From NCBI GenBank assembly GCA_946965045.2, contig OX337232.1:744001-808000 (forward strand): DNA of 64,000 nucleotides. The letters run 5' to 3'. This document shows positions 1 to 64,000 of this stretch, piece after piece. Source of the stretch: Epithemia pelagica (lineage: Eukaryota > Protista > Bacillariophyta). Position numbers and translations under genes: made by a program. Numbering within the stretch: the stretch's first letter is position 1; each line of letters starts with the position of its first letter. The notes beneath the pieces were generated by a model, which was not told where the DNA came from, searched no databases, and saw only the letters and a list, made by a program, of their open reading frames with translations.

Positions 1-1
1 C

Positions 2-400
2 TAAATCCTCACGAGTCAATGATGTAGTACCACTACTTGAACGATACCCCCAGTGCATCCAATCGTCAGTGGTTGAATGGTTATTGTTGTTGTTGTTGCT
101 GCTGCTGATGTCGTTTTGAGGCAGTCTCTCCATTGTACGACCGATCAAGGCCAAGCGATGGCGAAGATTGGCAATCGATTCCATGACTTGAAACAAGTGT
201 TGATCGGTTGCATACCAATCCAAGACAAATCGTTTTTCGAAGGATGTGACTGCCAATTGCAATGTCTTTTGGGTGTCTGTCGATTTGTTCTTTTGGTTGC
301 TCCTCTTTGACTGAGAGTGTGTTGGGCGACCATGAGATGGAGGGACCGGAGACGAAACTGAGCCTGGATTACTGGGAGTGGGAGCGGGTGGTACAGTCAT
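2..400 (-). CDS. Hypothetical protein, N-terminal part; runs off the left edge of the window
   Basis: ATG at 400 (minus) opens a stop-free frame to the window edge (MTVPPAPTPSNPGS...FEKRFVLDWYATDQHLFQVMESIANLRHRLALIGRTMERL). Translated by hand; absent from the ORF track because no stop lies in the window. Confidence 0.55.
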   Translation of the reverse strand, partial: MTVPPAPTPSNPGSVSSPVPPSHGRPTHSQSKRSNQKNKSTDTQKTLQLAVTSFEKRFVLDWYATDQHLFQVMESIANLRHRLALIGRTMERLPQNDISSSNNNNNNHSTTDDWMHWGYRSSSGTTSLTREDL

Positions 401-884
401 CGTCGACAAATTAGTAGAAGATCGTTTTCCGGTCAAGAGAAACTGTTGATAGGCCGCTGAATCAAAGTCCAAAGTTGCTTCCGAAAGGCCTTGCAGGCCC
501 GGTTCGCTGGATGGGTCCTTCTTCTCGTGTGACTGTAAGCTGCTAGTTGGAGAGCTGGAAGAAGGCATGTTTGTTTGTCGTTTGGATAGGCCTTGATACG
601 GTTTGTTTGTGTTGGACGTGTGTGGCAAAAGGAGTGTGGTGATTCTCTTGTGACTGTGTGGTTTGCTTTGTTCTCTAGTTTAGAAAAAGTAAATAGGGTC
701 AAAGCGTTTCCGATTTGCTTCGATGGGAAAAAGGTTTCTTGAATGAATGGGTCAATGGGTCAATTTTGAATGATGAAAATGGGGAGATGACAAAAGTCTT
801 GTGGATCAACGGAACTGGTTTGTGTTCTTGATGTGGATTCTTGTATTTTTTGTCTTGCTTTCTTCTTCGACACTTGTGTTATTA

Positions 885-1103
885 TTATTGTTGCTGAAGG
901 CGTTGTTGACGTCGTTCTTGATCTTGTTGAGCGGCAATTACTTCGGGTTTGTCAGAGGAAAAGATGTTGTGTCCTTGTCGCTTATCTCCCATCCCATTCA
1001 TGAAGGGAATGGCACACGCCACGGTAATCACCACGGCCGTTCCAAAAGCTTTCCAACCCACACTGCCGGGAAGACGATTCACCCACTGATCCACCAAACT
1101 CAT
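885..1103 (-). CDS. Small (72 aa) single-pass membrane protein
   Basis: ATG start, one hydrophobic segment (WKAFGTAVVITVACAIPFM), then a charged tail (GHNIFSSDKPE...QQRLQQQ). Family not recognised. Confidence 0.55.
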   Translation of the reverse strand: MSLVDQWVNRLPGSVGWKAFGTAVVITVACAIPFMNGMGDKRQGHNIFSSDKPEVIAAQQDQERRQQRLQQQ

Positions 1104-1810
1104 ATGTGTGTGTGTGTGCGTGGACTTGTAGAGGATGCTTTGATAGTATTAATTTGGAACCTATGCGGTTTGGAATCCACCGGTGAGAAATAGGTTACAG
1201 ATGAATAATAATATAATCAACAATTGTCTTCTCTTGTCGACAACCTGAGCATCAATGCAATGATCGTCGGTTTGCTGATCTGGTGGCGGCGAATCCACAT
1301 GATGTGATGATGACGCGTCTGTAAGTCTATCCGTGGATCGCGCAAACATTTTGTGCCATTCAGATGGATACGGATTACGGAATACGGAGACTAACAATAT
1401 ATTGGAGTAGCAACGATACTCTATGTGCTTTCCCCTTCCAACTCGTACAAGTCTAGAGTCTACTGGATGAGAAAAAGGATGTGGTGGGTTTGGCTCTGAA
1501 ACGAGCAGAAATAGTCGTCGTTGTCGCCGTCAATCTAACGAGGTAGGACAACCGTACAGTCTTTGTAAGCAACGCCGTATCTGTCCGCTTAGCCAAGGCA
1601 ACCACCATGCAGCTGATTGGTTTCCACGGCATAGAAATAATGGCACCTTGTTCTCACGCAGCAACCGTTTCCCATCCCTCGCGTTCCACCATAAATTTCT
1701 TACATATGTAAACATCAGTATCCTGATCTATACTATCGGACGACCGATCCAGTACCAGCCTTCCCAATAGCCGTTTGTGGTTGAAGCGAGGGACCATTTT
1801 TTTGCTGTTG

Positions 1811-1993
1811 TTACAGAAATGCCCCTTCCTCGTCCACATCCTTGTCGTTCTGGTCGATCGTACCGCCTAGAGTTTTGTCGTCATCCTCTCGATCCTCATC
1901 ATCATCCAACCACAAATCCATGGCAGTCTCATATTCCTCATCACCATCGAGACCCAGTTGGGACCAAAAGTCACGACTTGCGTCCTCTGACTC

Positions 1994-2031
<38 letters not shown>

Positions 2032-4645
2032 CGTCGTCGTGTGTATCATTCTTGTCGTTGTTGTCTGACTTGTGAATGCGGCTCCTCATACCTCCTGCTG
2101 AAAAACTGCTTTCAAAACTACTTTGTCGACTTGATTCTTCCTCTCGAGCCTGTTTGGATTGGCCCCATGGGGCGGCTCCTCCTCCTCCTCCATGTGGACG
2201 ACGACGACGACGTCCATCACCACGAGTAGTAGCAGAACTACTCGGAGTCGTCCTCCTCCTCCTTTTGGTCGTCAACGGGGGCAGTGGTTGAACCAAGGCG
2301 GCTTGCAAGGCATCGTACAAGCGACGACAGGGAATCCATTGCAATCCCGAGGGAACCTTCTGTTGTTGTTGATACTGTTGGGAAGCGGGGGGTGTAATGA
2401 CTCGGGAAAATCCCAATCGATGGGCTTCCACCAATCGCTTGTCCAAGGCCGCCACGGGTCGCAATTCTCCCAACAAGCCCACTTCCCCGACCAAGACGGT
2501 ATCGGCACGAACCGGAATTTGCACAAAACTACTCACCAACGCCACAGCTGTGGCCAAATCTGTGGCATGTTGGTTCTTATTATTTGGACGACGACCAGCA
2601 GTGTCTTGTTGTTCGGTAGTCGACACGGCGACATTGACATAAATATCATGATGACGAGACAAGGACCAGGGCAATCCACATCGTTTTTGCAAGACACCCA
2701 ACAAGAGGAGCAATCGTGCGGGGGCCATGCCTTGGACGGTTCGTCGACCCACAGCAGCAGCAGCACCACCACCACCGCCCGTGAGGGGTGTCACCAAGGC
2801 TTGAACTTCGACGGCCATGGCTCGCATTCCTTCCATGACCATGGCAATGGCACAGCCTTCCGCGTCCTCGGATTCGGACCGCGACGATACAAACAAGGTG
2901 GAGGGATCCGAAACGGGTCGCAATCGACCCGTTGTCATTTCATACATGCCGACGGCATCTTGCGATCCAAATCGATTTTTACTGGCTCGTAACAGTCGCA
3001 CTTGATGAATGGTACTACTACTGGTCCCATAGTGTTCCAAATACAAGACGGCATCGACCATGTGTTCGACGGTACGGGGACCCGCAACAGTGCCAGATTT
3101 GGTCACGTGACCGACCAAGACAATGGGAATGCCCGTGGATTTGGCCAAGCGTAACAGCAGGGCGACACATTCCCGAACTTGGGTAATACTACCGGCCGAT
3201 CCCGAGGCCGAATGACATACCATGGTTTGAATGGAATCCAAAATCACCACGGACGGTGGCAAGGCTTGCCACACAAAAGACGACGACGATGACAAGAAGG
3301 ACGGGTCCTCCTCGTCCTGCTCGGATTCCGACCACTGGTTCTTCTTTTCCGTGTTCTTCTTCTTCTTTTTTGACAATTGCTGTTGTTGCTCGTAGTGTTG
3401 CAAGGATTGAATGACCTTGGCACACAGGGTATCGACAACGGTTTCGGACCAGAGCCACAATTCGGACGAGTCCAGTCCCAAGCGATGCGCCCGGGCGGCA
3501 ATTTGTTCGGGACTCTCTTCGCCCGAACAATACCAGACGGGCCCCAGTGGTGGAGGATGGTTGTTGTTAGTAGTAGTAGTGTGGTTGTGGTTTGGTTTTG
3601 AAACAGTAGTCGTGGCGGGTCCCATGCCAATGCCCGGTGTGGGTTGCGAACTGTAGGTCGCAATGGCCCCGGCCATTTGCAACAAGAGGGTTGATTTGCC
3701 CACACCCGGGTCGCCTCCAATCAACACGAGAGATCCCGGTACCAAGCCTCCCCCCAAGACGGTAGTGAATTCGTCATCATGGGGAATGGGAATGCGTTCT
3801 CGACGACGACGAGGACGATTGGAGGATGCTTCTTCTCCCGTGTCGTCGTCGTCGGTTTGTTGGGGATACAAATCGGTAATGCGGACCGGCCTGCCGTGTG
3901 GCATCCAGGACGAAGAAGAAGAAGAAGCATCCGCCAGGACACCATCGAGCCAAGAAGTCGGCAAAGGACCGGCCGCTGGTCCAAACACGGGCCATCCTGC
4001 ACCATTACCACTCGTCATGGTTGTCGCATCCCGTACGACGGCATGTTCTTGAAGGGTATTCCATTGATGACACGTGGGACATTTGCCTCGCCATTGCACA
4101 AATTCACTTCCACAATTGCTGCACAAATAAACGGTAGCAAGGGACGACGAAGATTTGCCCATGGCCTTGCGTTGATTGGGACTCGACCGTCCGCGGCCAT
4201 AGCCAAAGGACGAAATACTACTACTACTACTACTGGCCGAAGTAGAAAGGGGATGGCGAAATTGCGACACGTCCACTTCCGGAGGATCGTCGTCGTCGTC
4301 ATACTCGTCGTTTTCGTCATGAGGAGTGTCTCGGTAGAGACACAAGGTAGTCGTTTTCGTCGAACTACGAGGGGAGCAGAAATTTTTCGCCCATCCAATC
4401 CTCCGAGGAGAAAGGACCATGGTGGTTGGACCAAACGTCGATGGATTCCTCGTCGTCATGGGACGAGGAGGAGACCATGCTGCCGCTTGCACCGCAAACA
4501 CGGTCGGCTGCCACCACCACCACCAACCCAAGAGCGACGACAGTTGCAACGCAAGGACCAGAGATTGAACGACTTCCCCATTTTTGGAATTCTGATTGCT
4601 TCGACCAAAAGTATCCATCCTGGAACAAGGACTTATCAGTGTCAT
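1811..4645 (-). CDS. radA: DNA repair protein RadA/Sms, probably plastid-targeted
   Basis: C4 zinc finger (CSNCG...CPTC), Walker A GGDPGVGKST, Walker B VILDSIQT, GHVTK...AGPRTVEHMVD, KNRFG motif and a Lon-like C-terminal domain (GEVGLLGELRPV). Hydrophobic N-terminal stretch followed by AAAW-SPP resembles a diatom bipartite targeting signal. True start codon uncertain. Confidence 0.93.
4399..4560 (+). repeat. Direct repeat copy A (RadA 5' coding segment); partner at 7384-7542
   Basis: tcctccgaggagaaaggacc...cagttgcaacgcaaggacca recurs at 7384-7542 with a few substitutions and three 3-nt indels. Confidence 0.93.
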
Positions 4646-7383
4646 CCTGACGGCGTTGTCGTTGTGGCTGTGTTATTTGGTGGTTCTCCTGATCTTATTC
4701 CTTGGGGGTATCTTTTCCGACCGTTACTACTCAGCGGTGGGATCCTTTGAATGGTCATAAATCCTCTTTTCCATTGGCGGATACTTTCGATCGAGAGTAC
4801 AAGGCCGCAGTACCCCGAGCGGGGTAGGATTACCCTAGAGTAGCGTTAGCTAGCAACCCTCGAAAGGGGGAAGGCGAACGGCGATGCATACTACAATATA
4901 CTCGCCAGAGAGTGTGCGGCCATGGACTCCCGGACGCAAAATCTGTCGACTCGCATCACAACAAAATCCAAACGGTGCACATTCGGGATTGACGGTTGAC
5001 AGAATACAAGAACTTAAGGAGCGAGACGTAGCTTGTGACAATATAATGTTTCGAGACGGCATTGGGATGGCGGATCAACATGGCGACGGTGACAAAAAGA
5101 AGAAAACGTTTCTTCTCACAGTGGGAACTGATGCCTTTCAAGAACACGACTTGCACAATTGGATGAGGGGGAAACCATACTTGAAGGAACTTGTGGCTGG
5201 AGAGTCGATTGATGAAGCAGAAAACACCATGGACTCTGATCAAAGACAAATATTCGCCGCAATCTCGGATGAAGAGATGCAAGAGAAATTTCGAGAAATG
5301 CTGCAGCGGACGAATCAAAACAGGAGGCTAGCTGAGAAGCTCCATAGCATACAAGCCACAACACGTGAGATCCAAACACAACTGCGTATGCTCTCTGGTC
5401 TTAGCCAAGCAGAGGGCAGCTTGAGCACTTCCACCAGGGAAACTTCTTCGAAGATGCCAAAATTTTCCTGGGAATCACGCTTACCGCTTTCCATTGCCGA
5501 GAACAAGAGTTTATACTCTCCTGTCCTAGAAAACCCCGGGTCTATCGATAGCATCTTTGAAAAAATTACGGAGTTGGGGAACGAAGAAAATTCTCAGGCA
5601 GAAGGTCGACTCCGGAAGCTCGCGGCTCGCCTTGACTCCTATTTGTCGAAATGCCATGTGTTGAAAAAGAGCGACAAGTCCTATGCGGAGAAAATCCGAA
5701 AGTCCATTTCACAGATGGAAGAATATGCTCTTGTGGAGCATGGCAACCAAGGACTGATAAAAAGTGGCAGGGCTGTTATGCCAGGTCCCTACTCACAAGA
5801 AAAAGAGGGTATTCAACCCTTTCTGCAGGCGTTGATGCAGTTGGTTGGTAAATGCCTTGAACCTCCCCAGATGAACATATCAAGTCCTGTGAAATCCTCC
5901 GTTCGGAAAGAGGTCCCTATTCTTCAAACCCAATACCGCTCCAAGCGGTTTATTGATTTTATGCTTTCGAAAGATGGTGTCCTTTTTGACGACATGATAA
6001 AGATTCCTATGGAAACCAAGCCTGGTTGGCGGAAAGGAAGAAATTCACTGTCACTACTCGATGAGGGTAGAGACCAGGTCCTATCTCATTTAGCACAACA
6101 ATTGTTCCTCGGCTTCAACTTTGCTGGAATCGGTGTTCCATGCCATGCAACAGGACTGGTTGCAAACATGGCTGGAGTAAGAGTAATCTATTTACGTTAC
6201 GAGAAAGTGGGTACCGAGGAAGCTAAATTGAGACTTTTCCAGTCCCATCTCCTACCTCTTATGAGTGCTGCGAATTTTGATAAGTGGGTCAAGGATGTCC
6301 CGCAAAAGGGAAGAGATGACTTGAGAAAGGAACTATACGGTGAGAACGGCAACGAGGGTGTTGAAGGTAATTTACCAAAAGGTCTCTGTCTTCTATTCAA
6401 CTTGATGCTACAAAAGAGTGACCATCTGCAAGGGTTCTCCACGAACCTGGAGAGCAAAGAACTTGGTACTCAACTTGGCTCAGGCAGTACGGCTGTAGTT
6501 TTCCGTCGACTGAATTCTGACAAAGAGCCTGACGGTGTAGTAAAAGTATCTCGGTACGGAGTCAAACAAGATATTGAACATGAACTGGAAATTCTTCAAG
6601 AGCTCACTACAACCTCATCAATGAACAAGCACATACCAAGAATCATTGACGAAAAATCGAAATCCATTCGGGTTCAAATTGGATCAGTTTGGGCAGACCT
6701 GCCAGCGATCCGAACGAAACCTGAAGGAACCCCGGCTTCGCATCATTTTTCGCAGGCTCCAGTAGATACTCATGTCCACCTCGCTGCAGTTCTGAATGGA
6801 GTAGGCTGTGCTTTATTCCACATGCATTCGAAAAATATCTTTCATCTTGACGTTTCTCCCAAAAATATTGTGTTTGTTGATCAAGAGGCTGTTCTGATTG
6901 ATTATTCGCTTGCATACAAACGTCCGAGCGGTAAAAACAACGGTCGTGGCAAAAATCTTGTCAAGGGCTTCTTTGGAACACCCAACTACGCGCATCGGGA
7001 AATATTCAATGCTTATCTCAAGGGACAGCAACACTGGAAACCTGCTGAAAAGCATGATGAGGCAGGGCTTGGTTTCGCTTTGGCTTTTTTTGCTGCTGGC
7101 TCTGTGCGCATGTGGTCAGTTGACCACTATCCGATATACAAGAGCAATCCGACACCGAGTGAGGCACAAGAACTGAAAAAAACAATGGACAGGCGCGTTG
7201 AGGCGGCAACAGAAGTGGTTGATAAGAGAGTTGGAACTCATGAGCTCAATGAGCGCATCAAGCGCCTTATTTTGAAGGACAAGGAGTAAAACTGTAACAC
7301 ACTACTCTGGTTACGGCATTTCTTTTGGATTTTAGTACGTCCTTGGTATCTTGTGGGATAGCGGCAATGACCCATCTATAAAC
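4561..7383 (+). mobile_element. Putative inserted nuclease-kinase cassette bounded by duplicated RadA sequence
   Basis: A 2.8-kb unique segment carrying one gene lies exactly between the two direct repeats. No terminal inverted repeats or transposase seen, so mobility is an inference. Confidence 0.4.
4884..7289 (+). CDS. PD-(D/E)xK-like nuclease + Ser/Thr kinase fusion (CR/Crinkler-like architecture), intact 801 aa
   Basis: Kinase motifs LGSGSTAVV, VVKVS, EHELEIL, HLDVSPKN, IDYS, GTPNYAHRE, HDEAG. Upstream nuclease-like motifs EKEGIQPF...FIDF...IPMETK...EGRDQVLSHL are shared with the paralogue at 45.2-47.6 kb. Confidence 0.75.
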   Translation: MHTTIYSPESVRPWTPGRKICRLASQQNPNGAHSGLTVDRIQELKERDVACDNIMFRDGIGMADQHGDGDKKKKTFLLTVGTDAFQEHDLHNWMRGKPYLKELVAGESIDEAENTMDSDQRQIFAAISDEEMQEKFREMLQRTNQNRRLAEKLHSIQATTREIQTQLRMLSGLSQAEGSLSTSTRETSSKMPKFSWESRLPLSIAENKSLYSPVLENPGSIDSIFEKITELGNEENSQAEGRLRKLAARLDSYLSKCHVLKKSDKSYAEKIRKSISQMEEYALVEHGNQGLIKSGRAVMPGPYSQEKEGIQPFLQALMQLVGKCLEPPQMNISSPVKSSVRKEVPILQTQYRSKRFIDFMLSKDGVLFDDMIKIPMETKPGWRKGRNSLSLLDEGRDQVLSHLAQQLFLGFNFAGIGVPCHATGLVANMAGVRVIYLRYEKVGTEEAKLRLFQSHLLPLMSAANFDKWVKDVPQKGRDDLRKELYGENGNEGVEGNLPKGLCLLFNLMLQKSDHLQGFSTNLESKELGTQLGSGSTAVVFRRLNSDKEPDGVVKVSRYGVKQDIEHELEILQELTTTSSMNKHIPRIIDEKSKSIRVQIGSVWADLPAIRTKPEGTPASHHFSQAPVDTHVHLAAVLNGVGCALFHMHSKNIFHLDVSPKNIVFVDQEAVLIDYSLAYKRPSGKNNGRGKNLVKGFFGTPNYAHREIFNAYLKGQQHWKPAEKHDEAGLGFALAFFAAGSVRMWSVDHYPIYKSNPTPSEAQELKKTMDRRVEAATEVVDKRVGTHELNERIKRLILKDKE

Positions 7384-7576
7384 TCCTCCTAGGAGAAAGG
7401 ACCATTGTGGTCTTTGGACCAAACGTCGATGGATTCGTCGTCATGGGACGAGGAGGAGACCATGCCGCCGCTTGCACCGCAAACACGGTCGGCTGCCACC
7501 ACCACCAACACAAGAGCGACGACAGTTGCAACGCAAGGACCACCCAATACTTGAAACGAATTGGCTCCATCGTCAT
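7384..7576 (-). pseudogene. Truncated duplicate of the RadA N-terminus with a signal-peptide-like start
   Basis: MTMEPIRFKYWVVLALQLSSLLCWWWWQPTVFAVQAAAWSPPRPMTT matches the RadA N-terminus and stops after SPRRSL (stop at 7376). Confidence 0.85.
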
Positions 7577-8129
7577 GGAAGGATAGACGCACAGTGGAAC
7601 TGGCTTGTTGGTGAAAAGGGTGCGACCTAATGGAGACTAGCCTCTAGAGCTGACTCACAAGGCCCTACGTCACCTTGCCCAACCAGCCTCACACTTGGAC
7701 TGACGCACTACTTGCATATCTTTTAGGAACGTGGTGACTGTGTGGCGATCGGTCATTTGCCGGCTGCTCGGTAGGCTCGCTGACTGGGTATTACTGGTTG
7801 GGCAGTAAGGGCCATTGTCGAGTTTTCGAGCTCGGTGACATGGACTGACTGCGAAACGTTCGTCGATTTATAAATTCTGGTAGGGCCTTATGCCACGGGC
7901 AATTCTACCACCACACAGGTTGCTGGATTCTCCTTTTCTCTTTCTTTCTGTCTCTCTCTCTTTTTTATTGTTGTTTTTCGAAGAAGTGACAACTCGGTAT
8001 AGAGAAAGGCATTGTTTGCCTCATTCAGTCATTCATTCTCTCTCATGGATTGTATTCTTTCAAAACTGTGTCATTAGTAGCAACCGGGACACTCTCTCTT
8101 CACCCACAACTCATCTTGTATAACCAACC

Positions 8130-11100
8130 ATGGAACAAACCACTGCTAGTACGACCCGTCCTTCTTCCAACCATGGCGGCGGCTACTCGTTGGACAATCT
8201 TACCACTTCTACGCCTCGTCGAGGTTCCGTGGACAAGGAACGTCCCCCTTCGGACACAATTGTGGTGAATCATCCACCACCAACAGCAGGTAGTCGCAAC
8301 AGCAACAGCAGCAACAAAAAGGCCTCGTCGTCGTCCAATAATGCACAATATTGTTATCGTCAACCCATATCGCAGTTTCGATCTACACCCACCACTTCCA
8401 CTGTCAAACAACATGCTCCTCCCACCACCACCCGGACCACAACAACGACTCGGGAGGAGGAACCGCGACCTTCGCCGTACCAGAACATGGAGTACGAATC
8501 GGCCGAAGAGTTCACCAATGCCCTTCGAGGACGACAACGCAACAACAAGAACAAGCAAGAAGAACCCTCGGTGGCATCCACCAAAACTCGGAGTACATCC
8601 TCATCTTCAACCGAATTCTTTCAATATGACAATATCATTGAAGAAGAAGAGGACGAAGTAGATGAAGAAGTTCCCAGCAGCGCTAGCACTCGACGACGAC
8701 GCAAACGAAGCAAATCCAAACCAACCACCCGCAAGAAAAAGAGTCGTCGAGGACGTCGCAAAGATCGCAATCGCGACACCGACAACACGGACGAAGAAAA
8801 TCCTTATAGTACCGACCACAGGCCCATGACCGCCGTTCCGGAAGAAGGCGATTCTTGTATCGAAGAGTTGGACGAGGAAACCAAAACCTTGTTTCGTCGG
8901 GCGGCCGATTTCATTCAACCCAGTTCCCTCTTTCGCTTGATTGTCCACTTGTATGGGGAACGCAAACTCGTGGTCTTTTTTTGGTTGCACTTTGTGGCCA
9001 CCATGGCCATTTGGGTCCATTTTGGCTTGATCAAATGGGACGAACAACGCGCCACGGTACCCGACGGGGCACCCAATTATTGGTGGAAACGCATTGCCCC
9101 ACCCTTGGAATTTGGCTCCATGCATGCCATTTTGTTTCAAATGGCCCTCCTGCCCCTCACCATGTCTCGCTTTTCCATTGCGGCCCTGTCCGATTCCCTG
9201 GTCGATCGCTTTATTCCCATGAATCGCATGTTGCGCATTCACATTCATCTCGGATACACCATGGTACGTCCTTTGTTGTTGTTTTTGTTGTTGTCGTCGG
9301 ATATAGTACGATACCAATCAACCAACACAACAACTACACAACCACTGTTTTGTGGGAACCAAAAAGGCCTGTGTGGAAACATACACACACACACGAGACA
9401 CGTGTGAGTTGGGAATCTTTAATCTCTGACACTGTTCATGCGTGTTTTGTTATGTTTTGTTTTGTTTTGGGCGAAATTGGATGATCATGATGATGATTTA
9501 TATAGGTGGGCATTGTCTTTCTGGCCGTCGTCTTTTTCTTTCTCTTTTTTGGTCTCTTGTGCAGTCGGGGAGAAGAAGCCTTTTGTGACAAGTTCACGTC
9601 GGAAATCATGATTACCGGCTATCTCATTTTGGGATTTTTGCTCCTCATTGGTGGTACCTCGTACGTGCGGCACAAGATCCCCTATGAAGTCTTTTATGTG
9701 GTACGACCAAAACAAACAGAAAAACAAACAAAGACATGTTTGGTCAAAAGAGCTGTAAAAACTCTACGGCCTTTTGGAGCGTTTCAATGGACTTACCGTT
9801 TCTTCTTTTCTCGGTTTTGCGGTATATTTGTTGTTGTCATAGATTCATCATGCCGTATTTCTCTTGTACTTGGTCACGATTCTACACACCTTGGACAAGG
9901 TAGAGCGTGACGATGGTCGCAAACGGAGTCAAACCTTCAAGTGGTTCTCCTCGACGCTCTTGTATTATGCCTGTGACCGCATTGCCATGCATCTCAATCA
10001 CCGATACCGCGCCAAGGTCCTGTCGTCCGTGGCTGTGGAAGGGGCCGATAGTTCCCGCATGCTCTTGGTCAAATTGCGACGACCGGCCTTGTTTCAATTC
10101 AAACCGGGCCAATACGCCTTTTTAAAAGTTCCCGCCATTGATCATCATTGGCATCCCTTTTCCATTGCGTCCGGTCCCTCGTCTCGCAATCTCGAGTTTT
10201 ATATTGAAGTCTTTGGTCCCGCCACCTGGACCGGACAACTCTGGACCCTGCTCGGTGGCGACGATGTCGATGGTTTGAATCCTTCTGAACAGGTCGACAT
10301 GGAAGTCATGGGGCCCTATGGAACCAGCCTGGGTGCTAGCACGGGAGACTACTCGCATGCCTTGGCCATTGGAGCTGGAACAGGTACGTGTGAAGAGGAA
10401 CGACTTCCACAAATGTGGATCCAAAAAACCACATTGTGTATTGTAGTGTGTCACATGAGTCTCATTTTGAAACTGCCCTTTTGTTTCCTCTCTCTCTTTT
10501 GTGTAGGAATTGTCCCCGTGTCGGCCATGTTTCAAGAACATGTCCGAAATGTTCTTCGTCTCTCTCCCGACGTTCATTTTCGCATTGTGGAGGAGGCACG
10601 AAAGCATCGGGCCGAATACGAATTTGCCGAAGAAGAACGCAAGGGTTCCGTGGCCAAAAAGATTGCCAGTCAGTGTTGTGGACCATCCCACCAGAGGAGA
10701 GGAGGACTTGATGACCAAGCCTTTGGACAAACCCGAAAGGATTCACGGCGCCACACCATTATGAGTACCTTGACCGAAGTGTCCAACGAAGCACTGCAAT
10801 CCGTATCAGATAGCTCGTTCAATGCTGCCATTCCATCGAGATCGACCAATGATTTGAAACGGGCGGCCTTTCAGGCGACCAAGTCAATCTACGGTGTGGT
10901 TTTTATGGGCTTTTTGACTGTGTATGCCGCCACAGTGCTCAGTCTCTCACTGGTAAGTTCTTCCGACCGTAGGGAGTTAGACACTGGCATTTTCGATCCC
11001 CTCTAACATGACCCTTGCGTGCTGTTTCGTAGTCTTGGAACACAATCCCAATCGATCTGTACAAAGGAATGACAGGCTTTTTACAGGTGGTGACATGGAT

Positions 11101-11956
11101 TTTTGAGATTCTGTTTGCCTGGACAGCCGTTTGTGTCTGGGATGGAAACCAATTCCTGGCATATATTGACATTGTGTTGTGCATTGTTTGTATCCCAGCA
11201 AATGTGTCGTGGTACAATGAATACGACCGGAACAATCGCCTTGGTGCAACGTCTACCACGTTGTTAGCACTCTTGCTGGGATACATGACGGCTCGTCTCT
11301 GGGTCAAGGCAGTGGGACGTCGTCACACCTCCTGGCGTCATGGATCGGGCGAATCGTGTGCCGGGACCTTGGAACGCATGGAGATTGTATGGGTCGCGCG
11401 GTCCGCCCCTCTAGTGGCCAAGATTTTGCCCGACATTGATCAACTCTGGAACGAGGTTGTCAAAAAGTGGGGACTCAAGGATGCCTTGCATGTATGCCGC
11501 GTCTCCGTCTACTGTACCGACAAGAACCGATTCGCGGTCGGAGCCTTGCGATCCGAAATCTCCAAAACGTCTCTGTACAAACATGGGTTTGTGCACTTTG
11601 CTCGACCTGATTTCGAGGAGGTTATCCAAAATCACACCTTGGAGCTGATTGACTTGAGCAACAGTCGGTCCTCCAGTTCGTTGCTGGCCTTTTGTGGATC
11701 CCCCATCTTGGCGCGAACGCTGCATAGATTCAAGTTGTCGAACGACATGATGAAGGCAATTGTTGGTCACAAGGAACATCAGATGGACTTTGTCAGTGAG
11801 AGCTATTGTGGTGTGAGATCGTCGTCGGCCAAGGGATCCACAACAACCATCCACAATCTCGATTTTCTCAACGCGGACAAGGCAAAACTCAAGCCCAAGG
11901 GTGCTTACTCCGTGGGTCAATCGAGCCGCCGCGTCATTACCTATGATCGCCGATAA
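8130..11956 (+). CDS. NADPH oxidase / ferric reductase-like flavocytochrome (5 exons: 8130-9263, 9506-9700, 9843-10383, 10507-10952, 11033-11956)
   Basis: Heme-ligating His pairs (RIHIHLGY; IHHAVF...ILHTLD), FAD motif HWHPFSIAS, MGPYG, NADPH motif IGAGTG/IVP, late WVARS and AFCGSP motifs. GT-AG introns join the ORF pieces in frame. Confidence 0.88.
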
Positions 11957-12043
11957 GGGTGCTTCGAATCCCCTTCGTTTCAAGAGGAAGCACATGACCA
12001 ATGATGGACTTGAAAACGATTACGCCATCCTTAAACTATGCTC

Positions 12044-12234
12044 CATATCGCTCTCATTCCATTGTGTCAACCTCATCCCTCCTGGGAGCTGTTTAGTTCA
12101 TAATTAGTGTTGTTTTGAACGGGTAGTACTCTTTAAACATATCACTTTCGTTCCATTATGTCAACCTCATCCCTGCTGAGAGCTGTTTAGTGCATAATTA
12201 CTATTGTTTTGAACGGGTTGTACTCTTTAAACAT
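12044..12234. repeat. Two-copy 94-bp tandem duplication between convergent 3' ends
   Basis: catatc...ttccatt(g/a)tgtcaacctcatccct...gagctgtttagt...ttgttttgaacgggt(a/t)gtactctttaaacat occurs at 12044 and 12138. Confidence 0.9.
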
Positions 12235-12278
12235 GGTGTTAGTTAGGAATTCTCTGGTTTACTACTTTACGATTCTTT

Positions 12279-15200
12279 CTATCTGAAACCTCCAGGAGGA
12301 GGGGGTGGTGGCATTCCGACGCCTTGAGGCGGTGGTGGCGGCATAGCACCCCGAGGAGGAGGTGGCATAGCACCCTGAGGCGGAGGTGGTGGCATACCGC
12401 CGCCCTGGGGAGGAGGTGGTGGCATGGCTCCATGAGGTGGCGGGGGAGCCGTTTGACCAAAGGACGGCCGATGTGCCGACGGAACACCACCCATGGGTGG
12501 TGGTGGCCCTGCACCCGGAGGTGGTGGACCAGGAGGTCCTGACATGCTAGGAGGTGGAGGTCCCATTGTGGACGGAGGCGGTGGTGCTCCATATCCACTG
12601 GGAGGACCAGGCGGTCCACCAGAAGGACCGCCCGCAAAGGTTGGTGGAGGAGGGCCACCAGGAGGTCCAGGAGGTCCAGGTGGGGGAGGACCTCTCATTC
12701 CTCCCGGGGGTCCAGGAGGTGGCTGCACATTCATGGGTGGTGGAGGGCCACCAGGAACACCGGGGGGAGGGGGGCGCATTCCTCCCATACCTGTCGGAGG
12801 ACGCATGGGTTGACCGGGGGCACCAGGAGGAGCCGGTGGACCAGGCGGTGCCATGCCACCAGGAGGACCGGGAGGGGGCATACCACCCTTGGCCCGTGGC
12901 GCTCCACCGGGTCCTGGTGGTCCGGCCCCCGCCGAGGCATTGGGATTGTTCACAAACTTCATAAATTCCGCGTAACTGTGTGTGCCACCTTGGAAGGAAG
13001 CTCGATCTTCCACCATGAACCAATAGAATCGTGCTTCGGCCGCACCGTCACCCTCTCGAATAACATGAATCTTGGGAGAGGCTTGTCCGGTATACTTGGT
13101 CTCGTGCAAGGCCGACACAATGGATCCCACACGGCTGGCAAAGTCATCGCCGGACAATTGGACCTGTACCTGGGAGGGATCCACGTCGTCGAGGGAATGG
13201 ACCCCAAACAAGGCACTGAGCATGTTCAAATCGGCCCCACTGCCCACATACAAAAACATTTCCACGCCCGTATCCAACAAAAAGATTCCATTGCTCGATA
13301 ACCGTTCCACGCTCAAGTTCACGGCGGGTGGAAGTTGGATCTTGTTCTGTCCGGCCACGGTTTCTGGGTCAATCTCTTGACCATTGGTGGTAGCGGGGTG
13401 TCCGGCCTGTGGTCCCATTTCATGCAAGGCAAACATGCGAGGATAAATAAAGTGTTTCATGTCCGTGACAAAAAGTTCATTCAACAAATAATAGGCCTGT
13501 ACACGTTGATCGGGATGAACGTCGGTACCTCCTCGAAAGGCCACATTTTTCATGGTAGCCAAGGTATACAAGGGCAACAACTTGAGGTTGTCCGGAATGG
13601 GTTTTTCTTCGGGACCCTCACCTCCTCCTCCTGCTTGGGGCGGAACCGTGTATCCCGACACGGTCCGCTTATCTCCTCCCTTGGCGGCCCGAATAATCTC
13701 CACGCAGACTTGTTGCAATCGCATTCGAGCATTGTCGAGACCGGATTTGAGCGCCACTTCAATGGCTTGTTTGGCCAACAAGGACGTACAGGCATCGGCA
13801 TTGACCGAGGCCATGACTTCCGACATGAGAGCCGATACGGGCAAAGCTTGTGTCATGACCCGGATGCGTCGTTCTCCTTCGCTGCTCGTGTACAACAAGG
13901 CGGCCTGAATGGTCACATGAGACGAGGCAATATTGGGATCGTCATAGGCCAAATCAAACCCAAAGACGGATTCGGAATTGCAATTGGGCAAGGCCATGAG
14001 ATCTGTCCCACGAATAAAGAAATTACCATAAAAGTTGGTAATCCGCATGCCCTTGGTACAACGGATTCGCATGACACTTTCGAAACAGGTCTTCTGCGTC
14101 AAAATGGACTTGAGCTGCGCTTCAAACCGAGGTCCGTCTTGATCCTTGCGGAACATGGGGTAGGAATGCATGGACCCCGCCGTATACTTGGCCAAATCGC
14201 CCAGGGCGGCCAAATCCATGTATTGGTAGGGGAACAAGAACAAATCGACACTAATTTGTTGACGACTGAATTCAATCGCCGTATCCTTGTACCAGCTAAA
14301 GCCCACTTCGGGTTTGAGCAAGGTAACTTCCTTGGGTGTGCCCATAATGGCCGGTTGTTCGCGGGGTTTGAGGGCGCCATCGCCCAAATTGGGTGGCGTG
14401 GATTGAAAGACACACATTTTGCCACCAATCGCCTTGACGACGGTAAAGGCCGCCTTGAGGGCGGGTCCCAAACAGGATCGACCCTCCACCGGTCGTTTGG
14501 CAAACATTTCCGGCAAATTGTCCAAAAAGGCTTCGACAATGTCTCGAGACTCGTGCAGGTTGACCAGCAAATTTTCCGGCAAGGGAACAAACAATTCCTT
14601 GAGATCCGAAACCACCAGCATTTGCGGATTGGCCAAATCGGAATCCAAATTGTAATAGTGCACGGCAGTGTCAAAGGTAATGAAACCAATTTTGGTGCGA
14701 TTCCGCCCCGGCAAGGTATCCAAACTCGCCTTGATGGCCGCCGAGACGGAATGAAGCAAGCCACTTTGGACGGCCAAGGCACTCACGTCAATGACAAAAA
14801 AGTAGCAGGGTTCTTGGGGAGGTCGGACCATGTATTCGGCGGGGGCAATAAATTCCACCACACCGCGACTCAATTCGGGTCGATCAAAGCGATCTTGTCG
14901 CAATCCCATATCGTCCAAATGACAAAAGTAGGCCGAAGGACAATCGTTCATTTGGGCACAAATATTACACCGCCAACGTCGACCGTGATCGGACCAGGTG
15001 ACAAAGGCATTGATATAGGTCCGACACCGTTTGCATCGAATAATGCCGGCCGTTCCGGGTTGGACCGTGGGAATGGCATCGTCCGCCGCCGCTTCTTCGG
15101 ATTCCGGTGCCAGGGGACGCAAGACGGCACCAAAGGGAACCTTGGACAAGGCGGCCAGGGAAGACGTTTGAGGCAAAAGTGCCGCAGTCAAGCGAAAGAG

Positions 15201-16280
15201 TCGTTCCGGAACTTTGATACCAAAATCAATATTGTCATTGACCAAGGGAGGGGCAGCCGCCGCCGCCGCCGGTGCCGCACCACCGGGAGGTGCCGGACCT
15301 CCCGGAACGGCCGGAGATGCCGCCTGGTAAAAATTGGCTCCCCCCGGTGGCGGTGGTGCCGCGGCGCCACGCGGAGGAGGAGGTCCGCCCATGGCAGGTC
15401 CTCCCGGTGGTGGAGGAGGTCCGCCCACACCCGGAGCTTGTGGTTGAAAAATCGTGGGACCTCCTCCGGGAGCCATCATCCTGGGAGCCGCAGGAGGTGC
15501 TCCCGGTGCACCCGGAAAGGCGGACGGCGGCTTGGGTGCTTGTGGAGGAGGGACCATTCCTCCCGGAACAGGTGGTTTGGGAGCTCCAAAGCCGACACCT
15601 GGAGCAGGAGGTGGGGGCATGCCACCCGGTCTATATACAGAGACAAACAAATAGATTAACGAGGACAAGGTGAGACGTTCCTACACCTCCATGATAGCAC
15701 AGAACAGGTATTAGCATCTCCAAACGAGAGGCATGTAGCTCTCTTGTTTGACATTTCAACCATCCGACACGTTTCGCAGTCAAAGTACTCCAAACTCAAT
15801 CCTTTGCCAACAAACAAGGACACCCTAGTGCAACAATGGCCTTTATTGGCATGATGGAATGTACAAATCGTCTGGACCCAACACCACAGACTGGAAAACA
15901 CAAACATAAACGGCCGACACACGAGCATCATCCATGACTTACCCTGGAGGAGGTCGAAACGATCCACCCGGTGGTCCCAATGGCTGTTGTTGCTGTGGTG
16001 GTGCTGGTGGACCACCACCCATGGAAAGAGTGTTCATGCCCGCCGTCAAGGGAGTCATTCCACCCGCACCAGGTGGGGGTGGGGCACCACCCATTCGATT
16101 CGGAGGAGGAGGGGCAAAATTCGTTCCCGGAGGAGGAGGAGGCGCCGCAAAGTTGGTGCCGGCAGCCGGTTGAAACGGTGGTGGTGGATTGGCGGCACCC
16201 GGTGGAGGTGGAAACCGTGGTTGGTTGGGTGGTGGTGCTTGGAAGTTGGGATTGGGAGGAGGCGGAGGAAAGCCCGACAT
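12279..16280 (-). CDS. SEC24: COPII coat protein Sec24 (exons 16280-15943 and 15630-12279)
   Basis: Zinc finger IRCKRCRTYIN...WRCNIC, trunk FFVIDVS...IGFITFD, beta-sandwich FESVMRIRC, RRIRV, gelsolin-like domain. Pro-rich N-terminus joined via a gtaagt...tatag intron. Confidence 0.95.
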
Positions 16281-17131
16281 GGTTTCTTCTTGTTCCGACG
16301 CAGGTTGGTTTGCCTTGATTCTATGAGTGCAGGACCAGAGCCTCTTTTTGTCTCGTTCACGACAGGACACAATATAGAAAAGAGACCAAGAACCCAACAG
16401 ACGAGAATCGTTCAACACCCCAATATCTTGCAGGTTTTTTATTAGTTTTGGTCGGTGCGCTGTTGGTTTTGTTGGCGTCTTTTGGTCATTGCAGCATTGA
16501 AGGAGTTTTCGCTTGCTTTCCTACATTTTAGCCTAGAATCCTACAGAACACGCTACAGTCACACCCTTCTGTAATGTCGTCACACAACGCCGGCCGCGCA
16601 CCACTTTTCTTCGCCGACAACAACTGACAGAAAACTTGAAGTAATAGAAAGCATTTGTCCGTCTAAAAGCTAGGGCAAAGTTGAGCCAAACTACCTATAA
16701 TACTATGAGTATCACGTGATTTTGAATCCTGCACCCAATTCCTCCACCATGGTCACCTATACATCCAAAAACGCAGCGGCAAATTACGACCAACAATCTA
16801 TGAATCCGGCCTACCAACAATGTCGTTCGAATGGATCACTCACGGACCGTACTCCCTGACCATGGATACAGACAGATTTGCTCGAGCACTTTCACCACAA
16901 TGATTGTGTCTTGGCAGACCAAACACAAGGGCCACACTCAAAGAGGCATCTTACCCAAAAGGACAAATCGTCCTTATTTTCCAACAAGAATGGCCCAGTC
17001 CTCGATCAAGTAGTGCTTGGGTTTGTCCCAACCCCAGACATGAGAGGAGATGAAGGTAGCAGTATGTGCCTCGTGGAACGGGTTCCCCAACATCCCCCGT
17101 GTGGCGCGTCTGGTGGCGGTCGTGTGGCATA

Positions 17132-19714
17132 TCATTGCGTGTCTCCCGCATCGGCCTGCGCCGGCCCGGGGGCATTGCGTCCCTCTTCCACCAAAGTGGT
17201 TGGTGGTGTACCATCCCCATGGTCCGTCGTCGGTTCCAGTGCTCCAGCAGCAAGTGCGTCCCGGTCGAGTGCTTCTTCGTCGTCGCGAGTCGGAACCGCT
17301 TGTCGTCGTTCGGCTGCCGCCGCAGGATCCTCCATGGAGGCCGGAATGTGCACAAAGGCGAGGGTCATGCCAAAGGCCAGGGCCCCCAAAACGGCACAGA
17401 CTTTGAGGACAGTCGCATCGCCCCAGCGTCGTGCGGCGGGGGCAAAAAGGGTGGCCCCACACAGGGCACCCACTTTGCCCGCGGCGGCACTAAAGCCATT
17501 CCACGTCGATCGACATTCGGGCGAATACACCAGGGCCGGCAAGACAAAGGTGGTGGTGTTGGGACCGTAATTGGCAAAGAAAAAGGTCAAGCCGTACAAG
17601 ACAATCAATGTCCCTGGACTGTATCGACGCAATTCACCCCAATACCAACCCAAAATCAAATACAAGAGAGACATGCACCCAAACCCTTGCAACATGACAT
17701 AACGGACGGATTGTCGGACACGACACACGCGTCGTCCAATCAAGAGACCCGCGACAATGTACCCCGGCAAGGCAATGCTGGCCAAGAGAAGGGAATCCAA
17801 GGCGGTTCGTTGCAATTCGCGTCGGGCATAGTCATTGGGGGTGGTCGTCGACAATTGCATCATCATTATGCCATGATTCTTGGCGGGTCCAAAGGTGGCT
17901 TCCACCACAATGGCTTGAAACAAGGTATTGCCATAAAACAAAACATCAAAGAGGAACCAGGTCGCGGCGGTACCCAAGAGTTTGCGACACAAGTCTGGTT
18001 CCGACACAATGGAGGCCCACCATCCATATCGAATCACGGGAGGTTCCGAGGCACCATAACAGCCATCGCCACTGCTCAAATCCGGTGCCGAATCCAAAAA
18101 GGTTCCCACTTCGCCGTCCGAATCTTCTCCTCCTCCCGCCAGGACGGCGGAATCTCCACCGTGACCACCGGCAAACAAGACGGAACCACGCGGTGGACTC
18201 TGATTCGAATGGATGATGGTGCTCTGTGACGCATTCCGCTCCGGGGTCATGGACATACCATCGGCATGACAATGTCGCAACCCTCCATTCTCCACGAATT
18301 GACTCGTAGTGTTTTCCTGGTTGTCATTTCCCAGACACTCTTGTGCTTCAAATGTCACTTCTTCTTCTTCGTTGTCGTCATCGTCTTGGGTCGGCACGAC
18401 CAATCTCGTTTGCGGGGAGCGATACAACCAATGCCATTGCATCCACAACATGCCCAATCCCGGCACGGCCCCCAAGGCCAAGACAATCCGCCAGGTATAG
18501 GCAAGTGGAATGGCGCGTATCGACAAGAGGGGCAAGGTGACGGCTGGCACCATCCAAAAGCCAGCTCCTTGCAAGGAAAAGGTTCGAACAACCCGTTTCA
18601 AGGCTGCCTTGACATGATTGCCACCCGACGACCGACATCCGGCTTGTTCGACCGACAAACAAGCCGCCAAGGGATAGACGGCTCCAGCCCCAATGCCCAA
18701 GAGAAACCGCCAGAGTGACAATTTCCAATAAAAGTGATCCAACTCGGCCGCCGTATCGGTCGTCGTTGTCGTTGTCGTGGGAAAGGAGACGCTGGCACTG
18801 GCCAAGCTGGCAACAATTTGCACCATCATGACGACTCTTAAGGCACCGGCCAATCCACCCATCCACGCGGCATCGCCCAAGGCACCACCCACCACTTGAC
18901 CGACAATCATACCCGCCAATAAACTAGACGCCACAATCGACGTATCTTCGGTACTGACATCCTCCAAGTTGGTCGTCACGCCCGTACTCAAACTGGAATT
19001 CTTCAAAGTGGAAACGGTTTCAATCGTTTGCAATTGTTCCAAAATGGGCAACACCAAGGAAATGTTGACCACATTGTACGAAGTACAAAAATTGGAAATC
19101 ATGGCCATGCGTTGATAGGGATTCTTGTACCATGGAACATGATGATGATGGTGATGATGTTGCTGCTGCTGCTGTTCGTCGTCTTCATCGAGAGAGGAAC
19201 CAACGTCGTCGTTGTCGCACGAGGCACAAAAAATGTGTCGACCCTGTGGCTCCGATTCGTCTCCTCTGCTACGTTCCGTGGGACCAAGCATGTCGTCGTC
19301 GTGGGCGTCGTCCTTGGGAGGATGAGACCGTCTCCTGTGAGTGTCGTTTTCGCCTTTCACTTGTTGTTGCAATGGTCCTTCTCGTGTCGTCCCGACCTCG
19401 TCGGTGGTGGTGGTGGTGGTGGGAGATGTGAGCAAGAGTGGTTCCGTGAGGGGATCGTTGTGAGCGGCGGGAAACAACAGCAAGTGACGACGACTCCGAC
19501 GGCGACTACTACTAGTACTGGGTGGATTCGGATGGGATTCGGTTCGTCGAATGGTGGATTCCAACGACACGGGTAGTCGAGTTCCGGGCGACGTTGTGGT
19601 TGGTGTGGTGGTTGTGGAGGGGGATAAGGTCGTGGAAGGGGAATGCGGAATGTGATGCGTCGACGTGGTGCTGGCTCCAGGATCAATCATGGACGATAAT
19701 GGTTGCTCTACCAC
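17132..19714 (-). CDS. MFS transporter, PHO84/PHT1-like phosphate:H+ symporter family
   Basis: GQVVGGALGD, RFLLGIGAGAVYPLAA, FSLQG, WRIVLALGAVP, WFLFDVLFYG, YGLTFFFANYGPNTTTFVLPA, RSTWNGFSAAAGKVGA. Confidence 0.85.
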   Translation of the reverse strand: MVEQPLSSMIDPGASTTSTHHIPHSPSTTLSPSTTTTPTTTSPGTRLPVSLESTIRRTESHPNPPSTSSSRRRSRRHLLLFPAAHNDPLTEPLLLTSPTTTTTTDEVGTTREGPLQQQVKGENDTHRRRSHPPKDDAHDDDMLGPTERSRGDESEPQGRHIFCASCDNDDVGSSLDEDDEQQQQQHHHHHHHVPWYKNPYQRMAMISNFCTSYNVVNISLVLPILEQLQTIETVSTLKNSSLSTGVTTNLEDVSTEDTSIVASSLLAGMIVGQVVGGALGDAAWMGGLAGALRVVMMVQIVASLASASVSFPTTTTTTTDTAAELDHFYWKLSLWRFLLGIGAGAVYPLAACLSVEQAGCRSSGGNHVKAALKRVVRTFSLQGAGFWMVPAVTLPLLSIRAIPLAYTWRIVLALGAVPGLGMLWMQWHWLYRSPQTRLVVPTQDDDDNEEEEVTFEAQECLGNDNQENTTSQFVENGGLRHCHADGMSMTPERNASQSTIIHSNQSPPRGSVLFAGGHGGDSAVLAGGGEDSDGEVGTFLDSAPDLSSGDGCYGASEPPVIRYGWWASIVSEPDLCRKLLGTAATWFLFDVLFYGNTLFQAIVVEATFGPAKNHGIMMMQLSTTTPNDYARRELQRTALDSLLLASIALPGYIVAGLLIGRRVCRVRQSVRYVMLQGFGCMSLLYLILGWYWGELRRYSPGTLIVLYGLTFFFANYGPNTTTFVLPALVYSPECRSTWNGFSAAAGKVGALCGATLFAPAARRWGDATVLKVCAVLGALAFGMTLAFVHIPASMEDPAAAAERRQAVPTRDDEEALDRDALAAGALEPTTDHGDGTPPTTLVEEGRNAPGPAQADAGDTQ

Positions 19715-20017
19715 ACACAGTTACTCGCCGTCTCGTTTCCATAGGATATGATGGAAGGAGAGATGATTCGCTCTCGTTTGACGTCGAAAACCAAAGGCTT
19801 CGTTTCGTCTTGTGTCGTTGAGAAGAAACAAGAAGGCCATTGTGAAACCCGACGCTGGAAAAAGCGGGATAGCGCGGGATTTCGTTGAATGTCGGTTTAC
19901 TGTCAGTATTCAAGAAGAAAGGATTAATGAACTATCAAATGTCAATGTCTGTCAAATGACAGTCAGCGGTCCTCAGAAACGCACGCCCGATCATCCCCCC
20001 AAGTCCGGGCCCGACAC

Positions 20018-20043
20018 GAACACGACCGATCCGCGATACAAAA
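20018..20043 (+). repeat. 26-bp exact direct repeat; partner at 22146-22171
   Basis: gaacacgaccgatccgcgatacaaaa is present at both positions, followed by patchy similarity (gttctctcg...ctgtcct). Confidence 0.9.
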
Positions 20044-20185
20044 CTCGTCAGGGCAGTCGTTCGAGTAATTGGCCGTGGGGGACGGGTCCGGCCCGGCCGC
20101 GGTATGTGTACGCGTTCTCTGTTCTCTCGTCGCTGTCTCCTGTTGTGTCACGACTCTCTTTTGTGTTGTGCTGTGTCCTCTTCCA

Positions 20186-21559
20186 ATGATGAATATTGAA
20201 AAGCTTACACCAGAGCAGTTGATTGAGCGTCTGAAAAGAGCGGAGGCAGAGACGAAGAAGGCAAAGGCAGAGACGCAGGAGGCAAAGGCAGAGACGAAGA
20301 AGGCAAAGGCAGAGACGAAGAAGGCAAAGGCAGAGACGGAGGAGGCAAAGGCAGAGACGAAGAAGGCAAAGACAGAGACGAAGGAGGAAAAGGCTAGAGC
20401 TGATAAGGCCGAAGCGTTGAAAAATGGAACTTATTACGCAAGAATAATTGACGTTGTACAAGGTTCGGAAGAGGACATTCCAAAAGATTCCTTGAAGGTC
20501 GTTCGAAGAAAAGAAAGGTGTGATCGATTCTATAAGACGGCTATCGAAGCAGCAGAGGCGTCGCAAGTTCATCTCCGTCCTTCAATAAATGCATCACGAA
20601 CGTCAGGATACGACGAGGGTGAAGTAGATGAGGCAAGGCAACGCAAACGGATTTTACAAACCAAGGGACTTGATGGGACGCATCAGAAGGCAGCAGAAAT
20701 TGCTCATTTAGTCCCCCACAGCCCAAAATGCGCGTCCCTCTATGGAGAATTATTGGAGGCCATGGTCGGTGTAGACTTTGACGAGCCGAAGAAACAAAGA
20801 CTGCAAGTCCTGGTCCATGGACAGCTGGGTCCAGATGGTAAGGAGAAAAAAACTGGAATCAAGCACTGCAGCATGAACCTGATTCGTGTCATGCACCAGA
20901 AGACTTTTATGGACCAGCACCCCAGTCAAGTTCTCTTCCTACCGATATTGACCGTTGAGGAAGTATTGTGCTTTGGTACAAAAGGACATCCTGACTGTTA
21001 TTCAATCGCAGTTCTTTGTCAGTCGCCTGACGTTTACAAGGAGATGGTACTCACAGGCGAGTACGAAACCTGTACTCACAACCATCTAGAAGTTGCCGTG
21101 GAAACATTGCGAAGGTTTACGTTTGCCGTTGCCGAACATGCCAGGGACAATGTTAAAGAGGCTGACCTGAACTCGATAGTCTCGGAAAAGAGTGCGCTGC
21201 GTCCGGCACGTAATTTTCTTGAGGGGTCAAGGGTTGTGACTCCGAACCTTCGTCCGACCGGGGTCAATCCGCTGCATGTGTTGAAGTTGACACTCGCGAA
21301 CGATGGAAAGCGAGCAACCACCTGTGACCCTTGGTTGCTTTGCCTCAAGAGTGCAATTATGTTCTCCAGCTTCTCCGGACGTAAGCTCCTCCCTGGGTGC
21401 TTTGCGCCACCCTCCACATTATTCTCTTCGACGCACGATTCTTGGAATAGTTTCTCTCACGAAACCTGTGGTTTAGTTTCGAGCCGTGTACCCAGTGAAG
21501 TAAGTGCTCCCAGTCTAGCTGTTGACGCAACTTCGGAAATTAGCAGCTGTACATCCTAA
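20186..21559 (+). CDS. Coiled-coil header + HNH-like endonuclease protein
   Basis: ATG-ATG at 20186/20189. Heptad repeat (AKAETKK)n, then EIAHLVPHS...IKHCSMNLIRVMHQKTFMD, resembling the AHxxP...N-x-x-L...FD pattern of HNH_2-type nucleases. Last conserved His position appears as Q/K. Confidence 0.6.
   Translation: MMNIEKLTPEQLIERLKRAEAETKKAKAETQEAKAETKKAKAETKKAKAETEEAKAETKKAKTETKEEKARADKAEALKNGTYYARIIDVVQGSEEDIPKDSLKVVRRKERCDRFYKTAIEAAEASQVHLRPSINASRTSGYDEGEVDEARQRKRILQTKGLDGTHQKAAEIAHLVPHSPKCASLYGELLEAMVGVDFDEPKKQRLQVLVHGQLGPDGKEKKTGIKHCSMNLIRVMHQKTFMDQHPSQVLFLPILTVEEVLCFGTKGHPDCYSIAVLCQSPDVYKEMVLTGEYETCTHNHLEVAVETLRRFTFAVAEHARDNVKEADLNSIVSEKSALRPARNFLEGSRVVTPNLRPTGVNPLHVLKLTLANDGKRATTCDPWLLCLKSAIMFSSFSGRKLLPGCFAPPSTLFSSTHDSWNSFSHETCGLVSSRVPSEVSAPSLAVDATSEISSCTS
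20240..20390 (+). repeat. About 7 x 21-nt coding minisatellite (coiled-coil heptads)
   Basis: ggcaaaggcagagacgaagaa and variants in tandem, encoding AEAETKK/AKAETQE/AKAETKK/AKAETKK/AKAETEE/AKAETKK/AKTETKE. Confidence 0.92.
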
Positions 21560-22291
21560 TGGATTATGAAGAGAATTGAAACCAGTTGGATCATTGTACA
21601 AGGGTCCTGCACATGAGAAAGCTGATGGAAAATGAAGCCAGGATTGAAGAAGTGTTGAAAAAGCGTACAAAGCCGTTTCGAGCGTAGGAAAGGACCGCGG
21701 CATTGCTTAGCCAACACCGTAGAAAAGGGGTCTGGGCTGCTGGATTGCCGCAGCAACCGGATGGAAGTTACTCTACGAAAAGCAGATGATGGTTGTATTC
21801 CTGATACATGCGCAATGGCCATGAAACATTTCCCTTCCTACCATCGTAGGTAGAAAGATCAACATAGCTTGTAACCGAGGGATAAACTACCAGTTGTTCG
21901 ACTTATGAAAAACTATAGATGGCTAAAGTCCAGCCAACTCTCTTCTTACAGTACGAGTAGAGCATACTTGTAGACATGGACGCTCAAAGTGGATGGATAT
22001 TGGCTTTGGGATCTTGTTCATGCACAGAAAAGATGAATATGAGATACCTACCATACGCTAGGTAGGTGGTGGTTGTGTCCCAAAGTCGAGAAATCGAGGA
22101 TCGCGGTAACAGCCGTCATTCACGACCAGGACTCACCCTGTCGTAGAACACGACCGATCCGCGATACAAAAAGCTGCACGGGCATTTGCCTGCACGGTTC
22201 TCTCGCTTTTCCCATGTTGTCGACTTTTTGCGCTGTCCTTAGAACGAAGTCAAGAGACCTCTTCGAATTAGAGACCCGCAATTGTGAAACC

Positions 22292-44919: not shown

Positions 44920-47900
44920 CTACGGAGCTAACTACGTAGACTATTTCATGTCATTGCGGCCAAATTAATGGCAGTGATTTTACCGCGACTTGGCCAACAA
45001 AACCTACTCCTAGGACACTGTTCCAATTAGTCGATGGTTGCTTAAAAATCGTAAAACGACTAAGACTATCAAGTTACGACTATCAAGTACGAAAGCAATC
45101 GCCAACATGTCATTGTGGGGCCATTCCTTGCTGTCTTTGTCCAATCCTCAGTTCGACGGGCGAAGAGAAACTCAGAAAGATTTATATGTGAGATTTTGGC
45201 TCAACTTACGAGCACCCAAGTAGCAAAGGTTTTCCGTCGATTATGCAGTGTCAAGAATTGATCGGGCCCAGTCCAAGAATACTGTATTGCGCTCCCTGGG
45301 CTTAAACTTCAAGTTCAAGGCTTTCTCGGTTTTCTCGCGACGATCTACAAAGCCCCTATCATGGGGTTTTCTCTCATAGAACCCTTGCCAAGGAATCGGC
45401 ACACCTGTGTTCAAAGCACAAATGGTAAACAACAAAGATGCGGTATCATGGTCCGGCTTGGGAGTCCAAGCCGTCGTGTTGCCCTTTTGGTACACTTCTC
45501 GATGGGCAAAGGCAAGGCTGCCTCGAAAACCCATGGCTTTTTTGCCAGCCCCATAAACCGAGCAACCCCAGTCAATGAGCACGAAATCTTCACTGCTTTG
45601 GTCAAAAATGATATTGCGAGCACAGACATCCAAATGGAAGACATTCCGTTCATGTGCAAAGTTCAACGCAGACTGGACATCTGTGTAGAGACCCTGAAGT
45701 GCTCCGTATGAAGCTTGCCATTCACGAGCGATCCTTTTGGTGAGAACTTGAAGGCAGGGACGTTGATCGTAGTTCCTCGAATCCTGTAGCAGATGCTTCC
45801 AAAGTCTTTAAGAACGGGAATCGACGGTGGGCGGGAGGCAGGGCTATCGTTTAGAGCCCTCAGAGCTCTCAGCTCCCTTTCAATGTGTTGAACCTCCCCA
45901 ACGACGGAAGATTTCACTACGAAGTTATCATGCTTGGTTCCTCCATTTTCCTCCACCTTTCCTTGGTACACAATCCCATGGGTTCCATATCCAATGACAT
46001 CATGAAGCTCTAGCCGTTTTGCCTGGGCAACTTGTGTAGATTGATTGTGCATATGGTAGCTGGCATTTGCTGACGAGTCTCCCGCAAAGAACTGCAACCC
46101 AAGAACTTTGTCGTCCGAGCAAACCAGTCTGAACAGCTCCTGCATCCCGACCGGTACAGACGTATTGTCGGCAGGAAACGGACAAGAAGCATTATCCGCT
46201 AGATAGGTTTGGTCGCATTCTTTTGGGACAAACTTGTTCATGGCAACCTCCGAAACCAAGGGGAGAATTCCAGATCGCTCGACATCCAGGGACACGTCGC
46301 CAGTTTCCATTCCTGACAAGGTCATTGTGATCACCTCCAAATAAACTGGTGTCATGGCCAGAGCAATGGACTTGAGATTACTACCCACTCCACCAAGATT
46401 GAAGGCAACCAGAGTCCTCTTTGCCAGATGACCAATGCATTGCTTCACGGCCTCCATACGCGTCTCTGCGGGGGTCTTGCGCCCGCAGGAAACGTTTTTG
46501 GCTTCCACAGGTATTGACATTTCATGAGCCAGCAGATAAGGAGTGAAGGCCATGAGCGGATTGACTTCATAATCCACGAATTGTTTGGTACCAGATCGAC
46601 CCCTTTTCGGAATCAAGCGCTGGTTGCGCACATCCGATCGAACCGCCGGCTCCAGTGCGTACATGGCACCTTCCGGAGACCCTGCCGCCACCGCTGCTGG
46701 TGCCACCGCGACATGTTGCTGGTTTCTGGCTTTTTCGTCTGCCGTTTTCTCTGCAGTGCCAAGGAGTGACAGGGTTCGAAGCAGACACGCGGGGATTGGC
46801 TGCACCGCTTTCTTCTCCCCTGTCGCGTAGGATGGAACCGTGCACTTGGTTCTCTTGCCTACCCGCTGCGTGTGCCATCCGAGAATGTGACGGACAGTCT
46901 TGCTGATTTGTGCGTCTGTTGGTTCCTCGTTGATAGTTGCCTGTTCCATGGTATCATTCCAAAACGAGGCAAACTGGAGCAAATTTGCCGGTGGGGGATC
47001 TAGTTTCGGAGGGGCTTGAAACGCGCCAAGATGTTTTTGTGCTACCTGCTGCGCAGGTCCAGGACTGTCCATGTAAACACCCCTCATCATGTCCTTATAA
47101 TGATCTTCAGGGCATTCCTCTTGCGATGCAATGACGGTTGATTGGATCTCTGTTTTGTTGGCATACGCAGCCATGGTCTTGAGGTCGTTGTACACTTGTG
47201 AGAATTTCTCCAAGGTAGCGTTTAGTGGGCGCACAATGCCACGATACAGAGCTCTATGCAGAGAATTAAAATCTTCGACATGCAGGTTATTGAAATCATC
47301 ACTTGACCAACCTTGCAATTTCTGGATATTCAAGTTGGGGAATCGAGCTTTGAGACATTGTAGATTATCACTCGAGAGGAACGTCTCCAGACTTTCGCTT
47401 TGTCCTTTTTCCAATTCATTTCCCTCAGCGGCAAATCCAACCTCGTCAAGGTAACGGTCGACTTGCGCAGAAATGGTTTCGAGTTCAGTCATGGTTCCCT
47501 TTGGGTTTTTGGCATGGAAGGTATGCCAGTGGCGAGTCACGGAATCCTCGTCGGCCGAGTCCGGCGAGGGAGTTTCTGGTTCGCCATGGCCGAGAGGATT
47601 GCGTTTGCGCTTCATGCTGTTACGACTCGTCATGGTGGCGGCTCTCGTGTCCCGTTCTTTCACAGCGTGTGTGGTGGAGACCACACCAAGACCAATGTGC
47701 CATGGACCTCCGCGCTTGAGCGTTCTCCTCAAAACCCGAGATGTTTTATGACGAACGGCGGACAGATGGACTGCTCCGATCTCCGATCGAGGAATCAAAC
47801 TGTGGGTTTCCAGATCGTGTTTCATTTCGGACAAAGTTTGGGAAAATCGGTCCACTTGAGCGCGCAGGAATCTCGGTCCTTGTTGTTCCCTTGGTTTCTT

Positions 47901-48220
47901 CTTTGTCATGGAAGGTATATGCCAGTAGTGGCGAGTCAAGTCGGAGCGAGTTTCTTCGTCTTGTTCGCGATCGTTGAGAGGATAGCGTTGGCGCTTCTTG
48001 TTGTTACGACCTGTCATGCTTATTGCTATCGTGTCGTTCTTCCCGAGTGCGTTGGAGGTGACCCGGCAAAGAAAGTAGTCACGAAAGGGAAAAAGGGAAC
48101 AGGAAATTTGTACAGAGGAAGCAGGTACTTCTCTGTTCCACAAGACGAGTGACTCGGTTTCTCCGAACAACAACCCAACATCCCATCCGCCATCCCTCCA
48201 CCTCCGACTCTGAAACCTTG
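44920..48220 (-). repeat. Right arm of the ~3.4-kb inverted duplication
   Basis: Reverse-complement match to 30070-33510. Confidence 0.92.
45241..47633 (-). pseudogene. PD-(D/E)xK-like nuclease + kinase gene with one frameshift (frame stays open upstream to 48359)
   Basis: EKKAVQPI...FVDYE...IPVEAK...EAVKQCIGHL nuclease-like motifs followed by a kinase. A 1-bp deletion near 45700 (gcactt vs gcaactt) splits ORFs 45663-48359 and 45241-45666; it could be a sequencing error. Confidence 0.75.
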
Positions 48221-48910
48221 AAGACATTATTTGACAATGACAAGGAGAGATGGCAATGGCATGGTATACCGTCGGTGACAGTGACTTTTGTTGTGTGCGC
48301 GCGCAGCGAGCTTCTGGAAGCGCACCTCCATTGGAAGTGGACGCATGCTCCTTTACCATAGTATTTGGAACGTGTACCGAGTGGCGGACGCTCCGCAGTT
48401 CGACTCTCTGTTATTCTATACTTTCGTTCTACACTACCTAGAAATAACACGGACTGCGGGAATCGATTGGACGAAGCGTTGAACGGATGGAACCGTTATT
48501 ATGTGGTGTCCGATCGTCCGTCGTGCGCACAAGAGCAACTCTCCACAGACAAACAGGAAATATGCGTCGAAGAAGAAAAACCTGGAAGAACATGATGAAG
48601 TAGATGAATCGGATGGTGGAAAGAGAGTGAAAAAGGCAACCCAAGAAAACCAACTTTGTCTCGGATTGATATTCCACTACTCTAGAGTGCAACAGCATCA
48701 GGGATCGTCGTTCCAGATCGAGACAAACAACAACGACCGCAAAACCGCAGTGCACACACACGCCACACGTATTCCGGGAGCAACAACAACACACACGACG
48801 AGAGACGTGTGTGTCGTCACCGACTACGGTCGTTCCTTGGAACATTATTGACTTGCAAGTGCGTGTTTTTCCTTCTGAAGAAAAAGCCACTATTCGTACT
48901 ACCTATAGAA

Positions 48911-51900
48911 ATGTCGTCGTCGTTTTCCACTCCTCCCACAGCGACGGCCGCGACCGATTCCGGGACCTCCCAAGCACAACGACAACGACAACCACCCTAC
49001 GACGAGGATGATGCAGTGCCACGGGGCCTTCACAGCAATCCCACCACGTATTATTCGTCCAAACAGAGACCACCCGTGGCACCCCCACCCACGACGACAA
49101 CCAGCAATCGACTGTCGTCGTCCAGTAGTCTCTTTCAAAGCCAACCGGCCCCGTTTGCCGCAAGCCACCGTCCTGCTACCCACCACCACCATTCGGGCCA
49201 CAACAACAACCACAAGAATCACAACCACAACAAGAATCATCACAACAACAAGAAGAAGCAAGCCCGTCAGAATTGGATCAAGGCGGCGTCCAAAGTATGG
49301 AAGCAACAAAAGAATCGATTGGTGGAACATGCCCGAACCAGTTTGAGCAAGGATCAACAACCCCCTCCGCCCGACATTTTTGGAGAAGCCTTGGCCCGAC
49401 GACTCAACCACACGGCCGACTTTGGCCGTTCCACGAATACGAATACGACTCTCCGACGAACCACCACCGACACTACCAACGGCGCATCCGTGGTGTCGTT
49501 CGGACTGCCCTTGCTCAGTCGTCGAAATTGGGAGTGGGTGGGACGACAACTGCTTCCCCAATTCGACCCGTCCTCCTCGATCCAACCCGAGGACCAACCA
49601 GACCAGAAGGACGATCCACCACAGGACTCGAACCAAACCGCCACTCACAACGCTCGACCCCCACCGGGTCGTCGTCGTCGTAAAATCATGCCAGACAACC
49701 ACCACCACCACACTAATACGGCATCACCCTCATCCCTCGAGTGGATTGCCCAAGAGACCGTGTCGTGGCGACGGGTCGGAAGGGCCACCATGGTGGTTGG
49801 GGTATTGGGATTGCTGGTGATTCTCGTCATTGGTCATGGAGTCATTGTCTGGACCTTGCACGTCACATGGTACTGTGTCGTGACACTCTTTTTGGTGTTG
49901 GTCGATTGGGACGACCTGCGACCCTGGATGGCTGCCCTGGTCGGCAGGATCCAGGGGGGTGCATCGTCCTCGTCGTATCCGACGGGCACATGGTGGGGCA
50001 TTGTGCGAGGCATTGTCACACCGGGCCGCTTTGTGGGACGCGAATGGACCTCCCGTTCCTTTGTTGTGGCACCCTCGCGTCGCGTCACGCAAAATGTCTA
50101 TCCCATTCTCGTTTCCAATAACAGGAGGAGTTGGAAACCATCGAGTCAAACGTGCAGTCTCTGGGACCTCCCTCCGCCCGTCGGTCCTTCTGCCAACAAC
50201 AGCAAGAAGGAACGGACCGGCTCTTCCTCCTTTGTTCGACCGTCGGAATGGAGTGACGAAACGGCGACCCATGTCGCCGCCATTCACTATTGTTTTGTCA
50301 TGTTGCAAGAAGAAGAACGGGTGCGGGCCGCTCGCAAATTGCAAAAACAACAACAATCACGTTCCAACACTACCAATGCCAACCACAACACGACCAAGAG
50401 TCTCAACAAATCCCCCGGGTTGGTCCAAGAAGAAATTACCATTCCCCCCATGCGTCCCGTTCCGGCACCGACCAATCCTACGAGTAGTAGTGCCGGATCC
50501 TCTCAAGGACCACCACCACCTTTCACCCAACGACGACCACAAGGACGACAAGTGGGATCCAATTTGTTGCGATCTCCGATGGATCCACTCATGCCGCCAT
50601 CGGCGGCCCCTACGAATCCGAATCCCAGGAGCCTTCCCACACGGTCCGACGGCGCACCATCATCCGTGGAGGATCCAACGACTACTGCTACGACGACGAA
50701 TAACAACAACAACAAGGAAAACAATATTCTGTTGGGACCCATTTTGCAATCCTTGGACGATTACTTTTCCTCTCCCACGTCCCCATCCGACCAAACCAAA
50801 CTACCCGCAGCAGACGGACAACCACCACACGAAGAAGAAGAATCGGAAGAACTGATTGCCGAAGCAATTGAAATGAAGGTTCAAGAAGAAGAACCCAGTC
50901 CGCTTCGTCCCGAAGGGATTTTGGTCCGAAATCGATCGTCAGCTTCGGCCCAACACGATGTGTCCTTTTCCTTTAGTGTCATGGACGAAGACGACGATGG
51001 TCCACACTATCCACATTCTCGTCATCATCATCATCCTTCGGATAGTGGCTTGTTGGGATATAGTCATACGGCATCCTCCATTGGAACCGTGGGATCCACA
51101 CTGAGCGATGGAGGAGGCGATGCGTCGGCTTCCACGGGCACGGGGGATGGAGGTGGGGGTGGAATGACCACTGCCACAAGTCCCACGTTGTGGTATGCCA
51201 ACCATTCCTCCAATCATCATACTCGTTCCTATAGTCGAGGTAGTGGTGGTGCTGGTGCTGCGGAAGAGCATTCCGATGTGGACTTGCCGTGGTTGGATGT
51301 GGGTGCCAAAATTGGGATGCAATTTCTCAATTCGGCTCATGTTCATCGTGCCGTCGTGGCCAAGGAACGCTTTGGTGCATCGGAAGAAGCAGCCGTATCG
51401 ACACCCACGGCACCACGACAGTACGCGTCGTCCGTACCTCCCAATTTGACCCACCACCCATGCGATTCCTTGGTTCCCCACTCCGCAACCCACGGGGCCG
51501 TACGGTCTCACACCACCATCACCCATGCGGGCGATGCTATGCATCCCGCCCTGTCAGGCACAACCACCACCACGACCGCGACACTGACGACCCCCACCAC
51601 CACGGCACCCTCCTTTCCGCATAATGTCTTGCCCACCCTTCAAGTGGTGGGGGCTGGGTCGCAACAACCTCAACCATCTTCCACCAAACTCGCCAAGCCC
51701 ATTCATCCCTTTTGGACCTCCGCCACGGCAGCCGCCATTAAATATGAACCATCCAAGGATTTTGAAGATAACGACGACGATGACGAAGAACAAGTCGACG
51801 ACAAGAACAAGATGTTGGATACCGTCATGGAAAAGAGGGCACCCAAAGAAGGTTTTTACCGAGAAAAACGAGAGAAACAACGTACAGCATCAACGGATGA

Positions 51901-54900
51901 TCCCGTTTCTTCCGATATTAGCAAACCAGCCAAGGATACGAATCGGGAGCAAGAAGAAGGTGAAGAGCAAGTGAAAATCGAACCAGCGCTGTCATGGAGC
52001 CCTGTCGTCACCATTAGCACCAGTGAAGAAGCCGAAGCTACACCGTCTCTACCCGACACAACCACTATTGAAATCGAGAGGAGAGGCATTCACAACAACA
52101 ACAATCCCAACACACGACGTGATGCAGTGGTGGAGCCATGTACACGAGACCATGACGCCATCACCAAGAACGTTGATTTGCCTCCCCAAAGCCGTCGAAC
52201 GCATATTTTTAGCAGTTGGACACGAGGCAAAAGGTCGACCGGGGAATCAAACACTTTTGCTGCCGGACAAAAGAATGGTGTTGCACATCCCAGTAAGCCT
52301 TTAACTCCTCGGAAACGACGAGAGCCGTTGGCCGCAGGCGTGAAAGTGGCGGTCCCTCTCTTTCCGTTTCAGCCACATACCAAACTGCAGCAAAAGCAAG
52401 AGCAGCGTTGTGGTGGTCGCAGCAGAATAAACCGAAAACGACCGTATCAAATGGGTACAGTGGTATCGAGCGAACGAATCTTTGTGAAGGAGGAAGGAGA
52501 AGATGATGAAAATGCCACCAATTGCTTGTCAGTCACGGTTCAGTTGGACAAGTCGTTTTTGCGGAATGGTGAGTTTGCCGAATTGACCTTTCGTGTCATG
52601 GACTCCTGGTTGGACGACCGATACATGCCTGCCCATTCCAAGGCTCCCGTGGGTTCTTGTGTGGCGACCATGTTTGGATTGGGTGTTTTGGTTGGGTGGC
52701 GTGTGGAAGACGATTGTCACTTGGTGCGTTCCTTGTGGCAGCGGCGAGGGCCTGGTGCCAGTTGTGCCTATTTGAATCGAGATGCCATTCATTGCGTCAT
52801 GGAAGCGTCTGTTGGCTTTCACGTACAGACGAAATTTGGTGCCGGATTGATCGTCGCCTATGTGGATAGTGGTGGTCAGCGTTTTGACAAGGGTCGCTTC
52901 TTGGTATCCATTCAAGAGGAAGGTCGACAACACTGCGGTCAAGTGGTAGAGTTGTATCGTCCGGATATCCTTGAATGTCCCGGTGCACAGTTCATTCCTG
53001 TCATTGAACACATTCGTGAAGCGGCTCACTTCCAAATTCAAGTGGACAATTATCAAGCTGCCCTCCGTGAACAACAACTGCGGAGAATAGATCGTGGTCA
53101 GGGCATTGGTGGTGATGGAAGCGAGCACACTGAAGATGAAGACGATGAAGATGGTGATATGATACCCACGACAAGTCAAACCTTTTGGCAAACGGGATCT
53201 GCATGGGCGGAAATATTGTGGAATAGTTTTCTGAAAGCGGTTGAAGAAGACGAGGGCGATGCTGTCGATAGCTGGCTAAACGATTTGATCCAAGGGATTG
53301 TTGTTTTCTTGGAACGACTCGATGAACATCCTTCTACGAGTGACAATAGGCAACCTAAAGCCCTACGAGAAGAAAAGAAAGAAGCAGATGCCGATGATCA
53401 TGGGCGTGGAAAGTCGAACGCCGAGGACGAGAACAATCACTTGCGAAAACCCTCGTTTGATACAAGTACAGTGGTGTCAGGTGACTTTGAAATTGAACTG
53501 GTCGCAAGCGACGACAACAACGATAACTCCATGAACGAGGGCGATTCAAAACAGAAGGAAGCTGCGCAATCGTCGGAACCAGGACTCTGGCTTTTAAATG
53601 ACATTTTTGGCGGTGTCTTTAGTTCGAAAAGTTCTACAGACAAGAATCCATCCACCGACGAGGGTAGTCAAACCGAACAGGCTGCTGACAAGAATGGTCC
53701 GTCGGATCGTGATGTATACTACAATCGTCTCTTTGCTGTGATGCGTACATTGATGAAAACCATATCCATTGCCCGAGTGGCCAGTGTAGAACACCCTCAT
53801 CTTCGCTTGGCGCTCGCGATCGTTTACGATTTTTTCATGTTTTGTCGAACCTTTCTCAAAGTCCAACGACGCAATGTTTCCAACCATTCCATCAAAATTT
53901 GGAATCGAGCTTTTCATGAAGCTTCATCCACATTTGGTCCTATTCACGAACGTTTGGAAAAGATCGGTCAAGGAATTGCGCAACGAATGGAAACACAGGG
54001 AAGACGAGCCAAAGCTCGCCTGCTCAAATTTGCTGATGCTTTGTTGGGCGATGAACGTTTGCTGTTCGCATTGGAACAGGGTGACTGGGACAGATGTGCG
54101 ATACGATTGGAATATGCATTGGTTAGATCCAGGATTATTGAGAAAGAAAACTTGGTCTACTACCGCAAAGCAGCGAGTTTTGTTCATCGGCATTGGAAAT
54201 TGATTATCACTGGCGATGCCATTTCTTCCTCCACCAACGACGGGAACAAAAGCGGTGCTGCGGCAGCACGCAATAACGAGAAGCTGGCACTGTTTGCCAA
54301 GTTTGTGCAGTGGATCGCGGCCCCGCGTCGATCGTTACTCAAACTTTTCGAACGGAACGATGTGCTGGAAGTTTTTGAGAGAATCTTAGTTCGAGTTTTT
54401 CACAAAAAGGAAGAAATGACCTCCAGTCGTATGTTAGCGATTCATGCTTCCAACTTCCATTCGCTACGACATTTGCGTCTTCTCAAAGACTTCTCGACTT
54501 CTGGTCGACGTCTATGGATGCCTGTCCTAGATGCTGCGGACGAGGAATTTGCTTGGCTGGTGTCGCAGCTACCTTTTGGTGAAACATCGAAGGATTTTAT
54601 GGTGCCGTTGTCCAATCTCTTCTCGTTGTGTGTCGCCCATTTTCACAAAATCGATCGCGATTTGACAACGGACTGGATGGACTTCTTGCTGGAAGACGAG
54701 GCTGTTCAAATCATTCATGATATTGATACCAAACTCATTCTCGCAGTAGAATCTTTTGCGCGAGATGTGAAAGAAATGATGCTTATCCTTCCGTACTATT
54801 CGAGCATTGATGATGATCTCCTTGGGCTCATGGATGAGGTAGACTTAGATGAATTTCTTCGCGAAGCTTCGGAAGCGATGGAGGATGAAGAGAAACTGAA

Positions 54901-56209
54901 TGAATTTATTCGAGAAAAGGCTACGATCGCGATTGAGAGGTTTTTGAACTATCTGCCTCGAATGTCAATACCAGTCGAGAAGCGTGAACTCATGGAGGGT
55001 TGGGTGCTTACATGTCGCGGAGAAGATGGCGGTGATTTAACTCTTTCGGATGTGAAGGTCCAACGGGAGAATCTTGTATGCCAAATTTTGGGAGGCGACG
55101 CGCTGTTCTTCCCCATGTTTGGTGGCCAGGACGGCTTGGACATTGGAAGTAGCAGCGAGACGGTGGCACACCGCTCGCCTCTTTCTTCCCCGTCTCATGT
55201 CAGTTTTCTTGGTAGCGGTAGTGTGAGTGGTGGTGTGGTGGAAGAATCATCGGTTCTAGACCACATCCGAGATCTTCTGCTTCAAGCACAGACTCATGGA
55301 TGTTGGAAACAAGGAGTCGGAGGGATCGCTCAACCGCCCTCGGATCGCTATGTGGCATCCGTTCTTCAGAATCTCCCCGTTTCGAATGTGTTGAATTGCG
55401 GAATTGAGCTATGGCGAAACTTGGAAATTGACGACGACGAGTTGTTGGAGATTGCCGTTAGAGATGTGTCCTATCAAATTCAATTACAAAAAGAACGAGA
55501 AGAAAAAGAAGCCAAGCAACGCGGTGAATGGGTGTCGTCGAAACGATCCGAGGATGCCAGTGACGTTCCGTCCACCTATATTGGCTCTGTTGCATCCTCC
55601 TCTCGAGCTTCTCATACTTCTTCTATGCATCGGAAAGTGCACGAATTCCCAACGTCGCCTCAGGTCACTTCATTTGACTCGAAGCGGAAACGATTCAATC
55701 CGCGTGTTGATCCAACAGTCTTCTTCCTGGAAATGAGAAACCTCACCCTGAACCTGGACAAGTTTCGATTCCGAATTGAAAAGAGTGAGCAATCACGCAC
55801 GTTGTTGGATCCTGTATTTGATGGAAAGGGTTCACTACTAATTCAGAACGTCTCCATTCGACTTCGAATCGAATGCGCCAAGGAACGCATGAGAAGGACG
55901 ACTGCTTTGCTCGGGGAATCGTTTATTCCTATTCTCGTGTTGAGAGAACTTACAACATCTCTGGAGAAAGTAGACCTAAAAGTGAAAGATACCGGGTTTG
56001 GTTCCGACTGGCTTGTCAACAAGGCTGTTGAAGCCTTTGCAGACGACATTACAAAAGTTGTGGCCGAAAATTTACGCGAACAAATCCTTCAGCAAGTCAA
56101 AACGGCCATTGAAAATCTCAATTCCTATTTCTTGGTGAATCCCAACATGCTGTTAAATTTGCTGGGAATTTCCATGGAAGATCTGGATGACCAAATTGTA
56201 TGGGTGTGA
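48911..56209 (+). CDS. Very large (~2430 aa) single-ORF protein with an N-terminal membrane segment and a possible BPI/TULIP-like C-terminus
   Basis: Uninterrupted ORF from ATG 48911. TM segment MVVGVLGLLVILVIGHGVIVWTL. The C-terminal LNLDKFRFRIEK...LEKVDLKVKDTGFGSDWLVNKAVEAF resembles lipid-transfer TULIP/HAM1-like folds (tentative). Confidence 0.75.
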   Translation: MSSSFSTPPTATAATDSGTSQAQRQRQPPYDEDDAVPRGLHSNPTTYYSSKQRPPVAPPPTTTTSNRLSSSSSLFQSQPAPFAASHRPATHHHHSGHNNNHKNHNHNKNHHNNKKKQARQNWIKAASKVWKQQKNRLVEHARTSLSKDQQPPPPDIFGEALARRLNHTADFGRSTNTNTTLRRTTTDTTNGASVVSFGLPLLSRRNWEWVGRQLLPQFDPSSSIQPEDQPDQKDDPPQDSNQTATHNARPPPGRRRRKIMPDNHHHHTNTASPSSLEWIAQETVSWRRVGRATMVVGVLGLLVILVIGHGVIVWTLHVTWYCVVTLFLVLVDWDDLRPWMAALVGRIQGGASSSSYPTGTWWGIVRGIVTPGRFVGREWTSRSFVVAPSRRVTQNVYPILVSNNRRSWKPSSQTCSLWDLPPPVGPSANNSKKERTGSSSFVRPSEWSDETATHVAAIHYCFVMLQEEERVRAARKLQKQQQSRSNTTNANHNTTKSLNKSPGLVQEEITIPPMRPVPAPTNPTSSSAGSSQGPPPPFTQRRPQGRQVGSNLLRSPMDPLMPPSAAPTNPNPRSLPTRSDGAPSSVEDPTTTATTTNNNNNKENNILLGPILQSLDDYFSSPTSPSDQTKLPAADGQPPHEEEESEELIAEAIEMKVQEEEPSPLRPEGILVRNRSSASAQHDVSFSFSVMDEDDDGPHYPHSRHHHHPSDSGLLGYSHTASSIGTVGSTLSDGGGDASASTGTGDGGGGGMTTATSPTLWYANHSSNHHTRSYSRGSGGAGAAEEHSDVDLPWLDVGAKIGMQFLNSAHVHRAVVAKERFGASEEAAVSTPTAPRQYASSVPPNLTHHPCDSLVPHSATHGAVRSHTTITHAGDAMHPALSGTTTTTTATLTTPTTTAPSFPHNVLPTLQVVGAGSQQPQPSSTKLAKPIHPFWTSATAAAIKYEPSKDFEDNDDDDEEQVDDKNKMLDTVMEKRAPKEGFYREKREKQRTASTDDPVSSDISKPAKDTNREQEEGEEQVKIEPALSWSPVVTISTSEEAEATPSLPDTTTIEIERRGIHNNNNPNTRRDAVVEPCTRDHDAITKNVDLPPQSRRTHIFSSWTRGKRSTGESNTFAAGQKNGVAHPSKPLTPRKRREPLAAGVKVAVPLFPFQPHTKLQQKQEQRCGGRSRINRKRPYQMGTVVSSERIFVKEEGEDDENATNCLSVTVQLDKSFLRNGEFAELTFRVMDSWLDDRYMPAHSKAPVGSCVATMFGLGVLVGWRVEDDCHLVRSLWQRRGPGASCAYLNRDAIHCVMEASVGFHVQTKFGAGLIVAYVDSGGQRFDKGRFLVSIQEEGRQHCGQVVELYRPDILECPGAQFIPVIEHIREAAHFQIQVDNYQAALREQQLRRIDRGQGIGGDGSEHTEDEDDEDGDMIPTTSQTFWQTGSAWAEILWNSFLKAVEEDEGDAVDSWLNDLIQGIVVFLERLDEHPSTSDNRQPKALREEKKEADADDHGRGKSNAEDENNHLRKPSFDTSTVVSGDFEIELVASDDNNDNSMNEGDSKQKEAAQSSEPGLWLLNDIFGGVFSSKSSTDKNPSTDEGSQTEQAADKNGPSDRDVYYNRLFAVMRTLMKTISIARVASVEHPHLRLALAIVYDFFMFCRTFLKVQRRNVSNHSIKIWNRAFHEASSTFGPIHERLEKIGQGIAQRMETQGRRAKARLLKFADALLGDERLLFALEQGDWDRCAIRLEYALVRSRIIEKENLVYYRKAASFVHRHWKLIITGDAISSSTNDGNKSGAAAARNNEKLALFAKFVQWIAAPRRSLLKLFERNDVLEVFERILVRVFHKKEEMTSSRMLAIHASNFHSLRHLRLLKDFSTSGRRLWMPVLDAADEEFAWLVSQLPFGETSKDFMVPLSNLFSLCVAHFHKIDRDLTTDWMDFLLEDEAVQIIHDIDTKLILAVESFARDVKEMMLILPYYSSIDDDLLGLMDEVDLDEFLREASEAMEDEEKLNEFIREKATIAIERFLNYLPRMSIPVEKRELMEGWVLTCRGEDGGDLTLSDVKVQRENLVCQILGGDALFFPMFGGQDGLDIGSSSETVAHRSPLSSPSHVSFLGSGSVSGGVVEESSVLDHIRDLLLQAQTHGCWKQGVGGIAQPPSDRYVASVLQNLPVSNVLNCGIELWRNLEIDDDELLEIAVRDVSYQIQLQKEREEKEAKQRGEWVSSKRSEDASDVPSTYIGSVASSSRASHTSSMHRKVHEFPTSPQVTSFDSKRKRFNPRVDPTVFFLEMRNLTLNLDKFRFRIEKSEQSRTLLDPVFDGKGSLLIQNVSIRLRIECAKERMRRTTALLGESFIPILVLRELTTSLEKVDLKVKDTGFGSDWLVNKAVEAFADDITKVVAENLREQILQQVKTAIENLNSYFLVNPNMLLNLLGISMEDLDDQIVWV

Positions 56210-56356
56210 AGCGTTTTGTGCGCCCCCAAAGCATCAGCCAATCAGAAGGAGTGATAAATTTCATGCACAAAAGTCCTTCCTTAAAGTTTTGTTGTTTGTG
56301 AATATCCATAAATCACAGTTCTATTTCAACGCAATAGACACTGTCTTCTTTTCGTC

Positions 56357-57417
56357 ATGTCCCTTGATGCAGCATGCCAAAAGCTGGACATTTTCCGCGA
56401 CCATGAGGAACGAGAAACATTCCTTCGACGGCTTCGTCGAGCTCGCAAAGTACCAATGCACCAGAACTCCCCGTATGAATTCTTTGAAGATGCCATTCAC
56501 TTGTGGTATGGAGAGGAGGACTTTCCCTACACGGTGGAGAAACTCACACCCCTGGCGGACCAGGGTTCCGTCACGGCAAGGGGATGTTGGAGAGTGCCCT
56601 CCTCTGTCTAGTTGGGCGGCAAGCACTTTATGACCGAGATTATGAGAGGGTTGCCAAGGCCTTTGCACAAGCCTACCGCAAAAATAGTTTGGTTGTCTTG
56701 TGGAGTCCAGAACCAAGGGCAGCTACCATGGTCGCAATGGAGTCTCTCTACCAAAACACATTGCTCTCCCCCAAAGTTCGCGCGGACGCTCTCTTTGTGC
56801 ATGCCAATTTGAAGTTTGCCCTGGGGGACTATCCAGGTGGCATACAGGAGGTTCGTTTGGCCATTCACTTGTTACCAAACGATGCCGAATTTTATGCCAC
56901 ACTGGGTTGTATCTACGCAATGCAATGGAAGGCCGCTGCGGCGCTTGCAGCATTTGAGCAATGTCGCAATCTCGGCTGTGATGACGTTGAACACACCTTG
57001 TTCCATCGAGGTATTTTGTCAATCAAGGATTCCGACATGCTTCTACTTCTAGAAGAGTACGTGAAACGAGCGGAACCGGATGGACGAAAACTACCGGAAG
57101 CATGTTATCGACTTGCCATTTTGTATGGATTCAAGGGCCCCGCATATCTTGGTAAGGCTCGACGTTTTTATGACATGGGTCAAACAGCCGACAAGAATCG
57201 TTTGCCAGTCTTTCGTGACGAGTCCTCGCAACATCGGATCAGAGCTCGCACGTTGTTGAAACGATACAAACCGTGTGGGAACCCGCAGTGCGACCAAGTG
57301 GGAACCATGGACTGCTCGTCTTGTCACACTGTAGCCTATTGTAGCTCAGATTGTCAAAGAAAGCATTGGAAAGTCCACAAGAAGACCTGTCGTCATCAAC
57401 GCCGAGAACCCGTATGA
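56357..57417 (+). CDS. TPR + MYND zinc-finger protein with an apparent frameshift near 56580
   Basis: TPR-like helices (ALFVHANLKFALGDY...AEFYATLGCIY) and C-terminal CGNPQC...CSSCHTVAYCSSDCQRKHWKVHKKTC. The two ORFs join across a G run. Confidence 0.75.
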
Positions 57418-58033
57418 ACAAAACAGTACGTGGCGGTCTCCCTCCTAGTTCCTTCGCCAGACATGATAGTAGTATGGATTCCTACTAGAGCTGTATGACT
57501 TGTGCATTCCTTCACTGGCTGTGGAAGTTAACTTCCGATAATGGTTCTCGTCCCCTTTTTCTGAAATGGTGAGGACCACGGCCATCCGCTCATAGTTCTC
57601 TTTAGTACTTTAGTATCATGTCATTCATAGAGAGACATAAAATGCATGAGCTGGGTTCAATAGAAGACGTAGTCATTTATCTTGAATACGAAAGAGTCGG
57701 GATCTAGAGAGAAGATGTTTTGTGGTCCTCCTTTTCGATTTACTCCTAGGAGTACTCCTAAAGAGGGCAAAAGCTATCCCTTCCCATTCCCATCCGCTTA
57801 CCTAGCGGTGTCGAGGGGCCCCCTTCTTTGTGGCTCTTCGACCGTCGGCCCCATCGTGAACACCAAACGAGGGGAGGCGAGATGCGAACCCGGGGGCGAG
57901 AGATCCGTGTCAAACCCAACAAAGATCCATCCATCCATCAAAGTGACGACATTCCCTCTCTCCACTCCAAAAACGAGAATATCTTTTTCGAATAGCAGCC
58001 GCAAGAGAAACACAACAACAACATCGACGCAAC

Positions 58034-59338
58034 ATGACGACGCAATCGAATAAAGTCAATGTCTTGATGGTGGGTACAGGCGAGTATACGACAGGCTATG
58101 TGGGTGGCACAGCGGCCGATTCGGACAAGGGTGCCGGTGTGGTGGCCTTGACCATGTTTGATTTACGGCGGCGTCAAACGGTGGACCGGATTGCCATGTG
58201 TGGTGTCAATGGCAAAAAGTTTCCCGGTATTCGTCAACACATGCAAACGCAAATTGGGAACGTGTACAAGGATATGGATTTGACCTGTGAGACCTTTCCA
58301 GCCGATGATCAAGTGGATCCCAAGGCCTATGAAACGGCCATTTCCTCCTTTACGGCCGGGGATGTCGCTGTGATTTTTACACCCGACGATACGCATTATG
58401 ACATTGCTTTGAAATGTATTCAACATGGCATGCATGTCATGGTAACCAAACCCATTGTGCAAACCTTGGAACATCATTTGGCCTTGAGTGAAGCAGCCCA
58501 AAAACACAATGTCTTGGTGGCAGTCGAAGTCCACAAACGATTGGATCCCTTTTACGCCGATGCTCGGGATCGAGCCCGATCCAGTAATGTCAAGACGGGG
58601 TTGGGTGATTTTCAATATCTCTATGCCTACATGTCTCAACCCAAACATCAACTGGATACCTTCAAGGCATGGGCTGGCAAGTCCAGTGATATTTCCTATT
58701 ATCTCAATTCCCATCATGTCGATTGGTCCGAATGGACCCTGGCCGGTAAGGCACGACCTATTCGTGTCACAGGCACCGGCAGTACCGGTGTCGCACACGA
58801 ACGAGAAATGGAAACAGAAGATTCCATTACCTTGACGGTCCAATGGCAAAATTTGAATGCTACCAAATCCTTGGGATGCGCCATTTATACCAGTTCATGG
58901 GTCGCCCCCAAATCCGATGTCCATTCGCAACAACGCTTCTTTTACATGGGCAGTCGTGGCGAAGTCAATGTCGATCAAGCGCATCGAGGATGTTCCGTGT
59001 CCACCGATACCGGAGGCTTTGGAAGTGTCAATCCACTCTTTATGAAATATACACCCTCCGATCATCAACAATTTGCCGGACAAGATAGTTATGGATACAA
59101 GAGTTTCGACAAATTTTTGCAGGCCTGTCAAGCCGTCAATGCTGGAACCAAGAAACCGAGTGATTTCAACGATGGATCCTTGGCCACGGTCCATACCACC
59201 TTGCAAGGGACCGCTATTTTGGAAGCCGGACGCCAAAGTTTGGATGCCAACGGTCAACCCATGGATATCCTCTATGCCTCCGAAACCGACACGGAACCCA
59301 TGGCCATTGCTCCGCACAACTTTTCTTCTTCGGCCTAG
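58034..59338 (+). CDS. Gfo/Idh/MocA-family NAD(P)-dependent oxidoreductase
   Basis: VLMVGTGEY Rossmann start, [32 protein letters not shown]. Confidence 0.9.
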
Positions 59339-59870
59339 TGGTAGGAGGGCGCATCACAATAATCTATTCCTTGTACTCGAACAACATGCCCTGCTCTATA
59401 TCGAAAGAACATGATATTGTCCTTGCAACATAGGTTACCAAAAAGCATAGGAACTTTAGTTTTCAAACAAAAAAAGAACCCAGTAATCACTTTTTAAATA
59501 AAGTATAAACATGTCTATGGGGAAAACACAACAAGCCCAGATTGTATAGAGTGGATGACCCTCTTTTGTGTGAATCTTGCCCCTTCCGGCGTAAAGAACT
59601 GTGTGGACAATGAACCGCATCCGTTCGACTTTTGCGCTCCCGTATCGTGATACAAAACAGCCCATATCCAGTATCGACCATTTTTTGAGGTAGAACCAAC
59701 TCCGATATGGATACAAAAATGTCCAATTCGATTGCTGATACAAGGCAAGCACAAAAGAGGATACGACCAACACATCTGATTTCATTCCTGCTCTCGTCAC
59801 AAAATGAATACAAAAGCTCCCATGCACCTCAGGGTTGCATATTTCTGTCGAAATTGACTCTGGCAAATTG

Positions 59871-60593
59871 CTACGACACGATGCGAATCATGGTGGATCG
59901 AATGAGATCCAAAATTTCGTCCACGGCTGCTTCAGGGAATCGGGAAAGTGAGGGAATCAAGGCAATGGCTTCTTCCACCAAGGTATCGGTAGCAACCAAA
60001 TTCATCAAGGCTGCAACTTCGGCACCGTGCAGCTCCAATTCTTCTCCATCGTCCGTTTCTTTTCGAAAGGTCGTCAATGCGCTGTGAAACAACAAATATC
60101 AAAAAGGTCACGAAAAAGGAAAAACATTGCTTTAGAGGTTTTTTCTTCCAAACTCTCGTTATCTCTCGGTCACTCAATGAGATGGATGATCTACTTACTC
60201 TTGCAAGTTATCCAATTCATCGACCAATTCTTGATGTTCCTTTTCCGGATTGGTCATGGAATTGAATCGATTTACATAGCGTTGTGTTTTGCGATAGACT
60301 TCATTCAACTCTTCGTCACGCGTGACAGCCGAATTGGCCGAGACTTGTAGAATGACAGCCACTTGCGCGTTACTCAATACGTGAATATCTCCAAATTCCG
60401 GACCAAATTGCAATTCAGCGACATTTTCTTGCACCGCCGAAGCCGCCGCCGCGGCAGCCGCTGCATTGGAAGTCGTGGCTGCTACAGCTCCGCCACCCGA
60501 TACCATAGATCCCGTTCCTCCACCAGGAGCACCGCCTCCCGTGGAAGAAGCAGTTCCATTTGCAGCGCCATTGGTCATGGATGCATCCACCAT
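59871..60593 (-). CDS. RPB4: RNA polymerase II subunit RPB4 (exons 60593-60199 and 60081-59871)
   Basis: ELQFGPEFGDIHVLSNAQVAVIL, YRKTQRYVNRF, EVAALMNL...EEAIALIPSLSRF; gtaagt...cacag intron in frame. Confidence 0.88.
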
Positions 60594-61526
60594 GTTTGTC
60601 TTTGAGACGGAGGGTCGACCGTGTGGTCCGTCTGTCGATGGCACGTCGTCCGTCCATCGCCAGTCCAAGATGCGACGCAAAAGCGATCTGGACAATCGCG
60701 AGGAGGAGTCCCGCCATGATCCTCGCTTCACATTTTGTGTGGAGCCGGGCGCGTCGGTCGACGTTACCCTAGCGGGTGCGCGCGGCAGCGTTAAAATAGA
60801 TTGTGTCTCTTTCGACCAAAACATGGCGGGATCAAAATCGACCCCAGCTTCACGCAATCGTGAAATGCATGCCTCTTCCAGAGTTGGACCAGTGCACCAT
60901 AAACTGTTGTACTCCACCTTTGTTGGAGAAGAAAGCACAACAGGAGAAAGCCCTTGGTCCTGATCTTGAACAAACCCCGACTACGACAACTACGATGAAT
61001 AGCGACTTCAGAACGTCGATCGTAGAATCGCTGGTTGTGGACCATGCCAATTACCGGTGCGCCCTCCAAGTTCGAAGTTGCCTTGACGGATATCAATGCA
61101 AAATATCTGGCGGTTCACTCCATCTCCCTTTTTTGAAGTACAGTACCTTTCTCACTTGCCGTAGGACGCAGAACTTTGCGGTACATGACGAGAAAAGTCA
61201 ACAAGTGATTCCTATCCCTCGTCGAGCAGTTCCATTGCTTCTTGTGGGCATTGTTCTCTCGTGTGGACACTAGTTCCCCGTACCCCCTTGTGTCCAAGCA
61301 GACGATGGAAACATTTTTCGGCGGACGAAATGATGATGCTGGAAACTCCGTACCGAATTGCGTGAATGCGGAAAAGCTTTCGGGAAATCCCATTGAGTTC
61401 CGCATGTCAGACGCTCGTTGTGGAATGGGGGAGGACGGAACATGCTTGTCAATAATAGATAAGACGACTCCTCATGGAGACATGTAACAGTGCGGAACGA
61501 ACACCGTGTCACTGGTAACTACAGAC

Positions 61527-62790
61527 TTAGAAAAGTTGATCCATAACAATTCGATTGCGAGGTTCGGCTCGTTCTTCAAAGGATGGTCGATTGTGGAGGA
61601 GCAGCAAGTCGTCCGTAGCTGCAGTCGACCGACTAGAGTGGGGTACGGATACTCGTTTCGTGGGCGGCGAGGACAAGAGAACGGGTGGGGGCAACGACAG
61701 GGTCGTCGTCATCGTCGTCGTGGTTGTGGGACTGGTTTCGGTCCGGGACATCCACTCCGCCAATGGAGTACTGGTTGTAGGCTTGATGCGAAACACATTT
61801 TGCTGTTGCATGTGTCGTGTGGGACTGCTCGTGAGCGTTTTCTCCAGCGATGGTTTGAGCGCCAAGAGACTGTCGTCGTCTCTTCTTCGGTCCGTGTTTG
61901 CGCCAGGGACAAGGACGGCGAGGACGACGACGAGGTATGAACAGTCGTGGGCACCGTGGTGGAATCGAGTGGTTTTTGGCGCACCAACACCAATTGCTGT
62001 TGCAACTCGGACGCTGTTTCGTCAATTGTTGCAATTGAGTTTCATAGTCTTGAACGCGTTCGTGCATGATTTGTCGCATCATGGCCGTTCCAAGCTGCCT
62101 CGTTCTTGCAATTGTTGCACTTGCAATTCTTGTTGTTGGTACAAGGAGACTTGCAAGGCAGCCATTTGACCATGCAACTCTTGAATGATCATTTACAATC
62201 TTGTTTCCACGAGCGCTTCGTGTTTCTGCAGACCTTGTTCGAACGACGAGACATGCCAGTGCGTGGCAACAAATTCAATGGTACGGTCCTCCTCGTTCCA
62301 CGTGTGTTGTTGACGTCGTGGTTGTTATTGTTGCAATTGTTTGACTTGGTGTTGCAATTCCTCCACTTGGTGTCGATATTGTTGGGATTCGTGGAGCAAG
62401 TGCGTCAACAGTGTGGACCACACCGCGGAGTGTGTCGTCGTTTCGAGTCCGGTTTGGTCGGGTGTAGCAGCATCCGTGGGCAATACTGGTGATTGTGTAT
62501 TAACCACTACAACCTGAGCTACTGGTTCCTCCATCGCACCATCACTGTCCGTCGATTCGTCCTAGTCGTCGTTGGGGCAACTCGCGTCCAACTCATTGTC
62601 ATCGTCGTCGTCTGATAGTGGTAGAGATGCGTGTGACTCAGTGGGGGACTGGAATCGCTCGTTGTCGACAGTGAATCGTCCAAACAAGTATGAGCTTTCT
62701 GTTCGTCGTTCTCGTGATGTAACACATCCTTGTCATCTGGGGAATCGCCCAACAGATGTGGTCGTGGTTGCTAGAGGCAGTGATACCATG
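61527..62790 (-). pseudogene. Degraded Gln-rich coiled-coil gene
   Basis: In-frame TAA at 62325-62327 and 62193-62195, plus frameshifts near 62085 and ~62000, break a continuous coiled-coil-like reading (EELQHQVKQLQQ*...RL*MIIQELHGQMAALQ...). Confidence 0.55.
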
Positions 62791-63085
62791 AAGTCCATAA
62801 CTGAAACAAAGGGAACAGAGCTTGTTGGTGTTGTGCTATTACTTTAGTTGGCGTTGGGCGCGTTCCACGACAGGCAGGTTCGTCAAAGTGCCCACATTCT
62901 AGAACCGCATCTCCATGATGCAATGTAATACCACCCAACAAAGTGCTGTGCTTCAGTTCTTTGCACTACTCGTTATATATCTTCTATCGTCGTATTCAGT
63001 TGGAGACCAACGCGAACATTCCCATAATTTCCGGTCGGCTCGTCCCAAACCCCATTTGTAGTCCCACGTGCTCGACGTACGACTT

Positions 63086-63514
63086 TTACGTCAACCAAGG
63101 TAAAGAATTTCCCTGTTCGGCAACCGTCTGCTTCTTGAGCCAAGCGACAGCCCCGTCATTCAATAAATTACTGCGTTGATGGGTAGATAAGCTTTTAGCA
63201 GTCACACCTTTCTTTGCATCAATCAATATTTGTATTTCATGTTTTTTCTTTTCGTTATTTGTCTCCAGTTTCTTGAGTTCCAGTTGAAAGATTTCTTCAC
63301 TTTCTTTCAAGCTGGTTTGAAAGATTTTTTGGTCTTCCATGCGCATAGTATCCATCTTGTTGTTCGCCACATATGCAATGACTAAAGGTACAAGAGCAGA
63401 AATTGCAACAGAAATCGCAGCAATAGTATTTGCAGTGTCAGCTTTGTCCAGAGACTTTTGGGCTGCATCGACATTGGCCACTAGGAGTTCTTTCGTGAAA
63501 AAGCCGTCCGACAT
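63086..63514 (-). CDS. Small protein (142 aa) with a hydrophobic segment and coiled-coil
   Basis: ATG at 63514; MSDGFFTKELLVANVDAAQKSLDKADTANTIAAISVAISALVPLVIAYV...ELKKLETNNEKKKHEIQILIDAKK. Confidence 0.5.
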   Translation of the reverse strand: MSDGFFTKELLVANVDAAQKSLDKADTANTIAAISVAISALVPLVIAYVANNKMDTMRMEDQKIFQTSLKESEEIFQLELKKLETNNEKKKHEIQILIDAKKGVTAKSLSTHQRSNLLNDGAVAWLKKQTVAEQGNSLPWLT

Positions 63515-63596
63515 GAACACTAAGGAACTCCAAGTCGCCAATGTCGAGGCAGCCCAAAAGTCTCTCGACAAAGCTGACACTGCAAATACTATTGCT
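63419..63596. repeat. Long inverted repeat / hairpin: 72-bp arms, 4 mismatches, 34-nt spacer
   Basis: 63419-63490 is the reverse complement of 63525-63596; the outermost 30 bp are a perfect match. Confidence 0.95.
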
Positions 63597-64000
63597 ATGT
63601 TGTGAGTTGTGAGCTTGCGAACCGTGGATTTTTGTGAGTTGTAAGCATTCGAACATGGAAGCTTTTCCCTTGATGCTCTCTATTCAGTCCATTTGCGAGC
63701 AAAACCACTTAGATGGACGACCTGCAGAAAGTTGCCTTTGAAGAAAGAAGAACGGCAAATAGCAAGCTTCCCAACAGGCAACACCATTTGCTTGTCATCT
63801 TGTTGAAGAGGGGACACAAACAATTCAATTGATCAGAAACGCTTTTTAAATTTGCACGGCGACTCATGGCAACAAAGTAACTCTCACGACAATGAAGGAG
63901 AGAGGACCAGTGGGTTTGGCAACAGTTGGTGGTTCAGTCAAGATTTCTGCGCGACCAAAAATGAATGGTGATAAGCGAGGGTGGTGGTCCGCACGTCGCA

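Follow-up and report, generated by a model that had tools for sequence, protein, structure and literature searches.

A predicted nuclease-kinase gene between two copies of the RadA/Sms leader sequence in the diatom Epithemia pelagica: a possible local duplicative rearrangement

The closest described counterparts of the gene analyzed here are Crinkler proteins with REase and kinase C-termini, such as CRN8 of Phytophthora. In the classification of CR C-terminal modules by Zhang et al. (2016), as summarized in PMC5289972, the combination of REase and kinase accounts for about one sixth of the CR C-termini, and their toxic effect is ascribed to the REase portion (PMC5289972). A second relevant case is AACRNL, a headerless Crinkler-like ADP-ribosyltransferase gene that multiplies as a selfish locus and is reported to spread by hitch-hiking on flanking hAT/mariner elements (PMC12957317).

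The gene studied here, referred to as K, is located in a window of 64,000 nucleotides (the whole stretch of DNA that was analyzed) of the E. pelagica genome and lies between two copies of the 5' coding region of a RadA/Sms gene. It has the same two-domain core as CRN8-like proteins, with an REase fold directly before the kinase. It differs from the Crinklers in that no Ubl/LxLFLAK header or signal peptide was found in a Pfam scan, whose libraries are not known to include a Crinkler-header profile, and in its host, a diatom that is free-living and no pathogen. Like AACRNL, it is an apparently headerless, Crinkler-derived type of enzyme gene that occurs in many copies in a free-living eukaryote, with copies associated with local duplications, but it encodes a nuclease and a kinase instead of an ADP-ribosyltransferase, and the repeat finder detected no inverted repeat linking the ends of the K block. 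The position of a nuclease gene inside a host gene and a direct target duplication are shared with classical DNA transposons and homing-endonuclease genes. K differs from these in lacking terminal repeats, a transposase or integrase, a short target duplication of fixed length and near-identical copies; it is also neither an intron nor an intein and is antisense to RadA. Host duplications of 0.16–0.9 kb, the lack of element ends, a 26-bp filler and an inverted partial copy (psi, see below) resemble, and are typical of, insertional or segmental duplications that arise by replication template switching or by inversion with staggered breaks, which may have acted here, although microhomology at the junction of X and the proximal repeat (see below) is at most 1 nt by sequence inspection and a purely random process does not predict recurrence at two K-family loci.

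The nuclease-kinase gene and its family

K (positions 4884–7289, plus strand) is intact and encodes 801 amino acids with a coiled-coil-like N-terminus, a PD-(D/E)xK domain and a protein kinase domain (aa ~527–745). The latter matched the Pfam family Pkinase (PF00069) with E = 7.8e-12 and 45.6 bits (cut-off 31.7). In 11 relatives, no variation occurs at its residues G532/G534, K554, E567, H654, D656, N661, and D673, and a PDB profile search retrieved kinases only (CK2, DAPK3 and others, 1e-13 to 1e-15). The N-terminal 520 amino acids had no Pfam match, and aa 1–280, which were covered by a sequence scan, look like coiled coil. Structure prediction by AF2 reached a pLDDT of 53 with an alignment of 10 sequences; a large profile search then gave 304 relatives, and with an 80-sequence alignment aa 285–520 (nt 5736–6443, plus strand) were modeled at a pLDDT of 90.4. 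The order of the elements in this model (helix 22–39, strands 55–62, 71–78, and 90–94, helix 104–127, strand 136–143) is that of the alpha-beta-beta-beta-alpha-beta core of PD-(D/E)xK nucleases. The top match in VIA-align was BpuSI (Z 11.7, 150 aligned residues, rmsd 3.5), followed by HsdR (Z 9.6), DrdV (Z 9.1), and then TT1808, DUF820, SgrAI, Can2, and Hjc, and Foldseek against the PDB returned weak rows only. Across 80 relatives, conservation reaches 90% or more at E306, D358, K379, and Q398, and E377 is the majority residue and present in K, which carries the nuclease motif D358...E377-x-K379 as well as an acidic residue in helix 1. At the level of the structural model and the Pkinase match, these data confirmed that the K product consists of a PD-(D/E)xK domain, a predicted and apparently intact nuclease, followed by a protein kinase, as had been read from the sequence in an earlier note. 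A lead from the ESM Atlas pointed to clusters with PF17667 (Pkinase_fungal) and PF20713, the former being weakly touched by 8 of the 11 relatives. K may be called Crinkler-type by its REase and kinase architecture, not by placement in a named CRN subfamily.

The upstream region of K (4703–4883, plus strand), which includes a non-coding module of ~95 bp (4705–4799), is shared with a paralogue termed K', and homology of the 3' untranslated tail (7290–7357, plus strand) to a K pseudogene fragment at C5:~1047k (L036) extends in BLAST to position 7357. K' is the best paralogue at 75% amino-acid identity, all others having at most 41% in the 60.5-Mb assembly, and neither a donor nor a near-identical copy of K was found there. 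The ends of the block are not common to its copies: similarity to K' breaks off at 4703 on one side and at 7282 on the other, and similarity to the pseudogene fragment breaks off at 7357. Neither the defined shared termini nor the recent near-identical copies of a DNA transposon were thus found for the K block, between whose ends the repeat finder detected no inverted repeat.

Host duplications at the flanks of other family members, as envisaged in the earlier note, were detected at one locus. The K paralogue on contig 8 (ORF 2564710–2567100) is flanked by a host duplication of ~0.9 kb, whose two repeats (h1, 2563522–2564407; h2, 2567425–2568396) are 83–92% identical, represent the sole two copies in the genome and contain the 3' ends of both convergent neighbor genes. 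One K copy on contig 17 (L032) has no host duplication around it; repeats of 880 bp on that contig were rejected as tandem-array units, and a 181-bp repeat pair near the pseudogene at C5:1047k was not counted (71% identical, not clearly flanking). The host duplications that flank K at RadA and its paralogue on contig 8 measure 160 bp and ~0.9 kb, respectively, far more than any known transposase footprint.

Duplication of the RadA/Sms leader

RadA/Sms is encoded on the minus strand (1811–4645) by an ORF of 944 amino acids, or 935 amino acids from an alternative start at 4618. It matched the Pfam families Zn_ribbon_LapB (PF18073), AAA_25 (PF13481), KaiC-type ATPase (PF06745), Lon_C (PF05362), and ChlI (PF13541), and the joint presence of Zn ribbon, RecA-like ATPase and Lon-like C-terminal domain identifies the product as RadA/Sms. 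Most of its ~900 homologues are from diatoms, and those carrying names are RadA/Sms. A metagenome scan with a RadA profile retrieved almost only bacterial RadA and one usable diatom contig (L042), on which the gene has a different neighbor.

The duplication of the RadA leader that had been noticed earlier is real. The repeat finder, MAFFT and BLAST agreed on two direct repeats on the minus strand, a proximal one at 4399–4560 (162 nt) and a distal one at 7384–7542 (159 nt), with a start-to-start distance of 2985 bp. They are 92% identical including gaps (BLAST within the window, E = 8e-63) and differ by substitutions at 4 of 156 sites and by three 3-nt indels, two of which fall within short trinucleotide repeats, (TGG)n and GAC-GAC-GAG; slippage alone can therefore account for the multiples of three. 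The 2823 bp between the repeats carry the K ORF, on the strand opposite to RadA. The whole genome contains exactly three copies of the repeat, these two and an inverted one in psi (C5:739886–740050), which are almost equidistant from each other (2.6, 3.2, and 5.8%). With psi as outgroup, the proximal copy has one unique substitution and one extra TGG, and the distal copy three unique substitutions and the loss of GAG. The K tail is separated from the distal repeat by 26 bp (7358–7383) that have no significant similarity to psi or to the RadA sequence beyond the proximal repeat, and local alignments extending the duplication past 7384 were no better than those of shuffled sequences.

The translated proximal repeat (VLALQLSSLLGWWWWW...AAA↓WSPP...MVLSPRR; the arrow marks the cleavage site) would comprise the core of a signal peptide, a cleavage motif resembling ASAFAP and the first part of a transit peptide. 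As read from the sequence only, both window copies contain the hydrophobic core LALQLSSLL(G/C)WWWW and AAA↓WSPP. The RadA leader looks like a bipartite plastid-targeting presequence, with an n-region, a core, an aromatic residue after the cleavage site and a transit-like stretch. Cleavage sites in orthologues read AVA↓WIP and ALA↓WTT, and in the orthologues P0006, P0004, and L042 (3324–5576) the hydrophobic core is immediately preceded by a short n-region, an Ala↓Trp site being present as well; the presequence of P0002 was too diverged for reliable alignment.

The two copies differ in what precedes them. Upstream of the proximal repeat lies a leader segment, X (4561–4665, minus strand), with two ATGs (4645 and 4618) in frame with the repeat. 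Judging from this arrangement, RadA probably now starts at 4645 or 4618, beside the kinase gene, and the view that its present ATG is in cassette-side sequence was borne out. The distal repeat is preceded by a segment termed Z (7543–7612, minus strand) that contains ATG 7576, ATG 7570 and 36 bp upstream of them. From ATG 7576 (MTMEPIRFKYW...), the distal frame on the minus strand runs through the repeat and ends two codons past it (stop 7376–7378), leaving an orphan ORF of 66 codons (7376–7576). The distal ORF, RadA from both starts and the psi ORF had no exact match in the protein collection. In a second public assembly or haplotype, RadA (P0001) is 98–99% identical, begins with MDTFGR, that is, at the 4618 ATG, is modeled as a single ORF and has the same junction between X and the proximal repeat. 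A K allele (P0124) identical at 793 of 801 positions is encoded there on a contig of the same length as that of P0001 (916,022 bp), and the exact K protein is also encoded on a contig of 1,147,593 bp.

Inverted pseudogene locus and proposed history

The third copy of the repeat is part of the pseudogene psi (C5:739816–740378), which is inverted and located 8.5 kb from the repeats in the window. Positions 739816–740050 of psi match 7612–7387 of the window at 90%, 739886–740099 match 4560–4345, and 740101–740286 match 4279–4088 at 92%. psi keeps a counterpart of Z (Z'; 90% identical, with both ATGs mutated to AAG and ACG), one repeat and the RadA body contiguous. A homologue of X (X', C5:739666–739748) lies 67 bp (Y') upstream of Z'; the local alignment of X and X' scored 78 (shuffles: mean 32, maximum 59) with 22% substitutions, and the X frame enters the repeat at both loci. 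The same locus contains K' (C5:723759–726128), a pseudogene and the closest paralogue of K (75% protein and ~80% DNA identity). K' and its upstream module match 5010–7282 and 4703–4975 of the window. BLAST with the K module found C5:726446–726699 at 75–78% and C5:722772–722866 at 80%; K' is thus flanked by a module repeat of ~95–96 bp, the second copy being downstream of it. Young repeats of high copy number, many of which have copies 98–100% identical elsewhere, form a nest that fills the ~12.6 kb from K' to X', and X and X' are separated from the module by different spacers. Once the young transposons are removed, the psi/K' locus (C5:722771–740378) is collinear with the window in inverted orientation.

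Divergence between the loci falls into classes. Substitutions amount to 17–20% for K and K', 22% for X and X' and 20% for the far end of psi, and to 10% for Z, 3–6% for the repeat, 5% for the RadA body (b) and ~6% for the middle of psi; the difference between center and flanks of psi is significant (Fisher p = 3e-7). These classes fit an old segmental duplicate of an adjacent kinase-RadA pair that was later overwritten in part by a gene-conversion tract. Since psi lies beside K' together with X' and in collinear order, K and RadA were probably head-to-head neighbors before the rearrangement. The distal ATG, which the earlier note had taken for the original one, would indeed be the ancestral RadA start, because psi keeps a distal-type start (70 bp of distal upstream sequence), one repeat and the RadA body contiguous and because the n-regions of the orthologues are short. 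The earlier note had held that its reading would fall if the kinase gene proved syntenic without the duplication and if 4645 or 4618 proved to be the ancestral start. Synteny is borne out in part, by the collinear K' locus; the ancestral start appears to be a distal-type ATG instead. Its proposal that RadA captured a promoter from a newly arrived cassette is not needed, as X' is already directly upstream of psi, beside K'.

The reading to which we lean, and which we consider about equally likely to be right or wrong, holds that a putatively plastid-targeted RadA/Sms gene underwent a local rearrangement with duplication at its 5' end and that no discrete mobile cassette arrived there. In this scenario, RadA and the Crinkler-type K would initially have been arranged head to head, in RadA sense as K, module, X, Y, Z with the ATG, repeat and RadA body, an order that the older, inverted and partly gene-converted duplicate (K' ... 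X'-Y'-Z'-repeat-psi) would retain. Later, the block of K, module and X would have ended up between two 160-bp repeat copies at the functional locus. The block could have been re-inserted over a short distance, replication could have switched templates, or Z and the repeat could have been copied to a place beyond K, with Y and Z being lost afterwards. The distal copy would have retained the old ATG and short n-region and been orphaned after 66 codons, and the proximal copy would have been fused in frame to X, one of whose ATGs would now start RadA. Since the hydrophobic core, the Ala↓Trp cleavage motif and the first residues of the transit peptide all lie within the repeat, the bipartite leader of the new protein would still be complete and have a longer n-region, and targeting may still work.

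In favor of this rearrangement, an independent insertion of psi would have had to land within ~70 bp of the homologous flank of a paralogue of K, the very gene that later entered RadA. Against it stand the order of events, which rests on blocks of 70–190 bp with the far end of psi in low-complexity RadA sequence, and the requirement for three new junctions (N to Z, distal repeat to K tail, X to proximal repeat), whereas insertion into an empty RadA gene needs two. Furthermore, the window retains no trace of Y, its sequence beyond Z has no similarity to the 3' flank of K', and the host duplication at the contig 8 member is more in line with an insertion-type process than with a single accident.

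Alternative histories and biological meaning

The next best explanation, which we regard as unlikely, is de novo insertion, in which break repair placed a K cassette from another locus within the coding sequence of RadA, perhaps where the K nuclease itself had cut, with a staggered or filled-in target duplication of 160 bp, and RadA then took over an ATG and promoter from the cassette end. The order host repeat, K, host repeat here and again on contig 8, the formerly contiguous Z, repeat and body as seen in psi, the apparently intact predicted nuclease and the sufficiency of two novel junctions all agree with such an event. However, neither a donor nor a near-identical K exists in the 60.5-Mb assembly; the block ends are neither common to other copies nor linked by an inverted repeat in the repeat-finder output, duplications of 160–900 bp far exceed transposase footprints known to us, nothing ties the K nuclease to a cut, and the position of X' beside psi and K' would have to be put down to chance. 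The earlier picture of a cassette from elsewhere that entered where it had itself cut is thus weakened by the lack of terminal repeats and close copies, by X' at psi next to K' and by the collinear order.

Rather less probable is an old insertion with concerted evolution, in which the repeat-K-repeat arrangement is as old as the split of K and K' (~20%), conversion kept the repeats alike, and the psi locus was copied from this arrangement, Z' being later converted from the distal copy. The near-equal distances between the three repeats would fit ongoing exchange, and the mosaic divergence of psi requires conversion anyway, but the conversion tract would have had to switch template between repeat copies and end in non-homologous sequence, and the 67-bp Y' is left unexplained. 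The three unique changes of the distal copy versus one in the proximal copy are also more like those of a relaxed relic than of a homogenized pair, although these counts are very small.

Slightly more doubtful again is the idea that REase-kinase genes act as agents of duplicative insertion, the nuclease causing breaks near or at the target and the gene with a variable 5' flank being copied in together with a host duplication of 0.16–0.9 kb that preserves the ends of neighboring genes. It is very improbable that K is nested in a RadA intron, transcription starting at the distal ATG and an intron of ~3 kb, or alternative first exons, dropping K and one repeat. Splice-site enumeration yielded many formally in-frame GT/AG pairs from the distal ORF to the X and proximal repeat region, and the distal ORF is open for 66 codons, but no donor was near a strong consensus, no pair removed exactly one repeat copy, the distal frame closes two codons past its repeat, the independent allele model is a single ORF that begins with the 4618 ATG, and introns of diatoms are as a rule short. 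Finally, an assembly artefact is hardly credible: repeats of this kind can arise from mis-joins or collapsed haplotypes at haplotype switch points of diploid assemblies, but the copies differ at four sites and three indels and each has a unique flank, and a false duplication is unlikely since the junction of X and the proximal repeat and the K allele recur in the second assembly or haplotype with RadA and K alleles 1–2% different, the exact K protein being present on a further contig (1,147,593 bp) as well.

Under the preferred reading of a local rearrangement, RadA would be a clean natural case of an organelle-targeted gene that survived a rearrangement inside its own leader: because the duplicated 160 bp contain the whole signal-peptide core and the cleavage motif, the start codon and n-region could change while the address was kept. 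Where sister genomes are missing, the psi pseudogene serves as an internal "empty site" for reconstructing the history of the locus. If the duplicative-insertion reading were true, it would represent a previously undescribed form of selfish spread without termini that remodels the leader of a DNA-repair gene. The long host duplications at two loci of Crinkler-type nuclease-kinase genes raise the question whether such genes promote their own local duplication, which, if true, would bear on how effector-like families expand in free-living algae.

The repeat pair and the RadA reading frames

The assembly searched comprised 60.5 Mb in 23 contigs, with the window located at positions 744001–808000 of contig 5 (C5). 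The repeat that had first been noticed on both sides of the nuclease-kinase gene K was confirmed by three methods as a direct repeat, R, with a proximal copy R_p (4399–4560) and a distal copy R_d (7384–7542) at a spacing of 2985 bp. Over 156 aligned sites there are 4 substitutions between the copies, along with three 3-nt indels, whose lengths as multiples of three need no selection because two of them sit in (TGG)n and GAC-GAC-GAG runs. A search for an extension of the duplication beyond position 7384 found none. R_p is contained in the minus-strand RadA ORF (1811–4645; 944 aa), which encodes the Zn ribbon, RecA-like ATPase, and Lon-like domains (Pfam) of RadA/Sms and whose homologs from named organisms belong to diatoms (Nitzschia, Cylindrotheca, Mayamaea, Skeletonema, and Thalassiosira), which marks the present organism as a diatom too. 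R_d follows ATG 7576 (MTMEPIRFKYW) in a minus-strand ORF of 66 aa, which ends at a stop two codons past the repeat. Judged from its sequence, R is predicted to code for a hydrophobic core, an AAA-WSPP site similar to the ASAFAP motif of diatoms, and the beginning of the transit peptide.

The leader X (4665–4561, minus strand) lies directly upstream of R_p in the RadA sense and holds ATG 4645 and ATG 4618. The RadA gene model of the second allele is a single ORF starting at 4618, and a scan for GT/AG pairs yielded many that are formally in frame, with no strong donor and no pair excising exactly one repeat copy. In the second assembly/haplotype RadA is 98–99% identical, starts with MDTFGR, and shows the same X/R_p junction; a K allele (793/801 residues identical) is encoded there as well, on a contig of equal length.

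A RadA pseudogene fragment and the probable ancestral start

A whole-genome search with window 4399–4702 detected one more repeat copy (C5:739886–740050, inverted), which is part of a RadA pseudogene fragment, psi. Its first block (C5:739816–740050) corresponds to window 7612–7387, that is, to Z (the 70 bp upstream of R_d) plus R, whereas the following blocks correspond to the RadA gene (C5:739886–740099 to window 4560–4345, C5:740101–740286 to 4279–4088, and C5:740284–740378 to 3875–3766). In psi the distal-type upstream region, a single repeat, and the body of RadA are thus contiguous, which makes it an internal “empty site”. Compared with RadA, psi (C5:739816–740378) lacks approximately 212 bp (window 4087–3876) and 65 bp (window 4344–4280), and it breaks off after about 880 bp of the gene.

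In psi, neither ATG of Z is intact, both being mutated. In the orthologs P0006, P0004, and L042, the latter on a metagenomic diatom contig, a short n-region immediately precedes the hydrophobic core, which is followed by an Ala-Trp site. The proposal of the earlier note that the distal copy carries the ancestral RadA start is supported by these short leaders together with the contiguity of Z, R, and body in psi, so that the distal ATG probably is the original one. In P0002, the closest ortholog from another species, residues ~230–345, within a long open frame at the upstream end of the RadA model, contain two successive units of a hydrophobic core plus (S/A)-WSP about 45 residues apart; their similarity is too weak to align, and they hint at a possible leader duplication near RadA in that species too. 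On L042 (1809–5576, compared with C5:743462–748645) RadA lies head-to-head with a gene whose homolog adjoins the 3′ end of RadA here, and therefore RadA or its neighbor was inverted in one lineage.

The nuclease-kinase gene and its family

K (4884–7289, plus strand; 801 aa) has a protein kinase as its sole Pfam match (45.6 bits; cut-off 31.7), and 11 relatives show no variation at the catalytic Lys, Glu, HxD Asp/Asn, and DFG-type Asp. For the region ahead of the kinase, family scans gave no assignment and a word search gave three matches. A large profile search (E ≤ 1e-3) with a seven-paralogue alignment of residues 285–520 retrieved 304 representatives, most of them 750–1000 aa long with the domain at about 300–600, which is the architecture of K. 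The AF2 model of this region (80 relatives; pLDDT 90.4) has the order alpha-beta-beta-beta-alpha-beta and was matched by VIA-align to restriction-endonuclease-fold nucleases, namely BpuSI (Z 11.7), HsdR (9.6), and DrdV (9.1), followed by TT1808, SgrAI, Can2, and Hjc. E306, D358, K379, and Q398 show conservation of at least 90% in the 80 relatives, and E377 fills out a D...ExK motif. Fold and motif thereby confirm the predicted nuclease-kinase nature of the product. A restriction endonuclease combined with a kinase is a known architecture of Crinkler C-termini (PMC5289972), but no Crinkler header was found in K by the Pfam scan.

A six-frame genome search with K gave 37 matches. The nearest paralogue, K′, is a pseudogene 20 kb upstream with 75% protein identity, a stop, and split ORFs, whereas all other members are at most 41% identical to K. 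Family copies often lie within tandem or inverted duplications (contig 17, contig 11, and the window). An inverted duplication in the window (30874–33297/45075–47559; arms 90–97% identical and 12–16 kb apart) holds a kinase paralogue of the family in each arm (tblastn 32055–33068, plus; 45388–46643, minus), and C11:1423933–1474424 consists of seven tandem units (period 8202 bp), all of which have, within an open frame of 801 aa, a K-like match of the same score.

Collinearity of the two loci and origin of the arrangement

X is homologous to X′ (C5:739666–739748), which in psi precedes Z′ by 67 bp (alignment score 78 versus a shuffle maximum of 59). Between K′ and X′ lie a 378-bp spacer and a nest of young high-copy repeats (C5:727077–739670), which contains a retroelement of ~9.1 kb with terminal repeats (727077–736172), a 725-bp repeat with many copies 98–99% identical, and a repeat of 2.8 kb that ends at 739670, with at least ten copies 98–100% identical and seemingly deleted internally here. 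With the nest repeats taken out, the two loci run collinear in opposite orientation, the order being K′–module–spacer–X′–Y′–Z′–R′–body at the pseudogene locus and K–module–spacer–X–R_p–body at the functional one. Divergence falls into a high class (K/K′ 17–20%, X/X′ 22%, far end of psi 20%) and a low class (Z 10%, R 3–6%, adjacent RadA body 5%), and the comparison of center with flanks gave a Fisher p of 3e-7. This pattern would be explained if K and RadA, by then already neighbors, had been duplicated long ago and the center of the duplicate had later undergone conversion.

The reading of the earlier note, a cassette integrated possibly at a cut made by its own nuclease, is not supported and is less likely than a local rearrangement between long-standing neighbors. 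A fresh insertion is disfavored by the X/X′ collinearity, by the two divergence classes, and by the ends of the block, which has no shared termini (K′ homology ends at 4703/7282, that with another fragment at 7357). No inverted repeat linking the two ends appeared in the repeat-finder output, and the genome contains no close copy of the K block elsewhere. Because flank duplications recur at two other family members, an insertion-type process, possibly nuclease-linked, nevertheless stays alive as a minority reading. On contig 8 (C8:2563522–2568396), a family gene (ORF 2564710–2567100, minus strand; 797 aa) lies between direct host copies of ~0.9 kb, which are 83–92% identical and the only two in the genome; they carry the terminal 48 bp of an 1854-aa ORF and the terminal ~386 bp of a convergent 454-aa ORF, and hence both neighbors retain complete 3′ ends. 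K′ is flanked on both sides by a non-coding module of ~96 bp (C5:722771–722866 and 726601–726697; direct, 75% identical), which also occurs once upstream of K (window 4705–4799). Given X′ beside psi and K′, two independent events that each joined RadA 5′ sequence to the same flank of two K paralogues would require a remarkable coincidence.

Under a local rearrangement, K and X could have come between the two R copies by short-range re-insertion of the block, by a replication template switch, or by placement of a Z–R copy beyond K with subsequent in-frame loss of the 138 bp of Y–Z. Distances among the three R copies are almost equal (2.6%, 3.2%, and 5.8%), and therefore R may have been duplicated at about the time of the latest conversion of psi.

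Follow-up and report, generated by a model that had tools for sequence, protein, structure and literature searches.

The window analysed here, 64,000 nucleotides of contig OX337232.1 from the diatom Epithemia pelagica, carries on its forward strand an open reading frame for a protein of 801 aa (P0001), in which a predicted nuclease domain is followed by a protein kinase in one chain (Table 1). That this frame is intact had been claimed from the letters alone, and the claim was borne out with exactly the same boundaries. Relatives of 789-920 aa can be aligned with P0001 over the full length. Its gene occupies a segment of 2.8 kb between two direct repeats of 160 bp, both consisting of RadA 5' coding sequence. 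The same window harbors a paralogue of a different subfamily together with an inverted duplicate of the latter.

Table 1. Features of the nuclease-kinase locus and of related copies in the window (positions of the window).
Feature	Position	Strand	Remarks
Direct repeat R1, part of RadA 5' coding region	4399..4560	.	93-98% identical to R2, spacing 2982-2988
Upstream non-coding module	4703..4883	+	76-80% identical to L003:8589-8842 and L003:12422-12516; common to closest paralogue
Nuclease-kinase fusion ORF, P0001	4884..7289	+	intact, 801 aa
N-terminal region, aa 1-284	4884..5735	+	predicted long helices; no known domain or signal peptide
Motif L-S-G-L-S-Q-A-E-G, aa 170-178	5391..5417	+	S-Q site behind amphipathic helix
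Predicted PD-(D/E)xK nuclease domain, aa 285-520	5736..6443	+	AF2 model, VIA-align matches
E306, opens core helix alpha1	5799..5801	+	at least 90% conserved; model helix 22-39
D358 on strand beta2, 'D' of PD	5955..5957	+	invariant in 58 full-length relatives; model strand 71-78
E377-T-K379, (D/E)xK triad on strand beta3	6012..6020	+	at least 90% conserved; model strand 90-94
Q398-x-x-x-H402 on helix alpha2, family consensus QxLxHLAK	6075..6089	+	Q398 at least 90% conserved; model helix 104-127
Protein kinase domain, aa 521-801	6444..7286	+	Pfam Pkinase and catalytic residues
Direct repeat R2, displaced RadA 5' coding copy	7384..7542	.	minus-strand frame runs on to ATG at 7577
Remnant, presumed former RadA start and upstream sequence	7543..7612	-	contiguous with single R and RadA 5' body in L009:1042-1512
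Inverted duplicate of 45-kb paralogue	30680..33131	+	split over 4 or more reading frames; 90-97% identity
Different-subfamily paralogue	45241..48359	-	single kinase frameshift about 45700-45725; 69% identical to P0007

Judged by its residues, the C-terminal part of P0001 is a protein kinase of Ser/Thr type with a full catalytic set and an active appearance. Pfam Pkinase (PF00069) matches aa 527-717 with an E-value of 7.8e-12 and 45.6 bits, the cut-off being 31.7. All motifs previously listed for it (Gly loop, HxD-x-x-x-K-N, DYS) were found again, the complete set consisting of G532 and G534 of the Gly loop, K554, E567, H654-L-D656-x-x-x-K-N661 and D673-Y-S, which occupies the DFG position and keeps its Asp. 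Among 58 full-length relatives, K554, E567 and D656 are invariant, while H654, N661 and D673 are conserved at 90% or more.

The preceding domain is less readily recognized: hmmscan assigned it to nothing in Pfam, and its profile matched none of the PDB sequences. The AF2 model of aa 285-520, built on an 80-sequence alignment, reached pLDDT 90 and pTM 0.86 and displays the topology alpha-beta-beta-beta-alpha-beta (helix 22-39, strands 55-62, 71-78 and 90-94, helix 104-127, strand 136-143). The best VIA-align match is BpuSI (Z 11.1, rmsd 3.2, 145 aa), followed by HsdR (Z 8.7) and DrdV (Z 8.5); TT1808, Hjc, Can2 and NucC are matched as well, and of the 50 chains in the VIA-align list, 48 belong to nucleases, to proteins resembling them or to mitoribosomal proteins. 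At Z of 5 or more, nearly every match is a nuclease or similar to one. Residues E306, E377, K379 and Q398 are conserved at 90% or more and D358 is invariant (58-80 divergent relatives), E377 lying inside the third strand and K379 directly behind it. Further conserved positions are G417, which is invariant, and Q311 and R355, at 90% or more, in the 58 full-length relatives of about 20-39% identity. The sequence-only reading had proposed a PD-(D/E)xK fold from the spacing E...D...ExK...Q, and it had named a missing REase core, or D/ExK residues that vary across the family, as observations that would speak against it. Both were looked for; instead, the model places these residues on the canonical elements of a well-predicted core that resembles nucleases in structure, and they are conserved at 90% or more. 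According to the model, aa 285-520 are thus a PD-(D/E)xK nuclease domain of HsdR-N/BpuSI type. Both the nuclease and the kinase activity of P0001 are predicted from residues and fold.

REase folds do not have to be catalytic. Foldseek against PDB returned only weak matches, with mitoribosomal chains on top and also BsaXI, SduA, MGME1, Cas4 and TnsA, and the mitoribosomal chains 3j7y_5 and 7a5f_s3, which we take to be mL37/mL65, rank high in VIA-align too (Z 8.4 and 7.5). P0001 might accordingly be imagined as an ordinary signalling kinase with a non-catalytic REase-like module for scaffolding or binding. We regard this as quite unlikely: conservation of E...D...ExK...Q at 90% or more, at an overall identity of 20-39%, is unexpected for a mere scaffold, and the broken copies and the allelic pN/pS of at least 1 described below are unlike a housekeeping kinase.

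The N-terminal 284 residues gave nothing significant in Pfam. A full-length AF2 model shows aa 101-179 as helical, at a confidence too low for use (4-sequence alignment, pLDDT 40). Among relatives, this region ranges in length from 0 to about 570 aa. The comparison with variable CR (Crinkler) headers, drawn earlier from the letters, holds in so far as both length and sequence vary; the region is not header-like, and the majority of the 58 full-length relatives have a recognizable L-S-G-L-S-Q-A-E motif. Neither the Crinkler header PF20147 nor any other Pfam domain is present N-terminal to the nuclease in P0001 and 143 relatives, and none of the 58 full-length relatives has LFLAK, LFLA, LYLA or HVLV within its first 200 residues. 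By inspection, the N-terminus of P0001 is hydrophilic and has no signal-peptide-like hydrophobic stretch. With PF20147, LxLFLAK, HVLV and a signal stretch all lacking, a Crinkler/CR header was rejected for the family, and membership of P0001 among Crinkler/CR effectors, as suggested by the sequence-only reading, is not established. That P0001 would nevertheless be a true CR effector, secreted and translocated as a toxin against other organisms, appears highly improbable to us. The idea draws on the pairing of REase and kinase, which PMC5289972 gives for about one in six CR C-termini, among them that of CRN8, and on the multi-copy, fast-evolving character of the family. It is opposed by the missing N-terminal features, and by a host that looks like a free-living photosynthetic diatom.

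The search for relatives yielded 293 cluster representatives at E<=1e-3, of which 213 also pass E<=1e-10. In 60 of 79 full-length matches the nuclease domain is followed by 250-335 residues, the others looking truncated or longer, and Pkinase is present in each of the 58 full-length relatives. All named relatives come from the diatom Nitzschia inconspicua; word-indexed profile searches, which were swamped by generic kinases, added no further named relatives and gave no bridge to oomycete CRNs. These sequences indicate a large, divergent and diatom-centred family of nuclease-kinase proteins in which both putative active sites are conserved and a kinase of about 260-300 residues always stands behind the nuclease.

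The family was also said to be multi-copy, and in assembly ERZ21939226 we verified no fewer than 7 non-allelic copies, of which 3 are intact and 4 are broken. The closest paralogue of the P0001 gene (in L003) shows 76% DNA identity. The paralogue at 45-47 kb, described earlier as sharing four motifs with P0001, is indeed related: its reading frame (45663-48359, minus strand) matches P0001 over 313 residues spanning all four, with 24% identity and a BLASTP E-value of 4e-13, which is far above chance. P0007, the protein to which this paralogue is compared in Table 1, is encoded by an intact copy elsewhere in the genome. The copy at 30.7-33.1 kb represents the second arm of an inverted duplication and is more heavily broken than the 45-kb paralogue.

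Conflict-like evolution, another element of the original proposal, finds its counterpart in an allelic pN/pS of at least 1 at two loci. Between the P0001 alleles there are 8 non-synonymous substitutions and no synonymous one, compared with 9 and 17 in RadA (Fisher p 0.0027), where pN/pS is 0.17; the amino acid differences fall on positions 5, 118, 133, 155, 267, 420, 455 and 789. At a second family locus, 50 non-synonymous and 13 synonymous differences stand against a pN/pS of 0.17 in the SOUL neighbour (p 0.0023). When both loci are pooled, the excess of non-synonymous differences has p 1.2e-6. Such values fit relaxed constraint in a decaying gene equally well. The same figures, together with the broken state of 4 of the 7 verified copies, could therefore mark P0001 as a relic, that is, an open frame already free of selection, a pseudogene in waiting within a dying family. 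We hold this for rather improbable. Both alleles keep an uninterrupted frame of 801 codons along with every catalytic residue, and the family at large conserves these residues too. Further, in run X3, whose type is not recorded and whose 350-fold spread of depth between neighbouring genes is transcriptome-like, the frame is covered at depth 280 and RadA at 8.

The surroundings of the gene bear on how it came to its place. The 2.8-kb segment appears to have been inserted into the RadA 5' coding region with a putative 160-bp target duplication, and the uninterrupted arrangement (A-R-C) survives in a paralogous fragment, L009:1042-1512. For a target-site duplication, 160 bp is an atypical length. 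Neither terminal inverted repeats nor LTRs nor poly-A were found at the segment ends (4561 and 7383). Transposon ends were thus rejected, and near-identical copies, as a transposable element would have, are absent, the nearest paralogue being that of 76% identity. The allelic haplotig (L009) has the cassette and both repeats. A contig from run X3 that joins 4449 to 7435, skipping 2985 bases, was considered as a cassette-free allele and rejected as well: its loose ends exactly match L009:1041 and L009:1542, so it corresponds to the paralogous 470-bp RadA 5' fragment, which is located some 4 kb to the left of the window. Insertion polymorphism between strains, which had been suggested as a check, was looked for in two haplotigs and four public runs; no presence/absence polymorphism was seen, the gene being on both haplotigs and in all four runs.

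One can imagine a cassette that mobilizes itself. Its own nuclease would make widely staggered cuts in the target, the cassette would be copied in, and fill-in would produce the long duplications; homing-like spread to the homologous chromosome would then be conceivable. Several observations agree with this. Firstly, P0001 is the only gene between the RadA repeats, and the target exists in uninterrupted form. Secondly, the haplotigs have a synonymous divergence of 0 within the gene, compared with 0.026 in the neighbouring RadA (Poisson P about 1e-6), which is the pattern that a recent arrival of the cassette on the second haplotype would leave. Against it stand the plain segment ends and the distance of the closest paralogue, which does not indicate recent copy-and-paste. 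Moreover, flanking repeats are absent around three other copies with sufficient flank (L006, the first copy in L005, and L008), and those around the intact L007 copy belong to an ordinary tandem duplication of roughly 5 kb that is missing from haplotig L008. Haplotig divergence is also patchy across the whole locus, a portion of RadA showing 0-2 substitutions per 500 nt, for example, so that low divergence is not peculiar to the cassette. Self-mobilization is thus an unlikely account of the locus. Unlikely, too, is its extension to a novel type of selfish cassette in eukaryotes, with REase-driven insertion, long variable target duplications and copying onto the homologous chromosome. If true, it would explain both the near-zero synonymous divergence of haplotypes and the dispersed, fast-decaying copies. 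The displaced RadA 5' end illustrates how the family reshapes host genes.

The reading that we consider probable is that P0001 is an intracellular two-enzyme protein, composed of a PD-(D/E)xK nuclease and a kinase, with a likely role in genetic conflict and a control logic resembling that of Crinklers. The nuclease would cut nucleic acid, probably DNA, and represent the effector part of the protein. The kinase, helical N-terminus and S-Q motif would control it by phosphorylation, possibly autophosphorylation, or by oligomerisation. Because a header for secretion or translocation is absent, P0001 most likely acts within the diatom cell, and a role in antiviral defence, in defence against mobile DNA or as a selfish gene would suit it better than export as a toxin.

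Most of what is known of nuclease-kinase fusions concerns Crinkler effectors of plant pathogens, where they are predicted to be toxin modules, and to our knowledge almost nothing has been learned of their biochemistry. The nuclease domain described here falls into an annotation gap in Pfam and NCBI, and public annotation sees the kinase alone. Having intact members next to naturally broken ones, the family lends itself to studying how a kinase may control a PD-(D/E)xK nuclease. It is also a candidate for a component of diatom innate immunity or for a selfish element, both of which are, as far as we know, poorly understood in diatoms.

Several known systems invite comparison. Bacterial defence Ser/Thr kinases in PADLOC (PD-T4-6, MkoA, mad6, Stk2, PglW) gave weak matches to the P0001 kinase, the best with an E-value of 1.5e-7, and none to the nuclease domain; since the matches are limited to the kinase, we take them for generic kinase similarity and reject kinship.

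The nearest ESM Atlas clusters (TM 0.58 over 165-167 aa by shape, 0.92 by language model) carry PF17667 and/or DUF6826 with Pkinase. Such FunK1 (PF17667, Pkinase_fungal) and DUF6826 (PF20713) proteins occur in fungi, rotifers and haptophytes, and their resemblance to P0001 is one of structure and language model only. Membership in FunK1 was rejected, as P0001 with its 14.5 bits stays below the cut-off, which is 24.1; in relatives, PF17667 matches only with profile positions of about 274-364 (catalytic loop), and 2 of 10 inspected reach the cut-off. DUF6826 was rejected too, as hmmscan found it in 0 of 80 nuclease domains at E<=10. Nearness in shape and language model, combined with the co-occurring Pkinase, suggests to us that the proteins of these clusters are probably built on a similar nuclease-plus-kinase design.

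CR effectors such as CRN8 of Phytophthora infestans have, like P0001, a REase-fold nuclease directly before a kinase, a resemblance of architecture only, and both kinds of family are multi-copy and fast-evolving. Unlike them, P0001 has a helical N-terminus with L-S-Q-A-E in place of the Ubl/LxLFLAK header and secretion signal, and it resides in an apparently free-living diatom instead of a pathogen. The control proposed above for P0001 would be that suggested for the REase-kinase toxin modules of CR effectors such as CRN8, where the nuclease is seen as effector and the kinase as regulator; PMC5289972, summarising Zhang et al. 2016, relates that cell death by CRN8 needed the REase part and not kinase activity.

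The closest structural counterparts of the nuclease domain are the N-terminal nucleases (HSDR_N type) of type I HsdR and type IIG BpuSI and DrdV, with Z 11.1-8.5 and rmsd 3.1-3.5 over 125-145 residues. These bacterial domains are only 11-12% identical to that of P0001 and are joined to helicase or methyltransferase, not to kinase. What they have in common with the P0001 model is the alpha-beta-beta-beta-alpha-beta core, the D...ExK motif and, in the helix that comes next, a conserved Gln.

The nuclease-kinase ORF of the window is uninterrupted and encodes a product of 801 aa (P0001, to which residue numbers refer). Its residues 527-717 match Pfam Pkinase (E 7.8e-12, 45.6 bits versus a cut-off of 31.7), and the intact kinase named in the sequence-only reading is thus confirmed. 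The closest solved kinase structures, DAPK and CK2, are generic relatives only. Across 58 full-length relatives, which share about 20-39% identity with P0001, the kinase residues G534, K554, E567 and D656 never vary, and conservation is 90% or more at H654, N661 and D673.

The domain preceding the kinase escapes public annotation, and a Pfam scan of 80 such domains recognised nothing in any of them. We searched a profile of residues 285-520, built from four sequences, against 1.84 billion cluster representatives and obtained 293 proteins at E<=1e-3, of which 213 reached E<=1e-10; against PDB sequences the profile gave no match. AlphaFold2 run on an 80-sequence alignment of the domain gave a mean pLDDT of 90 and pTM of 0.86, all five models lying at 88-90. 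A run on the whole protein with only a 4-sequence alignment was uninformative (pLDDT 40). In domain numbering, the model has a helix (22-39), three strands (55-62, 71-78, 90-94), a second helix (104-127) and three further strands (136-143, 147-156, 164-169). This predicted topology is the canonical alpha-beta-beta-beta-alpha-beta core, and residues 285-520 are accordingly modelled as a PD-(D/E)xK nuclease fold, the restriction endonuclease core proposed earlier from sequence motifs.

Exhaustive comparison of the model with 48,161 PDB chains placed the BpuSI nuclease domain first (Z 11.1, rmsd 3.2, 145 residues). It was followed by an HsdR fragment (Z 8.7), DrdV (Z 8.5) and the mitoribosomal chains 3j7y_5 and 7a5f_s3 (Z 8.4 and 7.5), which we take to be mL37/mL65; lower ranks held TT1808/DUF820 proteins, Can2, SgrAI, Bse634I, BsoBI, Hjc, NucC and McrC. 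The list consists almost entirely of nucleases, nuclease-like and mitoribosomal proteins, all of them presumably of the restriction endonuclease fold. Foldseek matches were weak (best E 0.025) and also included BsaXI, SduA, MGME1, Cas4 and TnsA. In the 58 relatives D358 is invariant and at least 90% of them keep each of E306, Q311, R355, E377, K379 and Q398, so the D/ExK signature is indeed kept across the family. The family consensus of alpha2, QxLxHLAK, is reminiscent of the QxxxY motif that RecB-family and HsdR nucleases carry.

The order of the two domains is fixed. Some 250-335 residues follow the nuclease in 60 of the 79 matches that cover the whole domain, the others looking truncated or longer, and Pkinase is present in all 58 full-length members scanned. 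The region N-terminal to the nuclease is of variable length (0 to about 570 residues), and Pfam found no domain there in 143 relatives. Most members nevertheless carry a recognisable motif around L-S-G-L-S-Q-A-E (aa 170-177), with an amphipathic helix before it and a Ser/Thr-rich stretch after it; it may serve for phosphorylation (S-Q) or docking. Only three relatives have a named source, all from the diatom Nitzschia inconspicua and annotated "protein kinase domain containing". The neighbouring RadA is nearest to algal clusters, Bacillariophyta included.

Genomic features of the nuclease-kinase family and predicted catalytic residues of P0001
Feature	Position	Strand	Remark
Copy 1 (P0001)	window 4884-7289	+	intact
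Copy 2 (45-kb copy)	window 45663-48359, kinase continued in ORF 45241-45666	-	broken by frame change near 45700-45725
Copy 3 (30-kb copy)	window ~30.7-33.1 kb		broken, split over at least 4 frames
Copy 4	~20 kb to the left		broken into three ORFs; 76% DNA identity over window 4703-7282
Copy 5	ctg1346l		broken
Copy 6	ctg1346l		intact, 875 aa
Copy 7 (P0007)	ctg1338l		intact, 789 aa; 69% identical to the 45-kb copy
Inverted duplication	window 30070-33300 and 45075-48220		3.4 kb, 90-97% identity
Inserted segment	window 4561-7383
Direct repeats	window 4399-4560 and 7384-7542		93-98% identical, spacing 2982-2988
Present RadA start	ATG 4645	-	within inserted segment
Former RadA start	ATG 7577	-	beside distal repeat
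RadA paralogous fragment	L009:1042-1512		470 bp, 85-92% identity, ~4 kb left of window
Upstream module	window 4703-4883; L003:8589-8842; L003:12422-12516		~100-180 bp, non-coding
L-S-G-L-S-Q-A-E region	window 5391-5417		aa 170-178
Length-change hot spot	window 3833-4402		low-complexity N-terminal part of RadA
Depth jump	window 7575-7741		20- to 100-fold
E306			opens alpha1 of model
D358			on beta2 of model
E377-T-K379			on beta3 of model
Q398			on alpha2 of model

At least seven non-allelic copies were verified in ENA assembly ERZ21939226, where the window lies on contig ctg1340l; fragments of broken copies were analysed separately, with neither repair nor read-through. P0001 aligns with the 45-kb paralogue over 313 residues (24% identity, E 4e-13), a span that takes in all four motifs previously quoted as common to both. 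That paralogue shifts frame within its kinase and is hence not intact. It forms one arm of the inverted duplication, about 11-13 kb from the other, and the lesions differ by arm: one kinase frameshift at 45 kb and, at 30 kb, a minimum of three breaks within the N-terminal and nuclease regions. In the 45-kb copy, the ORF of 898 aa starts about 245 residues upstream of the start of P0007 (window 47634-48359, minus strand). This extension holds a second basic N-terminal motif (KKRQRYPL...TRHYWH versus MKRKRNPL...TRHWH), and therefore the 5´ end of that gene has been duplicated internally. At a second locus, haplotig ctg1346l (L007:1-8783) carries a tandem duplication of about 5 kb, comprising the nuclease-kinase gene and the 1.2 kb downstream of it; the duplicates are 91% identical and the first copy is broken. 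Haplotig ctg1181l (L008) has one copy only, so the family is structurally polymorphic within one individual. Repeats around the intact L007 copy were considered as a target duplication and rejected, since they belong to this ordinary duplication, missing from the other haplotig.

The segment that holds the gene of the window lies at the 5´ end of RadA. The repeat unit flanking its segment is part of the RadA 5´ coding region, and past the distal repeat the RadA frame runs on to its former ATG, with a signal-like hydrophobic start. The uninterrupted arrangement (upstream region, single repeat, RadA 5´ body) survives in the paralogous fragment. Because of these repeats and this fragment, we read the segment as an insertion that displaced the 5´ end of RadA and was accompanied by an apparent target duplication of 160 bp. 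Insertion polymorphism, a check raised by the sequence-only reading, was not seen: the gene is present on both haplotigs and in all four public runs. A contig of run X3 joining 4449 to 7435 (2985 bases skipped) was read as an empty allele and rejected, as its loose ends exactly match the flanks of the L009 fragment.

No inverted repeats, long terminal repeats or poly-A were found at the segment, the part in common with its closest paralogue is limited to 4703-7282 (coding sequence and some 180 bp of upstream module), and comparable flanking repeats were not found around the other copies examined. For these reasons duplication by break repair is the economical reading of its origin. The upstream module precedes both the P0001 gene and that paralogue, and recurs about 900 bp after the latter, just before a CDPK-like gene. 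Two further features were noted near the segment. In the hot spot within RadA, two indels (122 and 254 bases) separate gene and paralogous fragment. Depth in public runs jumps immediately 5´ of the former RadA start (2,285 versus about 100 in X1; 14,896 in X4), which indicates a short high-copy repeat.

Haplotig L009 (ctg1331l) and window 1-17270 share 97.06% identity. The P0001 alleles differ at eight nucleotides, all non-synonymous (residues 5, 118, 133, 155, 267, 420, 455 and 789, none catalytic), versus 9 non-synonymous and 17 synonymous differences in adjacent RadA (pN/pS 0.17; Fisher p 0.0027). Zero synonymous divergence, with a Poisson P of ~1e-6 at the rate of RadA, would fit self-mobilisation of the segment by the encoded nuclease; haplotig divergence is, however, patchy along the whole locus and not in the cassette alone, and we regard this origin as improbable. 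At the second locus the alleles show 50 non-synonymous and 13 synonymous differences (pN/pS 1.09 versus 0.17 in the neighbouring SOUL gene, p 0.0023); pooling both loci gives p 1.2e-6. Relaxed constraint alone is an alternative explanation of this amino-acid excess. Taken together, long conservation of catalytic residues, short-term amino-acid excess and frequent gene death are the pattern of a conflict-related family.

None of the public runs is recorded as RNA. Contig depths of X3 over window 3400-8400 are 8 for RadA, 280 for the nuclease-kinase ORF and 2,400-5,900 for the next gene, a difference of at least 350-fold between neighbouring genes. By these depths X3 looks like a transcriptome, its run type not being on record and contigs being no proof of expression. 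Were X3 an RNA run, transcription of both the nuclease-kinase ORF and the RadA 5´ paralogous fragment would follow.

The analysis establishes the (modelled) fold, conserved active sites, fixed nuclease-kinase order, family size and copy turnover, as well as the allelic excess and an insertion flanked by an apparent duplication of its target. Beyond these, we suggest that the nuclease would cleave nucleic acid, probably DNA, under control of the kinase and the N-terminal helical/S-Q region, and that the protein may act within the cell, either in defence or as a selfish gene.

Pairing of REase and kinase is established in Crinkler/CR C-termini. According to PMC5289972 it accounts for about one sixth of them, CRN8 included, the nuclease being thought the toxic part and the kinase its regulator. 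P0001 has a like module but lacks the CR header: Pfam found no Crinkler domain in P0001 or 143 relatives, no LxLFLAK/HVLV motif was found in the first 200 residues of the 58 full-length relatives, and P0001 has no signal-like N-terminus. Assignment to a Crinkler/CR-type family, as first read, is therefore not supported. Both shape (TM 0.58 over 165-167 residues) and language-model features (0.92-0.97) point to eukaryotic proteins as the closest ESM Atlas clusters; these stem from Zoopagomycota, Rotifera, Haptophyta and Streptophyta, and carry PF17667 (FunK1), PF20713 (DUF6826) and Pkinase. This likeness is not matched at sequence level, where DUF6826 gave no match to any of the 80 nuclease domains and PF17667 matches are restricted to the catalytic-loop part of the profile, mostly under cut-off. 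PADLOC returned generic kinase matches only. On these grounds we place the gene within the REase-kinase kind, as a variant that lacks the header and is a member of neither CR nor FunK1; the kind itself was already known, and its header-less diatom variant is new.
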